A stretch of 64,000 nt of DNA, from NCBI GenBank assembly GCA_045631905.1, contig JAZQVO010000038.1, positions 1,440 through 65,439 on the forward strand, read 5' to 3'. The notes under the pieces were generated by a model. That model was given only the letters and a program-made list of their open reading frames with translations. It did no database searches and was not told where the DNA came from. A program made the translations under genes and the position numbers. The stretch is from Bacteroidaceae bacterium. Lineage in GTDB: Bacteria; Bacteroidota; Bacteroidia; Bacteroidales; Bacteroidaceae. Positions within the stretch are counted from its first letter, which is position 1; each line of letters starts with the position of its first letter. Positions 1 to 64,000 of this stretch are shown here, one piece after another.

Positions 1-2651
1 TACAGACGGTCGGCATAGAAAGGAGCTATCGGAGCCATCAAACGAGCAACAGTCTCCAAGCAGGTATAAAGTGTCTGATAAGCCGATAATTTATCAACGC
101 TCATATCTGAGCCCCAGAAACGTTTACGGCTCAGACGAACAAACCAGTTGCTCACATTGTCCACCACAAACTCCTGAATGAGACGGCCTGCCTTAGTGGG
201 CTCATAATCGTCGAGACACGCATTCACATTCTTCACAAGAGTATTAAGAGCCGAAATTATCCAACGGTCGAGTTCGGGACGCTCATTTACAGGCACCTCT
301 TGCTCGACAAAAGTAAAGCCATCGACATTTGCATACATAGTAAAGAAGCTGTAAGTCTGGTACAACTTACCAAAGAACGAACGTGTAACCTCCTTGACAC
401 CATCTTCGTTGAAACGAAGGTTGTCCCATGGAGCCGAGTTTGTTATCATGTACCAACGCAAAGCATCACTGCCGTAGTTATCTATGGTATCGAAAGGATC
501 CACCGCGTTTCCAAGACGCTTAGACATCTTGTCGCCATTCTTGTCGAGCACAAGACCGTTTGATATTACGGTTTTGTATGCAACGCTGTCGAACACCATG
601 GTACCTATCGCATGCAAAGTATAGAACCAACCACGTGTTTGGTCCACACCCTCGGCGATAAAGTCGGCAGGATACACAGCACGACTATCGAGAAGCTCTT
701 TATTCTCAAAAGGATAGTGAATCTGCGCATAAGGCATGGCACCCGAGTCGAACCACACATCTATAAGGTCGAGTTCACGAGTCATCACCTTACCACTTTC
801 CGACACAAGTTTTATATCATCGACATAAGGACGATGCAAGTCTATCTTGTCATAATTCTCACGACTATAATCACCGGGAACAAAGCCTTTATCCTTGTAG
901 GGGTTACTTGCCATGATACCGGCCTCAACAGCCTTCTCAATCTCCTCATAAAGCTCAGCTATCGAGCCTATACACTTAGCCTCGCCGTCCTCGCTTGTCC
1001 AAATAGGCAAAGGCGTACCCCAATAACGACTGCGACTAAGGTTCCAGTCGTTAAGGTTCTCCAACCATTTACCAAAACGGCCCGTACCTGTCGATTCGGG
1101 TTTCCATGTGATAGTTTTATTAAGCTCGCTCATGCGCTCCTTCATCTGCGATGCACGCACAAACCAGCTATCGAGAGGATAGTACAACACAGGTTTGTCG
1201 GTGCGCCAGCAATGAGGATAGTTGTGAACATGTTTCTCTATTTTAAACACCTTGTTCTGCTGTTTCATAGCCATACACAAAACAACATCTAGCGTTTCGG
1301 CCTTAGCCGCGGCTTTCTCGTCGTAACGGCCATCTATGGTATATTCGGGGTTGTAAGCATTCTTTACATACGCACCGGCATATTTAGAATACTCCTCCAC
1401 ATTCACACAACTCTTCACAAACTCCTCGTCAAGCTCTTCCAAAAGCCAGAATTTACCTGTAAAATCGACCATGGGACGAGTTTCGCCCTTCTTGTTTACC
1501 ATAAAGAGAGAAGGGATACCGGCAGCCTTCGCAACAAAAGCATCGTCGGCACCAAAAGTAGGAGCAATGTGAACAATACCTGTACCGTCCTCTGTTGTCA
1601 CATAATCGCCGGGGATAACGCGGAAACCATCTTCCGACACCTTAATGCTATCACCCTCTTTTACAACAGGCTTAACCCAAGGGAACAACTGCTCATAACG
1701 CATACCCACAAGGTCGCTACCCTTATACTCGGCAATAACCTTGTAGGGCACAACCTTGTCACCGGGCTTGTAGCTATCCAAAGGCAACTCGGCACCGGCC
1801 ACATTAAAATGAGCATTCAGCAACGCCTTTGCAAGCACAACAGTAATAGGCTCGCCCGAATAGCTGTTATATGACTGCACAGCAACATAATCGATTTTAG
1901 GACCCACGCAAAGAGCGGTGTTCGAAGGTAGAGTCCATGGAGTTGTGGTCCATGCGAGGAAGTATGGAGTACCCCACTCTGTCATCTCGGGCTTGGGCGA
2001 CAACATGCGGAACTGCGCCACAGCAGTCGTATCCTTTACATCGCGATAGCAACCGGGCTGATTCAGTTCATGCGAGCTCAAGCCTGTACCCGCCGCAGGC
2101 GAATAGGGCTGAATAGTATACCCCTTATAGAGCAACCCTTTGTTATAGAGTTGTTTCAACAACCACCAAAGGCTCTCTATGTAGCTATTCTCATATGTGA
2201 TGTAAGGATTTTCGAGGTCCACCCAATAACCCATCTTACGAGTAAGTTCGGTCCACTCTTTTGTATACTTCATAACCTCCTCACGGCAGTTGCGGTTATA
2301 ATCATCAACCGAAACCTTTTTACCAATATCCTCCTTGGTGATGTTGAGTTTCTTCTCCACACCAAGCTCCACGGGGAGGCCGTGAGTATCCCAACCAGCC
2401 TTACGCTTAACCTGGAAACCTTTCATTGTTTTGAAACGACAGAAAGTATCCTTTATACTGCGCGCCATAACATGGTGAATACCGGGCATACCGTTTGCCG
2501 AGGGAGGTCCCTCAAAGAAAACAAACGAAGGAGCACCCTCGCGCTCTGTCATACTCTTTGAAAACAGGTCATTATCGTCCCACTCTTTCAACACCTCTTT
2601 GTTTATCTGAGGCAGATTCAACTGGTTATATACAGGAAATTTCTTTTTCAT
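1..2651 (-). CDS. ileS: Isoleucine--tRNA ligase (type 2), N-terminal part; the gene runs off the left edge
   Basis: Absent from the ORF track because it has no in-window stop. My reverse-complement translation from the ATG at 2651-2649 reads MKKKFPVYNQLNLPQINKEVLKEWDDNDLFSKSMTEREGAPSFVFFEGPPSANGMPGIHHVMARSIKD...KAGWDTHGLPVE. This contains the class I HIGH motif and an IleS-type N-terminus. Confidence 0.85.
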   Translation of the reverse strand, partial: MKKKFPVYNQLNLPQINKEVLKEWDDNDLFSKSMTEREGAPSFVFFEGPPSANGMPGIHHVMARSIKDTFCRFKTMKGFQVKRKAGWDTHGLPVELGVEKKLNITKEDIGKKVSVDDYNRNCREEVMKYTKEWTELTRKMGYWVDLENPYITYENSYIESLWWLLKQLYNKGLLYKGYTIQPYSPAAGTGLSSHELNQPGCYRDVKDTTAVAQFRMLSPKPEMTEWGTPYFLAWTTTPWTLPSNTALCVGPKIDYVAVQSYNSYSGEPITVVLAKALLNAHFNVAGAELPLDSYKPGDKVVPYKVIAEYKGSDLVGMRYEQLFPWVKPVVKEGDSIKVSEDGFRVIPGDYVTTEDGTGIVHIAPTFGADDAFVAKAAGIPSLFMVNKKGETRPMVDFTGKFWLLEELDEEFVKSCVNVEEYSKYAGAYVKNAYNPEYTIDGRYDEKAAAKAETLDVVLCMAMKQQNKVFKIEKHVHNYPHCWRTDKPVLYYPLDSWFVRASQMKERMSELNKTITWKPESTGTGRFGKWLENLNDWNLSRSRYWGTPLPIWTSEDGEAKCIGSIAELYEEIEKAVEAGIMASNPYKDKGFVPGDYSRENYDKIDLHRPYVDDIKLVSESGKVMTRELDLIDVWFDSGAMPYAQIHYPFENKELLDSRAVYPADFIAEGVDQTRGWFYTLHAIGTMVFDSVAYKTVISNGLVLDKNGDKMSKRLGNAVDPFDTIDNYGSDALRWYMITNSAPWDNLRFNEDGVKEVTRSFFGKLYQTYSFFTMYANVDGFTFVEQEVPVNERPELDRWIISALNTLVKNVNACLDDYEPTKAGRLIQEFVVDNVSNWFVRLSRKRFWGSDMSVDKLSAYQTLYTCLETVARLMAPIAPFYADRL

Positions 2652-2676
2652 TTTGTCGTAAAAGTATAAAGTTGCG

Positions 2677-2684
2677 CAAAGTTA
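2677..2684 (-). promoter_or_regulatory. Candidate Bacteroides -7 promoter box (TAACTTTG on the minus strand) for ileS
   Basis: Plus-strand caaagtta is the reverse complement of TAACTTTG and matches TAnnTTTG, about 26 nt upstream of the ileS ATG. Confidence 0.4.
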
Positions 2685-2736
2685 TCATTTTTTTCCGAAA
2701 GGGAAAAGAGAAAACCCCTCTTTTATTATAAATAAA

Positions 2737-2763
2737 AAGCGACACCGCATCGATGTCGCTTTA
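2737..2763 (-). terminator. Hairpin terminator after the M18 aminopeptidase gene
   Basis: aaagcgaca / tgtcgcttt forms a 9-bp stem with a 9-nt loop. On the minus strand it is followed by ttattt. Confidence 0.55.
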
Positions 2764-2803
2764 AGGATATTACATTATTGCCAGCCGACAAACCCGTAAC
2801 ACA

Positions 2804-4084
2804 CTATTTCACGTTGTAAAAAGCAGTAAACGCCTTAATTGCATACTCGGTATCGACCACAGCCGATGTTTCACGTGCCGAGTGCATACCCCACATGGGA
2901 TTACCCATATCCACGCCCCTCATAGGGAGTTGAGTTGTCAAAGTATTTCCAAGTGTAGAACCACCTGCAATATCACTGCGATTTACAAAATACTGGAAGG
3001 GAACACCCGCCTGTCTGCACACCTCGGCAAACACCGCCGCCGACTCCGCATCGGTTACATACTTCTGGTTCGCATTATATTTAATCACAGGGCCTCCACC
3101 CATCACAGGGTGATTTGTCGGGTCGTGTTTCTCCTGATAATTAGGGTGCAGAGCATGCGCCATATCGGCCGAAACCATAAAAGAATTTTCAACAGCGGTA
3201 TAGAGGTCGCCCGGTTTTCCGCCACATCTTAAAATAATAGAATCCAACAAATTGCGCAACATAGGCGATGCAGAGCCCTGCTTTGTCATATTACCCGTCT
3301 CCTCATTATCGAAGAGCGCAAGCACCTGAGTCATCGCCGAAGGCTCACTGCCAGCCAAAGCCTTCAACCCGGCAAACGCCATGAGCAGGTCGTCCTGGCG
3401 ACCACACGAAACAAATTCGCTGTTCAAGCCACACAAACAGGCAGGGGTAGCCTCGTAAAGCGATAGGTCAAAATCGAGAATTTCACTCGGCTCCACACCA
3501 AGCTCCTCGGCCACCACATTTAGTAAAAGATTTTCTTTTTCAAAATGAGCATTTATAAAGCCAAGGACGGGCATCATATCCTTCTGACGATTTATTTTGT
3601 TACCCTCGTTCACCTCACGGTTAAAATGTATTGCCAAATGAGGAATAATGAGCAAAGGGCGTTTAATGTGCAACAGACGCATCTCGGGACGCAGAGGCGA
3701 GGCACCACGCAAGAAGACACGGCCGGCAAGCGACAAAGGACGGTCGAACCATGTATAAAGGATAGGACCACCATACACCTCGGTATTCAAACGAATCATG
3801 CCACCCTCCGAAACCATCTCGGGAGCAGGCTTCACACGGAAGCAAGGCGAGTCGGTATGAGCACAAATCAGCTTAAAGCCATCGGTAACAGCACCCGAGC
3901 CCATGCGGAAAGCAAACAGAGCCGAATCGTTTTTTGTAATATAATAACCCTCACCGGCTTTAAGTTCCGGCAAGTTCCCAATCTCCACCTTTTTAAAACC
4001 CGCCGAAGAGAGAAAATCCTCGGCATATTTCACCGCCAGAAAATTCACAGGCGACGCATCAAGCATTTCAAGCAACTCTTTCAT
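2804..4084 (-). CDS. M18-family aminopeptidase (aspartyl aminopeptidase-like)
   Basis: 426-aa ORF. ICAHTDSPCFRVKP, HLAIHFNREVN and SADMAHALHPNY are typical of the M18 metallopeptidase family. Confidence 0.8.
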   Translation of the reverse strand: MKELLEMLDASPVNFLAVKYAEDFLSSAGFKKVEIGNLPELKAGEGYYITKNDSALFAFRMGSGAVTDGFKLICAHTDSPCFRVKPAPEMVSEGGMIRLNTEVYGGPILYTWFDRPLSLAGRVFLRGASPLRPEMRLLHIKRPLLIIPHLAIHFNREVNEGNKINRQKDMMPVLGFINAHFEKENLLLNVVAEELGVEPSEILDFDLSLYEATPACLCGLNSEFVSCGRQDDLLMAFAGLKALAGSEPSAMTQVLALFDNEETGNMTKQGSASPMLRNLLDSIILRCGGKPGDLYTAVENSFMVSADMAHALHPNYQEKHDPTNHPVMGGGPVIKYNANQKYVTDAESAAVFAEVCRQAGVPFQYFVNRSDIAGGSTLGNTLTTQLPMRGVDMGNPMWGMHSARETSAVVDTEYAIKAFTAFYNVK

Positions 4085-4107
4085 AACACTTTATTCAAAT
4101 TATATTT

Positions 4108-5568
4108 TCAATTATTTTCTTTTGCATCAATAACATACTCACGATTCAACATCTTGTGTGTAACCACCACCTTGACACCAAATTTTTCGGCAACATGATG
4201 AGCAATATGCTCGGCGCTGTACACCGAACGATGCTGGCCACCCGTGCAACCACAACACACCTGAATATGAGTAAAACCACGCCTCTTGTAAGTATCCACC
4301 ATATTATCCACCAGCGCATAAGCATTTTCAAGAAAATCGCCGATATTACTCTCCTTTTCAAGAAAATCAATCACCGGCTTGTCCATACCGCAAAGCTTCT
4401 TATAAGGCTCATACCTACCGGGGTTATGAATAGCACGGCAGTCGAAAACAAACCCACCGCCATTACCCGAATAATCATCGGGGATACCACGTTTATACGA
4501 GAAGCTAAGCACATCAACCACAAGCTCTTTGCCACACTTTGGTGCAAACATCGGCAGAGCGATAATCTTATCCAGCAACCCCTTCAAATACTCAAACTCA
4601 CCCTTCAACAAAGATAACTGTTCTTTCAAATGAGCAAGCGCGGCTGGGATAGTCTCGATAAAAGCCTTTTTATGCTCATACAAACCACGGAAACCATAAG
4701 TTCCCAAATTCTGTAACAAGCGGAACACCCTGAATATTGTAAGTTCGTGCATAAAAGCCTCCCTATCCACCTCCTTATACTTTTTCAGCGCAACAATATA
4801 AGCATCTATCATCTTCTCCACAACCTCCTCGGTGTAGCAAGCCCTCGCCTGCCCCACAAACGATGCAACATCGTAGTATATAGGACCTTTCCGACCACCC
4901 TGAAAATCTATAAAATAGGGTTTCTCATTATGTATCATCACGTTTCGCGACTGAAAATCCCTATACATAAACACCTCTTCGGCATCTTTCAGCAAGCGAG
5001 TCGCCATGTATTCCATCTCGTTTTCAAGCAAATCCTCATTAAATTCAATATTAACCCCTTTCAAAAAGCAATATTTAAAATAATTAAGGTCCCACATAAC
5101 AGTACGCCTGTCAAACGCCATCACAGGGTAACAAACCGAAAAATCGAAACCTTCGGCAACCTTATATTGTATATCGGGCAAAAGCGACATAACACGACAA
5201 AGCATCTCAGTGTCACGTTGCGAGAACAAACCTCTATCGCGAGAATCCTTCATATACATAAAAAGCGACACATCACCCAAATCCTCTTGCAGATAGCACA
5301 ACCCATCGTCCGACACCGCAAGAACCCGTGGCGCACATATACCACAAGAACAAAGTTTTTCGCTCATAACAACAAAAGCCCTATTCTCCTCGGCACAAGT
5401 ACCCACAACGCCAATAAGCGACTCCTCGCCCGAGCTCAACCTGTAATACACCCTGTTAGAGCCGTCACCCGACAACTTCACAACATTCACAGGCAACAAG
5501 CCCACAATATCCTTATATAAACTTTTTAATCGACCTACCATTTCAGTAAAACTCAAAATATTCATCAA
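4108..5568 (-). CDS. Fusion protein: APH/protein-kinase-like phosphotransferase domain plus RapZ C-terminal (PFK-like) domain
   Basis: The N-terminal half has YRDFQSRNVMI (a catalytic-loop-like D..N) and FIDFQGG (DFG-like). The C-terminal part has FVFDCRAIHNPGRYEPYKKLCGMDKPVIDFLE and CCGCTGGQHRSVYSAEHIA, which match the RapZ C-domain motifs as I remember them. Confidence 0.65.
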   Translation of the reverse strand: MMNILSFTEMVGRLKSLYKDIVGLLPVNVVKLSGDGSNRVYYRLSSGEESLIGVVGTCAEENRAFVVMSEKLCSCGICAPRVLAVSDDGLCYLQEDLGDVSLFMYMKDSRDRGLFSQRDTEMLCRVMSLLPDIQYKVAEGFDFSVCYPVMAFDRRTVMWDLNYFKYCFLKGVNIEFNEDLLENEMEYMATRLLKDAEEVFMYRDFQSRNVMIHNEKPYFIDFQGGRKGPIYYDVASFVGQARACYTEEVVEKMIDAYIVALKKYKEVDREAFMHELTIFRVFRLLQNLGTYGFRGLYEHKKAFIETIPAALAHLKEQLSLLKGEFEYLKGLLDKIIALPMFAPKCGKELVVDVLSFSYKRGIPDDYSGNGGGFVFDCRAIHNPGRYEPYKKLCGMDKPVIDFLEKESNIGDFLENAYALVDNMVDTYKRRGFTHIQVCCGCTGGQHRSVYSAEHIAHHVAEKFGVKVVVTHKMLNREYVIDAKENN

Positions 5569-5815
5569 TTGCGAAGATACATTAAGTTCTGCAAAATAAA
5601 AACTTATTTACATATTTTAAAAAAGGTAACGCAACACAAGCTCACTCCGACACAAAGACTGACACAATGAAGCCCAAGAATAGCTTTTACATACATTTTT
5701 CAAACAAAACCACACATTTATTAAACTTTATACCGCATTAACCTTGCAAAATGAACTTTTTTCTTGTTTTTTCAAAAAAAAGCTTACATTTCTTCATTTT
5801 TTCATTTCAATACAT

Positions 5816-5823
5816 TAACTTTG
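5816..5823 (+). promoter_or_regulatory. Candidate -7 promoter box TAACTTTG for gdhA
   Basis: Matches TAnnTTTG followed by cgc, in the 367-bp AT-rich intergenic region upstream of gdhA. Confidence 0.4.
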
Positions 5824-5935
5824 CGCTGACAAAATTCAGAAATGAGTATTTATACACAAATTCCTGCATATTTATTCATTTATACAGGTTTTAAACTATT
5901 CATTCCTCATTGTTAAATAATTAAAATTCCAAAAT

Positions 5936-7270
5936 ATGAAAGTAGAAACTACACTTGAAAGCTTAAAGAAAAAATTCCCCAACGAGCCCGAATACTTTCA
6001 GGCAGTTGAGGAGGTATTGCGTTCAATTGAAGAGGAGTACAACAAACACCCCGAATTTGAAGCAAACAACCTTATCGAGAGATTGTGTATACCCGACAGA
6101 GTATTCACATTCCGTGTAACATGGGCCGACGACAACGGCAACATACACACAAACACAGGTTACCGTGTACAGCACAACAACGCTATCGGTCCCTACAAAG
6201 GCGGTATCCGTTTCCACCCCTCTGTAAACGTAGGTATCCTCAAATACCTCGCATTTGAGCAGACATTCAAAAACTCACTCACCACACTCCCCATGGGAGG
6301 CGCAAAGGGAGGTTCAGACTTCGACCCCAAAGGCAAGAGCGATGCCGAGGTAATGCGATTCTGCCAAGCCTTCATCACAGAGTTGTGGCGTAACATCGGC
6401 CCCGACATGGACGTTCCCGCCGGCGACATCGGTGTAGGCGCACGCGAGGTTGGTTACATGTTCGGCTTCTACAAAAAGCTCACACGTCAATTCAACGGAG
6501 TATTCACAGGAAAAGGCTTGGAGTTCGGTGGTTCACTCATTCGCCCCGAGGCTACAGGTTATGGTAACATCTACTTCTTGCAAGAGATGTTGAAGACACG
6601 CGGTCTCGACATAAAAGACAAAGTATGCCTTGTATCAGGTTCGGGCAACGTAGCACAATACACAGTAGAGAAAGTAATAGAGCTTGGAGGTAAAGTAGTT
6701 ACCATGAGCGACTCTAACGGCTACATATACGACCCCGATGGAATCACACGCGAGAAACTCGACTTCATCATGGAGCTCAAGAACGTTCGTCGCGGTCGCA
6801 TCAAAGAATATGCCGACAAATATGGTTGCAAATACGTTGCCGACGCTAAACCCTGGGGCGAAAAAGGCGACATCGCCCTCCCCTCGGCCACACAGAACGA
6901 GATTAACGGCGAGCACGCAAAAGCACTCATCGCAAACGGCGTGATAGCAGTATCAGAAGGAGCAAACATGCCCTCAACACCCGCTGCTATTCAAGTATTC
7001 CAGAACGCCAAGATACTATACGCACCCGGTAAAGCATCGAACGCAGGTGGTGTATCGGTATCAGGACTTGAGATGAGCCAGAACTCAGGCAAAATCAATT
7101 GGAGCAGTGCAAAAGTAGACGAGATGCTCCACGAGATTATGCACAACATTCACGAAGCATGCGTTAAATACGGTACATGCGAGGACGGCTACATCGACTA
7201 TGTAAAGGGTGCCAACGTTGCCGGCTTCCTCAAAGTAGCCAAAGCCATGATGGCACAAGGTATCGTTTAA
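5936..7270 (+). CDS. gdhA: NAD(P)-specific glutamate dehydrogenase
   Basis: 444 aa. The KGGIRFHPSVN and GGAKGGSDFDPKGKSD motifs and the overall length match the hexameric GDH family. Confidence 0.92.
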   Translation: MKVETTLESLKKKFPNEPEYFQAVEEVLRSIEEEYNKHPEFEANNLIERLCIPDRVFTFRVTWADDNGNIHTNTGYRVQHNNAIGPYKGGIRFHPSVNVGILKYLAFEQTFKNSLTTLPMGGAKGGSDFDPKGKSDAEVMRFCQAFITELWRNIGPDMDVPAGDIGVGAREVGYMFGFYKKLTRQFNGVFTGKGLEFGGSLIRPEATGYGNIYFLQEMLKTRGLDIKDKVCLVSGSGNVAQYTVEKVIELGGKVVTMSDSNGYIYDPDGITREKLDFIMELKNVRRGRIKEYADKYGCKYVADAKPWGEKGDIALPSATQNEINGEHAKALIANGVIAVSEGANMPSTPAAIQVFQNAKILYAPGKASNAGGVSVSGLEMSQNSGKINWSSAKVDEMLHEIMHNIHEACVKYGTCEDGYIDYVKGANVAGFLKVAKAMMAQGIV

Positions 7271-7310
7271 TACAACACCAAACATTCGCAGTAAACGCGA
7301 AAAAACATAT

Positions 7311-7344
7311 AAAGAGAGAGCTTGCCATGGCAAGCTCTCTCTTT
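7311..7344 (+). terminator. Hairpin terminator after gdhA
   Basis: aaagagagagcttgcc / ggcaagctctctcttt forms a perfect 16-bp stem 41 nt after the stop codon. Confidence 0.7.
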
Positions 7345-7409
7345 ATATATAAATACAACTTTGTAACACATAAAAAAATGCTTATCTTCGCAAAAAAAAC
7401 AGAAGAAAC

Positions 7410-8675
7410 ATGCAAAAAAAACAAAGCGGTTGGAGCTGGATACCAACACTATACTTTGCCGAAGGACTACCCTACTTCATAGTAACAGTAATATCAGTAA
7501 TACTTTACAAGAGAATGGGTGTGAGCAACAGCGACATAGCACTATACACAAGCTGGCTCTACCTCCCATGGGTTATAAAACCCTTTTGGAGCCCGCTGGT
7601 AGAGATGCTTGGCACACGTCGCGCATGGATAAACACCATGCAAATTTTCATCGGAGCGTTGCTTGGCGCAACAGCCTTCACAATCCCCATTAACAACTTC
7701 TTTCAATGGACACTCGCCATCTTCTGGCTCATGGCGTTCGGTTCGGCAACACACGATATAGCAGCCGACGGTTTCTACATGCTCGGTCTCACAGGCGAAG
7801 AACAATCATTCTTTTCGGGCATACGCAGTATCTTCTACCGCATAGCAACCATCTTCGGGCAAGGAGTACTCATAATTATCGCCGGCCGACTCGAAGAAAC
7901 GACAGGCTCCATAATCACCGCCTGGTGCATCACATTTACAGCCACAGCCATAATAATGTTACTTGTTGGAACATATCACACCAAAGCACTCCCCACACCA
8001 CAGAGCGACATATCGCGCAACGTAAAGGGAGCAAAAGAGGCACTGCACAATTTCGTTGAAATTCTCATAACATACTTTCAAAAACCAGGCATCGGCACAG
8101 CCATACTATTCATGCTCCTCTTTCGCCTGCCCGAAGCACAACTCGTAAAAATGCTCAACCCCTTCCTTCTCGACAGTCGCGAAGCCGGAGGCCTCGCCCT
8201 TTCAACCGAGCAGATAGGCATAACATACGGCACCATAGGCGTCATAGGGCTCATAATAGGAGGCATAGCAGGAGGCATAGCAATATCGAAAAAAGGCCTA
8301 AAATATTGGCTGTGGCCCATGGTCATGGCAATATCCCTCCCCGACCTCGTATATGTATACCTCAGCATAGCACAACCAACCAACCAACTAATAATCGACG
8401 GTTGCATCTTCATAGAGCAAATAGGCTACGGCTTCGGTTTCACCGCCTACATGCTCTACCTGATATACTTTGCACAAGGCAAATACCCCACGGCACACTA
8501 CGCAATCTCCACCGCCTTTATGGCACTCGGCATGATGTTGCCCGGCATGGTTTCCGGATACATACAAGAACAAATAGGTTACAGCAACTTTTTCATATGG
8601 ATAATGTTCTGCTGTTTAGCAACATTTGCAGTGTCGGCCATGCTAAAAATAGACCCCGACTTTGGTAAAAAGTAA
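7410..8675 (+). CDS. ampG: MFS transporter, AmpG-family (muropeptide permease-like)
   Basis: 421 aa and multi-TM. The N-terminus WSWIPTLYFAEGLPYFIV...LYLPWVIKPFWSPLVE is characteristic of AmpG-type permeases. Confidence 0.65.
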   Translation: MQKKQSGWSWIPTLYFAEGLPYFIVTVISVILYKRMGVSNSDIALYTSWLYLPWVIKPFWSPLVEMLGTRRAWINTMQIFIGALLGATAFTIPINNFFQWTLAIFWLMAFGSATHDIAADGFYMLGLTGEEQSFFSGIRSIFYRIATIFGQGVLIIIAGRLEETTGSIITAWCITFTATAIIMLLVGTYHTKALPTPQSDISRNVKGAKEALHNFVEILITYFQKPGIGTAILFMLLFRLPEAQLVKMLNPFLLDSREAGGLALSTEQIGITYGTIGVIGLIIGGIAGGIAISKKGLKYWLWPMVMAISLPDLVYVYLSIAQPTNQLIIDGCIFIEQIGYGFGFTAYMLYLIYFAQGKYPTAHYAISTAFMALGMMLPGMVSGYIQEQIGYSNFFIWIMFCCLATFAVSAMLKIDPDFGKK

Positions 8676-8717
8676 AATATACCGTATCTTCGCGTAAAAT
8701 TTGAGAAAAAAACATAT

Positions 8718-9557
8718 ATGATACTTATAGCTGATTGTGGCTCAACCAAAACCGACTGGGTACTCTTCGACGGCGATACAATAATATCGCAAGTAAAGAC
8801 ACAAGGATTCAACCCCACCCAGCAGAGTACCGCACAAATCTTAGAGGTTTTAACAGCCGAACTTAAAGAAAAGATAGACACAACAATCCCCGACACCATA
8901 TACTTCTATGGTGCCGGTTGCGCGTATGAGAGTGCAAACAAAAGAATGCAAAAAGCACTCGAAGAGATATTCACAACACGCGACATACACATAAACAGCG
9001 ACCTGCTTGCAGCCGCTCGCGCCCTTTGCGGGCACGAAGAAGGCATCGCCTGCATACTTGGCACAGGCTCCAACTCATGCCTGTTCAACGGAGAGAAGAT
9101 TACCGACAACACCCCGGCCCTCGGCTACATATTAGGCGACGAAGGCAGTGGAGCCCACCTCGGCCGTCAGCTGGTTAGCGACTGCATAAAGAAACAGCTC
9201 CCCCCCGCCATCTGCGAGAAGTTTCTCAAGCAATACAAACTATCGGTAGCCGATATACTCGAAAAAGTATACCACGCCCCCCTGCCCAACCGTTTCCTGG
9301 CAAGCTTCGCCCCCTTCCTGTACGAAAACCGCACCAACGCCGAGATACACGACCTGCTCATACGTTGCTTCACACAATTCTTCCAGCGTAACACCATGGT
9401 CTACCGCCGTTCATGGCTCCCCATACACATAATAGGCAGTATCGGCATAAATTTTGCCCAAGAGATAAAAGAGACAGCCGAGAGCCTCGGCCTCTCCATA
9501 GGCAACATAGTAGAAAGCCCCATAGAAGGATTAATAGAATACCATAAAACCAAATAA
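8718..9557 (+). CDS. BadF/BadG/BcrA/BcrD-type ATPase (N-acetylglucosamine kinase-like)
   Basis: 279 aa. MILIADCGSTKTDWVL (phosphate-1) and ACILGTGSNS (phosphate-2) are ASKHA sugar-kinase motifs. Confidence 0.65.
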   Translation: MILIADCGSTKTDWVLFDGDTIISQVKTQGFNPTQQSTAQILEVLTAELKEKIDTTIPDTIYFYGAGCAYESANKRMQKALEEIFTTRDIHINSDLLAAARALCGHEEGIACILGTGSNSCLFNGEKITDNTPALGYILGDEGSGAHLGRQLVSDCIKKQLPPAICEKFLKQYKLSVADILEKVYHAPLPNRFLASFAPFLYENRTNAEIHDLLIRCFTQFFQRNTMVYRRSWLPIHIIGSIGINFAQEIKETAESLGLSIGNIVESPIEGLIEYHKTK

Positions 9558-9561
9558 AAAA

Positions 9562-10536
9562 ATGAAAAAGATTATCAAAACATTCGCCATAGCAATAATG
9601 GCTGCGACAACAATCTCATGCGGTGCCAACGAAAAAAGCATCACAAAAATAACAAACGGAGACAAAAACAAGATGGACAGCCTCTCCTACGCATACGGAA
9701 TAATCATAGGCGAGCAGTATGGCCCAGAAAGCTCAATCGTGAAAGACCTGAACATAGATCTATCGGTCTTTTGGAAAGCATTAAAGACAACAGCCACCGG
9801 CAACGAGATGATAGTAGGAAAAGACACTCTTGTCGAGAAAAACATGCAGAAGATATACGGCAAAGCCTTCACACGCGACTTACAAAGCAAAGTAATTGCA
9901 GCAAAAAAAGACAGCACAGGCAACACCAAAGTATACAACTCGGAAAAAGAGCGCGAATTAGTATCGGCATTCATAGGTACCGATATTGCACTGAGCATGA
10001 TACGCATGGATATCCCCATGCAACTCTACTGGGTTGAGAATGCATACAACGAGAAACAGGACGGCAAAGCAACAATGAGCGCACGCGAAGCCACCTCCTA
10101 CATCAACAACTACATGATGACAGTAATCCCTGCCGAGAACGACAAAGCGTCGAAAGCATGGCTTGCCGAGGTTGAAAAAGAGAAAGGCGTTAAAAAAACA
10201 TCAACCGGCCTTCTCTATAAGATAGAAAACGAAGGCGACATGAGCGCAAAACCCACATCGCTAAACGACTATGTAACAGTACACTACAAAGGCACAACCC
10301 GTAACGGCAACGTATTCGACAGCAGTTACGACCGTGGTCAAACCATAGAGTTCCCCTTGAACGGTGTTATCAAAGGCTGGGGCGAAGGCTTGCAACTAAT
10401 TGGCAAAGGCGGTAAAATAACATTGTGGATACCCGCAGAGCTTGCATACGGTAGCAGAGGTGCCGGCAACTCAATCGGCCCCAACGAAGCACTACGTTTC
10501 GACGTTGAGTTATTCGAAGTAAGACATGCCGAATAA
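9562..10536 (+). CDS. FKBP-type peptidyl-prolyl cis-trans isomerase lipoprotein
   Basis: Signal peptide with Cys (ATTISCG). The C-terminal VTVHYKGTTRNGNVFDSSYDRGQTIEFPLNGVIKGWGEGLQ...ELAYGSRGAG is an FKBP domain. Confidence 0.85.
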   Translation: MKKIIKTFAIAIMAATTISCGANEKSITKITNGDKNKMDSLSYAYGIIIGEQYGPESSIVKDLNIDLSVFWKALKTTATGNEMIVGKDTLVEKNMQKIYGKAFTRDLQSKVIAAKKDSTGNTKVYNSEKERELVSAFIGTDIALSMIRMDIPMQLYWVENAYNEKQDGKATMSAREATSYINNYMMTVIPAENDKASKAWLAEVEKEKGVKKTSTGLLYKIENEGDMSAKPTSLNDYVTVHYKGTTRNGNVFDSSYDRGQTIEFPLNGVIKGWGEGLQLIGKGGKITLWIPAELAYGSRGAGNSIGPNEALRFDVELFEVRHAE

Positions 10537-10640
10537 ACAGATATTCATAATCATCTAAGGTAATTATACACTCTTCACAACAACAGTCATTACAAAATAC
10601 ATATGACAATTTTTTAATATTGTATACAACACCTTAGTAC

Positions 10641-10676
10641 AAAAAAAGCGACCAATTATAATTGGTCGCTTTTTTT
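10641..10676. terminator. Bidirectional hairpin terminator between convergent genes
   Basis: An A7 run, the gcgaccaatt/aattggtcgc 10-bp stem, then a T7 run. It lies between the FKBP gene (+) and the oxidoreductase gene (-). Confidence 0.75.
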
Positions 10677-10695
10677 GTATTCGATAAACTCAAAA

Positions 10696-12297
10696 CTAAA
10701 CAGAAGGCTTCTCCTCGTGATACTCGCTCTCGGTATTAACAGCCCACACCCTCGACTTTTCGCCCATGCCACACAAGCAATCGACAGCCTCAAAAGCAGT
10801 GAGCATCGAGTGATCCATATTATTATACCTGTGCTGACCGTTACGCCCTATGCAATAAAGATTCTCTATCCCATCGAGGAAATCGCGCACCACCTGCAAC
10901 TCATCATAGGTACCAAAGTAAGCAGGATAGGCCTTCTTCATGCGCACGATATGCGACGATTTAACAGCTCGCGCCTCAACAATACCAATCTTCTCAACCT
11001 CGGCAACAGCCATAGCAATAAAATCACTGTCGGCCATGCACCACATCTCGTCGCCCTCGTTGCAAAAATATTCAAGCCCTATGAAGAGAGTATTTTCAAA
11101 ATCGGCAACCATATAAGGCGACCAGTTATTAAACACCTGCAAACGCCCCACCTTCACATCACGCTCCTGAATATAAATCCAAGTATCGGGCACCCTGTCG
11201 GCATACGTTTTCAGTTTAGTGCAATTTTTAATAGACATCTTGTCCACCAACAAGCCCACGGTTATAAAATCGCGATAAGGGAGCCCCTCGGCCACTCTCT
11301 TCACCTCGGCAGGCACATCAATACCACGCAAAGCACCCACAAGTTCCTTTAAAGGCATCGACGAAAAGAAGCAATCGCAATCGACAGGTTGCAAAGAGCC
11401 ATCGGGCAAACGACACTCCACACGCACCACCCTGTTGTTCTCCACAACTACACCCTCTACACGATGCTCCATGTACAAAGAGCCTCCACCCTCCTTTACA
11501 ATATCGGCAACACGCTCCCACAACTGCCCGGGACCAAATTTAGGATAAATAAATTTCTCAATCAAAGAGGTCTCCACCCCCTTCTGCTCGATACCGCCTT
11601 TACGAAAAGATTTTGTAAAAGCATTCTTCAACAAAGCAGCCATAGAGAGCCCCTTCACACGTTGGCTACCCCAGTCGGCCCCAAGCTTTGACGGGTGCAC
11701 GCCCCACACCTTCTCGGTATAATCCTCAAAAAAAAGTTTATACAAAGGCTCGCCGAAACGGTTTATATAGAAATTCTCCAAAGAGTCCTCCTTGCGCTTG
11801 TTAAATTTAGCCGCAAGATAGCCGAATGCAGCCTTACAAGTGCGCACAACACCCATATTCGCCAAGGTAGACACATTCAACGAAACGGGGTAAGGGAAAA
11901 ATTTACGAAGGAAAAATATGCGCGACACACGCCTGCGTTGTAACATCACATTATCACACACCTGAGGGTCGGCATCACCGCCACAACGCTTTGCACCAAG
12001 CAAAAGCTCATCGAGAGCAGGTGATGTCTGCTCGGGCAGAATATTGCTCCACCACCGCATTACAGCATCGTTTTTCGAAAAAAAACGATGCCCGCCAATA
12101 TCCATGCGGTTACCCCCGAAATTAACAGTCTGCGACAAACCACCCACAGCCCTACTCTCTTCGAGAATGAGAGGTACATAATCGCACCTTTTCAACAACT
12201 CATAAGCAACTGTAAGACCGGCAGGACCGGCTCCGGCAATCACACATTTTTTCTTTTTATGCTCCATTAATCTATGGGGTATTAATTTATTCTTCAA
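10696..12297 (-). CDS. NAD(P)/FAD-dependent oxidoreductase (amine-oxidase / UDP-galactopyranose-mutase-like fold)
   Basis: 533 aa. The N-terminal [22 protein letters not shown]...[10 protein letters not shown] is a Rossmann dinucleotide-binding motif. Confidence 0.6.
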
Positions 12298-12457
12298 AAA
12301 TACGCTTTTTATGGTGCGACACCAAAAATAAATCGCAAAATAATAGAAACGTATTAAAATTATTTACAAAAATTTGGTTACGCCAACGCCAAGTACAAAT
12401 TCTCATAATAGAGATAAATTTAAACAGAACATAACAAGCAGATACTTTTATACAAAA

Positions 12458-12485
12458 AGAGTTGGGCGATGTGTCGCCCAACTCT
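12458..12485 (-). terminator. Hairpin terminator after groEL
   Basis: agagttgggcga / tcgcccaactct forms a 12-bp stem with a 4-nt loop. On the minus strand it is followed by ttttt. Confidence 0.75.
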
Positions 12486-12513
12486 GCTATATGATACAAT
12501 GTTTAAACTACTT

Positions 12514-14441
<1,928 letters not shown>

Positions 14442-14551
14442 AGTTGTAATATATTTTTTAAGTTCAATCCAAATATCATGCCCATCACAACATGAGCACA
14501 TTAATTATATAACGAAAAGCGTGCCAAAAAAGTTTTTTTGCCACAGTGGCG

Positions 14552-14559
14552 CAAAAATA
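14552..14559 (-). promoter_or_regulatory. Candidate -7 promoter box (TATTTTTG on the minus strand) for groES-groEL
   Basis: Plus-strand caaaaata is the reverse complement of TATTTTTG and matches TAnnTTTG, about 110 nt upstream of groES. Confidence 0.3.
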
Positions 14560-14724
14560 ATATCTATTTTATTATTTACATGGAAAAAATGCGACAAAAT
14601 GACACACCTATGTGTCAGTTAAAAAAACAGAACGCATTAATATCGCAAAAAAGCACATTTTTACGCAACTTATTTGTATTATTGCAAAACAAGCAAAATT
14701 CAACAACACCACATAAAGAACAAA

Positions 14725-16095
14725 ATGATAGTATCGTTAAAAAAGATTGTCGCCAAGATAGTAAATTTGGAAAGCGACAAAGGCATCGACGAAAACCGAA
14801 ATCTTTGGGCAATCATCAAGCTGATAAGCAGTTTCGGCAAGTTACAACAATCATCGGCTGCCCTCACCTACCACACACTATTTGCCATAGTACCCGTGAT
14901 GGCACTCATGGTAGCCATAGCCAACATCTTAGGCTACGGCGAAATATTCAAAGAACAAGTAGAGCTCTTCTTTCAAGGGCAAGAGATTATATCGGAAAGC
15001 CTTTTGGGCTTTGCCAACAGCTACCTGAACAACACCCAGGTAAGCTTTTGGTTAGGAGCCGGTATCGGACTCATACTGTTGCTATACTCCGTATTTTCAA
15101 TATTCCAAACCATCGACGCCACCTTTAACGCCCTGTGGAACATGCCCGGGCGCAACTTCACCCAACTGCTCAGCATCTTTGCCATAGTATTGCTGTTGCC
15201 ATTTGTGGCAATCATACTGCTTGCCATCTGGTGGACCATGTCCTCGTACCTCAAAGGAAGCATAATACACGAACTAAACGTCTTTCTTTTCACCGTTGGT
15301 ACATACATCGCATGCCTTTTTATAGCCTACAAGCTCATTCCACGCGCCGAGGTTAAAATAAAATACGCAGCGATAGCCGCAGTAGTATGCGGACTCGTCT
15401 TTGCCCTCATGCAATATTTCAGCTACACAATAATATCGATGTTCAGCAACTACCGCAACATATACGGCGACCTTGCCAGCCTCATCATATTCATATGGCT
15501 CATCTACCTTTCGTGGACAATCTGCATGGCCGGCAGTCGCTGGAACTATTTTCTGCAAAGAGCCGACAAACTTGTGCGCGAAAACAAATTTACAGGCATC
15601 AGCGACAACTACCGCAAGTTCCTATGCCTCATGACACTCGACAAAGCCGAGCAACTATGCTCGCTCACCGGTAAAGAATCGTTCGACATAGAATACATAT
15701 CGGGAGTAATAAACAGCGCCTACGATATACCCCCACACATATCATCGGTATTCATCACCTCCATGATAAATCGCGGAATATTCATCTCGCTCGACAACAA
15801 GAACAACTACCAAATATCAGGTCAATATCGTCACCGCACAATATTGGAACTTATAGAGCTCTTCGACAAAGCAGGCATAAACAAAGGAGCCATAGAAGAG
15901 GCACAAAACGCACACGAGCACAAGAACGCACAACTTTTGTGGCAATATATCAACGGAGAAAGTTCAATGGATAAAGAGGCGTGGAACATACCGCTCGAAA
16001 ACTTCTTCAACGCAAAAATAGATACCACCGCACAAGTTGCTAACAAGCCCGAAGAAAAAAAACTCATCGACCGCATATACAACCTATTTAAATAA
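14725..16095 (+). CDS. YihY/BrkB-family membrane protein with a C-terminal cytoplasmic extension
   Basis: The start is reset to the ATG at 14725 (MIVSLKKIV...). It has the multi-TM YihY core (AALTYHTLFAIVPVMALM...) and about 170 additional soluble residues at the C-terminus. Confidence 0.7.
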   Translation: MIVSLKKIVAKIVNLESDKGIDENRNLWAIIKLISSFGKLQQSSAALTYHTLFAIVPVMALMVAIANILGYGEIFKEQVELFFQGQEIISESLLGFANSYLNNTQVSFWLGAGIGLILLLYSVFSIFQTIDATFNALWNMPGRNFTQLLSIFAIVLLLPFVAIILLAIWWTMSSYLKGSIIHELNVFLFTVGTYIACLFIAYKLIPRAEVKIKYAAIAAVVCGLVFALMQYFSYTIISMFSNYRNIYGDLASLIIFIWLIYLSWTICMAGSRWNYFLQRADKLVRENKFTGISDNYRKFLCLMTLDKAEQLCSLTGKESFDIEYISGVINSAYDIPPHISSVFITSMINRGIFISLDNKNNYQISGQYRHRTILELIELFDKAGINKGAIEEAQNAHEHKNAQLLWQYINGESSMDKEAWNIPLENFFNAKIDTTAQVANKPEEKKLIDRIYNLFK

Positions 16096-16106
16096 CAACC
16101 ACAAAT

Positions 16107-17276
16107 ATGAAATACTCCAAAATACCACTACTTGTAAAAATTGTAATTGCCATAATAACAGGCATCATAGGCGGATTACTCTTCCCCACATGGCTTGCAC
16201 GAGTATTTGTAACCATAAACTCAGTGTTCGGCAACTTCCTCACCTTCATAATCCCCCTGCTCATATTAGGCCTCATTGCCCCCGGCATTGCCGAAGTTGG
16301 TAAAAGAGCCAAAAACCTGCTCCTGCTCACCGCCCTGATATCCTACCTTTTCACCATCTTTGCAGGCCTCTTCTCATATGGCACATGCACACTTACCTAC
16401 CCCTATCTCCTTGGTAACACCGACATTACCAACGTAGCAAGCACAAGCACCGCACTCACCCCCTACTTCACAATAGAGATGCCCCCGCTCTTTGGTGTCA
16501 TGAGCGCACTCATAACAGCCTTCGTGCTGGGCATAGGCATGAGCGCGATAAAGAACGGAGCCCTCTTTTCGGCCATGAACGACCTTAAAGATATAATAAC
16601 CAAAACAATATCCGGAGCCATAATACCACTTTTACCACTATACATCTTCGGAATATTCATATCAATTACCCAAAGCGGGCAGATAGCCCCCGTGCTTGGA
16701 GTATTCATAAAAATAATAGTACTCATATTTGCAATCGCAATAATGGTACTATTAATACAATTTATAATAGCAGGTATAATCAGCCGTAAGAACCCCTTCG
16801 CGATGCTGAAAAACATGATACCCGCATATTTCACAGCCCTCGGCACACAATCATCGGCAGCAACAATACCCGTGACACTTGCACAAAGCAAGAAAAACGG
16901 TGTCAGAGACGAAATTGCCGACTTCACAATCCCCCTCTGCGCCACCATACACCTATCGGGCAGTACACTCAAAATAGTAGCATGCGCCCTTGCCATCATA
17001 GCCATGTCGGGCGGTAGTTGCGACTTTCAAACAATGACAGGCTTCATACTAATGCTCGGAATAACCATGATAGCCGCCCCCGGTGTACCAGGCGGTGCCA
17101 TAATGGCATCACTCGGCATACTCGAAAGCATGCTCGGTTTCAACCAAGAAGCTCTTGGGCTCATGATAGCCCTCTACATAGCCATGGACAGCTTCGGAAC
17201 CGCCACAAATGTCACAGGCGACGGAGCCGTATCAGTAATAATCGACACCATAGACAAAAAGAGAAAGCACAAATAA
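16107..17276 (+). CDS. Dicarboxylate/amino acid:cation symporter (SstT-like serine/threonine transporter)
   Basis: 389 aa and multi-TM. TQSSAATIPVTL and GVPGGAIMASLGIL are DAACS-family motifs. Confidence 0.7.
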   Translation: MKYSKIPLLVKIVIAIITGIIGGLLFPTWLARVFVTINSVFGNFLTFIIPLLILGLIAPGIAEVGKRAKNLLLLTALISYLFTIFAGLFSYGTCTLTYPYLLGNTDITNVASTSTALTPYFTIEMPPLFGVMSALITAFVLGIGMSAIKNGALFSAMNDLKDIITKTISGAIIPLLPLYIFGIFISITQSGQIAPVLGVFIKIIVLIFAIAIMVLLIQFIIAGIISRKNPFAMLKNMIPAYFTALGTQSSAATIPVTLAQSKKNGVRDEIADFTIPLCATIHLSGSTLKIVACALAIIAMSGGSCDFQTMTGFILMLGITMIAAPGVPGGAIMASLGILESMLGFNQEALGLMIALYIAMDSFGTATNVTGDGAVSVIIDTIDKKRKHK

Positions 17277-17310
17277 ATTACGAAAAAATAAAAAAACAAC
17301 ATTTTATTTT

Positions 17311-17349
17311 GAAATCTGCCACCGAGGAGCTACCTTTGTGGCAGATTTC
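17311..17349 (+). terminator. Hairpin after the symporter gene
   Basis: gaaatctgccac / gtggcagatttc forms a 12-bp stem with a 15-nt loop. It has no clear T-tract and directly abuts the riboswitch. Confidence 0.45.
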
Positions 17350-17430
17350 ATTAACGGGGTGCCTTAATACACGGGCTGAGATCATACCCAAGAACCTGAT
17401 CCGGGTAATGCCGGCGGAGGGAGATAGTCG
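17350..17430 (+). promoter_or_regulatory. TPP (THI-box) riboswitch
   Basis: acggggtgcc...gggctgagatcatacccaagaacctgatccgggtaatgccggcggagggag matches the conserved TPP aptamer blocks (GGGGUGC, CUGAGA, ACCC, GAACCUGAUC.GG.UAAUGCC.GCG.AGGGA). It sits upstream of thiamine uptake genes. Confidence 0.88.
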
Positions 17431-17543
17431 AATGGCGTGCACACATTCGGCGACACAGGAAAAATCCCCATTTTCTGTTTAACCACAGAGCTTGGAGGAT
17501 TCTTTTTTTACCCTCCACGCTCTACAAATTATTGAAAAATACA

Positions 17544-19781
17544 ATGAAAAAAAGAGCATTGTTATGCTACATTCTAAGTGTAGCGATGGTTGCGTATGCA
17601 CAAGAGGACACAGCCAAGAAAGACAGCTTACAACGAGTAAGCCTGCAAGAAGTTGAAGTACTGTCGGTACGCGCAACCGAGACCACCCCCGTGGCCTACA
17701 CAAACATCAGTCGCGAAGAGCTAAAAAAACACAACACCGGTGTCGATTTTCCCAACCTCATTAACATGACACCAAGCGCAATAACCACCAGCGACGCAGG
17801 AACAGGCATCGGCTACACCTCGCTACGCATACGAGGAACCGACGGCACACGCATAAACGTAACCGCCAACGGAATACCCATAAACGACGCCGAAAGCCAT
17901 ACCGTTTTCTGGGTAAACCTTCCCGACCTTGCCTCCTCGGTAAAAGACGTACAGATACAACGCGGAGCAGGCACATCGACCAACGGAGCAGGAGCCTTCG
18001 GCGCAAGCATAAACATGCAACTCAACGAGTTCAACAGCAAGCCCTACGGCGAGATAAGCAGTTCGATAGGCTCGTTCGGCACACACAAAACCACCCTCAA
18101 CGTAGGCACAGGTATCATGAACGACCATTGGGCACTAGATGCCCGCCTCTCCGACATAGGCAGCGACGGCTACATAAAACGCGCAAAAACCTCCCTACAA
18201 TCGTACTACCTGCAAGGCAGTTATTACAACGACAACACCGCCATAAAATTCATAACCTTCTCGGGCGAAGAGGAGACCTACCACGCATGGAACTACGCCT
18301 CAAAGGAAGAGATGAGGCTCTACGGTCGCCGATACAACAGTTGCGGATACATGTACACCGACGACAACGGCAAAGCCCACTATTACGACGACCAAACCGA
18401 CAACTACAAACAACAAAACTACCAACTCCTTGCCGACCACATTTTCTCCTCTAAATGGAAAGCAAACATCGGCCTGCACTACACCAAGGGCGACGGCTAC
18501 TACCAAGAATACAAGACCGGCCGAAAACTCATAGAATACGCCCTTACACCATTTGAGCAGGACGGCAACATAGTAAAAAAGAGCGACCTCGTGCGCAAAA
18601 AAGCCATGGACAACCACTTTGGCGGAGCAATATTCTCGGTAAACTACATCGACGACCGCTTGAACGCCACCCTTGGCGGAGCCGTAAACCGTTACATAGG
18701 AGATCACTTTGGGCATGTACTCTGGGTAAAAAACTATTCAGGCAACCTCACCCCCAACCACGAATATTACCGTAACCAAGGACAAAAAAACGATGCCAAC
18801 ATCTACCTAAAAGGTGACCTCAAACTAACAAAAAGAGTGAACGCATACGGAGATATACAGTTCCGCCACATCACATACAAAATAGACGGACACAACGACA
18901 AGTGGAACGACAACGACGAAGCCCTGCAACAACTCGCCATAGACGAAACCTTCAACTTTGTAAACCCCAAAGCCGGTATCTCATGGCAGATAAACAACAA
19001 CAGCCGTCTCTTCGGCTCCGTGAGCATGGCACACAAAGAGCCAACACGCAACAACTACACCGACGGCAAGCTCCACGAACGCCCCAAAGCCGAGCAACTA
19101 CTCGACTACGAGCTGGGCTACACCTATGCAAACAACAAATTCCACATGGGAGCAAACATCTACTACATGAACTACAAAGACCAACTTGTGCTCACCGGCG
19201 AGCTCAACGAGATAGGCGAAGCACTAGCCGCCAACGTACCTCACAGCTACCGCGCAGGCATAGAGCTCATGGCAGGCATTAAACTACCCTGTGGCTTTTC
19301 ATGGGACATAAACGCCACATTCAGCCGTAACCGCATAAAGAACTTCACCGAAACACTCTACGAAGAAGAGTGGGTAGGCGGAAACCGTTGGGTGATAGAG
19401 CACGGCGACACCCCCATAGCCTTCTCGCCCGAAGTTGTAGCAAACAACACACTAAGCTACACATTCAAAGGCTTCGAAGCATCGTTGCATACACAATATG
19501 TAAGCAAGCAATACATGAGCAACGCCAAACAGAGCGACCAAACCCTCGATGCCTATCTGGTGAGCAACCTACGCATGGCCTACAACTTCGCGTGCCCCCA
19601 CACCAAAGGCATCACAGTAGGCGTTACCGTGTACAACCTCTTCGACCACGAATACGAGAACAACGGCTACGCAGGAAGCGGTTTCTACATGGACAACGAC
19701 ACCAAAGTACGCTACAACTATGCAGGATATGCGGCACAAGCAGGCATAAACGCACTTGCAAACATAACCATAAGACTATAA
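17544..19781 (+). CDS. TonB-dependent outer-membrane receptor (thiamine-associated, OMthi-like)
   Basis: Signal peptide, a plug domain (LRIRGTDGTRINVTANGIPINDAES...) and a C-terminal beta-barrel ending in a hydrophobic residue. The ATG at 17544 is preferred over the TTG at 17532. A TPP riboswitch lies upstream. Confidence 0.85.
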   Translation: MKKRALLCYILSVAMVAYAQEDTAKKDSLQRVSLQEVEVLSVRATETTPVAYTNISREELKKHNTGVDFPNLINMTPSAITTSDAGTGIGYTSLRIRGTDGTRINVTANGIPINDAESHTVFWVNLPDLASSVKDVQIQRGAGTSTNGAGAFGASINMQLNEFNSKPYGEISSSIGSFGTHKTTLNVGTGIMNDHWALDARLSDIGSDGYIKRAKTSLQSYYLQGSYYNDNTAIKFITFSGEEETYHAWNYASKEEMRLYGRRYNSCGYMYTDDNGKAHYYDDQTDNYKQQNYQLLADHIFSSKWKANIGLHYTKGDGYYQEYKTGRKLIEYALTPFEQDGNIVKKSDLVRKKAMDNHFGGAIFSVNYIDDRLNATLGGAVNRYIGDHFGHVLWVKNYSGNLTPNHEYYRNQGQKNDANIYLKGDLKLTKRVNAYGDIQFRHITYKIDGHNDKWNDNDEALQQLAIDETFNFVNPKAGISWQINNNSRLFGSVSMAHKEPTRNNYTDGKLHERPKAEQLLDYELGYTYANNKFHMGANIYYMNYKDQLVLTGELNEIGEALAANVPHSYRAGIELMAGIKLPCGFSWDINATFSRNRIKNFTETLYEEEWVGGNRWVIEHGDTPIAFSPEVVANNTLSYTFKGFEASLHTQYVSKQYMSNAKQSDQTLDAYLVSNLRMAYNFACPHTKGITVGVTVYNLFDHEYENNGYAGSGFYMDNDTKVRYNYAGYAAQAGINALANITIRL

Positions 19782-19786
19782 CACAC

Positions 19787-20383
19787 ATGGAAACGGCAAT
19801 AGAGATAATAGGAACCCTTGTCGGGATAATTTACCTATGGTTAGAATACCGTGCAAGCATATACCTGTGGATAGCAAGCATCATAATGCCGGCAATATAC
19901 CTATACATATACTACACAGCAGGGCTATACGCCGACTTTGGCATAAACATATACTACCTGCTCATAGCCCTATATGGCTGGTTGGCATGGCGTTACGGCT
20001 TCGCACTCTTTGGCCGTGAGAAAAAAGCAGAGATAGAGCTTAAAATAACCCACACCCCCAAAAGGGTGTGGGCCAAGCTCCTTCTCACATACACTATTGC
20101 ACAAACCACAATAGCCTACATACTGATAAACCACACCGACAGCACCGTACCCTTGTGGGACTCATTCACCACCTCCCTGAGCATAGTCGGAATGTATATG
20201 CTCGCACGCAAATACATTGAACAGTGGTGGGTGTGGCTTGTGGTAGACATAACAAGCGCCGGACTATACATACACAAAGAGCTCTATTTTACCGCCATAC
20301 TTTATGCCGTTTACGCCATAATATCTATCTTTGGCTATCGCGAATGGAAAAAAATAATGCAGAACCATGAAACAGAACTATGA
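19787..20383 (+). CDS. pnuT: PnuC-family transporter (thiamine transporter PnuT-like)
   Basis: METAIEIIGTLVGIIYLWLEYRASIYLW... gives 198 aa and multiple TM segments, as in the nicotinamide riboside/thiamine Pnu family. The ORF-track start at 19370 overlaps the receptor gene and is rejected. Confidence 0.8.
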   Translation: METAIEIIGTLVGIIYLWLEYRASIYLWIASIIMPAIYLYIYYTAGLYADFGINIYYLLIALYGWLAWRYGFALFGREKKAEIELKITHTPKRVWAKLLLTYTIAQTTIAYILINHTDSTVPLWDSFTTSLSIVGMYMLARKYIEQWWVWLVVDITSAGLYIHKELYFTAILYAVYAIISIFGYREWKKIMQNHETEL

Positions 20384-20990
20384 TGCAGTTATAATAGCCA
20401 ACGGAGAATACCCGTTTGCACCCCAAGCCCTCGAAATTATCTCCAACGCACCATACGTAGTATGTTGCGACGGAGGAGCCGACAACTACATCGCCCACGG
20501 GCACACCCCCGACATAATCATCGGCGACGGAGACTCACTCAGCCATGCCAACCGCGCCAAATACGCCCACCTCTTCGTTCATGTAACCGAGCAAGAAAAC
20601 AACGACCAGACAAAAGCAGTAAAACACCTAATGGAAAGAGGCAAAAACCACATAGCCATAGTTGGAGCAACAGGCAAACGCGAAGACCACACCTTGGGCA
20701 ACATAAGCCTTCTCATGGAGTATGCCCGTGCCGGAGCACAAGTATGTTCATACACCAACTACGGAGTATTTATCCCCTGCAAAGGAAAATTCACATACAC
20801 AGCCACAAAAGGCCAACAAATATCCATATTCAACTTCGGAGCAAAGAATTTCGCATCGAAAGGGCTCCTGTACCCAATATACGACTTCACAAATTGGTGG
20901 CAAGGCACCCTGAACGAGTGTACGCAAGAAGATGTAGAGATAACAGCCGATGGAGAATATATGATATTTATAAACTACCCCAACCCCTAA
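20367..20990 (+). CDS. Thiamine pyrophosphokinase
   Basis: 207 aa. VVCCDGGADN and IIGDGDSL are TPK catalytic-domain motifs. It overlaps the pnuT stop by 17 nt. Confidence 0.8.
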   Translation: MKQNYDAVIIANGEYPFAPQALEIISNAPYVVCCDGGADNYIAHGHTPDIIIGDGDSLSHANRAKYAHLFVHVTEQENNDQTKAVKHLMERGKNHIAIVGATGKREDHTLGNISLLMEYARAGAQVCSYTNYGVFIPCKGKFTYTATKGQQISIFNFGAKNFASKGLLYPIYDFTNWWQGTLNECTQEDVEITADGEYMIFINYPNP

Positions 20991-22621
20991 ACACCAAAAC
21001 AAGCAGGCGAAACAAATTCCACACGACGACCACTCACAGGGTGTTCAAACGCAATGAAACACGCATGTAACATAAGCCTCTGACCGGCCATGCCATACAA
21101 AGCATCTCCAACAATAGGCACATCGAGCCCTAAACGATGGGCACAATGCACACGCAACTGATGCGTGCGCCCCGTAACAGGAACAAGAGAAACCAAAGCA
21201 CACTCCCTGCCATTCCACACAGACTTGCGCAAAACCCTGTACAAAGTAACAGCCTCCTTGCCACACACAAAGTCCACCTTCTGACAAGGCCTATGCTCAT
21301 AATCGGGCATCAAAGGCAAACAAACCTCCCCTTCACCCTTTACCGGCACACCCTCCAAAAGAGCCACATACTCCTTCTCCACAAGACGCGATGCAAAAAG
21401 AGCCTGCATAGCCCTATACACCTCCATGGAACGTGCCACCACAAGAATACCCGACGTTGCCATGTCGAGCCTGTGAGCCACAAACAAATCGTTACTGTTA
21501 TACTTTGCCCGCAACCAATCCTGCACACTCACACCACCAACAATCCCCGGCACCGACAAAACCCCATGCGGTTTCTCCACCACCACGAGAGCCTCATCTT
21601 CAAAAAGAATCTTTATATCGCCCACATCGCCACCACGCTCCACAGCCGACTCCTCCACATTCAGCCCCTGCAACATAAAGGTGAGAATAGGCAAACATTT
21701 GCTCTTGCACGAAGGGTAAAAAGCACCATCGCGACGCACCTCACCCACAGGCGAAGCGCCAACCCAAAATTCAGCCATCGCAAGCGGTTGCATACCATTC
21801 AAAAAGGCATATTGCAACAACTTGGGAGCAGCACACTCCCCTGCACCGGCAGGTGGCAAGCCACCTGTATATTCCTCAAAAACCGAAAGAAGATTCTTCT
21901 CCTCGCCACGCGCATTAAGTATCTTGAAATTTGAGAAAAGCCACTCCTGCAAAGCAGCCGAACGCTCCTTGCGCTCACAGGCAAGGCCGGCAATCTTCTC
22001 CTCAAACGGGCGCACAGCGACCTTTGCTTGCTCCACCCGTTCGGCCCAGCACCTCGACACCCTTTTAAGCTCGGCCTTCTCAAACTGGCTACAACGCACC
22101 ATCGTGGCAAGTTCTTCGGGCGACAAGCCACCCTCGCCACGCTTAACAGCACGAGCCTCCTTGTTCTTCGCGTTTACAGCCCGACGAGCCTCCACAGCCC
22201 GACGAGCCTCCTCCTCGACATGTTGCATAGCAGCAACAGCCAAAGAGTACTCTTCGCACTCCTTCAATATTTTAATCTCCCCATTTATAGCACTTATAGA
22301 GGCCTCTTCTCGCTTAAAATAACCATCGGGAGCAAGAAAATCGAAAACAGGAGGAACAAACCCCTCAACCCTGTTGCTACCACAAAGCAAACCTGAGAAA
22401 CCGGCAAGATAACCAACCACACCATCACCATCGCGCACCACCAGCACGCCAAACATTTTACCCGTGGAGGCATCGGCAGCCACAGCACTCTCGGCCAAAA
22501 GAGAGGCACGCAACTCCCTCACCGCAACATCACACAACGGGTGAGAGCGGTAGTAAAAAGGGTTATTAAATGAAACAGGCTCTTCAATACCGGATATATC
22601 CTCCTTAAACCTATGAAACAT
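20987..22621 (-). CDS. RluA-family pseudouridine synthase with an N-terminal extension of about 300 aa
   Basis: The C-terminal half has the HRLDMATSGILVVARS catalytic motif. The N-terminal half (GKMFGVLVVRDGDGVVGYLAGFSG plus a charged helical segment) is not part of the minimal RluA. Confidence 0.8.
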   Translation of the reverse strand: MFHRFKEDISGIEEPVSFNNPFYYRSHPLCDVAVRELRASLLAESAVAADASTGKMFGVLVVRDGDGVVGYLAGFSGLLCGSNRVEGFVPPVFDFLAPDGYFKREEASISAINGEIKILKECEEYSLAVAAMQHVEEEARRAVEARRAVNAKNKEARAVKRGEGGLSPEELATMVRCSQFEKAELKRVSRCWAERVEQAKVAVRPFEEKIAGLACERKERSAALQEWLFSNFKILNARGEEKNLLSVFEEYTGGLPPAGAGECAAPKLLQYAFLNGMQPLAMAEFWVGASPVGEVRRDGAFYPSCKSKCLPILTFMLQGLNVEESAVERGGDVGDIKILFEDEALVVVEKPHGVLSVPGIVGGVSVQDWLRAKYNSNDLFVAHRLDMATSGILVVARSMEVYRAMQALFASRLVEKEYVALLEGVPVKGEGEVCLPLMPDYEHRPCQKVDFVCGKEAVTLYRVLRKSVWNGRECALVSLVPVTGRTHQLRVHCAHRLGLDVPIVGDALYGMAGQRLMLHACFIAFEHPVSGRRVEFVSPACFGV

Positions 22622-22627
22622 ACACTA

Positions 22628-24469
22628 TTAACGATAGCGATACATTATATCCTTGGTAGCATCGAACCCTGTCGAAAAATCATTGTTCTCAATAGTTACA
22701 TTCACCACCCTGTCGAAGAGGAAACGATGCTTGTTCCAGTGAAAAGGCACATAGTCGTTATTCTGTACAATCTTGTTATTGCGGAACACAAAGCCATCGA
22801 GCGACTTTGCATAAACGATAGGCACATCGAATGTCTCAAAAACATTATCCTCAATTACCACACCCGTGCCATCGCCACCATGAAAATATTTTGTCTGCGC
22901 CTGCAAGTTAGGAATTTCGGGGAATATCGATATAATACCATCGGTAAATTGGAACATATTAGTAAGCGCATTGATAAAACGGTTATTACGAATGAGCACA
23001 TTACGGCAAGCACCCGTCTCGAACCACCCGTTGCAGTCGCCACACAAAAGAATAGCCGTTCCCGATGTATGGTCGAAGGTGTTATTCTCAACACGCACAT
23101 TCTTGGGCGTACTGAACAAAGCCCCTCTCGCACGATTATTGGCAATCATATTGTCGCAGAAGACCACCTCTGGAGTCCATACAAGATTTTCAACACCATA
23201 ATCGCCACAAGCAATATCGGTAGCAACCACATCGCGCAAAGTAATCTTAAACTCCTTTGCCCCATCGACCGAAGGCTTGTCATACGGCTCAATCTTCTCA
23301 ATCACATTAGGCTCGCACACCTCCATAGTCGAAGAACGCACAAACTGCACTTTGTCGCCCTCGCCTCCCCAATAAAAGCCATACGCCTGCGAGTGCATAT
23401 AACGCCCCACTATAACATTATCGGCAAGACGCTGTGTCACACGCAAATAAGTCCCATGCACATTTATAGCATCGTCCATCATACCCGTGTAAACACCATT
23501 ATTCGAACGAATCAACCCCTTGCAACCCGAAAAGTGAGTAGCATCGGCCTGAGTACTGAAATATCGGCCCTCGCTCTTGCGTGGAACAACATTAAAATAT
23601 TCGAGATCAATATTATCGCTATTCTGCGCCAAAAGACCCATACCCTCGGCATAATAGACGTAAACACGAGAAAGAGTGGTATTCTTGCACTTAGAGACAA
23701 AGATACCCGGTGTGGGGCGTGCATACGAACGCATAGCAACCACGGTGCCCGGCAACAGACGAGAATCGCGCCACGGAGCACGGATAAGACCGTGCGCAAC
23801 CTCCTCGACACCATTCACACCAACCCCAATATCGCTTGTACGATAGACCAAACGACCCGTTTTTCCATCGAAAGCAATTCCGGCCGAAGGAGTCATCTCC
23901 CAATTACTGCCAGACACGACCAACCTTCCACCTGCAACCTTGTAATTTACATAAGGAGCAACACGATAGGTAATATAACCACTCTCGGTATCATTCTCAA
24001 CAACCTCAACCTGAGTAATTTGCGGTACACGCGTATCTATCACTATTGAGCTTAGCTCGCAATTATCGCAGCCAACCATAGCCACAGGCAACATACGCCC
24101 ATTCATTAAAAATTGTGTAGCACCGACATCATCGCCACCATAATATTCGGCACCTTGAAGAGTAAAATTCCTCAAACCCTCCAACACAACAGCCACACGC
24201 TTGGGATTATCCTGGTCGTGGTTCGAAACATAATATTCGCGCACATTTGCGCTATCGGGGTAAAAATCATACTCACCCGCCTCAAAAACCAAACGCGCAG
24301 GCCTTCCTTTACGTTCCGCCTTGATCGTTTCAACAGCCGTTGCAAGCTCTTTTGTCATGTCCTTGCCCGTGTTAGGCACAACACCAAAATATTTTGCCTG
24401 ATAAACCTTTTCGCCGGCACATGCTGTAAATAAAACAGCAGTAAGCACAAATAGAAATATTTTTTTCAT
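22628..24469 (-). CDS. GH110-family alpha-1,3-galactosidase-like parallel beta-helix lipoprotein
   Basis: Lipobox LFTAC. There are long collinear matches to my memory of Bacteroides GlaB: REYYVSNHDQDNPKR, YAEGMGLLAQ, QADATHFSGCKG, MMDDAINVHGTYL, NNRARGALFSTPK, SGTAILLCGDCNGWFETGACRNV, RFINALTNMFQF. Confidence 0.8.
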   Translation of the reverse strand: MKKIFLFVLTAVLFTACAGEKVYQAKYFGVVPNTGKDMTKELATAVETIKAERKGRPARLVFEAGEYDFYPDSANVREYYVSNHDQDNPKRVAVVLEGLRNFTLQGAEYYGGDDVGATQFLMNGRMLPVAMVGCDNCELSSIVIDTRVPQITQVEVVENDTESGYITYRVAPYVNYKVAGGRLVVSGSNWEMTPSAGIAFDGKTGRLVYRTSDIGVGVNGVEEVAHGLIRAPWRDSRLLPGTVVAMRSYARPTPGIFVSKCKNTTLSRVYVYYAEGMGLLAQNSDNIDLEYFNVVPRKSEGRYFSTQADATHFSGCKGLIRSNNGVYTGMMDDAINVHGTYLRVTQRLADNVIVGRYMHSQAYGFYWGGEGDKVQFVRSSTMEVCEPNVIEKIEPYDKPSVDGAKEFKITLRDVVATDIACGDYGVENLVWTPEVVFCDNMIANNRARGALFSTPKNVRVENNTFDHTSGTAILLCGDCNGWFETGACRNVLIRNNRFINALTNMFQFTDGIISIFPEIPNLQAQTKYFHGGDGTGVVIEDNVFETFDVPIVYAKSLDGFVFRNNKIVQNNDYVPFHWNKHRFLFDRVVNVTIENNDFSTGFDATKDIMYRYR

Positions 24470-24580
24470 AATTAAAAATTAATCATTTTTCGCGAAGATA
24501 CAAAAAAGGAAAGAGCACACAATAAATTAATAAACAAAAAGTAATCTTCTTTTATAAAAAGACTTTATTATGTCAAAATT

Positions 24581-25124
24581 TTGAAAAAAAATATTATTAT
24601 TTTTAATATTGCCGAAACTAAGAAACAAAACCATGGAACTAAGCTATTTTTTACCGAAAAGAGACTCACCTACATAGCAATTATCGTTAGTGTACTATCG
24701 CTCCTGCAATACACATGCGATGGGAGCAAAAAAGACAAAACAACCAAAGTAGAAAAGACCCAACTATACAGGAGGCGAAGCGGTAGAAAACTCCTTGACA
24801 GCCTTTAACACCTATGGCGAATACAACAGCGTAACATTCAAAGTAGGTTGCCTCCCCTTGGCAAGAGTAAAATCGACAGAGCCCGAACACCTTATGATAG
24901 GTGCCGACCACAAAGTCATGGCCAACATCGCGCTGTACGAAGATATGGAACCTACGGAATTTACCGTTCCCATCGATGGTTGCCAGCAACTTATATTCTG
25001 GCTGGCAAACAAAGGTGGCAACTCGGCCCAATACGTATTCTACGATATTGTTCTGACAAAAGACAAACTTCCACTCAAAATCCCCGCAAAGTCACAGATG
25101 GAGATACCAGCCCCAGCCGAATAG
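24581..25124 (+). pseudogene. Small lipoprotein-like gene (possible NPCBM-like beta-sandwich) split over at least two frames
   Basis: ORF 24581-24808 (signal-like IAIIVSVLSLLQYTC) and ORF 24795-25124 overlap in different frames. The second frame is open back to the TAG at 24750-24752 and reads ...NYTGGEAVENSLTAFNTYGEYNSVTFKV. Neither piece has an in-frame ATG. An ATG at 24633 is one T6-run frameshift away from the signal peptide frame. Confidence 0.4.
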
Positions 25125-25149
25125 GCGAGAATAAGCTACAACATAAAAG

Positions 25150-25171
25150 AACCGTGGTCGCAACCACGGTT
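25150..25171 (+). terminator. Hairpin after the split lipoprotein gene; the last host-like feature before the AT-rich island
   Basis: aaccgtggt / accacggtt forms a 9-bp stem with a 4-nt loop, and has no strong T-tract. Confidence 0.4.
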
Positions 25172-25284
25172 GAACCAAAATATGATTTGTATTTTGCTGA
25201 TTATCAGTAATACAATAACGAAAACTCTACGAATTGATACCATAAAGTTCCAGTTGTTTTTTTATACAGAGTTTTAATGTAAAA

Positions 25285-26166
25285 TTACAATCCCCAGTTT
25301 TTCAAGTTATATGTGGATTCTATGTCTGCTTCAAGGTCATCATCAAGTTCTGAAAAGAAATCAATCCCTGAAATAATCTCTAGGTCATCTACGCTCATCG
25401 CGCACTTCTGCATATTCTCATTGTTATTATGGTTGTACATAACAAATGCTATAGTTTGTCCTCCTGCAAAAATAGCTTTAAAGAATGCGTCTGGTACAAC
25501 AACTTTATTATTTCCTATAGCCCCATATTCATTATTCCATACAAGAGGACCAGTTACTACAGTAACACAGCCATATCGATTAGCCCACTCTCTAACCTTC
25601 TTTTCGAGAGTATTCCATTGACCTGAGTTCAGTGACTGATTCTGAGGACAACAGTTTGTATAGTAGAAAGTCTCAATCATTGCTTGATGACTCCATTTGA
25701 AATCAGCTGCGGGAGCCATGTGACCTTTCGACCATCCTGAATTTTTATAATCATAGTCGTCAGCTTGTGGAAGGTTTGCAGATGGATCTTGACAGAAATT
25801 AAGACCTTTTCTTTAATATGGCCCGTCTGTTTCGGTGGACATGAGTTCATATTTGACCCATTTGGGAATTTTGTATTTGGGATTATATATAACCTCATAT
25901 CCAGCATACGAGATTGTAGGATATTCTTTCTCCTTTATTTTTGTTGGAGTATCAATTGACGGTGTCGCATTGTTTTCCTTTGATACGTCCTTCGTCAGCT
26001 TTCTATAGTCTGCATATGCAGATATAGATTTCTTCTCTTGATTCTCCTCTATCACTAAGGTGTGAACAGAATCCTTTGTTTCAGTATTCGTATAATTGAT
26101 ACATCCGCATACAAAAGTGAGAGAAAGAATACAAGGGATGAAGTACAATATAGATTTTTTAATCAT
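25285..26166 (-). pseudogene. DNA/RNA non-specific endonuclease (NucA/EndoG-type His-Me finger) lipoprotein, interrupted by one in-frame TAA
   Basis: ORFs 25813-26166 and 25285-25719 are in the same frame. My translation across the gap reads ...STETDGPY*RKGLNFCQDPSANLPQADDYDYKNSGWSKGHMAPAADFKWSHQ...CCPQNQSLNSGQWNTLE, which contains the GH catalytic motif and the PQ..N.G.W..LE block. The N-terminus MIKKSILYFIPCILSLTFVCGC is a lipoprotein signal. Confidence 0.75.
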
Positions 26167-26899
26167 TCATTTTGATATTACCAATTATAGGAACTATATG
26201 TATCAAGAATCGCTGATTGAATTTTTCGTAGTCGCTCTTCTTTATTTCTTGGCCAACGACATATTCAGAACTTTGTTTATAGTCCTCTTCTGTAAATCTA
26301 GGCACACCACCTTCTCCACTACCACTGATTACCAATTCACACTTATCCATATTCGAGAAATCTATAGCAGCCTCTTCTTTCCAAAATCTATGTAATGCTA
26401 GTGCTCTTTGGTAACTTAGTACATCATTATTGTAATGTTCATTTGTGTAGTATCCATCAGCAGATGCTTGTCCCTCGATTACAACAAGATATTTAATATC
26501 CTGTTTGATGGATTTGTTGTTTTGTAACGAGGTTATTGTCTTCTGAATTTCTTTTCCTGCATCAACAATCTGTTTTCTTAGTTCGTTTGCAACTATGATA
26601 TTGGTTTTGTCTTCCTCTAGTTCATAAAGACTAAACTTGCCTTTTTGATATGTTACCTGTATACGGAAGATGTGCTTAACAAATTGAGGATTGAACTCAA
26701 AGTATGTAGGGTCAATATTTTCTACAACTTTGTATATAGATTGAATCTCCTCATACTTTTTTACTATTTTTTTTAGCTCCTCTTCTTTGATTCTAAACCT
26801 ACTATAAGAAACAGCAAAGAGAACCACCATAATTGCAAATAAAGTGGTCATAATATCCACATATGTGGTCCAAAATGAATCTTTATTTCTTTGCTTCAT
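26159..26899 (-). CDS. MotB/ZorB-like protein: N-terminal TM helix with a conserved Asp plus an OmpA-like peptidoglycan-binding domain
   Basis: 246 aa. FWTTYVDIMTTLFAIMVVLF resembles the MotB plug/TM segment (the W..YADfMT pattern, Asp at residue 15). VVIEGQASADGYYTNEHYNNDVLSYQRALALHRFW resembles the OmpA/MotB C-domain (the GHTD...N..LS..RA pattern). Confidence 0.75.
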   Translation of the reverse strand: MKQRNKDSFWTTYVDIMTTLFAIMVVLFAVSYSRFRIKEEELKKIVKKYEEIQSIYKVVENIDPTYFEFNPQFVKHIFRIQVTYQKGKFSLYELEEDKTNIIVANELRKQIVDAGKEIQKTITSLQNNKSIKQDIKYLVVIEGQASADGYYTNEHYNNDVLSYQRALALHRFWKEEAAIDFSNMDKCELVISGSGEGGVPRFTEEDYKQSSEYVVGQEIKKSDYEKFNQRFLIHIVPIIGNIKMND

Positions 26900-26904
26900 A
26901 ATTC

Positions 26905-28575
26905 TTATTTCTTACTGCGAAATATTGACCAAATGCTCGGTTTTTCTGAAACATCATTTGGTTGTTTAATATTTTCAGAAGACGTAGCGATCTTTTTGTT
27001 CATTGAATCTAATGCTTGTTTTACACCGTCAAGCTGTCCCAATACTTTTGAAACTTTTTCAGAAACTTCTGGCTGTGTCTTTACATCAGCTTGTATAGAT
27101 GAAAGAAGCGCAATTAACTCTGGTATTTTTCCCAAATTAGATAAATACTTATTTTGAGCCTCAAGGTCTATTGATTTACGTATTTCAGCAATATATTCAT
27201 CACGTTTTGCCTCTACAGCAGACATACATTCCTTTACAATAACTTCGTATGCAGACTTAAAATCATTCATGGCTGATGCAAAGTCATCTCCATGATTATC
27301 AATAGCTGTACAATATTTTTCGTTCAACTGTTTGATCGCTTTTGTTTGAGCCTCATATATGACTTTTAACTCATCATCTGCAAGTTCTTGATATGATACA
27401 GCAAGATCTGTTTTCTTCTGAATAGCAGTTATCTGTTCTTGAATAAGATTCATTTGGCTATTACCAAGCAATTGAGTCTGAGCGATACTTATTCCAAGCG
27501 CATTAAGAGATTCTTCAAATGTAACAATACGATTAAGAATTGTATTAATCTTTTCGAATACTCTTTCAGGAACACTCATCTGTTCAATGAATTTGGATTG
27601 TGAATCAATAAGTTTAATAGAAGAATCTGCTATTTGTTCTTTTATGTCAGACAACTTGACAATTGAAGTTGATACTGAGTCGAATTTTTCAGATGCAGTA
27701 ATGAAACTATCCAAAGTTTTCAACGTTTCTCTCTGCTTCATTGTCTTAAGCAACTGATCTTGCATTCTTACATTTTCATTGATTAGAGACATATTGTCAC
27801 CCATAGTCTCAACAGCATCGGTTAAAAGTCTTACTTTATCGCCAAAAGAATCTCTTAATGTTTCAGTACATTCATTAAAAGCATCTTTAAAATCTCCAAT
27901 AACACCCTTGAATGCTGGTTCGAAAGTGTTTATAGTTCTATGCAATTTATTAAGTGCAGAGACCATACTAGTACCTAGCACTGGCATCAACTTGACCTGA
28001 ATAAAGTCGAAAAATTTATTTTTATCCTCTTCAACTTTTTTAAGTACATTTGCTGCAGTCGCATTTCCCCACATCATAAGGACTAAGCCTATAAGGCTCG
28101 TTACCATTGATACGATAATACCACCAATCAATGCAGATACAATTTCATCTGACACACCTGCTTTATCAACGCCAATTTTGAAACTTTGAAGGCCGATCCA
28201 AACACCAAAAAATGTACCCATCAAACCCAAATAAGTTGGAAATGATACTTTTGAAGTTGCATCCTCATACAAAGCTTCAAGCCTATTCTGAACTTTATCT
28301 TTGATAATTCCAAAATCAGTTGTACCCTCATTCTTTGCCAAGTATTCGTTAATTTCGTTGACTAACTCATTAAGTTTATTAGATGAGTTACCAATCATTA
28401 TTGAATAACCTGTCTCACCTTTTTCTACCTCCCATTTTTGAGAGTTAGGGAAAAAGTTTTTGAATTTACTAAGCTTTCGCAGTGTTGGGATAAATACCCA
28501 CAACTGCAAAATTGCAAAGAATATGATAGAAATCAACGGATTACTATCCAAGAAAAGATATATTTGTTCCATCAA
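26905..28575 (-). CDS. MotA/ExbB/TolQ-family channel protein with a C-terminal helical tail of about 370 aa (ZorA-like)
   Basis: 556 aa. TM1 spans residues 12-32. PTYLGLMGTFFGVWIGLQSF and LIGGIIVSMVTSLIGLVLMMWGN match the ExbB/MotA core (YLGLfGTvwG..., GIa.AL.tTa.GL). Residues about 186-556 are charged, helix-prone and lack TM segments. Confidence 0.75.
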   Translation of the reverse strand: MMEQIYLFLDSNPLISIIFFAILQLWVFIPTLRKLSKFKNFFPNSQKWEVEKGETGYSIMIGNSSNKLNELVNEINEYLAKNEGTTDFGIIKDKVQNRLEALYEDATSKVSFPTYLGLMGTFFGVWIGLQSFKIGVDKAGVSDEIVSALIGGIIVSMVTSLIGLVLMMWGNATAANVLKKVEEDKNKFFDFIQVKLMPVLGTSMVSALNKLHRTINTFEPAFKGVIGDFKDAFNECTETLRDSFGDKVRLLTDAVETMGDNMSLINENVRMQDQLLKTMKQRETLKTLDSFITASEKFDSVSTSIVKLSDIKEQIADSSIKLIDSQSKFIEQMSVPERVFEKINTILNRIVTFEESLNALGISIAQTQLLGNSQMNLIQEQITAIQKKTDLAVSYQELADDELKVIYEAQTKAIKQLNEKYCTAIDNHGDDFASAMNDFKSAYEVIVKECMSAVEAKRDEYIAEIRKSIDLEAQNKYLSNLGKIPELIALLSSIQADVKTQPEVSEKVSKVLGQLDGVKQALDSMNKKIATSSENIKQPNDVSEKPSIWSIFRSKK

Positions 28576-28578
28576 TGA

Positions 28579-31500
28579 TTAAGCCTTATAATTGGTTAAT
28601 TGTAACAATGCATCTGTTACAGGGATAAAGAATAATGTATCGTTATATTGTTCTTGTCCAGAATACACATCAATAATTTCTGTCTGTAACTTTGAATCCA
28701 GAACATCAGCAATGCCATCATTCACAAGTTCGAGAACTTTATCAGCTACGATTTGTCCGCTCACAGCGCCTTTTCTAATTAATAGACCGAGTACTTCTTT
28801 GTAGACATTATTCATAGCCTTAATCTGGCTGATAACATTTGTCTTGATATCAGTTTTGTATTTGCTTACAAGTTCATTCACATCTTCACATTCGTATTCT
28901 GAACCATCTCCATAATACACTACAGATATAGGCTGCTGAGCGCCTTCCTTGTGATATAATCCACCATAGCAAGTACTTTCCTTGCGTATTTCAGGAAGTA
29001 CAAGCTGAATGTCGTTAATCTCTTTTCCAAAGACTCTAGACATTACTAAGTGTGTAATCTCGGTAAGGAGAGTCTCGTTTGAAGTAATATACTGATCTAT
29101 ATAACGGCTACCATTGCCACTGAATGTTATAGTTCTAGGATAGCTTAACTTTTTAGCATTGAGCATAGAAGCCAGATAGTATACTGTTGCTGTAAAATGA
29201 TACGCGAAAGCAAAAGCAAAGTCATTTCTCAGTTTATCTGCAATCTTTGTTTCAACATTGTTGCTAATCCAAAAGTTGATGATATCCTGAGTTGTACTCT
29301 CATTGTTAGAAATCATATGAGAATTTAGACTCTTCAATGAATCAGTATCAAATCCGATTGTATCCTTATATTTATTGTAGATACCATTCTTTTTTGAGTT
29401 CTTGAATTTATCGAATGCGTTGCCCCACATAACATCACAACCAAAGTGTACAGAGTTTGCAATTTTAGGCTCTCCTTTCTGGAAATATACGAAATCAGTA
29501 GATCCTCCTCCAATATCTACGATTGCAACAGACTCAACGCTCTTGTATTCATCTTTAGCGTTGAAGTAGTAATATGGCGCCTCAGACTCAGTATAGCACT
29601 TAATCTGCTCTTTTGTCGATTCAATATTAAGGATATATTTTGCTTCTTCGGTCCAAATCTTTTCAAAGGTAGCTCTCTCGGTTTCTTTGAAGCTGAGTGG
29701 TCTAAACCAAATCACTCCTGTCTTAGAAATAATACCATTTTCCTGAAGAATGTCAGCCTTGATAATCAGCAACAACTCACGAATAAATACTCTGAGACAT
29801 TTTTCATCAGAAGACCATTTGATATTTGTGATAATTCTTTGATTAGCAGCAGGCTTGCTCTTTTCGTAGAAGAAGGCAATATTGCTGTTATCAAAGAGCG
29901 AAAGTTTAGAAGCGTCCTCCCCTGTAAAACACAATGCTGTTCTGATAGGGAATCTATACGCTTTACCGTCAATGTATGGTGGCACAAACTCAGTCTTAAA
30001 TGCAGTCTTAAATACATCAGGAGTATTATTCTCCCAACATAGAACAGGATTCTGCTGAGTGGATCCAGCCTTGTCGTGCAAGTAGCTTACTATTGGCTTA
30101 TCCATAGTAAGTTGCTGCGGCTCGTTCATTTCGCCTTTCTCCTTACGGGAGATATATGTATTTGATGTACCAAAGTCTATTGCGTATTCAAACACCTTAT
30201 CAGACTGTACCGCTATATCCCAAATGGGGAATAATGCAAATGTATAGTCTTTGCTGTCAATCGTCACAGTAGCAAGAACTGCATCAAAATTTGTATTGAA
30301 TACTTCATAAAATTTAGATCCGCAATCTATATTTAATCCCTGCTGTGAGCGGACAAATGCAGGTTTAACACCACTATCAAATGTATTATCGGTTGCTGTT
30401 TCTATAATCTGAAATTTACCTTCACAATCTCGATAGAAATCCAAACTGATATTATTCGCTGTAAATGTTCTTCTATCATTACCATCAAAAGCAGAAACAA
30501 GCACCTTGAAATAATTATTCTCCTCTTTCTTTGTTGATAAGACATTAGGGAATAGTGCTAAATCAAAGTTAACTTTTGCTGTATCAAGAGATATAATTAC
30601 ACCTTCGCCACTTTTTACAGCAGAGGTCTCAGCGCGATATGTCTTTTTAAATTCTTCACCGTTATGTTTGAATATAACTTCTACTGCCTTGTTCTTCTCT
30701 TGACAAACTGCTGTTAAATCTCCTTTTCCGATTACTTCGAATGCCTGTGATGAGAGAGGTATGAGATAATCGTAGTCTCTCTTAGAATTTTCGTTTACAA
30801 ACTCCATTGTCTGGAACTTGCTAGATGACAATCTATAGGGAACCTTGATAATAGCCTCAGAAAAATAATTCAAAGATTTGAGGTCCTTGCTCGTCATCAC
30901 ATTAACGCCGTTGACCTCAATAGCACTATTGTCGTTACTATAGATCGGACTTAATGAGGTGGCTTCCCAATTAGACTTAATTTCTGGATCCGAGTGGAAC
31001 GATTGAATATAGTCTCTAAGCTCATTGTATTTTGCATCAAGGGTGTCTCCATTGCCAAACAAGAAATTATACATATAATTTTTGAAGGCAACAGGACGTT
31101 TGTCAAAAAGCTGAATATCCTGGAAGTATTTGCCTGAGCTTTCTCTGTAAATTGGCCTGAGCGTATGATAATTCTCACCAACAAAAATCATCTTTCTTGC
31201 CGATCCACCTTTCTCGTCATCCTTGACTTCTTTCAAATCCATGTCTGGTGGAGTAATGAAACCTGTAAATGGAGAACTTGTTGCAAGAAGATATTCTTTA
31301 CCGTCTTGTTCAAGAATAATGAAAAAGAGTTTCTTTTCTCCTAAATCATCATTAAAGTAGCTCTCAATTGCAGTACCGAGAATTGGCACTGCAGTTTTAA
31401 GGGTTTTCAAATCATCGTTGTAATTCCACTCTTTAATAACAATCTTAAGACCTGTACCTTGCCATAAATTCTCATGGTAATTTTTGTTATACAGCAGTTC

Positions 31501-31773
31501 GAATACGTCAAGACAGTTAGAAACAAGACGCTCATATGCACGTCCAGCTTGTTTGGTCGGGTTATTTCTTTCTTCTAAGACTCTTCTAAATGCTTCTTTA
31601 AAAATATAGAATCTTGCAAATGGGGTCGGAAGAGCATTCAATGCTCCGCCGTTATCGGTTCTTTGTTCACCGATATTTCCTAAATCTGCAGCCGTTATAC
31701 GTCCTGGACCAGCAGTCCAATTAAACTCTGATGCCGCCCCCCTTTGAATAATATTTAAATCTACACTACTCAT
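28579..31773 (-). CDS. Large protein: unknown N-terminal region of about 520 aa plus a C-terminal Hsp70/actin-fold (ASKHA) ATPase domain
   Basis: 1064 aa. AIDFGTSNT (residues 531-539, phosphate-1), ESEAPYYY (729-736), VDIGGGSTD (752-760, phosphate-2), TFSGNGSRY (883-891, adenosine-type) and ESTCYGG (932-938) occur in the canonical Hsp70/actin order. Confidence 0.65.
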   Translation of the reverse strand: MSSVDLNIIQRGAASEFNWTAGPGRITAADLGNIGEQRTDNGGALNALPTPFARFYIFKEAFRRVLEERNNPTKQAGRAYERLVSNCLDVFELLYNKNYHENLWQGTGLKIVIKEWNYNDDLKTLKTAVPILGTAIESYFNDDLGEKKLFFIILEQDGKEYLLATSSPFTGFITPPDMDLKEVKDDEKGGSARKMIFVGENYHTLRPIYRESSGKYFQDIQLFDKRPVAFKNYMYNFLFGNGDTLDAKYNELRDYIQSFHSDPEIKSNWEATSLSPIYSNDNSAIEVNGVNVMTSKDLKSLNYFSEAIIKVPYRLSSSKFQTMEFVNENSKRDYDYLIPLSSQAFEVIGKGDLTAVCQEKNKAVEVIFKHNGEEFKKTYRAETSAVKSGEGVIISLDTAKVNFDLALFPNVLSTKKEENNYFKVLVSAFDGNDRRTFTANNISLDFYRDCEGKFQIIETATDNTFDSGVKPAFVRSQQGLNIDCGSKFYEVFNTNFDAVLATVTIDSKDYTFALFPIWDIAVQSDKVFEYAIDFGTSNTYISRKEKGEMNEPQQLTMDKPIVSYLHDKAGSTQQNPVLCWENNTPDVFKTAFKTEFVPPYIDGKAYRFPIRTALCFTGEDASKLSLFDNSNIAFFYEKSKPAANQRIITNIKWSSDEKCLRVFIRELLLIIKADILQENGIISKTGVIWFRPLSFKETERATFEKIWTEEAKYILNIESTKEQIKCYTESEAPYYYFNAKDEYKSVESVAIVDIGGGSTDFVYFQKGEPKIANSVHFGCDVMWGNAFDKFKNSKKNGIYNKYKDTIGFDTDSLKSLNSHMISNNESTTQDIINFWISNNVETKIADKLRNDFAFAFAYHFTATVYYLASMLNAKKLSYPRTITFSGNGSRYIDQYITSNETLLTEITHLVMSRVFGKEINDIQLVLPEIRKESTCYGGLYHKEGAQQPISVVYYGDGSEYECEDVNELVSKYKTDIKTNVISQIKAMNNVYKEVLGLLIRKGAVSGQIVADKVLELVNDGIADVLDSKLQTEIIDVYSGQEQYNDTLFFIPVTDALLQLTNYKA

Positions 31774-31784
31774 AGCCTTATGTC

Positions 31785-33179
31785 TTAGATGGTTTTGGTG
31801 TATTCAGTTATTCCCTCGTATGCAAAATCAAGCAAATATCTCAATGTATTATCGTGCTCGGTTTTGTCCTTCTTGTTACCAGCTTCAATCATCTTAAGAA
31901 GATAGTATGATTCATCCTTCGCTTTCAAGGTAATTCCTTTCACTATATTTGAAAGCTTTTCACCTTTGAGTATTTTATTAAGCGGTGAAAAACCTCTATT
32001 GTTTTCAGATAGTTCTACATACCAATTATGGTATTGATTTACAAAAGTTTTAAGTGCCCCAAAAGGTTGGTCTTGGTAGAAATCTTTATTCAAACCTCTC
32101 GTTTTCTTCAGTGGAAAACGTCTTTCTGTTGGTAGGATATCCAAAAGCAGATCAAAAATCATCATATTAGCAATATCTTTGACCATAGGTTTATAACCTT
32201 CGCCCAAAGAGGACATATCTAGTGCATCAACATTTTCACGTATTGCCCTAGTCATTGCTTGTGGAGTATCTGGAGTCGGTCTGCCTAAGAAATCAAAAAG
32301 TGCAGATGCTGCAACTAACTCAACAAGGTGTGCCGTATCTTTCTGTTCTTTTTCATTGTTCTTATAATTTGCTCTTAAGCTTTGTTCGCCCACATAATAA
32401 AGGAAGTCAGACTTGACGCTCTTCTCATAATAGCTAAGCGCAGCCTTTGTCTTTGTATAGAAGTTTGATGAATCAATGTCACTTCCTGAGGTCGTTGGGT
32501 CATCAAGAGAGTAGTATGGCAACACTGTTACTGCTCCCATAACAGCACTCTGTACCTGAGGATGGGCTTGGTCGTCTCTAATCTTTTTCTCAAGAAGTGG
32601 ATAACCTGATGCGCCAGTTCCACCAAAAATTGAACTAATAATAAATATCCTGTCACCCTTTTCGCAGTGTCTGCGGAATGCATCGTACCAATCGGCACCG
32701 CTTATCATTTCGTTGAGAACTACTGTACCTACATTGGGGTTACCTTTAAAGCCAACCGAAAGACTATTGTTAAGATTCTCTTGTGAATATAATGTCTGAA
32801 TCAAGAATTTATTCACGTCATTATTCGCCAGTTTGCCAACATTAAGATATTGTCCGAATGTTTTTTTCTCAGCCATGCTAGTACTTACACTATTTTGCTG
32901 ATTGTCGAGATCTTCCAATCTTATAATCTTAGTATTAAAGAAGCCTGATGGAGCAGATAATTGTTGTGCTCTGTCTGTTGTCGCGTTCTTATACACTTTG
33001 ATATAGTCTCCAATTGTTGTGGTAAGGATAGCGTTCTCTTCCAAATCAACATGGGGATCTATTATAACAGGAACAATATCATAGCCGCTAGTTCTCATGC
33101 CAGCAGCTGCCATCATCACAACAGACTTCATTACGCGAAGCCCTGTGCCACCTATACAAAAAACAAAAACTTTTGCCAT
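31785..33179 (-). CDS. FtsZ/tubulin-superfamily GTPase-like protein (divergent)
   Basis: 464 aa. VFCIGGTGLRV (T1-like, residues 6-16), GFKGNPNVG (residues 143-151, compare the FtsZ T3 GAGANPEVG) and FGGTGASG (residues 185-192, compare the tubulin signature GGGTG[ST]G). Confidence 0.7.
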   Translation of the reverse strand: MAKVFVFCIGGTGLRVMKSVVMMAAAGMRTSGYDIVPVIIDPHVDLEENAILTTTIGDYIKVYKNATTDRAQQLSAPSGFFNTKIIRLEDLDNQQNSVSTSMAEKKTFGQYLNVGKLANNDVNKFLIQTLYSQENLNNSLSVGFKGNPNVGTVVLNEMISGADWYDAFRRHCEKGDRIFIISSIFGGTGASGYPLLEKKIRDDQAHPQVQSAVMGAVTVLPYYSLDDPTTSGSDIDSSNFYTKTKAALSYYEKSVKSDFLYYVGEQSLRANYKNNEKEQKDTAHLVELVAASALFDFLGRPTPDTPQAMTRAIRENVDALDMSSLGEGYKPMVKDIANMMIFDLLLDILPTERRFPLKKTRGLNKDFYQDQPFGALKTFVNQYHNWYVELSENNRGFSPLNKILKGEKLSNIVKGITLKAKDESYYLLKMIEAGNKKDKTEHDNTLRYLLDFAYEGITEYTKTI

Positions 33180-33181
33180 AA

Positions 33182-33634
33182 CTATTTGCCTAATTTAAGG
33201 AATCTGTACGCATTAGTTGATACAGGTAAATTACAGATAATAAATGATGTTATAAAATAGATAGCAGATGCGTATAACCCATTTATTAATGATATCCTCA
33301 ATATGAAACCAACTTGCTCTTTGAGAGTTGACGAAACCATCGCATTGCCTAAAATCATTGTTAACCCTATCGTAGCGACAACTGTTATTACTAACCAGAT
33401 TACCCAATGGCGTATTCTGTATTTTCTTCCTGGAAGTTTGTTGTAGCCATAATAATAATAGCAAACAACTACAACAGCAACAGCAATGGCTGTAGCAAGA
33501 AAATACATACTAGCAGAGTCAAGGCTATTCCAAAGAGATCGAGCCATATTGTAAAGAGGCTCATTATCCTTATACCTAACCAGGTGCTCAGCCTGATTTG
33601 GCAACCCCCAATCATACAAATTAAGCATTCCCAT
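33182..33634 (-). CDS. Small integral membrane protein (about 3 TM), unknown family
   Basis: 150 aa. The hydrophobic segments are YFLATAIAVAVVVVCYYYY, WVIWLVITVVATIGLTMILG and LINGLYASAIYFITSFIIC. It is separated by 2 nt from both neighbouring genes. Confidence 0.55.
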   Translation of the reverse strand: MGMLNLYDWGLPNQAEHLVRYKDNEPLYNMARSLWNSLDSASMYFLATAIAVAVVVVCYYYYGYNKLPGRKYRIRHWVIWLVITVVATIGLTMILGNAMVSSTLKEQVGFILRISLINGLYASAIYFITSFIICNLPVSTNAYRFLKLGK

Positions 33635-33636
33635 AA

Positions 33637-34920
33637 TTATTGCTTTATTTTAGATATTAATATTCTATTTGGTGTTTCATCCCAGTGATTCTGAATTGCA
33701 TTGAATACACCAGATACAAATCTATCAACAGAGAATGACCCTGTGTAATCATTCTCTGCTGTTGCAGACATTATATTAGTGAAGTCAAGCGTAACAGAGT
33801 AGTCTGGATGGTTTAATGTCCATTCAATGACATCTGATTCAGTGAACATGTTGTAAATTTTAAGTTCTACTTTCGCGGTTGCTTTTCTCTTCAATTCTTT
33901 GTTGAAATGATTGTTTACGTCGATAGAAACCCTTTCTATGCTTACTGATGAGCCGTAACATGATTTTACAGCAAGACTTTCTTTGAAAGCATCTTCGTTA
34001 GTAATTAACCAGCGGAAGTTGCTTAAGTCAATATTTAATACCACTTTACAAGTATCAGAATACTGAACATCAAAGTTTGTAAATGTAGGTTGGTCAACAA
34101 ATTGAAGAGCATTGTCTGGAATACCAAACGAATAAATTGGAGCTTTGTAGTCAAATCCAATTTCAATACAATCACCGTAATCACCATAGTCTTCCAAGAG
34201 TGTAGCAATGCTGTTTCTCATGAAAGCAACATTTTTATCCTTTCCAAGAATCAAAAAATAATAAGGGGAATCTTCTGTAAGTGTACTTCCATTAGCGGCT
34301 AAAAAATCCGATTTGGCCATGATTAAGCTAACCGCCAATCCAGGATACTTGCCAATTACATTGCGAATGTCTGTTTGATATTGTGTAAGCAAAACCTTGA
34401 CATCCTTTTGTTTTTCAGGGCTATACTTCATATCTGAAATTAGAACAGCGCATTGTCCCTCATCAAACCTTAGATTCTCTAGAATAGATTTAAGCATAGT
34501 AGGAACAAGTGTTTCTTGATTGCTCACAAAAGCACCAGAATTCATTTTTGCCCTAAAATCGTTTACAGAATATGTACCTGCAACAGTACCTGCATTAGAA
34601 AGTATGCTAACATCATTGCCTCCAAAATTGGACACTATTGACCATACGTCCTTCTTAAATCGAGTTGCTTTATTGGATCTAAAGAAACCATTCATGCTAC
34701 CACTAACCTCAACATAAAATCCGAGAGCAGAAGGTTTTTCTACAGAGAAAGACTCTTTAATAGAGTCTAGACAATATCCATCGTCTGTAAAATGTGGATC
34801 AGATACTGTGTTAACTGGGTCACAAGAAGAAAGCAGCAAAATCCCAGAGAGCATTATCAAAGCAACAGATAGCTTATTCTTAACCCTGATCAAAATACTG
34901 CAGCACATACTTAAATCCAT
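33637..34920 (-). CDS. vWA-like lipoprotein (degenerate MIDAS ExSxS) with an unknown beta-rich C-terminal region
   Basis: 427 aa. Lipobox LLLSSC (Cys33). GFYVEVSGSMNGFF at residues 67-80 resembles vWA beta1-MIDAS (DxSxS, with Glu in place of Asp). AVLISDMKY resembles the beta4 Asp segment. Confidence 0.5.
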   Translation of the reverse strand: MDLSMCCSILIRVKNKLSVALIMLSGILLLSSCDPVNTVSDPHFTDDGYCLDSIKESFSVEKPSALGFYVEVSGSMNGFFRSNKATRFKKDVWSIVSNFGGNDVSILSNAGTVAGTYSVNDFRAKMNSGAFVSNQETLVPTMLKSILENLRFDEGQCAVLISDMKYSPEKQKDVKVLLTQYQTDIRNVIGKYPGLAVSLIMAKSDFLAANGSTLTEDSPYYFLILGKDKNVAFMRNSIATLLEDYGDYGDCIEIGFDYKAPIYSFGIPDNALQFVDQPTFTNFDVQYSDTCKVVLNIDLSNFRWLITNEDAFKESLAVKSCYGSSVSIERVSIDVNNHFNKELKRKATAKVELKIYNMFTESDVIEWTLNHPDYSVTLDFTNIMSATAENDYTGSFSVDRFVSGVFNAIQNHWDETPNRILISKIKQ

Positions 34921-34968
34921 AATATTATTTGTTGTCTTATAAATTTACAAATTATCTATACCATTAGA

Positions 34969-34995
34969 GGGAATCTCTCATTATGAGAATCCCAA
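34969..34995. repeat. Left inverted repeat (IR-L) upstream of the island operon
   Basis: gggaatctctcattatgagaatcccaa. The reverse complement of 35174-35200 is ggggttctctcattatgagaatcccaa, identical at 25 of 27 positions. Confidence 0.8.
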
Positions 34996-35158
34996 AACTC
35001 AACTCATACTATAAGTCAGGTAATTACAAGAATCACATATCTATTTGCTTTGTGCCAATTAAGGAAACCAAACAGAGAATACCTATAGCAAAAGTTCTAA
35101 AAATGCAATAAGACAACGATTTATTTGCCAAAAATGAGATAATTTTAAATAAAATCTG

Positions 35159-35166
35159 TAATTTTG
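35159..35166 (+). promoter_or_regulatory. Consensus -7 box TAATTTTG inside the IR-bounded segment, currently pointing away from the operon
   Basis: This is an exact TAnnTTTG match 8 nt inside IR-R. No exact match on the operon strand was found between IR-R and the operon ATG. Confidence 0.35.
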
Positions 35167-35173
35167 CAATAAA

Positions 35174-35200
35174 TTGGGATTCTCATAATGAGAGAACCCC
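35174..35200. repeat. Right inverted repeat (IR-R)
   Basis: ttgggattctcataatgagagaacccc, the inverted partner of 34969-34995. The outer ends span 232 bp. Confidence 0.8.
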
Positions 35201-35327
35201 AATCGTTCAATTCTACTATGGAGTTGGCGTCTTTTGATTAGCTCCAATTCATCATAATATATCATAAAAAAAGAGTTCCACTCCTGCTATGGAATGAAAC
35301 TCTATCTGTTTGCTTGATTATGAATCC

Positions 35328-36566
35328 CTAATTCAAAAGGTAATCAAATACATTCATCATTATAATGCCATTGGGCATAGTATGCGTTGGTATGTCATCT
35401 GTTGTGATAATAATTTTTGTAAAAGAGTCGTCTGTTAGGGTTAGTGAGCGTTGTTCCTGCTTCTGTTTGTCTTCATCTGGCAAAGAATAAGCAGATTGTA
35501 TATACACCCTTTCACTACCTCTATTACAAACGAAATCAACCTCAAGTGTGGTTCTGGTAGTCTTACCTTCATCATCTTTTTGATATAAAGTAACGCAGCC
35601 TACATCTACCTTATAGCCTTTACCTATCAAATGGTTATATATGATATTCTCCATAATATGAGTAGGTTCAACTTGTCGGAAATTCAAAAGTGCATTACGC
35701 AACCCAAGATCAGCAAAATAATATTTGTAAGGAGTATCTATATACTTCTTTCCTTTAATATCATAGCGTACTGCTTTATTGATGAGGAAAGAATCAATAA
35801 AATAGTCTATATATGTTTTTATTGTATTGTGGCTTATTTTCACCTTTTTCTCACTAACAAATGTGTTTGCTAGTTTGTTGGGATTAGTCAATGCTCCTAT
35901 ATTAGATGCCAAGAGAGAGAATAATTCTTCTAATTCTGCATCATTTTTCACATTATTGCGGTCGATTATATCGCTTAAATATGTTTCTTTAAGTAACTCA
36001 TGAAGTATTTCTGCTTTTCGTGCTTTATCCTTCTCAATGACAACCATTGGTAACCCTCCATAATAAATATAATCTCGCCACAATGAAGATGTGTCATCAT
36101 TTGACTTTTCTTTTATTTCCTTAAACGATAGCGGCTGAAGGTGGATTTGAACTCCTCTTCCTCTGAATTCAGTAACGATATCAGAAGAAAGGAACTTTGC
36201 ATTACTTCCTGTTACATATACATCAAGGTTATCTATGTGTAGAAAACCATTGAGTACATCTACGAAATCCTCCAGCATCTGAACTTCGTCAATCATCACA
36301 TAATACATCTGCGAATCTTGCTTTGTCAGATTTTCGATATATTCATATAAAGTTTCTGCCTTGCGATATTTACGATGAACAAATGAGTCAAGTCTTATTT
36401 CGATGATATGGCTGGTATCAGCACCATTATCTAAAAGATGTTGTTTATAAAGGTTGAGTAGCAGATAAGATTTGCCAACACGTCGTAACCCAGTAACAAT
36501 CTTTATCAAATGATTATGCTTGCTACTTATCAACTTTTCAATGTAATGTTTTCTTTCGAATTTCAT
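35328..36566 (-). CDS. AAA-family ATPase (AAA_14 / DUF4143-type)
   Basis: 412 aa. The Walker A is GLRRVGKSYLL and the Walker B-like segment is YYVMIDEVQ. The C-terminal region is typical of DUF4143 proteins common on Bacteroides mobile DNA. Confidence 0.7.
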   Translation of the reverse strand: MKFERKHYIEKLISSKHNHLIKIVTGLRRVGKSYLLLNLYKQHLLDNGADTSHIIEIRLDSFVHRKYRKAETLYEYIENLTKQDSQMYYVMIDEVQMLEDFVDVLNGFLHIDNLDVYVTGSNAKFLSSDIVTEFRGRGVQIHLQPLSFKEIKEKSNDDTSSLWRDYIYYGGLPMVVIEKDKARKAEILHELLKETYLSDIIDRNNVKNDAELEELFSLLASNIGALTNPNKLANTFVSEKKVKISHNTIKTYIDYFIDSFLINKAVRYDIKGKKYIDTPYKYYFADLGLRNALLNFRQVEPTHIMENIIYNHLIGKGYKVDVGCVTLYQKDDEGKTTRTTLEVDFVCNRGSERVYIQSAYSLPDEDKQKQEQRSLTLTDDSFTKIIITTDDIPTHTMPNGIIMMNVFDYLLN

Positions 36567-36576
36567 ATAGATACAA

Positions 36577-36680
36577 TTTTTGTGTATTTACACAGTTTTC
36601 GTCTGCAAATATAATAGTTTAATCACAAATCAAGCACGAAACCCGAGACATTTTTTGTGTATTTACACACTTTTTGTCTG
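36577..36680. repeat. Two 29-nt direct repeats with a palindromic core, between the integrase and ATPase genes
   Basis: 36577-36605 is tttttgtgtatttacacagttttcgtctg and 36652-36680 is tttttgtgtatttacacactttttgtctg, identical at 27 of 29 positions. The core tgtgta-tt-tacaca is palindromic. Confidence 0.8.
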
Positions 36681-36692
36681 TAGTGCCATTGA

Positions 36693-37886
36693 TTACCATT
36701 CCCCCAATGCAGCCAAAATCTCACTATTGGCATTATCCACTGCTGAAGTATCAAGCGTAGAAAGGTATATAAGTGTAGTCTTTTCGGAGTCATGGCCGAG
36801 GGCATCACTGATGACGCTAATCGGAATCTGCTTCTGCTTGGCTATGCTTGCCCAGCTGTGACGAGCCACATACAATGTCAAGGGTATCGACAACTGAGCC
36901 ATTTCTCCAACCAGCCGTAAATGACGATTGATACGTTTGGATAGTTTCTTGTAAGTTTGCCTGTCATCAGCATCATTCGTGAGTATGGGCAACAAGTATT
37001 TGGTATCTTTGGGATATTTGTCGATGATAGTTTGCATCTGCTGTTCCCAACGAATATCCAATCGTCCACCAGTTTTCTTGCGATAATATGTCAAGTGTCC
37101 ACCTCGAAGATTATCATAAGTCAGGTATGCCATATCAATGAATGACATTCCTCTGAGGCCAAGACTCAACAAAAAAATATCCCTTGCATATGATAGATGC
37201 GGATATAGCCTCAAATCCAAATCCTTGATTCTTTTGATGGCATCAATATCAATTGCTCTTTTTACTGTTTGGGCAATACCCGTATATACACTTTGGAATG
37301 GAGCTACGGCTTCAACAAGATGCAATTTTACTGCTTTGTTAAGTACGGTTCTCAGCGTCCGCATATAAAAGGAAATGCTGTTCATGGTTAGGTTTCTGTT
37401 CTTTAAGTAACGTTCATAATCTTCCATGACTTCTGCTGTAATCTCATAGAGCATAATATCTTCATCGTTATTGAACTTGATGAAACTATGCAAGGCGGAT
37501 ATATATGTCTCACTTGTTCGTGTACGTCCCATATCTGCCAAACGTTCAGCTTGAGATAACAGAAAACCAGAGAAAGACTGCTGGCGATTCAATTCTTCAA
37601 ATTTAGATATAATGCATCCAAAATCTAAAGGCGTTCCTTTTTTAATATGTCGTTTGGCGATGGCATATATTTGTTGCATCTCCCAATCGGTCCGATTCTT
37701 GATTTTGATGAGTGAGCTGCTGTCGGTAAGTAATCGACCGTGTTGTTTATCCCATTCATTGGGGTAAATTCGATAACCAGATGCATAAGTGTGCGTTGTC
37801 CGCTTAATGATTATCTGGTAATAAAGCATACCATCATTACCCTTGATGGCTGAAGGACGATAACATAACTTGACTGATACTCCCAT
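36693..37886 (-). CDS. Tyrosine site-specific recombinase/integrase
   Basis: 397 aa. The N-terminal SAM-like region and the C-terminal catalytic region ARHSWASIA...ALGHDSEKTTLIYL supply the R-H-R-Y family residues. Confidence 0.85.
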   Translation of the reverse strand: MGVSVKLCYRPSAIKGNDGMLYYQIIIKRTTHTYASGYRIYPNEWDKQHGRLLTDSSSLIKIKNRTDWEMQQIYAIAKRHIKKGTPLDFGCIISKFEELNRQQSFSGFLLSQAERLADMGRTRTSETYISALHSFIKFNNDEDIMLYEITAEVMEDYERYLKNRNLTMNSISFYMRTLRTVLNKAVKLHLVEAVAPFQSVYTGIAQTVKRAIDIDAIKRIKDLDLRLYPHLSYARDIFLLSLGLRGMSFIDMAYLTYDNLRGGHLTYYRKKTGGRLDIRWEQQMQTIIDKYPKDTKYLLPILTNDADDRQTYKKLSKRINRHLRLVGEMAQLSIPLTLYVARHSWASIAKQKQIPISVISDALGHDSEKTTLIYLSTLDTSAVDNANSEILAALGEW

Positions 37887-37888
37887 AA

Positions 37889-39031
37889 TTATCTCCTCCT
37901 TCTTGATGTATTATTATCATTCTTCTTCTCTCCCCAAGGCATATCAGATGATGAGCCACCTCCACCTGTTCCAACATGAGTCTGTGCTGGACCACCTGAA
38001 AGCATCTCAAATGTAGCACCAAGCAGTTGGGCCTGAATCTGGCTCACTTGCTCAAACGGCTCAAAGATTTCATTGACCAGTTCATATTCGGTAAGCTCAC
38101 CATTCAGATACTTTTGTATAACAGGATCGTACCACTCGAAATACTTCGCATCCTCAAATGTCTCATTTTCCACCTTAGTTTGAATGCGAAGGTTTGGTAT
38201 GTTTGAATGGCGAGGCGACATGCGAATACCTGTGAGTGTTGCACCCGATGACAGGCGATATCGATGCGGATTGGCCTTTCTGTCAAGCGTGTCAATACGT
38301 TGCTTCTGCTTTTCTATGGTAGCTTCGTGAGCAATATTCTTTCGCTCGGCAATCTCGGCTCGTTTAATGGCCTTCTCAATTTCCGCCATATAACCATTGC
38401 GGTATTTCGCTAATTCTGCCTTATGTTGCTCCTTAAGTTGTAGTTGATCTTGCTCTAATTGAGCAATGCGTTGCTGTAGCTTTTCTATCTGCTTGTCCTT
38501 ATCCGATAGCTTTTTCTTTGCTTCTGCCAAATCTCCCGTACCGAAGAATGACAATATTTTGGAACGACCTTCACGTGCCTTTTCAACTTCTGCCTGCAAT
38601 CTCTCTATGTTGTCTTCATATTTCAACATCAGCTCACGATAATATTGGCCATTTGACTTATGACGGGCTGTAGAACCCACTACACCACGTTGCAAACCGA
38701 ATGGCTTCATAGCAATGGCATAGGTGTTCTGATAGTGGAACAACTTTCCACGAGCCATTACATCATCTGCGGATAATCGTGGTCCACTTTTGGTTGCATA
38801 TTTCTTGTCACCCTCACGCTCCTTGCGTCTGCGTTCTGTGGTCACGATAGGTGTGACGGTAGCATGAAGGTGAGGAGTCTTTTCATCCATGTGCAGCACA
38901 CACGATACAAGATTCTCTTCACCGAATGTATCTTTGAGCCATGACAGATTGGCCTTGATCCATTGGTCAAGTTTTCCGTCATGTTGTAGTTTCATCATCT
39001 GCTCGTGTGTTCCAGTCAGGATGATGCGAGC
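37889..39031 (-). pseudogene. MobV/Mob_Pre-type relaxase lacking its N-terminal catalytic segment
   Basis: The HMDEKTPHLHATVTPIV motif (HxDE..PHxH) sits at residue 36 instead of roughly 120. The frame is open only back to the TAG at 39034-39032 (ARIILTGTHEQMMKL...). The rest is a coiled-coil and Gly/Ser-rich tail. Confidence 0.6.
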
Positions 39032-39040
39032 CTATATCTC

Positions 39041-39700
39041 TTATGTCGAAAGCACAATAGCCCTCACAGAATCGAAATTTCTATTAGCAAGGTCCTCGGG
39101 AGCAATAAGGAAGTCGAGAACGCCAAAATCCATAAAGTTCAAATTAAAATCCATACCGCTGAAAGAATCTATTTGAAGCAAAATCTGCCACTCCTCAAAC
39201 GGCGGGTCCCATGTCTCCCACTCCCTATGAGTAGGCTCCGCAAAAAGAGCGTGGTCCTCGTGATAAATATCGGGAGCAGTCCGTTCGAACTTTATTTCAA
39301 ACTCCGAGGGATTAAGCTCGCACTCATCATCGTCAATAAGAACAGCCTCCTTAAAATCGTCGGTAACCTCCGGAAAATAGAGAACTTTCACATCTTCGGG
39401 CTCGCTTATATAACCCGATATACCGACACCATCATCGAAGCGACCAAGATAATGGTCAATCTTTGCAAAAAACGACAACAACCCCTTGTGAGGCAATTTA
39501 TTCTCCACATCGAGCTCAGCTATATCACTTAGGTTTATTTGGCATATAAACTGATACTCCCACTCCTCGCCATCTTCACCAATATAAGTAGGATAGACAA
39601 CGGGAGAAGGAAGGTCGGGGTTACCCCAAAAACGGCTACCACCCTTTTTAATCTTCTCAAAAGGCTTGCAAAGTGTAAGTCTTATAGGTTCCATAATCAT
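39041..39700 (-). CDS. DUF1963 (YwqG-like) domain protein
   Basis: 219 aa. It has SRFWGNPDLP near the N-terminus and a DFGVLDFLI block near the C-terminus, typical of DUF1963, and no signal peptide. Confidence 0.6.
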   Translation of the reverse strand: MIMEPIRLTLCKPFEKIKKGGSRFWGNPDLPSPVVYPTYIGEDGEEWEYQFICQINLSDIAELDVENKLPHKGLLSFFAKIDHYLGRFDDGVGISGYISEPEDVKVLYFPEVTDDFKEAVLIDDDECELNPSEFEIKFERTAPDIYHEDHALFAEPTHREWETWDPPFEEWQILLQIDSFSGMDFNLNFMDFGVLDFLIAPEDLANRNFDSVRAIVLST

Positions 39701-39706
39701 TAAAAT

Positions 39707-41323
39707 TTAAGCCCAAGGGTCGTTGCGCCCATCATCATCGGGGAAAGTATCACTTGTGAGCAGGTTCCCTGTAAATTCATTTATTGCATCAAACACAGCC
39801 TCAGCGTCCTCGAATGTATCGAACGAGTGGGTGTTATACTTCTTATCCTCCAAAGCAACCACCACCGCGCCCCTTATTTCGTAAGCATGACCATAGAGCA
39901 TTGTGGCAACAGGGTTGTCGGGCAGGTCTTCGAGCATCGCGTTTTTGTTTACATACATCACAACCTTTTTCTTTAACCCACACTCCTCTTTTATTCTGTT
40001 CAGCGGATCAGAAAAGTGCACAGCATCGCACCCCTCGGCATCTATGAGCTCAATAAGTTTCATGTACGAGAGGCTACGGGTTTCGGTTTCAATAAAATCG
40101 GTGAAACCCGATGGCTGTATAACCATCACCGTGGGGTTTACAGCAACAGTATCATCATCTTCTTCTTCATCTTCCTCCTTTTCGGGGTAGCAATAAAGCT
40201 CTCTCCAATAATTCAATTCATCGGCATAACCCATCTTTTTCAGCTCCTTGCTGAATTCAAGTACATGGCTGCTTAATACATTCCAAGCTTCGTAGAAAGG
40301 AGCATGGCGCACAGCCCTCAATCGTGTGAGCAACACCTCCTCTTCGGTCATATTCATCTCAGGAGACACGGCATTCCCTTTGCCATGAAAGAAGAATATA
40401 TCAAGAGCAAAGTCGTAACAAGACGAAAGCCCCATATCCATACCTATGCGTGCATACCTCAACGCCTCGATATTATCCTCTTTAAAGCCCATAATACCCT
40501 TGTAGAGGCATCTTGTGAGATAATAGGTACAAATTTTGCTTCCAAGTTCTACACCACGACGCAAATTCACGTCCAGACGTTTGTGAATTTCGTCACGGGT
40601 TTTATCATCGTAAGCGTCCCAATCATCTTCACACTCAAACCCAAGAGCAAAGCAGTCAGGAACCTCCTTCTCGATACCCTCCTCCATCAAAGATTCATAA
40701 TAAGCAATATTACCACGCTGATAATAATTGCAGGCAAGGTCAAAGATAGAATATTTCAACCCCCTATCAACACACTCCTCATATGTGGCAATAGCATCGT
40801 TCAATCTCCCTCTATTCTCGTAGAACCAAGCCAACTGCTCCAACCAAAGCACCGAAGCACCCGGTTTTTGGGACATCTCCTTTGTCTGCTTTATGAGGTA
40901 GCTGACATCTTTTTTCAAACGCGCTCGGTAATAGAAACGCTCGATTATGCTTTGCATCTTGGCAAGCTCACTACCCAGCAACTTGGCTTTTCTCAAAAGT
41001 TTATCGTACAATTTGCGGTCCAACCGCGTTATCCCCTCATCGTCTATGTAATCGCCTAGATAATATAACCTCGACAACATATATAAAGCATCGGCTATGC
41101 CGTTTTTCGCAGCAAACTCATAGCAATCACGCACTATGCGTAAATTTTCCTTGTTATGCGCACCTGTCACATACAACCAGCAACCATACAAATACTTGCT
41201 GTAAGCATCTTCGCCGGCACGAAGCTTTTCCACTATCTGTGGCGAGAGGAAGAAAAAATCCCTCTTATCGTAAAATTTCTCCAAAATCTCTTTTCCTGGA
41301 ATTATTTCAAAATCGGCAATCAT
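39707..41323 (-). CDS. Sel1-like repeat protein with a C-terminal DUF3846-like domain
   Basis: 538 aa. There are Sel1-type repeats (AAKNGIADALYMLSRLYYLGDY...), an acidic linker (EEDEEEDDD) and a C-terminal MVIQPSGFTDFIE...VMYVNKNAMLEDLPDNP block. Confidence 0.45.
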   Translation of the reverse strand: MIADFEIIPGKEILEKFYDKRDFFFLSPQIVEKLRAGEDAYSKYLYGCWLYVTGAHNKENLRIVRDCYEFAAKNGIADALYMLSRLYYLGDYIDDEGITRLDRKLYDKLLRKAKLLGSELAKMQSIIERFYYRARLKKDVSYLIKQTKEMSQKPGASVLWLEQLAWFYENRGRLNDAIATYEECVDRGLKYSIFDLACNYYQRGNIAYYESLMEEGIEKEVPDCFALGFECEDDWDAYDDKTRDEIHKRLDVNLRRGVELGSKICTYYLTRCLYKGIMGFKEDNIEALRYARIGMDMGLSSCYDFALDIFFFHGKGNAVSPEMNMTEEEVLLTRLRAVRHAPFYEAWNVLSSHVLEFSKELKKMGYADELNYWRELYCYPEKEEDEEEDDDTVAVNPTVMVIQPSGFTDFIETETRSLSYMKLIELIDAEGCDAVHFSDPLNRIKEECGLKKKVVMYVNKNAMLEDLPDNPVATMLYGHAYEIRGAVVVALEDKKYNTHSFDTFEDAEAVFDAINEFTGNLLTSDTFPDDDGRNDPWA

Positions 41324-41350
41324 GGTTTTTATAAATCATCAGGGTTAATA

Positions 41351-41917
41351 CTAATCAAACAACACTCTTGGGTTCATTTGAGCAGGAGATTTCCAATCAA
41401 CCCCCTCCTCGCGAAGCACCTCGGCAAACGTGTACCAGTACCCGTAGCAGAAGCCCATACCACGCGGAGCATCGCCAAGCCTCTTTTCACACTCCTCTTC
41501 CCACCTGCAAATATTCTCCTCCCACATAGGAGTTCGACGAATAGGGTCAAAGTTCAAGCTCTTGTGATACTTGCTCATATACTCCTCATTTGAGACATTT
41601 TCATAGTCGATATAATCTTCGAGTTGCCCTATGTGAGCCTTCACATGGCTCAACGACAACTCCTCCGACCTCTCCGAAGATGCCTCGAGCCACCCCAACT
41701 GCTTGCAAACCAGTCCAAGAGTATACCTTGGCACATCTTGTTCGGGTAGAAAAGAAAGTATCGTTTCGCACACCAACGCCTTGTCCAACGCCGATACATC
41801 TTCGAGGCTTTCCAATATCTCAAAACATTTACGTGAGAGCTCGACATTCTTCCACAGATTCAGGTTTTCACCGTTTGCTCTCATCTCTTCGACCATAGCA
41901 ATAATTCTCTCAGCCAT
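41351..41917 (-). CDS. Hypothetical cytoplasmic protein
   Basis: 188-aa ORF with host-like codon usage, tightly spaced with its neighbours. I do not recognise the family. Confidence 0.4.
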   Translation of the reverse strand: MAERIIAMVEEMRANGENLNLWKNVELSRKCFEILESLEDVSALDKALVCETILSFLPEQDVPRYTLGLVCKQLGWLEASSERSEELSLSHVKAHIGQLEDYIDYENVSNEEYMSKYHKSLNFDPIRRTPMWEENICRWEEECEKRLGDAPRGMGFCYGYWYTFAEVLREEGVDWKSPAQMNPRVLFD

Positions 41918-41921
41918 ATCG

Positions 41922-42320
41922 TTAAACAGTTTTTTTCATGGTAATCTTGCACATCTCATTCTCTTTATCATCTACGGGGAGGTCGTTTTCCCACATACCA
42001 TCGTAAACCAAATCCCAGAAACGGCAAAAAGGCTCCCACGAGTCGGGTGCATGCTTAGGCCCCACAAGCCTGCCCTTGTTGTCATACTCCCCCATTCTGT
42101 ACCACGCCGACTCATCTATGGGGTTTTTATGATTATAGTACGGAGCATACCAATAAAACTCGCCTTTGCCATGACGTACGCCATGAATAAACATACCTGT
42201 ATACTTGTACACAGGACGCTTTTCGCTATAATAAATTTTTGTACCCTCGCCATGTGGCATATTATTCTCGTCGTTGTTCCCGGTAAAAATATAATACCTT
42301 GCCTCTTCCGGTTTTTCCAT
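41922..42320 (-). CDS. MORN-repeat-like small protein
   Basis: 132 aa. YTGMFIHGVRHGKGEFYW fits the MORN pattern Y.G.....G..HG.G. Confidence 0.4.
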   Translation of the reverse strand: MEKPEEARYYIFTGNNDENNMPHGEGTKIYYSEKRPVYKYTGMFIHGVRHGKGEFYWYAPYYNHKNPIDESAWYRMGEYDNKGRLVGPKHAPDSWEPFCRFWDLVYDGMWENDLPVDDKENEMCKITMKKTV

Positions 42321-42608
42321 AGCTGTGTTAATTTAGTAAATATTATACGAAATATGCTATCTCGTTGATGCAAAAATAACTAATGAAATTATAAATACAA
42401 GGAATCCATGCTTTTTTTTTGAAAACACCAAGTTTCTTGTAAAAATAAGTTCGACACACCATGTAAACAGCCCTCATTAACATATTTTCAACCTTTACCG
42501 GCCTGTTATAATCTAAATTATTCGTATTTTTGATGAAAAATCGAATATACCCTGCACTCCCGGTGAAAAACATCGAAGTAAACTTCATGTTTTTCGCTCG
42601 TTTGTTTG

Positions 42609-42616
42609 TATATTTG
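42609..42616 (+). promoter_or_regulatory. Candidate -7 promoter box TATATTTG for secA
   Basis: Matches TAnnTTTG followed by cc, about 93 nt upstream of the secA ATG. Confidence 0.35.
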
Positions 42617-42708
42617 CCATTTAAAAGGCAAATGCCGTAAAAAACGGTAAAAACAAGCCTCTTTATAGGCATTATAACATTAAAAAAGATAAAAAATAAA
42701 AACAAAAT

Positions 42709-46020
<3,312 letters not shown>

Positions 46021-46031
46021 AACCAACGAAT

Positions 46032-46466
46032 ATGCCACTAAGTACACAAGCACAAGAGAACCTCAAAAAAGCCATCGGCGAGATGGCAAGGAGTTTTGTA
46101 ACTGCCGAAGAGACATTGATAACCGACTTTCACATCAATGTAAACGGCGACACCGGCCAGCTCACCATCTTCAACGACGATGAAAAAGAGCTCGCGCGCG
46201 TACATATTAAAGAATGGGAAAACACCCACAACGAACAACTCTTCGAAAAGGAGCTCCGTAGCGTACTTGGCAAAATGCAGAAAGAGGGAATATTCGACAG
46301 TATAAACATAGTAAAACCCTACTCCTTTGTACTTGTTGACGACGACAAAGAGGCAATAGTAGACCTCCTCTTCATCGACGACGACACACTCATTCTCAGC
46401 GAAGACCTGCTAAAAGGCTTTGACGAAGAGATGGACAACTTTTTAAAACATCTTCTCGAAGATTGA
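46032..46466 (+). CDS. Small acidic hypothetical protein downstream of secA
   Basis: 144-aa ORF starting 11 nt after secA, with host-like codon usage and no recognisable motif. Confidence 0.45.
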   Translation: MPLSTQAQENLKKAIGEMARSFVTAEETLITDFHINVNGDTGQLTIFNDDEKELARVHIKEWENTHNEQLFEKELRSVLGKMQKEGIFDSINIVKPYSFVLVDDDKEAIVDLLFIDDDTLILSEDLLKGFDEEMDNFLKHLLED

Positions 46467-46489
46467 TAATAAAACAAAACACCACGATT

Positions 46490-46519
46490 ATGGCATGTTT
46501 CCACCACGAAACATGCCAT
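46490..46519 (+). terminator. Hairpin terminator after the secA operon
   Basis: atggcatgtttc / gaaacatgccat forms a 12-bp stem with a 6-nt loop, followed by aaatcttttt. Confidence 0.7.
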
Positions 46520-46576
46520 AAATCTTTTTCAACCATTAAAAAGTCATAATATTTCACTTAAAACCCCATTTTATGC

Positions 46577-46604
46577 GAAAACTTTTTTGCCATAAAAAGT
46601 TTTC
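46577..46604. promoter_or_regulatory. Palindromic candidate operator for the adjacent TetR regulator
   Basis: gaaaacttttt-N6-aaaaagttttc is a perfect 11-nt inverted repeat ending 5 nt before a TAAATTTG -7 box. Confidence 0.45.
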
Positions 46605-46608
46605 TGCG

Positions 46609-46616
46609 TAAATTTG
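46609..46616 (+). promoter_or_regulatory. Candidate -7 promoter box TAAATTTG for the TetR-efflux operon
   Basis: Matches TAnnTTTG followed by ca, 27 nt upstream of the TetR ATG. Confidence 0.45.
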
Positions 46617-46642
46617 CATCGGAAAAGAATAGAAAACGATTA

Positions 46643-47287
46643 ATGAAAAATACAAGAGAGGAACATAGTCGCAACGACATAAGGCAAAAGATAATAGAAA
46701 CAGCACTCTCATTGTTCTTTGAACGCGGAATAAAAGATGTAAAGATGGACGATATAGCATCACTTGCATCGGTTTCCAAAAGAACCATATACGAGCTCTT
46801 CGCCGACAAAGAGATACTCATAATAGAGACACTCGAACACCATCAAAAAAAGATGCACGACGAAGGAAAAAAGATAATAAAAGAGAGCAACGACATTCTC
46901 GATGTCATTCTAAACCTATACAACCACTATTTCAGTCACCTGAAAAGCGTAAACAAAAATTTCTTTACCGACCTCGACCGTTACCCCAACGCCCGTAACG
47001 GCATAAGGAAAAACGACAAGAAAAACGGCAAGCACTTTATAGCATGGATGGAAGAGGGCCGTAAGCAAGGCCTCTTCCGCGAAGATGCCGACTTCAAGAT
47101 TCTTGCATTTGTATTAAAGCGCGACATGGAGCTCATCATGACAATCAACCGCAATACAAACGAAGGAGAACTTGCCGACTACACCCCCGACCAGCTGGGA
47201 CACCGCCTCATACTTGTATACCTCCGAGGCATAGCCACAGCCAAAGGACAAGAAAAGATTGAACAATTCATACAGAAAAACAAATAA
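46643..47287 (+). CDS. TetR/AcrR-family transcriptional regulator
   Basis: 214 aa. The N-terminal HTH is IIETALSLFFERGIKDVKMDDIASLASVSKRTIYELF. Confidence 0.85.
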   Translation: MKNTREEHSRNDIRQKIIETALSLFFERGIKDVKMDDIASLASVSKRTIYELFADKEILIIETLEHHQKKMHDEGKKIIKESNDILDVILNLYNHYFSHLKSVNKNFFTDLDRYPNARNGIRKNDKKNGKHFIAWMEEGRKQGLFREDADFKILAFVLKRDMELIMTINRNTNEGELADYTPDQLGHRLILVYLRGIATAKGQEKIEQFIQKNK

Positions 47288-47299
47288 AGAGATAGAACC

Positions 47300-48619
47300 A
47301 TGAATTTAAGATTGCGATTAACAACAATGATTGCCCTGTTTGCAACAATCACATTTGCAAACGCACAAGAGGCAACACCAACAATGAACCTAACCCTCGA
47401 CAAGACAATAGAACTTGCACTTAGCGAGAACCCCACCATCAAAGTTGCCGAGCAAGAGATTCAGTTAAAAAAAGTCTCACAAGACGAAGCATGGATGAGC
47501 ATGCTCCCAACAGCAACACTTAACGGTAGCATGAACTACACCATCAAAGCAGCCGAGATGAACTTTGGCGGACAAGTATTCAAGATGGGTAAAGACGAAA
47601 CAAGCACCTGGAACGGAGCACTGCAAATATCACTCCCCGTGTTTGCACCTGCCATATACAAAAGCATGAGCCTCACAAAAGCCGATGTAGAACTTGCAGT
47701 AGAGAAGAGCCGTGGCTCAAAGCTCGACCTGGTAAACCAGGTAACAAAAGCCTACTACCAACTACTGCTTGCACAAGACTCATACAAGGTACTGCAAGAA
47801 AACTACAAACTCGCCGAAGAGAACTTCAACATAGTAAATGCAAAATACGAAGTAGGGCAAGTAAGCGAGTACGACAAAATCAGTGCCGAGGTACAGAAGA
47901 ACAACGCATGGCCCTCGGTAATAAGCGGTCGCAACGCAGTAGAGATAGCCAAATTACAGCTCAAAGTTCTCATGGGGATAACAGCCGATGTAAACATCGT
48001 ACTCGACGACAACCTCAAAAACTATGAGCAATCGATGAACTCAACAGCCACCAACGGCCCCATCGACCTCAGCAACAACTCAACCATGAAGCAGATAGAC
48101 CTGCAAGGCGAGCTCTTGAAGAAACAACGCAGTATGCTCAAAACCAACTTCATGCCCACACTTGCCCTTTCAGGAACACTGCAATATCAATCTCAATACA
48201 ACGACAACTGGAAAGTGATGGACTACAAATGGAGCAACAGCTCATCGATAGCCCTATCACTCACCATACCCCTGTTCCAAGCAAGCAACTTCACCAAGAT
48301 GAAGAGCAACAAAATACAACAGTGGCAGTTGAGCGAAACACGAGCCAACACAGAGCGCATGCTCGGTATGCAGGCACAGAGCTACATCGACAACATGACC
48401 AAGAGCGCCGAACAGCTCGAAAGCAACAAAACAGCAGTAGAGCTCGCCCAAAAGGGATTAGAGATAAGCCAGAAACGTTACGAGGTGGGCAAAGGCACCA
48501 TATTAGAGCTCACCAACTCACAAGTATCGCTCACCAACATACAGTTGAGCTACAACAACACCATATACGACTACCTCATAGCACAGTCGGAGTTGAAAAC
48601 AGTATTAGGCAAAGAATAA
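47300..48619 (+). CDS. TolC-family outer-membrane efflux protein
   Basis: 439 aa. It has a signal peptide, the two-repeat OEP architecture (LTLDKTIELALSENPTIK...; ...YDYLIAQSELKTVLG) and sits in an operon with MFP and RND genes. Confidence 0.85.
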   Translation: MNLRLRLTTMIALFATITFANAQEATPTMNLTLDKTIELALSENPTIKVAEQEIQLKKVSQDEAWMSMLPTATLNGSMNYTIKAAEMNFGGQVFKMGKDETSTWNGALQISLPVFAPAIYKSMSLTKADVELAVEKSRGSKLDLVNQVTKAYYQLLLAQDSYKVLQENYKLAEENFNIVNAKYEVGQVSEYDKISAEVQKNNAWPSVISGRNAVEIAKLQLKVLMGITADVNIVLDDNLKNYEQSMNSTATNGPIDLSNNSTMKQIDLQGELLKKQRSMLKTNFMPTLALSGTLQYQSQYNDNWKVMDYKWSNSSSIALSLTIPLFQASNFTKMKSNKIQQWQLSETRANTERMLGMQAQSYIDNMTKSAEQLESNKTAVELAQKGLEISQKRYEVGKGTILELTNSQVSLTNIQLSYNNTIYDYLIAQSELKTVLGKE

Positions 48620-48638
48620 TAAAAACATATAAACGATT

Positions 48639-49649
48639 ATGAAAAGGAATCTGACATTTATCGCATTGGCCGCAACAGTGCTATTCAGCGCATGTAGCAG
48701 TTCAGAAAAAACAGAAACAGTTCAGCAGGAAGAAAAACACAAAGTAAAAATTGCTTTTGTAACAGCCCAGGACGTAGCACAAATCGAAGAGTTCACCACC
48801 ACAGTCGAAGCCGAGGTAAAGAACAACATCATTCCCAGCTCTCCCCTCCGCATAAAAAACATACTTGTAGAGGTAGGTGACAACGTGCGCAAAGGCCAAA
48901 AGCTTGTTGAGCTCGACGCCAGCAACCTCGACCAGTTGAAATTACAGGTAGAAAACCAAGAGATAGAGTTCAAACGCATAGAAGCACTATACAAAGTAGG
49001 CGGTGCATCAACAGCCGAGTACGACAACGCAAAAACACAACTCGAAGTAAACAAACGCGCCCTCGCCAACAAATTGGAGAACACAATACTTGTGAGCCCC
49101 ATCGACGGTGTAGTTTCGGCACGCAACTACGACAACGGCGACATGTACGGCGCACAACCCATCTTGGTGGTAGAGCAAATATCTCCCGTCAAAATGAAGA
49201 TTAACGTAAGCGAGAGCCGTTACTCACAAACCAACAAGAGCCTCCCTGTAACAGCCACCTTCGACACATACGCCGAAGAAGAGTTCAAAGGCAAGATAGA
49301 CATAATATACCCCACCATCAACGCCTCAACCCACACATTCCCCGTTGAGATAAAGATAGCCAACAACGACCGCAAGGTACGTCCCGGCATGTTCGGCCAT
49401 GTAACCGTAAACTTCGGAACCAAGAGCCACGTTGTAGTGCCCGACAAGGCAGTCATCAAACAAGCAGGTGCCGGCGACTTCTACGTATACACATACGAGA
49501 ACGGCAAGGTAACATACAACAAAGTAGAGGTAGGCCGTCGCATGGGCGACAAGTACGAGCTCATCTCAGGTATCCCCTCGGGGAGCAAAGTTGTTATCGC
49601 CGGCCACACCGGTTTGAACAACGGCAAAGAGGTAGAAGTAATAGAATAA
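48639..49649 (+). CDS. Efflux RND periplasmic adaptor (membrane fusion protein)
   Basis: 336 aa. It has the lipobox LFSAC, a lipoyl/hairpin region (GDNVRKGQKLVELD...) and lies adjacent to the RND pump gene. Confidence 0.85.
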   Translation: MKRNLTFIALAATVLFSACSSSEKTETVQQEEKHKVKIAFVTAQDVAQIEEFTTTVEAEVKNNIIPSSPLRIKNILVEVGDNVRKGQKLVELDASNLDQLKLQVENQEIEFKRIEALYKVGGASTAEYDNAKTQLEVNKRALANKLENTILVSPIDGVVSARNYDNGDMYGAQPILVVEQISPVKMKINVSESRYSQTNKSLPVTATFDTYAEEEFKGKIDIIYPTINASTHTFPVEIKIANNDRKVRPGMFGHVTVNFGTKSHVVVPDKAVIKQAGAGDFYVYTYENGKVTYNKVEVGRRMGDKYELISGIPSGSKVVIAGHTGLNNGKEVEVIE

Positions 49650-49673
49650 TAAACACAAAAAACAAGAACAGAC

Positions 49674-52600
49674 ATGAGTATATATGAAAGCGCGGTGAAA
49701 AAGCCGATTATGACATCGCTATGCTTCATAGCAATAGCCCTGTTCGGTCTTTATTCACTATCGAAGCTCGCAATCGACCTATACCCCGATATCGAGACCA
49801 ACACCATCATGGTATTCACCTACTACAATGGTGCAAGTGCCTCCGACATCGAGAACAACGTAACACGCCCCTTGGAGAACACACTAAACTCCGTGGAGCA
49901 CCTCAAGCACATCACATCAGACTCGCGTGAGAACGTGTCGGTTATAACCCTCGAATTTGAGTTCGGATACGACATCGACGACCTCACCAACGACGTGCGC
50001 GACAAGCTCGACATGGTATCATCGTCACTCCCCGACGATGCCAACAACCCCATCATCTTTAAGTTCTCTACCGACATGATTCCCATCATCGTAATGTCGG
50101 TAAAGGCCAACGAGAGCCAGGCAGCCCTATACAAGATACTCGACGACAACGTAGCCAACCCCTTGGCACGTGTCGATGGAGTGGGCTCAGTATCAATCTC
50201 CGGAGCTCCCGAGCGCGAGATAAACATCTATATGGACCCCGCAAAGATGGAAGCCTACAACATACCCATCGAAACAGTAAGCTCCATCATCGCAGCCGAG
50301 AACCGCAATATCCCCGGTGGTAACTTCGACCTTGGAAGCAACACCTACTCATTGCGTGTCGAAGGCGAGTTCAAAGCACCCACAGAGATGCTCAACCTCG
50401 TAGTAGGCAGCCACAACGGCGCAAACGTCTACCTCAAAGACATCGCCCGCATAGTCGACAACGTGCAGGAGCGTTCACAGCGCACCTTCATCGAAGGCCA
50501 GCAGGGAGCCATGATTATTGTTCAAAAACAGAGCGGAGGAAACTCGGTAGCCATCTCAAAAGCAGTAAAAGAAGAGTTGCCCAAGTTACAAAAACGCCTC
50601 CCCTCCGATGTAGAGCTCGAAATAATGATCGACACATCGGACAACATTCTCAACACCATCGGAACGCTGTCAAGCACCATACGCGACGCCATGATCTTTG
50701 TGGTACTCGTGGTGTTCATCTTCCTCGGTCGTTGGAGAGCAACAGTTATCATCGCCATAACCATACCCTTCTCACTCATCGCATCGTTCATCTACCTGTT
50801 TGCCACAGGCGGTTCAATAAACATCATCTCGCTATCATGTTTAAGTATCGCCATCGGTTCAGTGGTCGATGACGCCATAGTGGTGCTCGAGAACGTAACC
50901 ACACACATCGAGCGCGGTTCCGACCCCAACAACGCCGCCGTACACGGAACAAACGAGGTAGCCGTTTCCGTAATCGCATCAACCCTCACCATGTGGGCCG
51001 TATTCTTCCCCTTGACCATGGTAACAGGTATGTCGGGTGTGCTCTTCAAACAGCTTGGTTGGATGATGTGTATCATCATGCTCATCTCAACAGCAGCAGC
51101 CCTCAGCCTGACACCTATGATGTGTGCCAAAATGCTTAAACTGCAAAAGAAACAGAGCCGTTTCTTCATCATGTTCTACAAACCCATACAGAAGGTACTC
51201 GACCAAATCGATATCAAATATGCATCAATAGTAAACTGGGCCATGCGTCACCGCGCAACCACCCTCCTATGCTGTTTCGGTTTGTTCTTGGCAAGTTTGC
51301 TCTGTTTCAAAGGCATAAAGAGCGAGTTCTTCCCGGCCAACGACAACGGTCGTGTGGGAGTAACCTTGGAGATGCCCATCGGCACACGCATAGAACACTC
51401 ACAGGAGATAGGCTTACGCCTCACCAAGCTATGGATGGACCGCTACGGCGACGACCTGCAAGCATGCGGTTTCACCACAGGACAAGCCGACGAGAACAAC
51501 ACCTTTGCATCGCTCAGCGACAACGGTACCCACATTATATCGTTCAACATAATGTTTGTACCCTCGAACAAGCGCGAGAAAGGGCTCGATATCCTTTGCG
51601 ACGAGCTGCGTGCCGACCTTAAAATGTTCCCCGAAATAGCCAAGAGCAACGTAATGCTCGGTGGAAGCCAAGGAGGAGGCATGGGCGGACAGTCAAAAGC
51701 ATCGTTCGAGATATACGGATACGACATGGACGCAACCGACATACTATCAAAACAGCTAGCCGACTCACTGCGTGCATGGAACAAGGTAACACAGGTAAAC
51801 ATAAGCCGAAGCGACTACCAGCCCCAGTACATTGTAGACTTCGACCGCGAGAAACTAGCCATGCACGGCCTCAACCTCTCGACAGCGGCCACCTACATGC
51901 GTAACCGCTACAACGGAGCCCTTGCCACATACTACCGCGAGGACGGTGACGAGTACGATGTAAAAGTGCGCTACGAGCCCACAGCCCGTCAGAGCATCGA
52001 AGACATAGAGAACATCATAATCTACGGTAGCAACGGCCAACCCGTACGCATAAAAGAGCTTGGTAAGGTAGTACTCAACGAGATGCCCCCCACCATCGAG
52101 CGCAAAGACCGTGAGCGCATAGTAACCGTAGACGCCGTACTTGCAGCAGGTACAGCCCTTAGCGACGGAGTAAACTACGGCCAAGCAATCATCGATAAGA
52201 TGGACATACCCTCGGGAGTAGCAATACAGGTAGCAGGTTCATACGAGGACCAACAAGACTCGAACCGCGACCTCGGACAGCTCGGTATCATCATCATAGT
52301 CCTTGTGTTCATCGTGATGGCATCGCAGTTCGAATCGCTCACCTACCCCTTCATTCTCATCATATCGGTGCTTTTCGCATTGAGCGGTGTACTATTAGGC
52401 CTCTTCGTAACCGGCACCACCCTTAACGTGATGTCTATGCTCGGAGGAATCATGCTCATCGGTATGGTTGTGAAAAACGGTATTGTGCTCATCGACTACA
52501 CCATGCTGTTGCGCGAGAGAGGCTTAGGCGTTATACAAGCCTGTGTAGGAGCAGGTAAGAGCCGTATGCGCCCCGTGCTCATGACCACCCTCACCACCAT

Positions 52601-52853
52601 TCTCGGTATGGTACCCCTTGCAGTGAGCCAAGGTGTAGGAGCCGAGATGTGGCGTCCCTTGGGTGTAGCCGTTATCGGCGGTCTCACCATATCGACCATC
52701 ATGACACTTGTATACGTTCCCGCCATGTACGGTATCTTTGCCGGAGTAGGCATACAGAGAAAACGTCGCGCCATAAAGGCCAAACGCGAGCTACAAGCCT
52801 ACTGGAACGAGAACAAAGACATAGAACAGCTAAAAGGCAAAGACAAAAAATAA
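49674..52853 (+). CDS. RND efflux permease (AcrB/HAE1-like)
   Basis: 1059 aa with a 12-TM organisation and two large periplasmic loops. It has the VDDAIVVLENV motif. Confidence 0.92.
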   Translation: MSIYESAVKKPIMTSLCFIAIALFGLYSLSKLAIDLYPDIETNTIMVFTYYNGASASDIENNVTRPLENTLNSVEHLKHITSDSRENVSVITLEFEFGYDIDDLTNDVRDKLDMVSSSLPDDANNPIIFKFSTDMIPIIVMSVKANESQAALYKILDDNVANPLARVDGVGSVSISGAPEREINIYMDPAKMEAYNIPIETVSSIIAAENRNIPGGNFDLGSNTYSLRVEGEFKAPTEMLNLVVGSHNGANVYLKDIARIVDNVQERSQRTFIEGQQGAMIIVQKQSGGNSVAISKAVKEELPKLQKRLPSDVELEIMIDTSDNILNTIGTLSSTIRDAMIFVVLVVFIFLGRWRATVIIAITIPFSLIASFIYLFATGGSINIISLSCLSIAIGSVVDDAIVVLENVTTHIERGSDPNNAAVHGTNEVAVSVIASTLTMWAVFFPLTMVTGMSGVLFKQLGWMMCIIMLISTAAALSLTPMMCAKMLKLQKKQSRFFIMFYKPIQKVLDQIDIKYASIVNWAMRHRATTLLCCFGLFLASLLCFKGIKSEFFPANDNGRVGVTLEMPIGTRIEHSQEIGLRLTKLWMDRYGDDLQACGFTTGQADENNTFASLSDNGTHIISFNIMFVPSNKREKGLDILCDELRADLKMFPEIAKSNVMLGGSQGGGMGGQSKASFEIYGYDMDATDILSKQLADSLRAWNKVTQVNISRSDYQPQYIVDFDREKLAMHGLNLSTAATYMRNRYNGALATYYREDGDEYDVKVRYEPTARQSIEDIENIIIYGSNGQPVRIKELGKVVLNEMPPTIERKDRERIVTVDAVLAAGTALSDGVNYGQAIIDKMDIPSGVAIQVAGSYEDQQDSNRDLGQLGIIIIVLVFIVMASQFESLTYPFILIISVLFALSGVLLGLFVTGTTLNVMSMLGGIMLIGMVVKNGIVLIDYTMLLRERGLGVIQACVGAGKSRMRPVLMTTLTTILGMVPLAVSQGVGAEMWRPLGVAVIGGLTISTIMTLVYVPAMYGIFAGVGIQRKRRAIKAKRELQAYWNENKDIEQLKGKDKK

Positions 52854-52934
52854 AACGTGATTATATACCAAAACCACCACAATCAAGAGAGAGTGCGTGT
52901 GTAGAAGTATACAATTACAAAAATTAAAAACAAA

Positions 52935-52963
52935 CCACGCTTTGAGCACTGCTCAAAGCGTGG
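52935..52963 (+). terminator. Hairpin between the RND pump and the small PG0541-type gene (terminator or attenuator)
   Basis: ccacgctttgagca / tgctcaaagcgtgg forms a near-contiguous 14-bp palindrome with no T-tract. Confidence 0.4.
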
Positions 52964-52985
52964 ATAAGAAAAAAAGAGAAACAAG

Positions 52986-53279
52986 ATGAAAAGTTTATTC
53001 ATAACATTCGATATCTCGCACAAAGAAGCATTAATAAACATGCTCACCCACAACAACTGTCGCGGATACTCATTTTTCGACCAAGTGCAAGGCCGTGGCT
53101 CGGTAAACGGCGAGCCCCACTTAGGCTCACACGCATGGCCCTCTATGGGAGCAGCCATAATTGCTATTGTAGAAGACAAAAAAATCCCCACCCTCCTAAA
53201 AGAGATTGAAGCAATAGACAAAGCAACCCCCATGCTAGGCCTTCGCGCTTTTGTTTGGAACATAGAACAACAATATTAA
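52986..53279 (+). CDS. Small transporter-associated protein (PG0541-family, PII-like fold suspected)
   Basis: 97 aa, directly downstream of the RND operon. The size and position fit the family NCBI names PG0541 transporter-associated protein. This assignment is from memory. Confidence 0.5.
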   Translation: MKSLFITFDISHKEALINMLTHNNCRGYSFFDQVQGRGSVNGEPHLGSHAWPSMGAAIIAIVEDKKIPTLLKEIEAIDKATPMLGLRAFVWNIEQQY

Positions 53280-53306
53280 GGTTAAAACGATAAATTGCAT
53301 AATTAT

Positions 53307-53351
53307 AAAGTATCTGCACCATGTACATTTTGTACATGGTGCAGATACTTT
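53307..53351 (+). terminator. Long perfect hairpin after the efflux operon
   Basis: aaagtatctgcaccatgtaca-ttt-tgtacatggtgcagatacttt forms a 21-bp perfect stem with a 3-nt loop. Confidence 0.65.
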
Positions 53352-53487
53352 AATACATGAGCCTATTAAAAACAAACAGCAACTATCCAAAGTGCAACAT
53401 CGTTACAAAACAACGCCCTACCTGTTTTTTTTACATAAACCCACACAAATATTACAGCAAAAAGCATATATATACAAATAAAAAATA

Positions 53488-53495
53488 TAGCTTTG
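53488..53495 (+). promoter_or_regulatory. Candidate -7 promoter box TAGCTTTG
   Basis: Matches TAnnTTTG, 28 nt upstream of the ATG at 53523. Confidence 0.4.
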
Positions 53496-53522
53496 TAAAA
53501 TAAACACAAAAACTAGAGACCT

Positions 53523-54236
53523 ATGCCTATGAAAAACTTTACTTCACTAATTATTTTGTTGCTCATCTTCACAACAACCCTCACGGCACAGAACCACCCC
53601 TTCACACTCACCAAGGCAGGTGAAGAGCCCGTGCTCTACATAATTCACAGTGGTCGTAATGGTGGAAACGGCGGGGAGAACGACTACGTATTCGTAAATC
53701 TCAAAGCCTACAACTCCGAAGGTCTAGGCCTCACCAGACGTGCACCAACCGAATTCTTTAACAGATACCTTGAACAACTTTGGTACTTTATGGAAGGCGA
53801 AGATGGCAATATCATCATTAAATCGGCCTACGACAACGGGCTGATAGCCGTCACAAACACAACCGACAAGGCCAAGTGCGCAAAGATATTGAGCGAAGAA
53901 GAGGCCACAGGAACATATCACACATGGATACTCAACAACACCAACGGTTTCTACGCCTTCCAAACATCGGACCAACGTACCTACCTCAGCCACAATGGCA
54001 ACTGGCAAACCGGAGGCCAGTTTATGGGCCTCTATAATGCCAACGGCTCAAAAGACGAAGGCTCACGAGTATTCATTGAAAAAGCACCCGACGGAATAAG
54101 CACAAACATAGAAAACATCATAACCGAAGCCAAAGAGAAAGAACCCATAATATTCAGCCTCACAGGCCTCAGAGTAAAAAAAATCACACACCCCGGCATC
54201 TACATCATCAATGGTAAAAAAGTTGTGATTAAGTGA
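53523..54236 (+). CDS. Secreted protein with a T9SS C-terminal sorting domain
   Basis: 237 aa. It has a signal peptide (LLLIFTTTLTAQ). The C-terminal IIFSLTGLRVKKITHPGIYIINGKKVVIK is a typical type-A T9SS CTD ending. The N-terminal domain is unknown. Confidence 0.65.
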   Translation: MPMKNFTSLIILLLIFTTTLTAQNHPFTLTKAGEEPVLYIIHSGRNGGNGGENDYVFVNLKAYNSEGLGLTRRAPTEFFNRYLEQLWYFMEGEDGNIIIKSAYDNGLIAVTNTTDKAKCAKILSEEEATGTYHTWILNNTNGFYAFQTSDQRTYLSHNGNWQTGGQFMGLYNANGSKDEGSRVFIEKAPDGISTNIENIITEAKEKEPIIFSLTGLRVKKITHPGIYIINGKKVVIK

Positions 54237-54414
54237 GAGTAGCGATAATTAAGCTTGCTTAAATGAGCGCTACCGAACGACAACAACTTCGCCGAAGGCA
54301 AAGTGTGATTAAGTGAGAGTAGCGATAATTAAGCTTGCTTAAATGAGCGCTACCGAACGACAACAACTTCGCCGAAGGCAAAGTGTGATTAAGTGAGAGT
54401 AGCGATAATTAAGC
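54225..54414 (+). repeat. 80-bp tandem repeat, 2.4 copies, starting in the last four codons of the T9SS-CTD gene
   Basis: Copies at 54225-54304 and 54305-54384 look identical by eye. A partial third copy spans 54385-54414. Each copy starts gtgattaagtga (V I K stop). Confidence 0.9.
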
Positions 54415-54416
54415 AA

Positions 54417-54463
54417 ATATCACAAATATAGACAAGCCTGGGGCTTGTCTATATTTGTGATAT
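54417..54463 (+). terminator. Long perfect hairpin terminator
   Basis: atatcacaaatatagacaagcc-tgg-ggcttgtctatatttgtgatat forms a 22-bp perfect stem with a 3-nt loop. Confidence 0.65.
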
Positions 54464-54548
54464 ACCCACCCACCATACAAAAAAGAGCAAAGCAACAAAA
54501 AATCGCGCAAAAAGTTGTATCTTCGCAACCGCAAACGAAAAAGATACA

Positions 54549-55721
54549 ATGAAAATCACAGCAATAAAAAAAATCGCAATAATAGCAAGCCTGTTGCTCA
54601 CACTCATTGCACAACCCATGAAAGCCGACAACAGCCGCGTGAGCCTACTCACATGCTCACCGGGTGAAGAGGTTTACGCACTTTTCGGGCACACAGCACT
54701 GCGCTACACCAACCCCGACAGAGGCGAAGACATTGTATTCAACTACGGCATATTCAACTTCAACACACCCAACTTTGTGTGGCGTTTCATCTTGGGAGAG
54801 ACCGACTACATAGTATCGACAACCCCCTACCCCTACTTTTTGTACGAATACCACATGCGAGGCTCGGGAGTTACCGAGCAAGTTCTTGCACTCGACTCAT
54901 TACAAAAAGAGAGACTATACAACACCCTTATAACAAACTGCCAACCACAAAACCGCACCTACCGCTACAACTACTTCTACAACAACTGCACCACCAAGGT
55001 ACGTGACAAGATAGAAGAACAAGCAACCATCACAGGCTACACAGGCAACACGCAAGCACAAACCATACGCGAAGCACTCTCGCAATACACAACCGTACAA
55101 CCATGGACAGCCTTCGGCATAGACCTTCTTTTAGGAGCCGAGGTAGACCAACCGGCAACACGCGAAGTACTACAATTTCTACCCCAATATTTGAAAAACG
55201 ACCTCTCCACAGCAAACATAAATGGCACCCCCCTTGTGAGCACAACCAAAGAGCTGTTGCAACCACAAGCAAAAGAAAAGAACCTCAACCACTTTACCCC
55301 CTTCAACAGCGCACTGCTCACACTGCTCTTCACCATGATAATTATGCTGTGCGAGGTGCGCAGTCGCAAACTCTTTTGGGGCTACGACACACTCATGTTA
55401 CTCATTCAAGGAGTTGCAGGAGTAATACTCCTGTTCATGGCACTCTTTTCTCAACACCCCGCCGTAGACAGCAACTACCTACTAATATGGATCAACCCCC
55501 TCCCCCTGGTGCTGATACCAATAGTAATATACAACGCCGTGAAACAAAAACCCATGACAATATTATGGGTGCAAACAGCCATGATAATAACATTTATCAT
55601 CACAGCCCCTTTTGTACCCCAAGCATACCCCACACCCATATACATCTTTGCAACAGCCTACCTGGTACGTTCAATATTCCACATATACCGTTTAAAGATA
55701 TGCGATTTAAGCCTGTATTAA
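54549..55721 (+). CDS. DUF4105-domain membrane protein
   Basis: 390 aa. It has a signal peptide, the N-terminal SLLTCSPGEEVYALFGHTALRY block typical of DUF4105, and C-terminal TM helices. Confidence 0.6.
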   Translation: MKITAIKKIAIIASLLLTLIAQPMKADNSRVSLLTCSPGEEVYALFGHTALRYTNPDRGEDIVFNYGIFNFNTPNFVWRFILGETDYIVSTTPYPYFLYEYHMRGSGVTEQVLALDSLQKERLYNTLITNCQPQNRTYRYNYFYNNCTTKVRDKIEEQATITGYTGNTQAQTIREALSQYTTVQPWTAFGIDLLLGAEVDQPATREVLQFLPQYLKNDLSTANINGTPLVSTTKELLQPQAKEKNLNHFTPFNSALLTLLFTMIIMLCEVRSRKLFWGYDTLMLLIQGVAGVILLFMALFSQHPAVDSNYLLIWINPLPLVLIPIVIYNAVKQKPMTILWVQTAMIITFIITAPFVPQAYPTPIYIFATAYLVRSIFHIYRLKICDLSLY

Positions 55722-57250
55722 TTACCCTCCTTTCGGTGCTTGCCTTTGTGCAAGCCGGTGCACAAGAAAAAATAGAGTCGCCCAAGTTATTGGTAACAAT
55801 AACCATAGACCAACTGCGTAGCGACTTCATGTACGAATTTGAAGACCTCTACACCCCCGACGGCTTTAAAAAACTCCTTGCAGGCGGGCGTGTCTACCCC
55901 AACTCATACTACGCCTTCGAAAACATCGACCGCGCCTCAGCAGCCGCAACACTTGCAACCGGCACCAACCCCTACACCCACGGCATTGTCGGCGAGCAGT
56001 GGCTCGACCGCGCATCGTTGCGCATAGTAAACAGCACCGACGACAGCAAGCGACAAGGCCTCTACACCAACAGCAAAGTATCCCCCATAAAACTAAAAGC
56101 AATCTCACTATCCGACGAGATAAGACGCGCCACACGAGGCAAAGCACAAATTTGCGCAATAGCCCCCAACTGCGACATGGCAGTGATGCAAGGTGGCCAC
56201 GACGCCAACATCGTACTGTGGAAAAACGACGACACCGGCTACTGGTGCAGTTCGTCATACTACGGGCTGTTCCCCGAGTGGGCCGTAAAGATGAATAAAA
56301 AATTTGTTGGTCGCGACAGCAAGTGGGAACCCATGTACCCCACCGAGCTATACAACAACTTCGGCGAGAAAGCCCCCAAACAATTCACATACAACTTCAA
56401 CGGGAAAACCGACGTGCGCAACTACAAAACAAGCGCATGCATCAACGACGAGATAAACGAGATGGCAATAGCCTGCCTGAGAAACAGCGACATGGGGCTC
56501 GACAACATCGTAGACATGCTCTCCATAACCTACTACGCCGGAAACTACAACAACGTATCCATGGAGGACCGCCCCATCGAGATACAAGACATATATACAC
56601 GCCTCGACAAAAACATTGCCGACCTATTAAAAGAGCTCGACCGACGCATAGGCCTGCAAAACGTCGTAATATCGGTAGCCTCAACAGGCTATGTAGTCGA
56701 GGACGACTCAAACGACGAAAAATACCGCCTACCCTCGGGCACAATACACATGGACCGCATACAAGCCCTGCTGAATGTCTACCTGAGCGCACTCTTCGGC
56801 AAAGGCAACTACATCGACGGTTTCTACAACTCAGAGTTCTACCTCAACCGCAAGATGCTCGAACAGACAAAGCTCAACAAAGTTGATGTTGTGTCACACG
56901 CCGTAGAGTTTTTAAAATCGGTCGATGGTGTCGAGGACGTCTTCACCATATACAGGCTTGGAGGCATGCTAAGCCCCGAGCTACAATATGTGAAAAACGG
57001 CTACAATGCCAAATGCTCGGGCGACATATGGCTACGCCTCATGCCCGGGTGGAAGATGGCCAAAGACGTAGTGTCGGCAACAAACCTCGTACGTCGTAGC
57101 CCCGTAACCTTCCCCATTATCGTATACGGAGCCGGTGTCGATGCAAAGGTGATAGAAGATTTTACCCCCGCCAACATTCTGGCACCCGAACTTGCCAACA
57201 TTTTGCACATACGTCGCCCCAACGACAACTGTTTGCGCATTTTCAAGTAA
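55700..57250 (+). CDS. Alkaline-phosphatase-superfamily protein (nucleotide pyrophosphatase/phosphodiesterase-like)
   Basis: The start is reset to the ATG at 55700 (MRFKPVLITLLSVLAFVQAGAQE, a signal peptide). LLVTITIDQLRSD is the metal-site N-terminal motif of the AP superfamily. It overlaps the upstream gene by 22 nt. Confidence 0.6.
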   Translation: MRFKPVLITLLSVLAFVQAGAQEKIESPKLLVTITIDQLRSDFMYEFEDLYTPDGFKKLLAGGRVYPNSYYAFENIDRASAAATLATGTNPYTHGIVGEQWLDRASLRIVNSTDDSKRQGLYTNSKVSPIKLKAISLSDEIRRATRGKAQICAIAPNCDMAVMQGGHDANIVLWKNDDTGYWCSSSYYGLFPEWAVKMNKKFVGRDSKWEPMYPTELYNNFGEKAPKQFTYNFNGKTDVRNYKTSACINDEINEMAIACLRNSDMGLDNIVDMLSITYYAGNYNNVSMEDRPIEIQDIYTRLDKNIADLLKELDRRIGLQNVVISVASTGYVVEDDSNDEKYRLPSGTIHMDRIQALLNVYLSALFGKGNYIDGFYNSEFYLNRKMLEQTKLNKVDVVSHAVEFLKSVDGVEDVFTIYRLGGMLSPELQYVKNGYNAKCSGDIWLRLMPGWKMAKDVVSATNLVRRSPVTFPIIVYGAGVDAKVIEDFTPANILAPELANILHIRRPNDNCLRIFK

Positions 57251-57290
57251 CAATAACCCGATAGAATATCGAAAAACCGATAATTTGCAG

Positions 57291-57298
57291 TATCTTTG
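57291..57298 (+). promoter_or_regulatory. Candidate -7 promoter box TATCTTTG for coaX
   Basis: Matches TAnnTTTG followed by cac, 24 nt upstream of the coaX start. Confidence 0.45.
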
Positions 57299-57321
57299 CA
57301 CCGCAAAATAAAACCGAAGAC

Positions 57322-58050
57322 TTGAACTTAGTAATAGACATAGGAAACAACAGTGCTAAATTCTTTCTCTTCAACGGAGAACAGCTCATACTTCACACTC
57401 GAAGAAAGGGGGAGTATGCAGAATTATTAGAGCAATGGAACACAACCTACGGCATTGAAAGAGCCATCGTCTCCACCGTAGTAGACCTTGCCCCCGAGCA
57501 AAAAACACTGATTGAAAATTACGGGTTTCCCGTCACATGGTTCAGCAACACCACCCCCATGCCCATAGGCATAAAATACCGCACACCCCACACCTTGGGT
57601 TGCGACCGTCTTGCGGCGGCAATAGGTGCCATGTACAGCGCACCCGGGCAAAACCTCCTTGTGATAGACGCCGGCAGTGCCATCACAATCGATTTTGTCG
57701 ATAAAGAGGGAAATTTCTGCTGTGGGAACATAGCTCCGGGCGTAAACATGAGACTAAAAGCCCTGCACACCTTTACATCGCGCCTACCACAAATAAGCAA
57801 AGAGGGCGACACCCCATCACTCGGATACGACACCGAAACCGCTATACGAAGCGGGGTAATCAGAGGCATCTGCCACGAAATAGACGGGTACATTAACGAA
57901 ATAAGAGAAAAAAAAGGTGAAGTTTTTGTTTTTTTAACGGGTGGAGACGAAAAAACATTGATTGGTAACATAAAAAATCGCATCTTTGCCGATAAATTTC
58001 TCGTAGCAAAGGGATTGAACAGAATTTTGGCATACTATGGCAATAAATAA
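57322..58050 (+). CDS. coaX: Type III pantothenate kinase
   Basis: 242 aa. NLVIDIGNNSAKFFLF and LVIDAGSAITIDF are ASKHA motifs of CoaX. It has an apparent TTG start. Confidence 0.85.
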   Translation: MNLVIDIGNNSAKFFLFNGEQLILHTRRKGEYAELLEQWNTTYGIERAIVSTVVDLAPEQKTLIENYGFPVTWFSNTTPMPIGIKYRTPHTLGCDRLAAAIGAMYSAPGQNLLVIDAGSAITIDFVDKEGNFCCGNIAPGVNMRLKALHTFTSRLPQISKEGDTPSLGYDTETAIRSGVIRGICHEIDGYINEIREKKGEVFVFLTGGDEKTLIGNIKNRIFADKFLVAKGLNRILAYYGNK

Positions 58051-59281
58051 ACGACTATTAATCTTAATAATTTCAATAATCGCCCTTTTCGGGTCAGCAC
58101 ACGCCGACAACGGAATAAACTCGCCGTACTCACGCTACGGCCTTGGCATTTTATCCGACCAAAACCTCGGCGTGAACCGTCAGTTGGGAGGCTTGGGTTA
58201 TGCACTCAGCAGCCACAACTACATAAACCTGCTCAACCCGGCATCATTCGCAAAGGCCGACACAATAACCATGTTGTTCGAGGGCGGTTTCTCGTTGCAA
58301 AACGTAAACTTCAAAGAGGGTAACGTGCAGAAAAATGCCAAAAACGCAAGTTTCGACTACTTAGCAATGCAGTTTCGCGCATTCAAGAACGTGGGTATAA
58401 GTTTAGGCTGCCTACCCTACTCAAACGTAGGATACTCGTTTGCCACCAAAAGCAAAGAAAGCGGTAAAGAGACCACAAGCAACTACAACGGCGAGGGCGG
58501 AATATACCAACCCTACATAGGTATAGGTTGGTCACCTGTAAAAAACCTCTCGATAGGAGCCATGGCATCGTACATATACGGCGACATCACACACACCATA
58601 TACAACAACTTCAGCGAGTCGGCCATAACCGACATGCAACGTGCGTATAACGTCAAAGTACGAAGCTATAAATTAGATTTTGGAGCACAATACAGCTTCA
58701 ACACCGGTAAAAAGCACAATTTCACACTAGGAGCAGTATACTCACTTGGGCACGACCTCAACGCCGAAGCCATGGAAATTACCACAATAACCACATCGGA
58801 CACCACAAAAATAGACGGAGCCTTCAAGCTCCCCCACACCATAGGTGCCGGAATTTTGTACAACTACAACAACAAATGGAAGTTCGGTGTAGATTACACC
58901 TACCAAAAATGGGGAGCAGTGGATTTCTTTGACTACGACAAGGGAGCCGACCGAAGCAAAATCTCGGCAGGTATAGAATACTCACCCGGCAACATGCTCT
59001 CGCGCAACATCTTCAAAAAGATGCAATACCGCATGGGAGCATACTATGCACAGCCCTACACCGAGATCGAAGGACAAAAAGGGTGCAAAGAATATGGAGT
59101 GAGCGCAGGTTTCTCGTTCCCCATAATAAACCACATCAACAACCGCTCCATGGTACATGTATCGGGCCAGGTGGTACGTGTAGAGCCTCAAAGCCCCGGC
59201 ATGATAGCCGAGACATGCCTTCGTCTCAACATAGGCATCACCTTCAACGAAAATTGGTTCATGCAATTGAAATTAAGATAA
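58037..59281 (+). CDS. Putative outer-membrane beta-barrel protein
   Basis: 414 aa. It has a signal peptide and an alternating beta-strand pattern. The family is not recognised. Confidence 0.4.
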   Translation: MAINKRLLILIISIIALFGSAHADNGINSPYSRYGLGILSDQNLGVNRQLGGLGYALSSHNYINLLNPASFAKADTITMLFEGGFSLQNVNFKEGNVQKNAKNASFDYLAMQFRAFKNVGISLGCLPYSNVGYSFATKSKESGKETTSNYNGEGGIYQPYIGIGWSPVKNLSIGAMASYIYGDITHTIYNNFSESAITDMQRAYNVKVRSYKLDFGAQYSFNTGKKHNFTLGAVYSLGHDLNAEAMEITTITTSDTTKIDGAFKLPHTIGAGILYNYNNKWKFGVDYTYQKWGAVDFFDYDKGADRSKISAGIEYSPGNMLSRNIFKKMQYRMGAYYAQPYTEIEGQKGCKEYGVSAGFSFPIINHINNRSMVHVSGQVVRVEPQSPGMIAETCLRLNIGITFNENWFMQLKLR

Positions 59282-59297
59282 CAAAACAAATAAGAAA

Positions 59298-60737
59298 ATG
59301 AAAAAAGGAATTTTATTACTCATGACACTTGCCGTTTCGTGCCTTTACGCACAAAACGGAATCACCAACGAGCACCGTTTCGGTGTTGGTGAGGACAGCA
59401 CAAAATGTTTGGAACACATCTTCCTTGTAAACCAAGCCATGAAACCCAAAGCACCCGCATACGACGCGTGCAAAGATGCATACTCAATGTGGAAAGAGCT
59501 TTTCACAAACTACCCCGTAGCACGTGTAGATACATACACCAACGGAATAAAGCTACTTAAAGGCCTCATCGCCAAAGAGCCCGATGCACAGATGAAAGCA
59601 CAATACATCAACGAGCTCATGGAGGTATACGACCAAGAGATAAAATATATCGACTACTTGCAGGAGATAACCAAGACAAAATTGTCGGCAGGTACAATCC
59701 TTGGCAAAAAAGCTATCGACTACATGCAGATAGTACCCGATGCAAACCCCGACAGCATCTACTCAATGCTTGCAAAATCGGTAGCCATAGAGCAAGGAAA
59801 CTCAGAGTTCAACATCACCACACAGTTCATGAAACAGTCGGCACTCAAATACAAGAGAGACAAAGAGAACCACGGTGAGCAAATTATCGAGGACTACCTG
59901 AACGCATCGGTATACATTGTAGAGGTACTCGACAAATATAATGAGCGCATAGAGCACTACACAAAGAAATTTGCCGAGACAGGCGACCCCAAAGACAGCA
60001 CATACATCGAAGGTTACAGCAAAAACATCGACAACGCACGCATCTCGCGCAACAACATCGATGCTTACTTCATCAACAGCGGCGCAGCAAAATGCGAAGA
60101 CCTGAACACCATCTATGCAACAAAGATCGAGGAGAACAAAACCAACATAGAATACCTCAACAAGGTAATCTCGGTGATGGGCATGCTTAAATGTACCAAC
60201 GAAGACTCATACCTGCAAGCGGCAGAATACGCCCTTGCCATCGAGCCCACAGCCAAAGCAGCCATGGGTTGCGGTTACCGCTACTTTAAAAGAGGCGAGA
60301 GCGAGAAGGCTATGGAGTTGTTCGAGCAAGCCATCGAGCTCGAAACAAGTGTCACCAACAAAGCCGACATGTGCTACAAGGTTGGTGCAATACATTACAG
60401 CTTAAAGAATTACAGCAAAGCTCGCACATATGCACAAAAGGCAATCGCCCTTAACTCAAAATATGGTCAGCCCTACATTCTTATAGCACAGTGCTATGCG
60501 GCAACCCCCAACTGGAGCGACGATGCCGTACTTAACCGTTGCACCTACTATGCAGCCCTCGACAAGCTCTACCGCGCCAAAGCAGTAGACCCCTCATGCA
60601 AACGCGAGGCCGACAAGCTCATCGGTGCATACAACGGATACCTTCCCGAAGCCGCCGACCTTTTCATGAAAGGTTATAAGAGTGGCGATGTAGTAACAAT
60701 TGGCGGTTGGATAAATGAAAAAGCAACAGTTCGCTAA
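59298..60737 (+). CDS. TPR-repeat protein with a signal peptide
   Basis: 479 aa. It has a signal peptide (LLLMTLAVSCLYAQ) and TPR-like helices near the C-terminus (KAMELFEQAIELE..., YSKARTYAQKAIALNSKY). Confidence 0.5.
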   Translation: MKKGILLLMTLAVSCLYAQNGITNEHRFGVGEDSTKCLEHIFLVNQAMKPKAPAYDACKDAYSMWKELFTNYPVARVDTYTNGIKLLKGLIAKEPDAQMKAQYINELMEVYDQEIKYIDYLQEITKTKLSAGTILGKKAIDYMQIVPDANPDSIYSMLAKSVAIEQGNSEFNITTQFMKQSALKYKRDKENHGEQIIEDYLNASVYIVEVLDKYNERIEHYTKKFAETGDPKDSTYIEGYSKNIDNARISRNNIDAYFINSGAAKCEDLNTIYATKIEENKTNIEYLNKVISVMGMLKCTNEDSYLQAAEYALAIEPTAKAAMGCGYRYFKRGESEKAMELFEQAIELETSVTNKADMCYKVGAIHYSLKNYSKARTYAQKAIALNSKYGQPYILIAQCYAATPNWSDDAVLNRCTYYAALDKLYRAKAVDPSCKREADKLIGAYNGYLPEAADLFMKGYKSGDVVTIGGWINEKATVR

Positions 60738-61299
60738 TAAGCGCAAAAACACCACCGGTACAACAATCGCAATTATTGCGATTGTTGTACTGTTTTTTCA
60801 AATTTCTTGCTCCGAAGGCAAGAAAAGCAATATTGCCCCCTTTGAAGAGCCCGACTCCGTAGCCATGATGAGCACATACGGAGTAAGCACACTCATCAGC
60901 GATTCGGGGCGCATAAGTTACAGAATCGATGCCGAAGAGTGGTTTGTGTACGACAAACGCAACCCACCCCACTGGGCATTCGAAAAAGGAGCATACCTCG
61001 AAAAATATGACAGAAACATGAACGTCGAAGCTGTCATAAAATGCGACACAGCCTATTTTTACACCGACACACAACTGTGGAAACTGATAGGCAACGTAGA
61101 TATACGCAACATAAAACAAGAAAAATTCTTCACCGACCTCCTCTTTTGGAGCCAAAAGGAGAAACGCATATACTCCGACGCCTACATAAAGATAGAGCAA
61201 CAAGACCAAATAACCGAAGGCTACGGCTTCACAGCCGACCAAAACCTCGATACCTGGCAGATAAAGAACACCAAAGGAATATACCCCATCGGAGACTGA
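60715..61299 (+). CDS. lptC: LptC-like LPS export periplasmic protein
   Basis: 194 aa with an N-terminal anchor. The beta-jellyroll-type sequence (STLISDSGRISYRIDAEEW...; ...YSDAYIKIEQQDQITEGYGFTADQNL) fits the Bacteroidetes LptC family. Confidence 0.6.
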   Translation: MKKQQFANKRKNTTGTTIAIIAIVVLFFQISCSEGKKSNIAPFEEPDSVAMMSTYGVSTLISDSGRISYRIDAEEWFVYDKRNPPHWAFEKGAYLEKYDRNMNVEAVIKCDTAYFYTDTQLWKLIGNVDIRNIKQEKFFTDLLFWSQKEKRIYSDAYIKIEQQDQITEGYGFTADQNLDTWQIKNTKGIYPIGD

Positions 61300-61369
61300 C
61301 ACATAGCTTTGGAACACTATTTACAAAACAGAGATAAATTCACAAGAGACCTTAACCGCCTCTAAAAAA

Positions 61370-62632
61370 ATGGCAACCACACTACTCTTTTTATTAGTTG
61401 TAATCATGCTTTCAGCCCTATTCTCGGGCATGGAGATAGCATTTGTGGCATCGAACAAGTTACTCATGGGCATCGACCTGAACGAACGCAGTGCCACCTC
61501 ATACATAATAAACCGTTTCTACTCCAACAGCAACAACTTCATATCTACGCTCCTTGTAGGTAACAACATCGTGCTTGTAATATACGGTATCCTCATGGCC
61601 GACATACTGAACACACTCTTTTTAGAGGAGCTCACAACATCGACCACCCTTAAACTACTCTTGGAAACACTCATCTCCACCATAGTAATAATATTCACAG
61701 GAGAATTTATCCCCAAGGCACTTTTCCGAATAAACCCCAACGGAGCACTCAAACGATTTGCCCTCATAACATACCTGCTATACATAATACTCTACCCCCT
61801 GTCACGCTTCACAACATGGCTATCATGCGTAGTAATGAACATGTTTAATATTAATATAGGTAAAGAGACACGCGACACCACATTCTCAAAGCGCGAGCTC
61901 AACAACCTCATTCAAGACTCCATAGAGAACGCCACCGAAAAAGAAGAGATAGACAACGACGTAAGAATATTCCAGAATGTACTCGACTTCTCTAACATAA
62001 AAGTTCGCGACTGCTATGTCCCCCGTACCGAGATTGAGGCCGTAGAGCTAAACACCTCCCTCGAAGAACTTAAAACACTGTTTATAGAGTCGGGACACTC
62101 TAAAATAGTTGTATACAAAGACAATATCGACGATATAATAGGCTACATACACTCCTCGGAGCTCTTTCGCAACGCCAACAAGTGGCAACAGAAAATATGC
62201 AAAATGCCCATCGTACCCGAAACACTCTCGGCCCACAAACTCATGCGCACCCTCATGCAACAAAAAAAATCATTGGCAGTAGTAGTCGACGAGTTTGGTG
62301 GCACCTCTGGAATAATATCTCTCGAAGACCTTGTTGAGCAGATTTTCGGCGAGATTGAAGACGAACACGACAACACCACCTTTGTAGCCAAAGAACTTGG
62401 CAACAACACCTATGTATTGTCGGGCCGTTTAGAGATAGAGCGCATAAACGAACAATTTGAGCTCGACATACCCGAATCGGACGAATATCAAACACTTGGC
62501 GGTTTCATTCTGGCACACCACCAACGCTTCCCACAAGTAAACGAGAATATTAAAATAGGTAAATTCAATATACAAATAATGAAAAAGCACAGTACCAAAA
62601 TAGAACTTGTGAAATTAAAACTAGACAAATAA
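61370..62632 (+). CDS. CNNM/hemolysin-family protein (DUF21-CBS pair-CorC_HlyC; GldE-like)
   Basis: 420 aa. It has an N-terminal 4-TM DUF21, a central CBS pair and a C-terminal CorC/HlyC transporter-associated domain (YVLSGRLEIERINEQF...). Confidence 0.8.
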   Translation: MATTLLFLLVVIMLSALFSGMEIAFVASNKLLMGIDLNERSATSYIINRFYSNSNNFISTLLVGNNIVLVIYGILMADILNTLFLEELTTSTTLKLLLETLISTIVIIFTGEFIPKALFRINPNGALKRFALITYLLYIILYPLSRFTTWLSCVVMNMFNINIGKETRDTTFSKRELNNLIQDSIENATEKEEIDNDVRIFQNVLDFSNIKVRDCYVPRTEIEAVELNTSLEELKTLFIESGHSKIVVYKDNIDDIIGYIHSSELFRNANKWQQKICKMPIVPETLSAHKLMRTLMQQKKSLAVVVDEFGGTSGIISLEDLVEQIFGEIEDEHDNTTFVAKELGNNTYVLSGRLEIERINEQFELDIPESDEYQTLGGFILAHHQRFPQVNENIKIGKFNIQIMKKHSTKIELVKLKLDK

Positions 62633-62682
62633 CTTTTCGCAACTTTTTCATTCATTTATAATAAGAATTAAAACCTATTTTA

Positions 62683-62690
62683 TATCTTTG
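62683..62690 (+). promoter_or_regulatory. Candidate -7 promoter box TATCTTTG
   Basis: Matches TAnnTTTG followed by cac, about 73 nt upstream of the ATG at 62763. Confidence 0.4.
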
Positions 62691-62762
62691 CACTTTGTGA
62701 CCGAAAAGTACATTCCACTTAACGGGCTAATAAAAGTATAATAACTAAAAAACATAAAATTT

Positions 62763-64000
62763 ATGGCAACATTACAAAAACTGCGCAACGCAGGCCCACT
62801 TCTTGTAATCTTTGTGGGTTTAGCACTATTTGCATTCATTGCAGGTGATGCTTGGAGACTACTTCAGTCCAACTTCACCGAATACAACGCCGGTTCAATC
62901 AACGGCGAGGAACTTTCAGTAGAAGAGTTCCAAAAGATGTATCAGGAGTACACAAATGTAATGAAAGTAGTAAGAGGCAACGACAAACTCACCGAAGATG
63001 AGATGGCCGAAATTAAAAACTACATTTGGAGCTCATACGTTACCAACCAACTCATTACCGAGGAGGCCGAGAAACTTGGTCTCACAGTAACCAACGAAGA
63101 GATTCAGGCAATCGTAGATGCAGGAGCAAACCCTCTACTACAAAACACCCCCTTCACAGGTGCACAAGGAAAATTCGATGCCGACATACTCAAAAATTTC
63201 CTTGCACAATACGAAGAGAACAAAGACAACGAGCAGTACAGAATATTCTATGACTATTGGAAATTCATTGAGAGAACAATCAAAGAGCAAACACTTGCCG
63301 ACAAATACCACGCTCTCATACAGAACTCTTTCATAGGTAACCCCATAGTAGCAAAGAGCAATTTCGATGCAAACAGCTACACATACGACATCGAGGTTGC
63401 CGCATACCCCTATTCAGCAATCGAAGACTCTACCATCGAGTTGAGCAGCAGCGACATTAATAAGGTATACAAAGCAAAGAAAGAGAACTTCAAACAGTTC
63501 GAAGAGACTCGCGACATCGAATACGTAAGCTTCCACATAACACCCAGCAACGCCGACCGCAAAGAGTTGGAGAACGAATTTGCAGAGTGGAACAAAGAGT
63601 TGGAAGCAACAGAGGATTACGTCTCAATCGTTCGTCAGGCAGGTAGCGAGGTTGAATACTCCGATGTAGCATGGGCAAAGAGCTCATACCCCGAAGAGGT
63701 ACAAGTACGTCTCGACTCAACAGCCATAAACAGCGTTGTAGGCCCCATCTACAACCAATACGACGATTCATACACAAGCTTCAAGCTCGTTGCAAAGAAC
63801 AACATAGCCGACTCAATACAGTATCGCATGCTTATTGTAAACAGCGAGAACGCAGAAAAAACAACAGCACTCGCCGACAGCCTTCTTGCCGTATTGAAGA
63901 GCGGTGCCGACTATAAAGAGGTTGCAAAGAAGTATGGTCAGGAGAACAGCGACTCAATGTGGCTCGCATCGGCCCATTACAGCGGTAATGTACTTACCTC
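62763..64000 (+). CDS. PpiD/SurA-like periplasmic chaperone / peptidyl-prolyl isomerase, N-terminal part; runs off the right edge
   Basis: Not in the ORF track because it has no in-window stop. The ATG at 62763 gives MATLQKLRNAGPLLVIFVGLALFAFIAGD..., the N-terminal anchor and SurA_N-like region typical of PpiD. Confidence 0.65.
   Translation, partial: MATLQKLRNAGPLLVIFVGLALFAFIAGDAWRLLQSNFTEYNAGSINGEELSVEEFQKMYQEYTNVMKVVRGNDKLTEDEMAEIKNYIWSSYVTNQLITEEAEKLGLTVTNEEIQAIVDAGANPLLQNTPFTGAQGKFDADILKNFLAQYEENKDNEQYRIFYDYWKFIERTIKEQTLADKYHALIQNSFIGNPIVAKSNFDANSYTYDIEVAAYPYSAIEDSTIELSSSDINKVYKAKKENFKQFEETRDIEYVSFHITPSNADRKELENEFAEWNKELEATEDYVSIVRQAGSEVEYSDVAWAKSSYPEEVQVRLDSTAINSVVGPIYNQYDDSYTSFKLVAKNNIADSIQYRMLIVNSENAEKTTALADSLLAVLKSGADYKEVAKKYGQENSDSMWLASAHYSGNVLT

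What the first reader, a model, noticed from the sequence alone, without database searches (positions are those of the whole stretch)
26159..34920. Six-gene island operon combining a ZorAB-like motor, an FtsZ/tubulin-like GTPase, an Hsp70/actin-fold giant protein and a vWA-like lipoprotein: candidate undescribed Zorya-related system
Seen in the sequence: six minus-strand genes are packed with gaps of 2, 2, 11, 3 and 5 nt (34920->26159) inside an AT-rich island. In transcription order they encode: (1) a lipoprotein with a vWA-like EVSGS/ISD pattern; (2) a 150-aa protein with about 3 TM segments; (3) a 464-aa protein with FtsZ/tubulin T1, T3 and T4-like motifs; (4) a 1064-aa protein whose C-terminal half carries the ordered Hsp70/actin phosphate-1, phosphate-2 and adenosine motifs; (5) a MotA/ExbB-core protein with a helical tail of about 370 aa; (6) a MotB-like protein with a TM Asp and an OmpA-type peptidoglycan-binding domain. 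Established knowledge: a MotA-like protein with a long tail paired with a PG-anchored MotB-like protein is the hallmark of the Zorya anti-phage system. In Zorya, ZorAB pairs with ZorCD, ZorE or ZorFG. Bacteroidales are not flagellated, and ExbD/TolR lack OmpA domains. Inference: this is a ZorAB-type envelope sensor/motor wired to different partners. An FtsZ-like plus actin/Hsp70-like pair recalls FtsZ-FtsA, and the vWA lipoprotein would face the envelope. I know of no named defence or cytoskeletal system with this composition, but I cannot search databases here.
Basis: partly seen in the sequence, partly recalled or inferred. Interest (0 to 1): 0.93.

Follow-up and report, generated by a model that had tools for sequence, protein, structure and literature searches.

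The report
Phase-variable ZorAB–tubulin–actin-fold envelope system
A mobile gut-Bacteroidales island carries a conserved seven-gene operon joining a Zorya-type envelope motor to a tubulin-like GTPase, a giant actin/Hsp70-fold ATPase and a secreted nuclease; it is probably an uncharacterised defence-type system, and it is switched off in this strain.

Summary
All six minus-strand ORFs lie at the stated coordinates with the stated gaps, inside a low-GC block. The same gene order recurs in all 155 related loci I recovered.

Four fold calls hold:
- g3 is tubulin/FtsZ.
- The C-terminal half of g4 is ASKHA.
- g5 is closest to ZorA.
- g6 is closest to ZorB.

The vWA call for g1 rests only on a conserved ExSGSM...SD motif.

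- A seventh gene encodes a lipoprotein Endonuclease_NS that overlaps g6. It carries a nonsense mutation here and is intact in a 99.5%-identical contig.
- A 27-bp-inverted-repeat promoter switch sits upstream of g1. It is OFF here and ON in that contig.
- The operon rides a 13.9-kb block with an integrase and a relaxase remnant.
- Related operons were predicted before: FtsZl1-vWA-MotA/OmpA (2010) and tubulin/vWA/HSP70 conflict systems (2020).

No Zorya effector (ZorC–G) is present, and I found no paper describing this composition.

My best reading (confidence 0.45) is an envelope-triggered conflict system with swappable lipoprotein hydrolase effectors. A defence function is inferred, not shown. 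I class it as a new variant of a known kind.

The parts
35174..35200 (.). Distal 27-nt inverted-repeat arm of the promoter inverton
   Evidence: the repeat finder I1: 27 nt, 93% complementary to 34969-34995, with 178 nt between the arms. The segment between the arms is inverted in the 99.5%-identical contig L076.
34996..35173 (.). Invertible segment. It carries a Bacteroides-type -7 box, TAATTTTG, at 35159-35166 on the + strand, facing away from g1, which is the OFF orientation.
   Evidence: The motif scan finds the only TAnnTTTG in the intergenic region, on the + strand. In L076 the same box lies on the operon strand 91 nt upstream of the g1 ATG, which is the ON orientation.
34969..34995 (.). 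Proximal 27-nt inverted-repeat arm, 49 nt upstream of the g1 start
33637..34920 (-). g1: 427-aa lipoprotein with a MIDAS-like ExSGSM...SD motif. It is possibly a vWA fold and is extracytoplasmic.
   Evidence: One N-terminal hydrophobic segment ends in a lipobox Cys33, which is nearly invariant. S73, G74, S75, M76, G78 and D163 are invariant in 29 diverse homologues. There is no Pfam vWA hit in any of the 29 and no PDB profile hit. hhalign against a Thermus vWA protein aligns the MIDAS strand only weakly (E=0.0024, probability 12%).
33182..33634 (-). g2: 150-aa inner-membrane protein with about 3 TM segments
   Evidence: Hydropathy analysis. Found between g1 and g3 in 134 loci. No family match.
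31785..33179 (-). g3: 464-aa divergent tubulin/FtsZ-superfamily GTPase, cytoplasmic
   Evidence: The T1 GGTG, T3-like GFKGNPNxG and T4 GGTGxxG motifs are invariant in 56 sequences at 29-54% identity. Pfam Tubulin matches 50 of 56 and Tubulin_2 matches 45 of 56 family members. All 17 PDB profile hits are FtsZ/CetZ. The AF2 model has pTM 0.83, and all top 50 Foldseek PDB hits are FtsZ/tubulin, best E=8.9e-5. The family has 1878 clusters at 50% identity.
28579..31773 (-). g4: 1064-aa cytoplasmic protein. The N-terminal half (about 50-520) is alpha/beta plus beta-rich with no detectable relatives. The C-terminal half (about 525-1064) is an ASKHA (actin/Hsp70/Ppx) ATPase.
   Evidence: AF2 gives pLDDT 84.7 and pTM 0.73. 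Foldseek PDB finds MreB, ParM, Hsp70 NBD and Ppx/GppA at E down to 2.9e-8. BFVD finds Hsp70 and actin-like proteins. Pfam Ppx-GppA scores 26.4 bits against a cut-off of 27. D533/G535/T536, D753/G756/G757/D760 and G886/N887/G888/S889 are invariant.
26905..28575 (-). g5: ZorA-like MotA/ExbB-family channel subunit (3 TM) with a helical cytoplasmic tail of about 375 aa
   Evidence: The top two PDB hits of the family profile are ZorA chains. The four NCBIfam ZorA models are among the most frequent family hits (10, 6, 3 and 2 of 25 members, best 4.5e-8), all far below their cut-offs. Pfam MotA_ExbB scores E=4.7e-3. P113, G117, G120, T121 and G124 are invariant. The tail is low in Pro/Gly and matches coiled-coil proteins.
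26159..26899 (-). g6: ZorB-like MotB-family subunit with a plug, one TM carrying Asp15, and an OmpA-type peptidoglycan-binding domain
   Evidence: PADLOC ZorB E=6.8e-11. The family profile matches Shewanella type I ZorB 8VVN_B at 3.6e-10 over its full length and E. coli ZorB 8QYD_F at 3.5e-5 (the identity of 8VVN comes from PMC11890865). D15 is nearly invariant.
25285..26166 (-). g7: lipoprotein DNA/RNA non-specific endonuclease. It overlaps g6 by 8 nt and is interrupted here by one in-frame TAA at 25813-25815.
   Evidence: Pfam Endonuclease_NS E=6.8e-35 for the distal part. tblastn shows a single frame with one stop. L076 has a Ser codon at that position and an intact 293-aa protein. The family lies downstream on the same strand in 53 of 122 loci and directly adjacent in 20.
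25150..25171 (-). Terminator-like hairpin after g7. It coincides with the end of the block shared with L076.
35328..38998 (-). Co-transferred neighbours: an AAA_14/DUF4143 ATPase (35328-36566), a tyrosine recombinase (36693-37886) and a Mob_Pre relaxase remnant (37889-38998)
   Evidence: Pfam and PADLOC PDC-S01 E=6.6e-115. The block 25163-39028 is shared with L076 while the flanks differ.

Best explanation
This is a seven-gene, envelope-spanning conflict system. It is most likely anti-phage or anti-mobile-DNA immunity, carried as cargo on a 13.9-kb integrative, formerly mobilisable element.

Shown:
- A ZorA-like/ZorB-like pair sits next to two cytoplasmic NTPases, one of the tubulin/FtsZ fold and one of the ASKHA fold.
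- An extracytoplasmic lipoprotein with a MIDAS-like motif and a small 3-TM protein complete the conserved core.
- The slot after g6 is variable. It holds lipoprotein hydrolases (Endonuclease_NS or trypsin-like peptidases) or a DUF4357-repeat protein.
- In this lineage an invertible promoter lies upstream of the operon.

Inferred mechanism:
- As in Zorya, the peptidoglycan-anchored g6 dimer and a g5 pentamer would form an ion-driven stator that responds to envelope damage.
- Movement of the long g5 tail would be read by g3 and g4, whose conserved GTP and ATP sites point to nucleotide-dependent assembly at the membrane. g2 would serve as the anchor.
- This assembly would act as a threshold and localising device.
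- The output would be relayed across the membrane through g2 and g1 to the envelope-located hydrolase. Alternatively, the assembly itself would seal or remodel the entry site.

In this strain the system is silenced twice: the promoter is OFF and the nuclease carries a nonsense codon. That fits a costly, self-damaging function.
For: - Fold and family assignments.
- Rigid six-gene synteny in 155 loci.
- Swappable genes after g6: Endonuclease_NS in 53 loci, a DUF4357 protein in 36, an unknown 269-aa family in 19, and trypsin-like lipoproteins in 7+6. Kaur et al. 2020 describe variable effectors as a feature of the related predicted conflict systems.
- Mobile, low-GC block with an integrase and a relaxase remnant, shared with L076 in different flanks.
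- Neighbours across loci include AbiE, Abi_2/AbiD, MADS, ZacC and several PADLOC candidate systems, plus integrases. The adjacent gene here matches PDC-S01.
- Related FtsZl1/vWA operons sit next to BrxL and CHAT/caspase genes.
- Phase-variable promoter and a nonsense allele of the nuclease.
- The ZorAB sensing model comes from PMC11890865.
Against: - There are no experimental data.
- PADLOC recognises nothing except g6, and every ZorA/ZorB score is far below the curated family cut-offs.
- The hydrolases carry lipoprotein signals, so they are outside the cytoplasm. Zorya effectors act in the cytoplasm.
- The nuclease is present in only 53 of 122 loci, so it may be a frequent neighbour rather than the effector.
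- Neighbour genes are a mixture with many housekeeping genes, and I did no enrichment statistics.
- The g1-g4 core also exists without ZorAB, so the motor is an add-on rather than the defining sensor.
- Makarova and Koonin proposed membrane remodelling, not immunity, for the related operons.
- Polymerisation of g3 and g4 is not shown. Foldseek TM-scores for g3 are low (0.25-0.40), and no T7 catalytic loop could be identified.
Confidence: 0.45

Rival explanations
1. It is an envelope-remodelling, vesicle or export machine rather than an immune system. The proton-driven ZorAB-like stator and the two cytoskeleton-type NTPases would reshape the inner membrane or envelope. They would do this to release outer-membrane vesicles or to deliver or activate lipoprotein hydrolases at the surface, for nutrient scavenging, biofilm DNA turnover or competition.
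For: - Makarova and Koonin (PMC2875224) proposed membrane remodelling and vesicle biogenesis for FtsZl1 + vWA + MotA/OmpA operons of similar syntax, such as DR_0540-DR_0536.
- The associated hydrolases are lipoproteins.
- In Bacteroidota another member of the MotA/ExbB superfamily, PorL/GldL, is the motor protein of the type IX secretion system (family name as in NCBIfam). GldL is a weak hit for 3 g5 homologues.
- From my own knowledge, Bacteroides invertons often control surface structures. An inverton is present here.
Against: - The patchy, mobile-element-borne distribution and highly variable flanks (612 neighbour clusters for 907 ORFs) are unusual for a housekeeping envelope function.
- g5/g6 are closer to ZorAB than to ExbBD, PorLM or MotAB.
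- Defence and toxin-antitoxin genes recur nearby.
- No outer-membrane channel or secretin is part of the cassette.
Confidence: 0.28
2. It is an inter-bacterial antagonism or self-killing (abortive) module. Envelope stress would trigger release or activation of periplasmic nuclease or protease toxins, with g3/g4 as regulators. The target would be competitors or the cell itself, not incoming DNA specifically.
For: - Lipoprotein nuclease and trypsin-like effectors vary between loci.
- The nuclease is inactivated and the promoter is OFF in this strain, which suggests toxicity.
Against: - No cognate immunity gene was identified next to the hydrolases. The small DUF6804 gene and the 160-aa lipoprotein gene downstream occur in only 16 and 10 loci.
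- Over half of the loci lack any recognisable hydrolase.
Confidence: 0.12
3. It is a maintenance or segregation apparatus of the mobile element. The tubulin-like protein (TubZ-type) and the actin-like protein (ParM-type) would act as cytomotive filaments that partition or position element DNA.
For: - g4 hits a PHROG 'partition protein' family (phrog_691, E=4.1e-5) and ParM structures.
- g3/g4 homologues occur on cyanobacterial plasmids.
- The operon lies on a mobile block.
Against: - No centromere-binding adaptor gene (TubR/ParR-like) is among the operon genes, and no iteron array appears among the direct repeats found in 24000-43000.
- The element is integrated and needs no partition.
- Four of the seven proteins are membrane or periplasmic.
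- The ZorAB-like motor and the lipoprotein hydrolases have no role in partition.
- There are no homologues in phage genomes.
Confidence: 0.05

Closest known systems
Zorya anti-phage systems, types I-III (ZorAB plus ZorCD, ZorE or ZorFG); structures 8QYD/8QYK (E. coli) and 8VVN (Shewanella sp. ANA-3)
   Same: - g5 has a MotA-type channel core of 3 TM segments plus a long helical cytoplasmic tail.
- g6 has a MotB plug, a TM Asp and an OmpA-like peptidoglycan-binding domain.
- ZorA and ZorB are the best PDB, PADLOC and NCBIfam matches for g5 and g6.
- The operon is mobile-element or island borne.
   Different: - No ZorC, D, E, F or G is present.
- Scores are far below the curated ZorA/ZorB cut-offs (15 bits against 100, 18.8 against 400).
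- The partners are a tubulin-like GTPase, an ASKHA giant, a lipoprotein and a 3-TM protein.
- The candidate effectors are extracytoplasmic lipoproteins.
- The host range is Bacteroidota, whereas the Zorya surveys report Proteobacteria and Campylobacter (PMC11890865).
FtsZl1 (Pfam Tubulin_2) - vWA - MotA/OmpA operons of Makarova and Koonin 2010, for example D. radiodurans DR_0540-DR_0536, D. deserti plasmid 2 and Cyanothece 8802
   Same: - The gene syntax matches: [~420-480 aa protein][~110-150 aa small protein][tubulin-superfamily GTPase][MotA-like][OmpA/MotB-like].
- The g5 HMM detects the D. deserti MotA-like protein (E=7.5e-6).
- g3 homologues score about equally on Tubulin_2 and Tubulin.
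- The function of both is unknown.
   Different: - FtsZl1 proteins are about 1000 aa with a coiled coil and a helical C-terminal domain. g3 is 464 aa with neither.
- The g3 HMM does not detect D. deserti FtsZl1, and hhalign aligns only the T4 loop (probability 6%).
- The earlier operons contain no ASKHA protein, and here there is no GTPase, kinase or LRR partner.
- The g1 and g6 HMMs do not detect the Deinococcus counterparts.
GTPase-centric 'tubulin/HSP70' biological conflict systems (Kaur, Burroughs, Iyer and Aravind 2020, PMC7159879)
   Same: - Both combine tubulin-superfamily proteins, extracytoplasmic vWA proteins and, in a separate theme, HSP70-fold proteins.
- Both show variable effectors, and NTP-dependent multimerisation is proposed as a threshold device.
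   Different: - Those systems are defined by GAP1-N2 GTPases and FNIII-repeat proteins and occur in Firmicutes and Actinobacteria. Neither component is present here.
- MotA does not occur in that paper's text at all, and OmpA occurs only once, in a different (iSTAND) system.
- Tubulin and HSP70 belong to separate themes there, not to one operon.
Cytoskeletal NTPase pairs and filaments: FtsZ-FtsA (divisome), TubZ and ParM (plasmid segregation), MreB
   Same: - The folds of g3 and of the C-terminal half of g4 match.
- The nucleotide-binding motifs are conserved.
   Different: - There is no FtsZ_C or Tubulin_C domain, and no T7 loop could be identified.
- g4 carries an unrelated N-terminal region of about 520 aa.
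- No DNA-binding adaptor is present.
- The genes are accessory and mobile, not core cell-cycle genes.

Membership tests
Zorya (types I-III) | ZorA: a MotA/ExbB-type channel subunit with a long C-terminal helical tail | tested here: met
   The architecture is met: 3 TM segments plus a tail of about 375 aa. The top PDB hits are ZorA chains (8QYK_A and 8VVN_C, E about 1.5e-3). ZorA models are the most frequent NCBIfam hits among 25 homologues.
Zorya (types I-III) | The proteins pass the curated ZorA/ZorB family model cut-offs | tested here: not met
   NCBIfam antiphage_ZorA_2 scores 15.2 bits against a cut-off of 100. ZorB1 scores 18.8 bits against 400. PADLOC reports no ZorA model hit for g5.
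Zorya (types I-III) | ZorB: a MotB-like protein with a plug, a TM Asp and a peptidoglycan-binding domain | tested here: met
   PADLOC ZorB E=6.8e-11. 8VVN_B matches at 3.6e-10 over its full length. D15 is nearly invariant.
Zorya (types I-III) | Signature partner genes ZorC+ZorD, ZorE or ZorF+ZorG next to ZorAB | tested here: not met
   PADLOC gives no hit for g1-g4 or g7. Their folds are tubulin, ASKHA, lipoprotein and Endonuclease_NS.
Zorya (types I-III) | Demonstrated protection against phage that depends on ion flux through ZorAB | not testable with these tools
   This needs expression and phage challenge.
FtsZl1/vWA 'membrane remodelling' operons (Makarova and Koonin 2010) | An FtsZl1 protein: an N-terminal Tubulin_2 domain, an extended coiled coil and a helical C-terminal domain (about 900-1100 aa) | tested here: not met
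   g3 is 464 aa with no coiled coil. Tubulin_2 matches only below threshold, in 45 of 56 homologues. The g3 HMM and hhalign do not recover D. deserti FtsZl1 beyond the T4 loop.
FtsZl1/vWA 'membrane remodelling' operons (Makarova and Koonin 2010) | An adjacent vWA-domain protein with a MIDAS motif | tested here: inconclusive
   g1 has an invariant xSGSM and an SD motif. There is no Pfam vWA hit in 29 homologues and no PDB hit. hhalign against a bona fide operon vWA protein gives E=0.0024 at 12% probability, and against another gives nothing.
FtsZl1/vWA 'membrane remodelling' operons (Makarova and Koonin 2010) | An OmpA-family partner, with or without a MotA-like partner | tested here: met
   g5 and g6. 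The same pairing appears in DR_0537/DR_0536 and Deide_2p00790/00800.
GTPase-centric tubulin/HSP70 conflict systems (Kaur et al. 2020) | A GAP1-N2 / DO-type TRAFAC GTPase as the core component | tested here: not met
   Pfam and NCBIfam report no P-loop GTPase match for any operon protein.
Tubulin/FtsZ superfamily (g3) | GTP-binding loops T1, T3 and T4, and the tubulin/FtsZ fold | tested here: met
   The motifs are invariant. Pfam matches. All PDB profile hits are FtsZ/CetZ. All top 50 Foldseek hits are FtsZ/tubulin.
Tubulin/FtsZ superfamily (g3) | A T7 catalytic loop and a longitudinal polymerisation interface | tested here: inconclusive
   No NxDxxD/E-like T7 motif is recognisable after the predicted H7 helix. 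Polymerisation cannot be assessed here.
ASKHA superfamily (g4, C-terminal half) | Phosphate-1, phosphate-2 and adenosine motifs on an actin/Hsp70 fold | tested here: met
   DFGTSNT, DIGGGSTD and GNGS are invariant. Foldseek finds MreB, ParM and Hsp70 at E about 3e-8.
Bacteroidales invertible promoter (inverton) | Inverted repeats flanking a promoter-bearing segment that is found in both orientations | tested here: met
   The inverted repeats are 27 nt long. The orientations are opposite in the window and in L076. A TAATTTTG -7 box lies inside the segment, facing away from g1 here and towards g1 in L076. The recombinase responsible was not tested. A tyrosine recombinase gene lies 1.5 kb away.

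The most novel reading that the evidence does not exclude
This is a new class of bacterial immune system. A Zorya-type, peptidoglycan-anchored ion motor would sense envelope breach and mechanically trigger co-assembly of a tubulin-like GTPase and a giant actin/Hsp70-fold ATPase beneath the entry site. That cytoskeleton-based signalling platform would then gate extracytoplasmic nuclease or protease effectors through a vWA-like lipoprotein. Phase variation would spread the cost across the population.
Probability: 0.25. Interest if true: 0.9.

Novelty: new variant of a known kind. Interest (0 to 1): 0.7.

Why it matters
- Both kinds of system it joins are poorly understood. Zorya's signal transduction from motor to effector is only partly understood. 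The FtsZl1/vWA operons, predicted in 2010 and again in 2020, have never been tested experimentally.
- The operon is abundant in human and ruminant gut Bacteroidales. Near-identical copies occur on hundreds of metagenome contigs, and the tubulin-like family has about 1,900 clusters at 50% identity.
- It places a ZorAB-type motor, a tubulin-fold GTPase and an actin-fold ATPase in one compact cassette that could be moved into an experimental host.
- If it is a defence system, it would show prokaryotic cytoskeletal NTPases acting as immune signalling modules, and it would widen the set of partners known for ZorAB motors.
- If it is an envelope-remodelling machine, it would confirm a 15-year-old prediction.
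- The natural ON/OFF inverton and the nonsense allele of the nuclease provide ready-made genetic handles.

Tried and rejected
- PADLOC, NCBIfam, Pfam and PHROGs on all operon proteins gave only weak or sub-threshold hits. No named defence system matched apart from ZorB-like g6.
- The vWA test for g1 was negative or marginal: Pfam on 29 homologues, a PDB profile search, and hhalign against two operon-linked vWA proteins. I could not spend a structure job on g1.
- I tested whether g3 is a truncated FtsZl1. The profile against D. deserti FtsZl1 aligned only the T4 loop, so I rejected membership.
- I tested whether B. caccae FtsZl1 from the 2010 paper is the same system. It is not: that protein is 913 aa with different neighbours.
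- The N-terminal half of g4 gave no significant relative by PDB sequence profile, Foldseek PDB or BFVD.
- A phage origin for g3 is not supported. There is no tblastn match in 50,697 phage records.
- The inverton is not a general feature of the family. Only 9 of 120 loci have comparable inverted repeats upstream of g1, against 2 of 110 controls, so it is lineage-specific.
- I looked for att-like direct repeats bounding the island and found none convincing.
- Literature searches for ZorAB with FtsZ or tubulin, and for 'Zorya-like', found nothing relevant.
- The sigma-70 promoter scan was not informative for Bacteroides.

Full report
**1. Observation**

| Gene | Coordinates | Length |
|---|---|---|
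| g1 | 33637-34920 | 427 aa |
| g2 | 33182-33634 | 150 aa |
| g3 | 31785-33179 | 464 aa |
| g4 | 28579-31773 | 1064 aa |
| g5 | 26905-28575 | 556 aa |
| g6 | 26159-26899 | 246 aa |

- The gaps between them are 2, 2, 11, 3 and 5 nt.
- GC content is 0.33-0.39 across about 25-38 kb, against 0.45-0.52 in the flanks.
- The g5 ORF as listed begins at a TTG, and that exact sequence is absent from the protein collection. The true start is probably the next codon, an ATG.

**2. Is the arrangement more than chance?**

- The tubulin-like protein g3 has more than 3,000 close homologues.
- A profile search finds 1,878 representatives at 50% identity with E≤1e-3, and 527 with E≤1e-30. Almost all are 460-520 aa.
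- I fetched 75 loci from species-representative genomes and 80 from metagenomes. Most are Bacteroidales, plus Pedobacter.
- I mapped family HMMs of the six proteins onto these loci. The order g1-g2-g3-g4-g5-g6 is fixed in every locus.
- 108 loci are complete. The remainder are truncated by contig ends.
- Median intergenic distances are 3-5 nt.
- This holds down to 34-40% identity of g3 (L068, L135-L155).
- One subclade has an extra lipoprotein/TM gene of about 300 aa between g4 and g5.

**3. Fold assignments**

*g3 (tubulin/FtsZ superfamily)*
- In 56 sequences at 29-54% identity, the T1 GGTG, a T3-like GFKGNPNxG and the T4 GGTGxxG are invariant.
- 50 of 56 members hit Pfam Tubulin and 45 of 56 hit Tubulin_2.
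- All 17 PDB profile hits are FtsZ/CetZ.
- The AF2 model has pTM 0.83. All of its top 50 Foldseek hits are FtsZ or tubulins, best E=8.9e-5, although the TM-scores are low.
- g3 is a very divergent member of the tubulin/FtsZ superfamily. I could not identify a T7 loop.

*g4 (ASKHA in the C-terminal half)*
- The AF2 model has pLDDT 84.7 and pTM 0.73.
- Residues about 525-1064 match MreB, ParM, the Hsp70 NBD and Ppx/GppA at E down to 2.9e-8. Viral Hsp70 and actin-like proteins also match.
- The phosphate-1, phosphate-2 and adenosine motifs are invariant.
- The N-terminal region of about 520 aa (alpha/beta plus beta-rich) has no detectable relative.

*g5 (ZorA-like)*
- It has three TM segments and a low-Pro/Gly tail of about 375 aa.
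- The top two PDB hits of its family profile are ZorA of E. coli (8QYK) and of Shewanella (8VVN_C).
- The four NCBIfam ZorA models are among the most frequent hits across homologues, ahead of ExbB and GldL. All are far below the curated cut-offs.

*g6 (ZorB-like)*
- PADLOC ZorB gives E=6.8e-11.
- The profile matches Shewanella type I ZorB (8VVN_B) at 3.6e-10 over its full length, and E. coli ZorB at 3.5e-5. The identity of 8VVN comes from PMC11890865.
- Asp15 is nearly invariant.

*g1 (lipoprotein, vWA unverified)*
- It has a signal peptide and a conserved Cys33, so it is a lipoprotein.
- It carries an invariant xSGSM and an SD motif.
- No Pfam vWA hit appears in 29 homologues, and there is no PDB hit.
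- The only support is a weak hhalign match of the MIDAS strand to a genuine vWA protein (E=0.0024, probability 12%).
- The vWA label stays unverified.

*g2*
- It has about 3 TM segments.

**4.

*(a) A seventh gene*
- Coordinates 25285-26166 encode a lipoprotein DNA/RNA non-specific endonuclease that overlaps g6 by 8 nt.
- In the window it is a single reading frame broken by one TAA at 25813-25815.
- In L076, a metagenome contig 99.5% identical across the operon, the codon encodes Ser and the protein is an intact 293 aa.

*(b) A variable slot after g6*
- Endonuclease_NS occurs in 53 of 122 loci.
- A cytoplasmic DUF4357-repeat protein occurs in 36.
- An unknown 269-aa family occurs in 19.
- Trypsin-like lipoprotein peptidases occur in 7+6.
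- DUF6804 occurs in 16.

*(c) An invertible promoter*
- 27-nt inverted repeats at 34969-34995 and 35174-35200 flank 178 nt.
- L076 carries this segment in the opposite orientation.
- The only Bacteroides-type -7 box (TAATTTTG, 35159-35166) faces away from g1 in the window. In L076 it faces g1, 91 nt upstream of the ATG.
- The window copy is therefore OFF.
- Comparable inverted repeats occur upstream of g1 in only 9 of 120 other loci, so the switch is lineage-specific.

*(d) A mobile block*
- The block 25163-39028 contains the operon, an AAA_14/DUF4143 gene (PADLOC PDC-S01), a tyrosine recombinase and a Mob_Pre remnant.
- It is shared with L076, and the flanks are unrelated.
- A terminator-like hairpin sits at the shared boundary.

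**5. Wider family**

- tblastn against plasmids shows the g3-g4 pair, preceded by g1/g2-sized genes, on cyanobacterial plasmids and in Prevotella oral taxon 299.
- There it is followed by coiled-coil/TM proteins instead of ZorAB.
- The ZorAB-like motor is thus a module coupled to a g1-g4 core in the large clade sampled here, not a universal component.

**6. Prior knowledge**

- Makarova and Koonin 2010 (PMC2875224) defined FtsZl1 (now Pfam Tubulin_2).
- They listed operons such as D. radiodurans DR_0540 (478 aa) - DR_0539 (109 aa) - DR_0538 (FtsZl1, 1070 aa) - DR_0537 (MotA/TolQ/ExbB) - DR_0536 (OmpA), and Cyanothece vWA - FtsZl1 - B7 - 'flagellar motor protein'. They proposed a membrane-remodelling role.
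- I retrieved the D. deserti copy. The g5 HMM detects its MotA-like protein (7.5e-6). The g3, g1 and g6 HMMs do not detect their counterparts, and hhalign aligns only the T4 loop.
- Kaur et al. 2020 (PMC7159879) reinterpreted the tubulin/vWA neighbourhoods, and separately the HSP70 ones, as GTPase-centric conflict systems. MotA does not occur in that paper's text.
- FtsZl1/vWA operons on plasmids sit beside BrxL and CHAT/caspase genes.
- Zorya had three recognised subtypes as of 2025.
- Searches for ZorAB with FtsZ or tubulin, or for 'Zorya-like', found nothing.
- The window's proteins are annotated only as 'hypothetical' in the sources.

**7. Interpretation**

Shown:
- The operon is a conserved, horizontally mobile seven-gene unit.
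- It encodes a ZorAB-like stator, two cytoplasmic NTPases of the tubulin and actin/Hsp70 folds with intact nucleotide sites, two envelope proteins, and a swappable, mostly extracytoplasmic hydrolase.
- In this lineage expression is phase-variable.

Inferred:
- It is a conflict system in which the stator reports envelope perturbation, and the NTPases provide nucleotide-dependent assembly or thresholding.
- The output is either the lipoprotein hydrolase or membrane sealing or remodelling.
- The double silencing here (promoter OFF, nonsense nuclease) fits a costly function.
- Defence and toxin-antitoxin genes and integrases recur among the otherwise very variable neighbours. I did not quantify enrichment.

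The main rival is the membrane-remodelling, vesicle or export reading. The lipoprotein nature of the hydrolases makes it a serious alternative. Partition of the element is unlikely.

**8. Verdict**

- The operon is not a member of Zorya types I-III, because the signature partners are absent and the model cut-offs are not met.
- It is not a member of the FtsZl1 operons as defined, because the architecture differs.
- It is not one of Kaur's GTPase-centric systems, because no GAP1 GTPase is present.
- It works most like a hybrid of these three.
- I class it as a new variant of a known, computationally predicted kind.
- Interest is high (0.7) because it is abundant in the gut, uncharacterised, and comes with natural genetic switches.

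Noticed in passing
window 34969-35200: An invertible promoter (inverton) lies upstream of g1. It has 27-nt inverted repeats flanking 178 nt, and the segment is inverted in the 99.5%-identical contig L076. The only TAnnTTTG box faces away from the operon here (OFF) and towards it in L076 (ON).
   Followed up: yes
window 25285-26166 (stop codon at 25813-25815): The lipoprotein Endonuclease_NS gene overlaps g6 by 8 nt. It carries a single in-frame TAA here, while L076 has a Ser codon and an intact 293-aa protein. In this strain it is a natural nonsense allele of the likely effector.
   Followed up: yes
window 25163-39028: This 13.9-kb block holds the operon, an AAA_14/DUF4143 gene, a tyrosine recombinase and an N-terminally truncated Mob_Pre relaxase. 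It is shared with L076, whose flanks match nothing in the window, so it looks like a mobile or recently transferred element. The operon part is 99.5% identical and the recombinase part 96.5%. I found no att-like direct repeats.
   Followed up: partly
window 35328-36566: An AAA_14 + DUF4143 ATPase lies immediately upstream of the operon. It matches the PADLOC candidate defence family PDC-S01 (E=6.6e-115). A 92%-identical copy lies just downstream of the cassette in L037, on the opposite strand, and related AAA_14 genes flank it in 9 loci.
   Followed up: partly
window 36570-36605 and 36645-36680: Two 36-nt direct repeats (89% identical, 75 nt apart), each containing an internal palindrome, lie in the intergenic region between the AAA_14 gene and the tyrosine recombinase gene. 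They could be a regulatory or recombinase-binding site.
   Followed up: no
L141-L155 (e.g. L141:6896-7795); L071:14883-17361: A subclade of the system carries one extra gene between g4 and g5 (two in L071). The product has a lipoprotein signal, a coiled coil, a TM segment and a conserved C-terminal domain. It has no family match.
   Followed up: partly
L014:17133-18560, L064:16948-18456 and 34 other loci: A cytoplasmic protein with 2-3 repeats of a DUF4357-like motif (CxSPSxAAxxVLG...W) sits directly after g6 and before the nuclease in 36 loci. Only the last repeat reaches the Pfam DUF4357 threshold.
   Followed up: partly
L157 (Gloeothece plasmid Cy782204), L158 (Picosynechococcus plasmid), L159 (Prevotella oral taxon 299): The g3-g4 pair, preceded by g1/g2-sized genes, occurs without the ZorAB-like genes. 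It is followed by coiled-coil, TM or zinc-ribbon proteins, which suggests alternative membrane partner modules.
   Followed up: partly
window 28579-31773, residues ~40-60 and ~160-180 of g4: Two short, strictly conserved N-terminal patches (LPTPFARF and SSPxTGFITPPD) are also picked up in the cyanobacterial g4-like protein. The first patch lies in a low-pLDDT region. They could be docking peptides.
   Followed up: no
window 39041-41917: Just beyond the shared block lie a DUF1963 protein (39041-39700) and two proteins with no Pfam match (538 aa and 188 aa). They sit between the block and SecA. I did not investigate their origin or function.
   Followed up: no

Follow-up and report, generated by a model that had tools for sequence, protein, structure and literature searches.

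A ZorAB-like gene pair within a conserved operon that also encodes tubulin-like, actin-fold and nuclease proteins in gut Bacteroidales

The window analysed here is a 64,000-nucleotide stretch of DNA from a Bacteroidaceae bacterium (GCA_045631905.1 JAZQVO010000038.1:1440-65439). On its minus strand lies a seven-gene operon that is conserved among gut Bacteroidales and carries no annotation, in which a ZorA-like and a ZorB-like gene are the fifth and sixth genes. The features of the locus are as follows:

35272..35303, minus strand: terminator-like hairpin with a 13-bp stem, from a consensus scan only
33637..34920, minus strand: gene 1, a 427-aa lipoprotein with the lipobox LLSSC, found in all 24 non-redundant loci with upstream flank
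33182..33634, minus strand: gene 2, a 150-aa small integral membrane protein, from its hydrophobic segments and conserved operon position
31785..33179, minus strand: gene 3, a 464-aa tubulin/FtsZ-superfamily GTPase-like protein, from weak Pfam matches and motifs
28579..31773, minus strand: gene 4, a 1064-aa protein with an actin/Hsp70/Ppx (ASKHA) signature, from PF02541 and MreB motifs
26905..28575, minus strand: gene 5, the ZorA-like protein of 556 aa, with a TTG start and ATG as the second codon
28060..28242, minus strand: TM2-TM3 channel core, residues 112-172 of the ZorA-like protein, from hhalign alignments
26908..28020, minus strand: cytoplasmic helical tail, residues 186-556 of the ZorA-like protein, from AF2 DSSP, periodicity and conservation
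26159..26899, minus strand: gene 6, the ZorB-like protein of 246 aa
25285..26166, minus strand: gene 7, an Endonuclease_NS (DNA/RNA non-specific nuclease) lipoprotein gene, from PF01223
25150..25171, minus strand: terminator-like hairpin with a 9-bp stem and T-run, from a consensus scan only

Both reading frames of the pair are as a preliminary description had given them, encoding 556 and 246 aa on the minus strand, and the motifs quoted there were all recovered: YLGLMGTFFGVWIGL and LIGGIIVSMVTSLIGLVLMMWGN in the 556-aa protein and the MotB-type TM motif FWTTYVDIMTT in its partner. The true start of the ZorA-like protein is probably the ATG at 28572, giving 555 aa, and its closest relatives are 555 aa long. 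The ZorA-like/ZorB-like family comprises 950 representative clusters (50% identity) at E<1e-3, and intact orthologues of the pair span 25% to 99% identity. The two genes are real and are relatives of the Zorya ZorA/ZorB membrane motor; as in Zorya, they adjoin, A then B.

Genes of the operon either overlap or are separated by gaps of 2-11 nt. The hairpin at 25150..25171 lies about 115 nt past the nuclease stop, is the only terminator-like hairpin 3' of the pair and is likely the 3' end of the transcription unit, and the hairpin at 35272..35303 follows the upstream AAA_14/DUF4143 gene and separates it from the operon. The order of lipoprotein, small TM protein, tubulin-like GTPase, 1064-aa actin-fold protein, ZorA-like and ZorB-like protein is kept in 47 of 49 loci; after clustering, all 24 clusters at 90% identity and all 12 at 70% retain it, and it persists among relatives with 25-31% identity. 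Accessory genes 3' of this six-gene core vary and encode an Endonuclease_NS lipoprotein and/or a DUF4357 (RAMA-like) protein. A literature search found no paper describing the seven-gene operon.

The gene 1 product carries an invariant motif, E71-x-S73-G-S75-M ... T137 ... S162-D163-M, which in its residue pattern resembles a MIDAS/vWA site, and it had no sequence match in Pfam or the PDB even with a 17-sequence profile. In gene 3 the T1-like motif CIGGTGLR and the T4 signature-like motif SIFGGTGASG are invariant. Matches of this family to PF00091 (5 of 5 members; window 2.2e-4, best 1.6e-4) and to PF13809 (Tubulin_2/FtsZl1; 4 of 5 members, best 5.7e-4) lie below the gathering scores, and its best PDB sequence matches are CetZ 3ZID (0.015) and FtsZ. 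The C-terminal half of the gene 4 protein (residues about 525-1064) contains the ASKHA motifs AIDFGTSNT and VDIGGGSTD, matches PF02541 Ppx-GppA at 5.7e-6 (26.4 bits; cutoff 27) and aligns to the phosphate-1 and phosphate-2 motifs of MreB; no fold was assigned to its N-terminal 520 residues. None of the five operon proteins besides the ZorA-like and ZorB-like pair matched a PADLOC model, and no ZorC, D, E, F or G was found among them.

The pair had been described as closing the operon. A seventh open reading frame, gene 7, follows and overlaps the zorB-like stop by 8 nt, so that the pair is not the operon's end. The C-terminal piece of gene 7 matches PF01223 at 6.8e-35, every homologue has a lipobox or signal anchor, and the nuclease, like the gene 1 product, is predicted to be extracytoplasmic in every homologue. 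DNA alignment revealed an in-frame TAA at 25813-25815, a single change from the TCA (Ser) codon found in all relatives, and the window copy therefore lacks an intact nuclease. Relatives encode intact nucleases of 258-293 aa, the length being 293 aa in two 99%-identical loci (L020 and L021). The nonsense mutation might indicate that the system is decaying in this genome, either through loss of function or through relief from a costly effector, leaving the pair present but outside a working unit; N-terminal truncation of the neighbouring Mob_Pre gene points the same way. We regard this as doubtful, if well worth bearing in mind, since each of the remaining six ORFs is complete and matches its L020 counterpart in length, the TAA could be a sequencing error, and about one third of related loci naturally have no nuclease, so that the core of six genes may be functional on its own.

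There is a strong case, from profile matching and a predicted model, that the 246-aa protein is ZorB-like in sequence and fold, as had been proposed. It matched the PADLOC ZorB1 model over residues 2-209 (6.8e-11), and its AF2 model (pLDDT 80.8, pTM 0.71) retrieved ZorB chains as the top three Foldseek matches in the PDB: 8QYD_F (5.9e-8), 8VVN_B and 8VVN_A, each aligned over the full length, with E values of 5.9e-8 to 1.7e-6. These chains come from reference ZorAB structures of E. coli type I (8QYD) and Shewanella type I (8VVN), a type II structure being 8VVI (Hu et al. 2024, PMC11946911). Further down the ranking were the OmpA-like domains of YfiB, MotS, PomB, TagL, Pal and MotB. In the model, a single unbroken helix (residues 9-60) runs into an alpha/beta domain, an OmpA-like peptidoglycan-binding domain of residues about 62-246 that is predicted to be fused to the TM helix, in keeping with the peptidoglycan-binding fold expected of the partner. 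Asp15 (26855-26857), inside the TM helix, is invariant, as is N158-x-x-L161-S-x-x-R165-A in the OmpA-like domain. A TM helix with Asp and no linker before the peptidoglycan-binding domain is shared with Zorya ZorB, whereas the two disulfides of ZorB are not kept and the family has only one invariant Cys.

The ZorA-like protein has a three-TM topology, with TM1 at about 13-33, a cytoplasmic insert at 34-110, TM2 at 112-139 and TM3 at 143-172, followed by the tail; the corresponding helices in its AF2 model are 13-39, 112-139 and 143-200. By hhalign alignment to E. coli ZorA2, TolQ and ExbB, T121 and T159/S160 fall at the polar ring formed by T147/S184 in ZorA and T148/T181 in ExbB. Residues G117, L118, T121, G124, G128, M157 and G163 of the core are invariant in 74 diverse members. 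Zorya ZorA likewise combines a three-TM MotA/ExbB-family core with the Thr/Ser ring and a C-terminal tail that is long, helical and free of TM segments.

Profile comparison of the core gave hhalign probabilities of 95.9% for ZorA2 (6e-9), 72% for TolQ, 46% for ExbB and 1.8% for MotA, supporting the ZorA-like assignment made beforehand, and, at the level of profiles only, ZorA appears to be a closer match to the protein than ExbB, TolQ or MotA. ZorA models were also the named families matched most often in NCBIfam, with 32, 18 and 10 of the 74 diverse members, against 9 for ExbB (ExbB2) and 5 for TolQ. The proposed search with ZorA and ZorB models succeeded for the partner, through PADLOC ZorB1, and failed for ZorA: no PADLOC ZorA model matched the window's 556-aa protein, and only 20 of the 74 family members matched one. 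Both proteins of the window, unlike those of Zorya, lie below the cutoffs of the curated models, at 15.2 bits for NCBIfam ZorA_2 (cutoff 100) and 18.8 bits for NCBIfam ZorB1 (cutoff 400). Bona fide E. coli ZorA2 itself cross-matches the ZorA1 and ZorA3 models at just 4e-13 to 3e-4, and this family therefore lies about as far from ZorA as the Zorya types lie from one another.

Structure comparison ranked the families differently. The top 20 Foldseek matches of the 556-aa model were ExbB and TolQ chains (E about 1e-3, target-normalised TM-score about 0.42), with ZorA at rank 21. Clustering with ExbB/TolQ, which had been put forward as a refutation of the ZorAB-like reading, is thus an ill-posed test, because Foldseek ranks ExbB/TolQ first and sequence profiles rank ZorA first. 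Together with the NCBIfam ExbB2 and TolQ matches, the Foldseek ranking could suggest that the pair is a divergent ExbB/ExbD or TolQ/TolR paralogue that drives a TonB/TolA-like transducer and is unrelated to Zorya. ExbB and TolQ do share the three TM helices, the cytoplasmic insert between TM1 and TM2 and the conserved TM2 Thr. However, the core lacks the TM3 P-G-x-x-E of ExbB/TolQ and has the GG of ZorA2, in profile comparison it scores better against ZorA2 than against TolQ by four orders of magnitude, its 370-residue tail is absent from ExbB/TolQ, and the operon has no TonB/TolA-like gene. The partner carries an OmpA-like peptidoglycan-binding domain and scored 1.1-1.4% against ExbD and 0.1-0.4% against TolR in hhalign; it is above all its ZorB-like fold that largely refutes this origin, which we consider very improbable.

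A further reading is a flagellar or gliding-type stator (MotAB, PomAB or GldLM) serving motility; MotAB and PomAB share with the pair a peptidoglycan-anchored B subunit bearing a TM Asp and an OmpA-like domain. Weak Pfam matches to MotA_ExbB (0.005) and MotB_plug (2.4e-4), along with the MotB, MotS and PomB periplasmic domains among the fold matches, are compatible with that origin. Yet MotA is a tail-less protein with four TM helices. The plug and linker of MotB are both missing from the ZorB-like protein, because its helix 9-60 enters the peptidoglycan-binding domain directly. No MotA family occurs among the NCBIfam matches of the 74 members, no motility genes lie nearby and the island is mobile. 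Given three TM helices, a MotA probability of 1.8% and no linker, a stator is scarcely credible and in practice refuted.

The tail of the ZorA-like protein (residues about 186-556) has no TM segment and contains 27% charged residues, 7 Pro and 11 Gly. Described earlier as some 370 residues of charged, helix-prone sequence, it is all-helical in the AF2 model, with DSSP helices at 143-200, 203-239, 244-279, 282-365, 372-468, 471-498 and 502-532; residues 143-532 are modelled as helical apart from short breaks. Its assignment to the ZorA tail architecture holds for the helical, TM-free character and does not extend to the internal organisation. Its hydrophobic periodicity breaks into segments, mostly heptad-like at 3.45-3.55 with one helix at 3.65, whereas the E. 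coli ZorA2 tail gives a single coherent signal at 3.65-3.70. The coherent 3.67-residue periodicity of ZorA2 is lacking. The proximal half (186-365) is conserved and rich in invariant Phe, Pro and Gly, and the distal half varies in sequence and length. Judging from the model, helices 282-365 and 372-468, with a loop of 6 residues between them, could fold into a hairpin rather than a parallel tube. The tail had also been called short, which is correct only relative to type I ZorA (729 aa). The type II ZorA of E. coli has 550 aa, lengths in the ZorA-like family run from 472 to 761 aa (median 556), and the tail length is typical both of type II ZorA and of the protein's own family.

The canonical order with zorAB first was confirmed as zorA-zorB-zorE in E. 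coli Sakai, and there the pair occupies positions 1-2 rather than 5-6. The window operon further differs from Zorya in lacking ZorC/D, ZorE or ZorF/G, in having as partners a tubulin-like GTPase, an actin-fold ATPase, a lipoprotein and a small TM protein, and in having a nuclease that is exported and not cytoplasmic. The location of the pair inside a conserved operon with tubulin-like, actin-fold and exported nuclease genes indicates that this is probably a new Zorya-related system and not an ordinary Zorya.

The closest precedent is the set of FtsZl1 operons described in 2010 in Deinococcus (DR_0540-DR_0535 and Deide_2p00760-00810; Makarova & Koonin 2010, PMC2875224), a proposal that predates Zorya and assigned these operons to membrane remodelling. 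In Deinococcus, as here, a tubulin-superfamily gene is directly followed by MotA/TolQ/ExbB-like and OmpA-family genes, so that the window gene order equals DR_0538-0537-0536; a preceding gene of about 420-480 aa, a small gene and variable downstream genes are also shared. The D. deserti MotA-like protein Deide_2p00790 matched the ZorA-like profile with 94% probability (1.4e-7), and, like the window family, it also matches the PADLOC ZorA1 and ZorB models. The two operon types differ in that Deinococcus FtsZl1 is one 1070-aa protein, whereas the tubulin-like domain here is a separate 464-aa protein (hhalign of gene 3 to D. deserti FtsZl1, 9% only) and the window's 1064-aa ASKHA protein has no detectable similarity to Deinococcus FtsZl1. 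The Deinococcus MotA-like protein is shorter (411 aa), and a vWA protein is typical of FtsZl1 operons, while the window operon has only the MIDAS-like motif in gene 1.

The window system, as with Zorya, lies on a mobile defence island. GC content is 0.33-0.38 in the island versus about 0.46 in its flanks, and the island carries an integrase, a Mob_Pre fragment and an adjacent PDC-S01 ATPase. Qualitatively, loci of relatives adjoin NACHT, Fic, PDDEXK, EMARD, integrase and DUF3987 genes, and in a sister clade the same ZorAB-like module is paired with DarT-NADAR. From homology and this context we infer a defence role for the operon, and we give a little better than an even chance to a Zorya-type module that acts, within a six-gene core with accessory genes, against phages or mobile elements. 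The 556-aa and 246-aa proteins would form the membrane module, presumably in 5:2 stoichiometry, as the conserved 3' part of the core rather than as a stand-alone Zorya. A ZorB-like dimer would be anchored to peptidoglycan through the OmpA-like domain fused directly to its TM helix, with ZorA-like subunits ringing that helix. Proton flow via Asp15 of the ZorB-like protein and the T121 and T159/S160 ring of the ZorA-like protein would set the ZorA-like ring rotating, together with its long helical tail in the cytoplasm. The motor may sense, or be released by, envelope perturbation, and the tail may signal to the two cytoskeletal-type NTPases, which would stand in for ZorC/D, ZorE or ZorF/G. The variable accessory genes after the core are DNA-directed, with nuclease or RAMA-like proteins as putative effectors. 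Counting against this reading are the missed ZorA cutoffs, the Foldseek ranking of ExbB/TolQ above ZorA, the segmented tail and the roughly one third of loci that have no nuclease.

Alternatively, the operon could be a non-immune envelope or membrane-remodelling machine of the kind Makarova and Koonin proposed for FtsZl1 operons, in which the ZorAB-like motor uses the proton gradient to drive an extracytoplasmic process such as freeing or activating the nuclease lipoprotein, forming vesicles or degrading extracellular DNA, and the tubulin-like and actin-fold proteins act on the cytoplasmic side to organise the site. In favour of this, the first and last genes of the operon both specify exported lipoproteins, with the nuclease outside the cytoplasm in every case; by fold, the ZorA-like protein comes closest to ExbB/TolQ, motors that supply energy to processes at the outer membrane; and the Deinococcus operons with MotA/OmpA genes were read in the same way (PMC2875224); 5:2 motors coupled to vWA proteins have also been proposed as force transducers. 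Such a machine is nonetheless unlikely in view of the mobile, low-GC islands adjoining defence genes, a nuclease that is dispensable and exchangeable for a DUF4357/RAMA-like protein, the joining of the same motor pair to a DarT toxin in the sister clade, and a partner that is ZorB-like, not ExbD/TolR-like.

As an observation that runs against the defence model, the extracytoplasmic nuclease and gene 1 product are unlike the tail-recruited cytoplasmic effectors of Zorya.

The 556-aa (ZorA-like) and 246-aa (ZorB-like) proteins are encoded by two minus-strand ORFs (26905-28575 and 26159-26899, respectively), in which the motifs of the preliminary description, YLGLMGTFFGVWIGL, LIGGIIVSMVTSLIGLVLMMWGN and FWTTYVDIMTT, were all found. 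Both ORFs are real genes, with intact orthologues across 25-99% identity. The 556-aa ORF starts with TTG; since the next codon is ATG and the nearest relatives have 555 aa, the true start is probably at 28572. An exhaustive HMMER search of 50%-identity clusters recovered 950 representative clusters of the ZorA-like family at E<1e-3 and 743 at E<1e-10, while the ZorB-like profile search recovered 4911 clusters at 90% identity. Most of the homologues are nameless, and one is named 'hypothetical protein' in NCBI nr.

The pair belongs to an operon of seven minus-strand genes that are separated by intergenic gaps of 2-11 nt or overlap:

33637-34920, minus strand, gene 1, lipoprotein
33182-33634, minus strand, gene 2, TM protein of 150 aa
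31785-33179, minus strand, gene 3, tubulin-like protein
28579-31773, minus strand, gene 4, 1064-aa protein
26905-28575, minus strand, gene 5, ZorA-like protein
26159-26899, minus strand, gene 6, ZorB-like protein
25285-26166, minus strand, gene 7, Endonuclease_NS nuclease, overlapping the ZorB-like stop codon by 8 nt

Terminator-like hairpins flank the operon on both sides (35303-35272 and 25171-25150), and a scan of the ZorB-like/nuclease junction for such hairpins found none between the two genes. Contrary to the preliminary description, the pair does not close the operon, as the overlapping nuclease gene follows it. In the window, gene 7 carries an in-frame TAA at 25813-25815 in place of the TCA of its relatives, a single-base nonsense change; the gene is intact in all other relatives and encodes 293 aa in two 99%-identical metagenomic loci (L020 and L021). 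The active-site motif of the nuclease reads SKGH in the window and SRGH in the close relative L002.

The identification of the 246-aa protein as ZorB-like, which draws on sequence and on a predicted structure, is the firmest result of the analysis. PADLOC ZorB1 models match the protein at 6.8e-11 over residues 2-209 and also at 2.4e-9, and the Pfam matches to MotB_plug (2.4e-4) and OmpA (0.006) are both sub-threshold. Six residues are invariant in 54 homologues, namely Asp15 in the TM helix and N158, L161, S162, R165 and A166, the last five of which form the N-x-x-L-S-x-x-R-A motif of OmpA-like domains and align with the ZorB stretch that bears the residues mutated by Hu et al. (PMC11946911). 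The AlphaFold model (pLDDT 80.8, pTM 0.71) has a continuous helix from residue 9 to 60 that runs directly into an alpha/beta domain. Passage of the helix into the domain without a plug or linker separates ZorB from MotB (Hu et al., PMC11946911), and the modelled 246-aa protein shares this trait with ZorB, unlike MotB. A Foldseek search of the whole PDB returned ZorB chains, matched over the full length, as the top three (E. coli 8QYD_F at 5.9e-8, followed by Shewanella 8VVN_B and 8VVN_A; query-normalised TM-score 0.51-0.61), and the next matches were the peptidoglycan-binding domains of YfiB, MotS, PomB, TagL, Pal and MotB. Homology and fold are therefore established for the ZorB-like protein, including the peptidoglycan-binding fold attributed to it at the outset.

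The 556-aa protein is ZorA-like at the profile level only. No PADLOC ZorA model matches the window's own protein, and its NCBIfam ZorA_2 score reaches only 15 bits, where the cutoff is 100. Across 74 diverse members of the family, ZorA models are the named families matched most often: the PADLOC ZorA1 and ZorA2 models each match up to 20 members (best 1e-9 to 2e-10), and the NCBIfam models match 32 (ZorA_2), 18 (ZorA_4), 10 (ZorA_3), 9 (ExbB2), 5 (TolQ) and 0 (MotA) members. The family core (residues 1-205) was compared by hhalign with E. coli reference sequences, of which the Sakai pair is ZorA2/ZorB2 (1e-302 / 2e-104). ZorA2 aligned with a probability of 95.9% (E 6e-9), TolQ at 72% (E 3e-5), ExbB at 46% (E 2e-4) and MotA at 1.8% (E-value not available). 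As a calibration, genuine ZorA2 matches ZorA1 models only at 4e-13 to 8e-9, and its matches to ZorA3 models lie between 1.6e-7 and 2.8e-4; the distance of the ZorA-like family from each Zorya type is thus about the same as that between any two types. In the alignments, T121 in TM2 and T159/S160 in TM3 fall on the polar-ring positions of ZorA, ExbB and TolQ, and TM3 has 'GG', as in ZorA2, where ExbB/TolQ have 'P-G-x-x-E'. Single-sequence searches against PDB sequences gave only noise for the ZorA-like protein and one insignificant match for the ZorB-like protein, and profiles did little better. A match of the TM region to KwaA of the Kiwa system (0.0098) was rejected as chance.

The AlphaFold model of the ZorA-like protein (pLDDT 80.7, core >90) contains three TM helices with a cytoplasmic insert between TM1 and TM2. 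In the Foldseek ranking, ExbB/TolQ chains lead (E about 1e-3, target-normalised TM-score about 0.42), while ZorA (8VVN_D) stands at rank 21 (9e-3), yet with the highest identity (20%), and MotA comes last. The full-length monomer did not separate ZorA from ExbB/TolQ; TM-scores are low (0.2 when normalised to the query), probably owing to the dominance of the tail in the model. On whether the core groups with ExbB/TolQ or with ZorA/MotA, sequence profiles thus point to ZorA, whereas the fold ranking points to ExbB/TolQ; we regard the question as ill-posed, since ZorA itself has the three-TM topology of ExbB/TolQ. The pair may assemble with a 5:2 stoichiometry, and rotation of such a motor would be proton-driven.

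Residues 143-532 of the model are helical with short breaks only, the longest helices spanning 282-365 and 372-468, which may fold back on each other as a hairpin, so that a compact globular tail domain is ruled out as far as the model goes. The ZorA-like core residues and the helical tail are established, but the periodicity and the conservation pattern are unlike those of a ZorA tail. The E. coli ZorA2 tail has a single coherent hydrophobic periodicity of 3.65-3.70 residues (z = 18.7), in keeping with the right-handed bundle reported for ZorA. The window tail, by comparison, is coherent within segments only, most of which peak at 3.40-3.55, with helix 372-468 at 3.65 (overall z 6.8). The proximal half (186-365) is conserved and nearly constant in length, with many invariant Phe, Pro and Gly residues, while the distal half varies in sequence and length (about 110 to 420 residues across the family). 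The total length of family members is 472-761 aa (median 556). Type I ZorA has 729 aa (PMC11946911), and the claim of a shorter tail holds against that type only, as E. coli type II ZorA has 550 aa and the 556-aa protein equals the family median. Matches of the tail to SMC, JetC, LmuB and apolipoprotein-type sequences were rejected as coiled-coil composition matches.

Gene 3 contains T1-like (CIGGTGLR) and T4-like (SIFGGTGASG) tubulin/FtsZ motifs, both invariant; PF00091 matches 5/5 members and PF13809/Tubulin_2 4/5, all sub-threshold, and CetZ and FtsZ are its best PDB sequence matches. Gene 4 bears both phosphate-binding motifs of actin, Hsp70 and MreB (the ASKHA fold) and scores 26.4 bits with Ppx-GppA against a cutoff of 27; a fold is assigned to its C-terminal half only. 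All gene 1 homologues are lipoproteins with an invariant E-x-S-G-S ... T ... D, a MIDAS-like pattern, although a vWA fold found no match in Pfam (17 members) or in a PDB profile search. All nuclease homologues carry either a lipoprotein signal or a signal anchor, so the nuclease is extracytoplasmic. The tail of the ZorA-like protein may signal to the tubulin-like and actin-fold proteins, and the operon has a putative defensive role. The location of the nuclease and the gene 1 product outside the cytoplasm is what stands most in the way of a simple Zorya-like model and keeps alive a reading of the operon as a non-immune envelope machine, which we consider quite unlikely. The operon is placed outside Zorya types I-III, because tests of both the curated models and the type-specific partners left it below the thresholds of the former and without the latter.

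That a tubulin-like protein occurs together with a MotA/OmpA pair is already known. Operons of the tubulin-like FtsZl1 that include vWA and OmpA-family genes were reported by Makarova and Koonin (2010; PMC2875224), who suggested membrane remodelling as their role. In Deinococcus, the order is a protein of 421-478 aa, one of about 108 aa, FtsZl1 (1070 aa), MotA/TolQ/ExbB (411 aa), an OmpA-family protein (about 200 aa) and variable genes (PMC2875224, supplementary table). The D. deserti MotA-like protein matches the ZorA-like family profile at 94% (1.4e-7), and this protein and its OmpA partner both match PADLOC ZorA1 and ZorB models. Comparison of the lipoprotein, the small TM protein and the ASKHA protein with the D. 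deserti operon proteins by hhalign detected no similarity. In the literature searched, the MotA/OmpA pair of FtsZl1 operons is nowhere recognised as Zorya-like, and the Bacteroidales seven-gene form, with a separate tubulin-like protein, an ASKHA protein and an exported nuclease, is not described.

Conservation of the operon was surveyed in 80 metagenomic loci plus loci from look-up, using HMMs built from our own alignments; metagenome contigs were scanned with a 23-sequence alignment. All four upstream genes are present in the same order in 47 of the 49 loci with enough upstream sequence, and the order holds in 24/24 clusters at 90% and 12/12 at 70% ZorA-like identity. It is kept at 25-31% ZorA-like identity, with a variant containing one extra gene at 28%. 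Downstream of the ZorB-like gene, the nuclease follows directly in 24 of 46 loci, lies behind an inserted DUF4357 (RAMA-like) gene in seven and is absent from 15, several of which end the operon at the ZorB-like gene and four of which have a DUF4357 protein as the sole downstream gene. Six genes form a tightly conserved core, the DNA-directed accessory genes vary, and the operon is carried on a mobile island.

The DUF4357 proteins that replace or precede the nuclease have 387-478 aa and one to three repeats of this restriction-associated domain (for example, L088 11816-13252, L090 9025-10392, L095 12571-13998 and L072 12431-13594). In the most divergent complete operon (L012, 25% ZorA-like identity), the nuclease gives way to two proteins (267 and 279 aa; 12194-13833) without a Pfam match, and an Hsp70-GrpE-AAA gene set adjoins their genes on the opposite strand. 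A DUF6804 protein (85-104 aa) recurs beside the operon, behind the nuclease in one lineage and ahead of gene 1 in another (L007 3228-3485; L012 2700-3014). One 791-aa ORF spans the ZorA-like and ZorB-like genes in L028 (7284-9659), through either a fusion or an assembly frameshift. The Parabacteroides distasonis plasmid NZ_OY725823.1 (L019 7827-11949) carries a separate four-gene cluster with a more distant pair, in the order DarT-domain (419 aa), NADAR/DUF6939 (222 aa), ZorA-like (498 aa) and ZorB-like (198 aa) proteins. There, the same motor family has an ADP-ribosylating toxin-antitoxin pair as its partner, and the motor pair is again 3'-terminal.

The window operon lies within a low-GC island of ~14 kb (about 24.5-38 kb; GC 0.33-0.38, against about 0.46 in the flanks). 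Directly upstream, beyond a terminator-like hairpin, is an AAA_14/DUF4143 ATPase gene (35328-36566, minus strand; PADLOC candidate PDC-S01, 6.6e-115), and at 36693-38998 (minus strand) a tyrosine integrase (Arm-DNA-bind_5, SAM_5, Phage_integrase) adjoins a Mob_Pre relaxase that is N-terminally truncated, as it matches profile positions 96-195 only. The island resembles a mobilisable element in decay; no tRNA gene marking an attachment site was found within the window. Relatives neighbour integrase, DUF3987, DUF3853, NACHT, Fic, EMARD and PDDEXK genes, and the named hosts are Bacteroidales (Candidatus Cryptobacteroides, Prevotella and Parabacteroides). An exact-pattern scan of GTDB genomes found a single locus, in a Candidatus Cryptobacteroides MAG (63% identity). 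A phage-borne origin was rejected, as phage genomes gave no match to the family and IMG/VR contained only 3 loci.

We tentatively propose, as a possibility that is rather doubtful as a whole, that FtsZl1-type operons are Zorya-type immune systems in which a rotor reports a breach to NTPases with interchangeable exported-nuclease or RAMA-like outputs. A peptidoglycan-anchored, proton-driven ZorAB-like rotor would signal the envelope breach to a GTPase of tubulin fold and an ATPase of actin fold, and these polymerising NTPases of bacterial cytoskeletal type would act as immune transducers or effectors.

The Zorya mechanism is only partly understood, the question being how downstream proteins read the rotating ZorA tail. 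The role of the tail could be tested independently in an operon that keeps the motor and has a tubulin-like GTPase and an actin-fold ATPase where Zorya has ZorC, D, E, F and G, and the different build of this tail, with its variable distal length, adds to its value as a natural variant. If the Zorya-type immune reading is true, the operon would add a fourth architecture to Zorya, and a widespread one, as it comprises at least 743 clusters at 50% identity, chiefly from Bacteroidales of the gut and rumen; FtsZl1-type tubulin homologues, uncharacterised since 2010, would gain a first testable function, and the defence repertoire of gut Bacteroidales would gain an abundant, currently unannotated system. 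Export of the nuclease poses the puzzle of where target DNA is met.

Elsewhere in the window, a run of small minus-strand genes (39041-42320) encodes DUF1963 and MORN-repeat domains and no-match proteins, some with acidic tracts, and is reminiscent of the arrays of immunity proteins in polymorphic-toxin loci of Bacteroidales. Two pairs of long ORFs overlap on opposite strands, at 12469-14151 (555/545 aa) and 22613-24469 (478/613 aa); in the latter, the plus-strand ORF is probably a shadow ORF, because the minus-strand ORF has Pfam beta-helix/GLAA-B domains. A TPP riboswitch (RF00059, 56.6 bits, above the gathering score) at 17345-17440 on the plus strand lies just upstream of a 749-aa ORF (17532-19781).

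Follow-up and report, generated by a model that had tools for sequence, protein, structure and literature searches.

The gene at the centre of this analysis lies on the minus strand of a 64,000-nucleotide stretch of Bacteroidaceae DNA, referred to in its full length as the window, and encodes 1064 amino acids from an ATG start (28579..31773, with the stop codon counted in the end coordinate). An earlier note on this DNA had proposed the same reading frame without naming a strand, and the frame is real. It belongs to an operon, likewise on the minus strand, whose genes overlap or are separated by 2–11 nt: The first gene encodes a predicted lipoprotein of 427 aa with the motif LLLSSC (33637..34920), the second a polytopic membrane protein of 150 aa (33182..33634), and the third a tubulin/FtsZ-like GTPase of 464 aa (31785..33179), which is followed by the target gene, a ZorA-like stator A subunit of 556 aa (26905..28575) and a ZorB-like stator B subunit of 246 aa (26159..26899). 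Beyond these lies a minus-strand gene for a secreted or lipoprotein Endonuclease_NS (25285..26166), which is broken by an in-frame TAA at 25813–25815. The earlier note had correctly recognized the neighbors as a tubulin/FtsZ-superfamily protein and ZorA/ZorB-like stator proteins, and the distances it gave, 11 nt between the tubulin-like gene and the target and 3 nt between the target and the ZorA-like gene, are exact if the TTG start of the latter is counted. No cytoplasmic effector is evident in the operon.

Judging by its sequence and its AF2 model (full length: pLDDT 85.7, pTM 0.73), the target is a soluble cytoplasmic protein of five parts: an N-terminal tail (aa 1–50) with an α/β domain, together aa 1–260 (30994..31773); a β-rich linker region, aa 261–350 (30724..30993); two Ig-like β-sandwich domains, aa 351–520 (30214..30723); an ASKHA (actin/Hsp70-fold) ATPase domain, aa 521–950 (28924..30213); and a helical C-terminal region, aa 951–1064 (28582..28923). 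A hydropathy scan detected no transmembrane-like segment (maximum KD19 = 1.31), and neither hydrophobic nor amphipathic stretches of this kind were found. The linker is poorly conserved (mean identity 0.42), and distant relatives carry a long insert at the same place. The C-terminal region contains a conserved LFF.P motif (aa 1047–1052), which is present in 204 of 300 family members compared.

The ATPase domain carries five nucleotide-binding motifs in the order characteristic of ASKHA proteins, and the residues named here as invariant are so in an alignment of 46 full-length homologues with 44–88% identity. Phosphate-1 corresponds to AIDFGTSNT (aa 531–539, 30157..30183; D533, G535, T536, and T539 invariant), phosphate-2 to VDIGGGSTD (aa 752–760, 29494..29520; D753, I754, G756, G757, and D760), the adenosine-binding motif to TFSGNGSRY (aa 883–891, 29101..29127; F884, G886, N887, G888, and S889), and Connect-2 to ESTCYGG (aa 932–938, 28960..28980; E932, T934, G937, and G938). 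To these four motifs, which the earlier note had placed at precisely these residues, we add Connect-1 as the fifth: TESEAPYYY (aa 728–736, 29566..29592; E729, S730, A732, and P733 invariant) stands between phosphate-1 and phosphate-2 and is what we take to be the counterpart of NEPTAA in Hsp70 and EEPMAA in MreB. Among the 300 family members compared, the motifs are retained in about 250–290, down to ~25% identity. In a Foldseek search of the PDB, the model of this domain matched MreB best (7bvz, E = 1.8e-8, probability 1.00, TMt 0.55), and further matches with probability 1.00 were obtained for the nucleotide-binding domain (NBD) of Hsp70/DnaK, ParM, BeeR, and Arp; overall, the ASKHA matches span E = 1.8e-8 to 3e-6 and TMt of about 0.5–0.58. 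Because the motifs are invariant in the 46 homologues and the AF2 model matches MreB, Hsp70, ParM, and Arp, we conclude from model and alignment that residues ~521–950 form a true ASKHA ATPase domain, with the two RNase-H-like α/β subdomains that frame the nucleotide cleft and all five nucleotide-binding motifs. The ASKHA assignment of the earlier note thus held on both points by which it had proposed to judge it, the predicted fold of residues 521–950 and the persistence of the motifs among homologues. The catalytic Asp and Gly residues are conserved, and the protein would bind and hydrolyze ATP. Foldseek does not separate a polymerizing actin-like protein from a chaperone-like Hsp70 NBD.

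None of the ASKHA families compared here accommodates the protein. The only Pfam/NCBIfam family it matches is Ppx/GppA phosphatase, which we rejected: PF02541 stays below its cut-off (26.4 versus 27 bits) and covers only aa 729–785 of the target in a model of 285 positions, TIGR03706 reaches 26 bits where 307 are required, and the alignment to Ppx in the PDB is confined to the phosphate-2 motif, the only stretch for which sequence searches yield an alignment to a protein of solved structure (exopolyphosphatase). Membership in the FtsA or MreB families is likewise not borne out by the models, as FtsA PF14450 attains 14.9 of the 31.8 bits that its cut-off demands and MreB_Mbl appears in relatives alone, at E = 0.1–0.35; these sub-threshold Pfam matches span about 30 residues.

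The Hsp70/DnaK family proper was also rejected, and with it we weighed the reading that the protein acts as an Hsp70-like chaperone or switch, whose ATP-driven cycling would remodel or threshold a tubulin-like polymer or an effector. The Foldseek matches to Hsp70/DnaK NBDs are nearly as good as the match to MreB, the β-sandwiches and the helical C-terminus could bind clients, and tubulin or HSP70 modules are combined in predicted conflict systems, where both have been assigned a role in assembly or in setting a threshold (Kaur et al. 2020, PMC7159879). The Pfam HSP70 model, however, is unmatched even at E ≤ 10, and the β-sandwiches precede the ATPase domain instead of following it, so that the NBD–SBD–lid architecture of Hsp70 is absent. 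The systems in question, to which the likeness is one of concept, have a DO-GTPase (TRAFAC P-loop) and GAP1 as their defining pair and are found chiefly in Firmicutes and Actinobacteria; their HSP70 is accompanied by GrpE and DnaJ, tubulin and HSP70 form non-overlapping gene-neighborhood themes within them, and a stator is not mentioned (PMC7159879), whereas Pfam and NCBIfam family models detect neither GrpE nor DnaJ nor a P-loop GTPase in the operon studied here. We regard a chaperone or switch as rather improbable.

We then consider the 520 residues that precede the ATPase domain. Their first 260 are the best-conserved part of the protein, and even the tail of aa 1–50, which has low pLDDT, shows a mean identity of 74%. 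Three signatures run through the whole family: P-x-P-F-A-R, S-P-x-T, and R226, with P49, P51, S167, P168, T170, and R226 being invariant. The first of them, LPTPFARF in the target (aa 48–55, 31609..31632), follows the pattern P-[ST]-P-[FLY]-[AGS]-R in homologue alignments and was found in 290 of the 300 family members compared; down to about 20% identity, its two prolines never vary, and R54 is retained in 90% or more of the sequences. Residues 1–260 have no match in Pfam, NCBIfam, PADLOC, or a PDB sequence-profile search, and the same is true of residues 951–1064 in Pfam, NCBIfam, and PDB profile searches. To this extent, the statement of the earlier note that both ends of the protein match nothing recognizable stands; it does not extend to residues ~350–520, which according to the model are two Ig-like β-sandwiches. 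The AF2 model of the N-terminal half (pLDDT 83.7) matches Ig folds alone when compared with the PDB (Fab, MAdCAM, VEGFR; E down to 7e-5), and its matches in BFVD are poxvirus Ig-like proteins.

These results bear directly on the suggestion that a toxic effector, a nuclease or a pore-former, is hidden in the N-terminal 520 residues, which would make the protein the killing subunit. The invariant polar and proline residues of aa 1–260, together with the highly conserved R54, could mark an active site, and a visible cytoplasmic effector is otherwise missing from the operon. However, Pfam, NCBIfam, PADLOC, PDB profiles, and Foldseek searches of PDB and BFVD yielded no match to a nuclease, a lipase, a pore-former, or any other enzyme family, transmembrane-like segments are absent, and residues 350–520 are plain Ig-like sandwiches. 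By every sequence and model test run, the N-terminal half thus appears to be neither an enzyme nor a pore-former, and we consider this suggestion of the earlier note very unlikely to be correct.

The most constant feature of the locus is the tubulin-like gene. Its product contains the motifs GGTG, GNPNVG, and SIFGGTGASG and matches PF00091 at 2e-4 as well as CetZ (3zid) at E = 0.034, while 17 of 22 relatives match Tubulin_2 PF13809 (E < 0.01, best 3.8e-5). The gene lies directly upstream of the ASKHA gene in 137 of 139 loci (116/117 close and 21/22 distant ones), it is likewise adjacent in Pedobacter, Picosynechococcus, and Synechocystis, and the two genes have been fused independently three times (P0200, P0231, and L147). 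This near-invariant adjacency and the three fusions strongly indicate a physical link between the two proteins, and we regard the ASKHA protein, as genomic context strongly indicates, as dedicated to this GTPase, whose gene lies 11 nt upstream and which it would bind directly. Lipoprotein, small membrane protein, tubulin-like GTPase, and ASKHA protein form, in this order, a conserved four-gene core. The lipoprotein shows a pattern E-x-SGSM...T...VLISD, which is reminiscent of a vWA MIDAS and conserved in 22 relatives; Pfam and PDB profile searches returned no vWA match for it.

Among characterized proteins, FtsA, MreB, and ParM come closest to the target: They share its fold and the same five motifs and are its best structural matches, and the adjacency or occasional fusion to a tubulin-superfamily GTPase recalls FtsA in particular. 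The target is, however, three times larger, with 520 aa added in front of the ATPase domain and a helical C-terminus of 110 aa, and the gene order, tubulin-like before ASKHA, differs from that of the FtsA/FtsZ pairing.

Downstream of the core, the stator pair resembles that of the Zorya anti-phage systems. The ZorA-like protein has MotA/ExbB-type transmembrane helices (LGLMGTFFGV) followed by some 350 aa of cytoplasmic tail, which in profile searches aligns to coiled-coil proteins; compared with the PDB, the family profile finds 8vvn, a 696-aa MotA/TolQ/ExbB-domain protein, at 9e-5 and ZorA itself (8qyk) at 5e-3. The ZorA of the window itself gave weak matches, and its relatives match the PADLOC ZorA models down to 1e-8. 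The ZorB-like protein combines a plug and an OmpA-like domain with a transmembrane helix whose Asp is conserved (YVDIMTTLF), and it matches MotB_plug and OmpA as well as PADLOC ZorB at 7e-11; the NCBIfam scores of both proteins are far below the cut-offs. Both genes are found downstream of the ASKHA gene in all 89 close loci and in 10 of 13 distant ones. In gut Bacteroidales, this proton-driven stator invariably comes after the core, and a gene for a secreted nuclease often follows. Pedobacter, two cyanobacteria, and Prevotella sp. oral taxon 299, in contrast, keep the tubulin–ASKHA pair without the stator pair, and stator coupling is hence not intrinsic to the ASKHA protein. The earlier note had seen in the target a bridge between GTPase and motor and had asked whether homologues always co-occur with both: Its GTPase side is well founded, but because the stator is missing from lineages that retain the pair, the protein is not primarily a motor adaptor. 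In the long cytoplasmic tail of its ZorA-like subunit, in the domains of its ZorB-like subunit, both encoded directly behind the ASKHA gene, and in its mobile-island setting, the cassette resembles Zorya. It differs in combining the stator with a tubulin-like GTPase and an ASKHA ATPase on the cytoplasmic side, in having four additional core genes ahead of the stator, and in lacking the type-defining ZorC and ZorD, ZorE, or ZorF and ZorG, none of which was matched by PADLOC among the other operon proteins; moreover, some relatives lack the stator altogether.

The genomic setting of the window is that of a mobile island: The GC content falls to 0.33–0.39 over about 24–37.5 kb, compared with 0.44–0.52 in the flanks, and the low-GC segment carries an integrase and a Mob_Pre relaxase. 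An adjacent gene matches PDC-S01 at 7e-115 (PADLOC). Elsewhere, the cassette is flanked by Endonuclease_NS (17 of 148), AAA_14/DUF4143, Abi_2, AAA_15, AAA_21, Fic, and RhuM genes, and the accessory genes differ among loci (nuclease, Asp-protease, response regulator, kinase fusion); one copy is borne on a plasmid. Against a role in defense stand the many flanking genes of other loci that are housekeeping or ordinary metabolic genes, as well as the result that PADLOC assigned none of the first four gene products, from the lipoprotein to the target, to a known defense family. Moreover, the only recurrent enzyme, Endonuclease_NS, carries a signal peptide, was detected intact in fewer than half of the loci (34/79), and is a pseudogene in the window.

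An alternative is a housekeeping-type machine for membrane remodeling or envelope trafficking, in which a proton-driven stator moves or positions a tubulin/actin-fold assembly tied to a lipoprotein, with the ASKHA protein as filament or adaptor subunit. Such a machine would resemble the Agl–Glt machinery of Myxococcus, with its MotAB-like motor, MreB, and GTPase. The lipoprotein and membrane protein in the core, the top structural matches to the filament-forming MreB and ParM, the cyanobacterial and Pedobacter versions without stator or nuclease, and the ordinary metabolic neighbors are all in line with it. A precedent is provided by the FtsZ-like 1 (FtsZl1) operons, for which Makarova and Koonin (2010, PMC2875224) proposed membrane remodeling and in which a divergent tubulin GTPase is encoded with vWA, membrane, and MotA/OmpA(MotB)-type genes, for example in Deinococcus (DR_0540-0536) and Anabaena (Ava_1847-1850). 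The present operon likewise pairs a tubulin-superfamily GTPase with membrane proteins and MotA/OmpA-type genes; the listed FtsZl1 proteins, however, are single proteins of 900–1150 aa, in contrast to the 464-aa tubulin-like protein and separate 1064-aa ASKHA protein found here, and an actin/Hsp70-fold component is not mentioned in that work. The low-GC island with integrase and relaxase, the plasmid-borne copy, the variation of accessory genes, which is typical of conflict systems, and a stator of Zorya type instead of TolQ or AglR type speak against a housekeeping role, which we consider possible but unlikely.

With moderate confidence, we favor the reading that the target serves the tubulin-like GTPase as an ATPase partner in the manner of FtsA and that the system they form is coupled to a stator and probably acts in defense; the protein would then probably belong to a defense-type machine that is as yet undescribed. 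The ATPase would bind assemblies of the GTPase and organize or regulate them at the membrane, comparable to the action of FtsA on FtsZ, and the parts in front of it, the N-terminal and Ig-like modules, would have no enzymatic role but offer surfaces for protein interaction. In versions that contain the stator, the NTPase pair would act as the output, on the cytoplasmic side, of an envelope-sensing system that resembles Zorya and is directed against phages or other mobile DNA. Precedents for this reading are the FtsZl1 operons with their MotA/OmpA genes (PMC2875224) and the predicted conflict systems in which tubulin and HSP70 take part (PMC7159879). The gene, its domain layout, the ASKHA fold with its motifs, the pairing with the tubulin-like gene, and the stator and island context are established, whereas ATP hydrolysis, direct binding, membrane recruitment, and a function in defense are what we infer.

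The family to which the protein belongs is large, unnamed, and without a Pfam entry. Its named members are annotated as "hypothetical protein" except for one distant member from Pedobacter (P0136), which UniRef calls "Virulence factor SrfB". This label raises the question of whether the target could be a virulence factor of the SrfB type that has diverged, in which case the tubulin-like protein would correspond to SrfA and the operon would be related to the srfABC toxin operon of enterobacteria; the SrfA and SrfB genes of Xenorhabdus, with 1395 bp and 3021 bp (PMC6950479), are indeed close in size to those of the 464-aa/1064-aa pair. However, no SrfB family of Pfam was matched, either by five members at E ≤ 10 or by 40 more at E ≤ 0.01, NCBIfam yielded no SrfB match, and the single label is probably machine-predicted, so that we give this relationship hardly any credence. 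In total, the family comprises about 1400 clusters at 50% identity (E < 1e-3), 804 of them at E < 1e-30, nearly all of 1000–1200 aa, and the target has 362 close homologues.

The 1064-codon reading frame at 28579–31773 was borne out and lies on the minus strand, because the plus-strand translation of the interval is full of stops; a 198-residue ORF with a GTG start at 29446–30042 (plus strand), located wholly within the gene, was treated as a spurious antisense ORF. The four peptides in which the earlier note had recognized the nucleotide-binding motifs of an ASKHA (actin/Hsp70-fold) protein are found at exactly the residues claimed (531–539, 752–760, 883–891, and 932–938), and their key residues do not vary when 46 full-length homologues with 44–88% identity are aligned. 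Equally invariant in this alignment is a fifth element, TESEAPYYY (residues 728–736), 23 residues ahead of phosphate-2: We take it to be the Connect-1 motif, the counterpart of NEPTAA in Hsp70 and EEPMAA in MreB. The ASKHA motifs are kept in relatives at only ~25% identity and are present in about 250–290 of 300 family members. The sole Pfam match of the protein was Ppx-GppA (residues 729–785) with 26.4 bits at a cut-off of 27. Matches in NCBIfam and among PDB sequences were restricted to the phosphate-2 motif, in the PDB that of exopolyphosphatases only (E = 0.16–0.4, single-sequence and profile searches), and PADLOC together with NCBIfam yielded nothing beyond this NCBIfam motif match.

An AlphaFold2 model computed from the homologue alignment (mean pLDDT 85.7, pTM 0.73) was compared with the PDB by Foldseek, which returned MreB, the nucleotide-binding domains of Hsp70/DnaK, ParM, BeeR, and Arps at a probability of 1.00, with E-values between 1.8e-8 and about 3e-6 and with TM-scores, relative to the Foldseek targets, of 0.5–0.58. 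Because the predicted fold is an ASKHA fold and the motifs survive in the homologue alignment, the two points on which the initial assignment had been made to depend, the main reading of the protein as an ASKHA ATPase is correct: By fold and motifs it is a member of this superfamily, its nucleotide site is intact, and it would hydrolyze ATP. The Foldseek matches do not tell whether the protein works like an actin or like an Hsp70, and a rival explanation is that the protein serves as an Hsp70-like switch, a role that has been proposed for the tubulin and HSP70 modules of GTPase-centred conflict systems (Kaur et al. 2020, PMC7159879). The HSP70 model, like those of FtsA, MreB, and Ppx-GppA, is absent or below threshold for the family, so that no defined ASKHA family fits.

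Around the ASKHA domain (residues ~521–950), the predicted models delineate an α/β domain (residues 53–260), two β-sandwiches (residues ~350–520), and a helical end (residues ~960–1064). A β-rich linker (residues ~261–350) is poorly conserved and, in distant relatives, extended by a long insertion, and the tail formed by residues 1–50 has low model confidence, yet 74% mean identity; no TM-like segment was found in the protein, which is soluble. Residues 1–525 were also modelled separately (pLDDT 83.7), and Foldseek comparison of this isolated model with the PDB and BFVD returned immunoglobulin-fold proteins only, below which weaker matches of residues 50–260 would be hidden. Searching the PDB with a profile built on residues 1–350 gave no match. 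Among 24 members, down to ~16–25% identity, the invariant N-terminal positions are P49, P51, A61, S167-P168-x-T170, and R226; the two prolines belong to a P-x-P-F-A-R signature, in which R54 reaches at least 90% conservation. Residues 1–260 are a strongly constrained domain without known relatives. The suggestion that an effector is hidden in the N-terminal half went unsupported, because no library showed an enzyme family there: Neither a nuclease nor a pore-former nor another enzyme family was matched in Pfam, NCBIfam, or PADLOC. The conserved N-terminal segment and the Ig-like domains may act as interaction surfaces.

The genes from 34920 down to ~25285 are closely packed, and their gaps of 2, 2, 11, 3, and 5 nt together with one 8-nt overlap are consistent with a single operon. 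The two distances quoted previously are accurate: The ASKHA gene starts 11 nt past the stop of the 464-residue tubulin-like gene (31785–33179, minus strand), and 3 nt separate its end from the TTG start of the 556-residue ZorA-like gene (26905–28575, minus strand). The tubulin-like partner carries the motifs GGTG, GNPNVG, and SIFGGTGASG, matches PF00091 at 2e-4, and has CetZ as its best PDB match, while Tubulin_2 is matched by 17 of 22 of its relatives; judged from these motifs and profile matches, it is a member of the tubulin/FtsZ superfamily. To follow the gene neighbourhood, profiles of the operon proteins were used to score the ORFs of 79 genome and public-assembly loci, ~80 metagenome loci for which distant members had served as seeds, three IMG/VR loci, and several individual look-ups. 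Where a locus had room for it, the tubulin-like gene was directly upstream of the ASKHA gene in 116/117 close and 21/22 distant cases, the two exceptions being one truncated ORF call and one 820-nt gap. In three independent instances the tubulin-like protein is fused to a complete ASKHA protein (P0200, 1554 residues, at L080:2304–6968; P0231, 1611 residues; and L147:7405–12141); these polypeptides, ~1550–1610 residues long and from at least three metagenomic lineages, constitute Rosetta-stone evidence of a physical or functional partnership. The proposed link to a tubulin-like GTPase is thus strongly reinforced by near-constant adjacency and gene fusion, and genetic co-occurrence of the two genes is essentially obligate. 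By analogy with FtsA and FtsZ, the ASKHA protein would bind its tubulin-like partner. The only locus seen with the pair split by another gene is that of Synechocystis sp. LKSZ1, where a Uma2-family endonuclease gene (L168:8408–8968) lies in between.

A lipoprotein of ~430 residues and a membrane protein of ~150 residues (here 33637–34920 and 33182–33634, both minus strand) are likewise conserved upstream of the tubulin-like gene, which defines a four-gene core: It comprises 438, 149, 483, and 1189 residues in Pedobacter and 409, 170, 509, and 1100 residues on a Picosynechococcus plasmid, and is also present in Synechocystis. The lipoprotein has the signal LLLSSC and a conserved, vWA MIDAS-like pattern, E-x-S-G-S-M...T...V-L-I-S-D; a vWA domain was unconfirmed by Pfam and PDB profile searches.

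A word-indexed search returned 362 close homologues of the ASKHA protein, all about 1050–1075 residues long, all annotated as hypothetical, and all from genomes or metagenomes of Bacteroidales. When 1.84 billion cluster representatives were searched exhaustively with a profile, 1400 matches had E < 1e-3 and 804 had E < 1e-30; nearly all were 1000–1200 residues long and aligned over their whole length. With ~1400 clusters (50% identity), the family, which is unnamed and not in Pfam, occurs in Bacteroidota and cyanobacteria and abounds in Bacteroidales of the gut and rumen; members with a named source are from Adhaeribacter, Pedobacter, Mucilaginibacter, Alistipes, Bacteroides, and Prevotella as well as from Picosynechococcus, Synechocystis, and Snowella. 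Literature searches covering Zorya, MotAB, tubulin, HSP70, FtsZl1, and Bacteroidales contexts returned no description of the family or of the gene combination.

Downstream of the core lie the two genes of a putative stator. The 556-residue protein shows MotA/ExbB-type helices, the signature LGLMGTFFGV, and a long cytoplasmic tail that profile-matches coiled-coil proteins; in the PDB, its family profile matched ZorA (8qyk) as well as a 696-residue MotA/TolQ/ExbB-domain protein (8vvn, 9e-5), and PADLOC ZorA models were matched by several of its relatives, down to 1e-8. The 246-residue protein (26159–26899, minus strand) matched PADLOC ZorB models (7e-11), MotB_plug, and OmpA, and keeps an Asp before its TM helix (YVDIMTTLF), presumably the equivalent of MotB Asp32. 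ZorA and ZorB follow the ASKHA gene in 89/89 close loci and in 10/13 distant loci, in the latter usually after one extra gene of ~400 residues; this gene, with no Pfam match on record, was seen at L084:3799–5004, L141, L143, and L152–L157, and in Synechocystis, which has no stator, a gene of 399 residues comes after the ASKHA gene. The stator pair is absent from Pedobacter, where a response regulator follows, from two cyanobacteria, and from Prevotella sp. oral taxon 299. Constant co-occurrence with both partners, as the earlier note had raised it, therefore holds for the tubulin-like gene, whereas that of the stator is very frequent and not obligate, because it is missing in some lineages. 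A role of the ASKHA protein as a bridge to the motor is plausible.

Bacterial tubulin-fold and actin-fold NTPases are mainly known for roles in cell division, cell shape, and the positioning of plasmid or phage DNA. We rate the cassette as a combination of known kinds: ASKHA ATPases, Zorya-like stator systems, and operons of the FtsZl1 type. Its likeness to Zorya is limited to the stator, because no ZorC–G protein is present. The FtsZl1 operons share a divergent tubulin together with MotA/MotB-type genes; those with MotA/OmpA neighbours, for instance Deinococcus DR_0540-0536 and Anabaena Ava_1847-1850, were described by Makarova and Koonin (2010, PMC2875224), whose paper does not mention an actin/Hsp70-fold partner. 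Membrane remodelling or trafficking was proposed for these operons, and a rival explanation of the present cassette is a non-immune machine of that type; the genomic surroundings resemble those of conflict systems. GC content is 0.33–0.39 over about 24–37.5 kb, compared with 0.44–0.52 outside, and the island of ~24000–42500, bounded by SecA (42709–46020) and a glycosidase-like gene (22628–24469), probably represents an integrated mobilisable element: Upstream of the cassette it encodes a tyrosine integrase (36693–37886) and a Mob_Pre relaxase (37889–38998), and it also has DUF1963 and MORN-repeat genes. No tRNA gene was found in 20–47 kb. Between integrase and cassette lies an AAA_14 and DUF4143 ATPase gene (35328–36566, minus strand) with a match at 7e-115 to PDC-S01, a candidate defence family in PADLOC.

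Directly after the ZorB-like gene and overlapping its stop, a signal-peptide/lipoprotein Endonuclease_NS (NucA-like) gene (25285–26166, minus strand) is broken by an in-frame TAA at 25813–25815, with the catalytic SGWSKGHMAP part downstream of the stop; the interruption reflects either a pseudogene or a sequencing error. Intact orthologues were detected in 34/79 loci; those of L001 and L002 have 258 residues. Among 148 non-redundant flanking genes of other loci, raw counts were 17 for Endonuclease_NS, seven for DUF4357, and five for AAA_14/DUF4143; DUF1016/YhcG nucleases, Abi_2, AAA_15, AAA_21, Fic, and SNase also recur, and ordinary metabolic genes are included as well. Further accessories are an Asp-protease and a protein-kinase fusion; P0352, a family member of 1418 residues from the cyanobacterial branch, contains protein-kinase domains according to precomputed Pfam assignments (PF00069 and PF07714), which suggests lineage-specific effector or regulator fusions. 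It is this variable periphery and mobile context in which the cassette resembles conflict systems.

On mobile DNA, an actin-fold ATPase is here genetically locked to a tubulin-like GTPase, and mostly also to a proton motor of the Zorya type. In an immune reading, a Zorya-like system that senses the envelope and acts against phages or other mobile DNA would have the tubulin–ASKHA pair as its cytoplasmic arm. Only tentatively do we put forward the joint interpretation, which we hold to be rather doubtful as a whole, of a new stator-coupled immune class in which a Zorya-like motor senses envelope breach and triggers the tubulin-fold GTPase and the actin-fold ATPase, with the four-gene core as an ancient, widespread cytoskeletal-type conflict module wired by lineage to varying inputs or outputs such as stator, nuclease, protease, kinase, or response regulator, and the P-x-P-F-A-R domain as a new interaction or sensor domain. 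The cassette is widespread, mobile, and wholly uncharacterised, and it joins NTPases of the tubulin and actin folds to a proton motor. If it is defensive, Zorya-like systems would gain an output of the cytoskeletal type, and the question of what ZorAB-type motors signal to would become tractable; if not, dominant gut bacteria would harbour a membrane-associated tubulin/actin machine that has so far gone undescribed. Either way, the "FtsZ-like 1" operon prediction of 2010 becomes directly testable with a defined cassette of 6–7 genes and clear point mutants.

Two other leads were rejected. One Pedobacter member is labelled "Virulence factor SrfB" in UniRef, and the Xenorhabdus srfA and srfB genes are similar in size to the tubulin-like/ASKHA pair (PMC6950479); SrfB identity was unsupported by Pfam scans of 45 members and by NCBIfam, both comparisons with family models, and neither a homologue search seeded with the SrfB-named member nor tblastn of plasmids nor the literature lent it support. 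FcmB, a newly described cyanobacterial actin-like family, derives from ParM and is unrelated.

Isolated phage genomes contained no homologues of the ASKHA protein. Near-identical Bacteroidales-type cassettes were seen on short contigs of MAGs labelled Methanomethylophilaceae, Lachnospiraceae, Roseburia, Clostridia, Opitutae, Escherichia coli, and Erysipelotrichaceae (L006, L009, L018, L028, L032, L040, L043, L050, and L074), most likely owing to binning contamination rather than real host range. The complete six-gene cassette is present on all three IMG/VR contigs (L165–L167, 47–104 kb, classified as viral), which may be prophage-adjacent or misclassified mobile elements.
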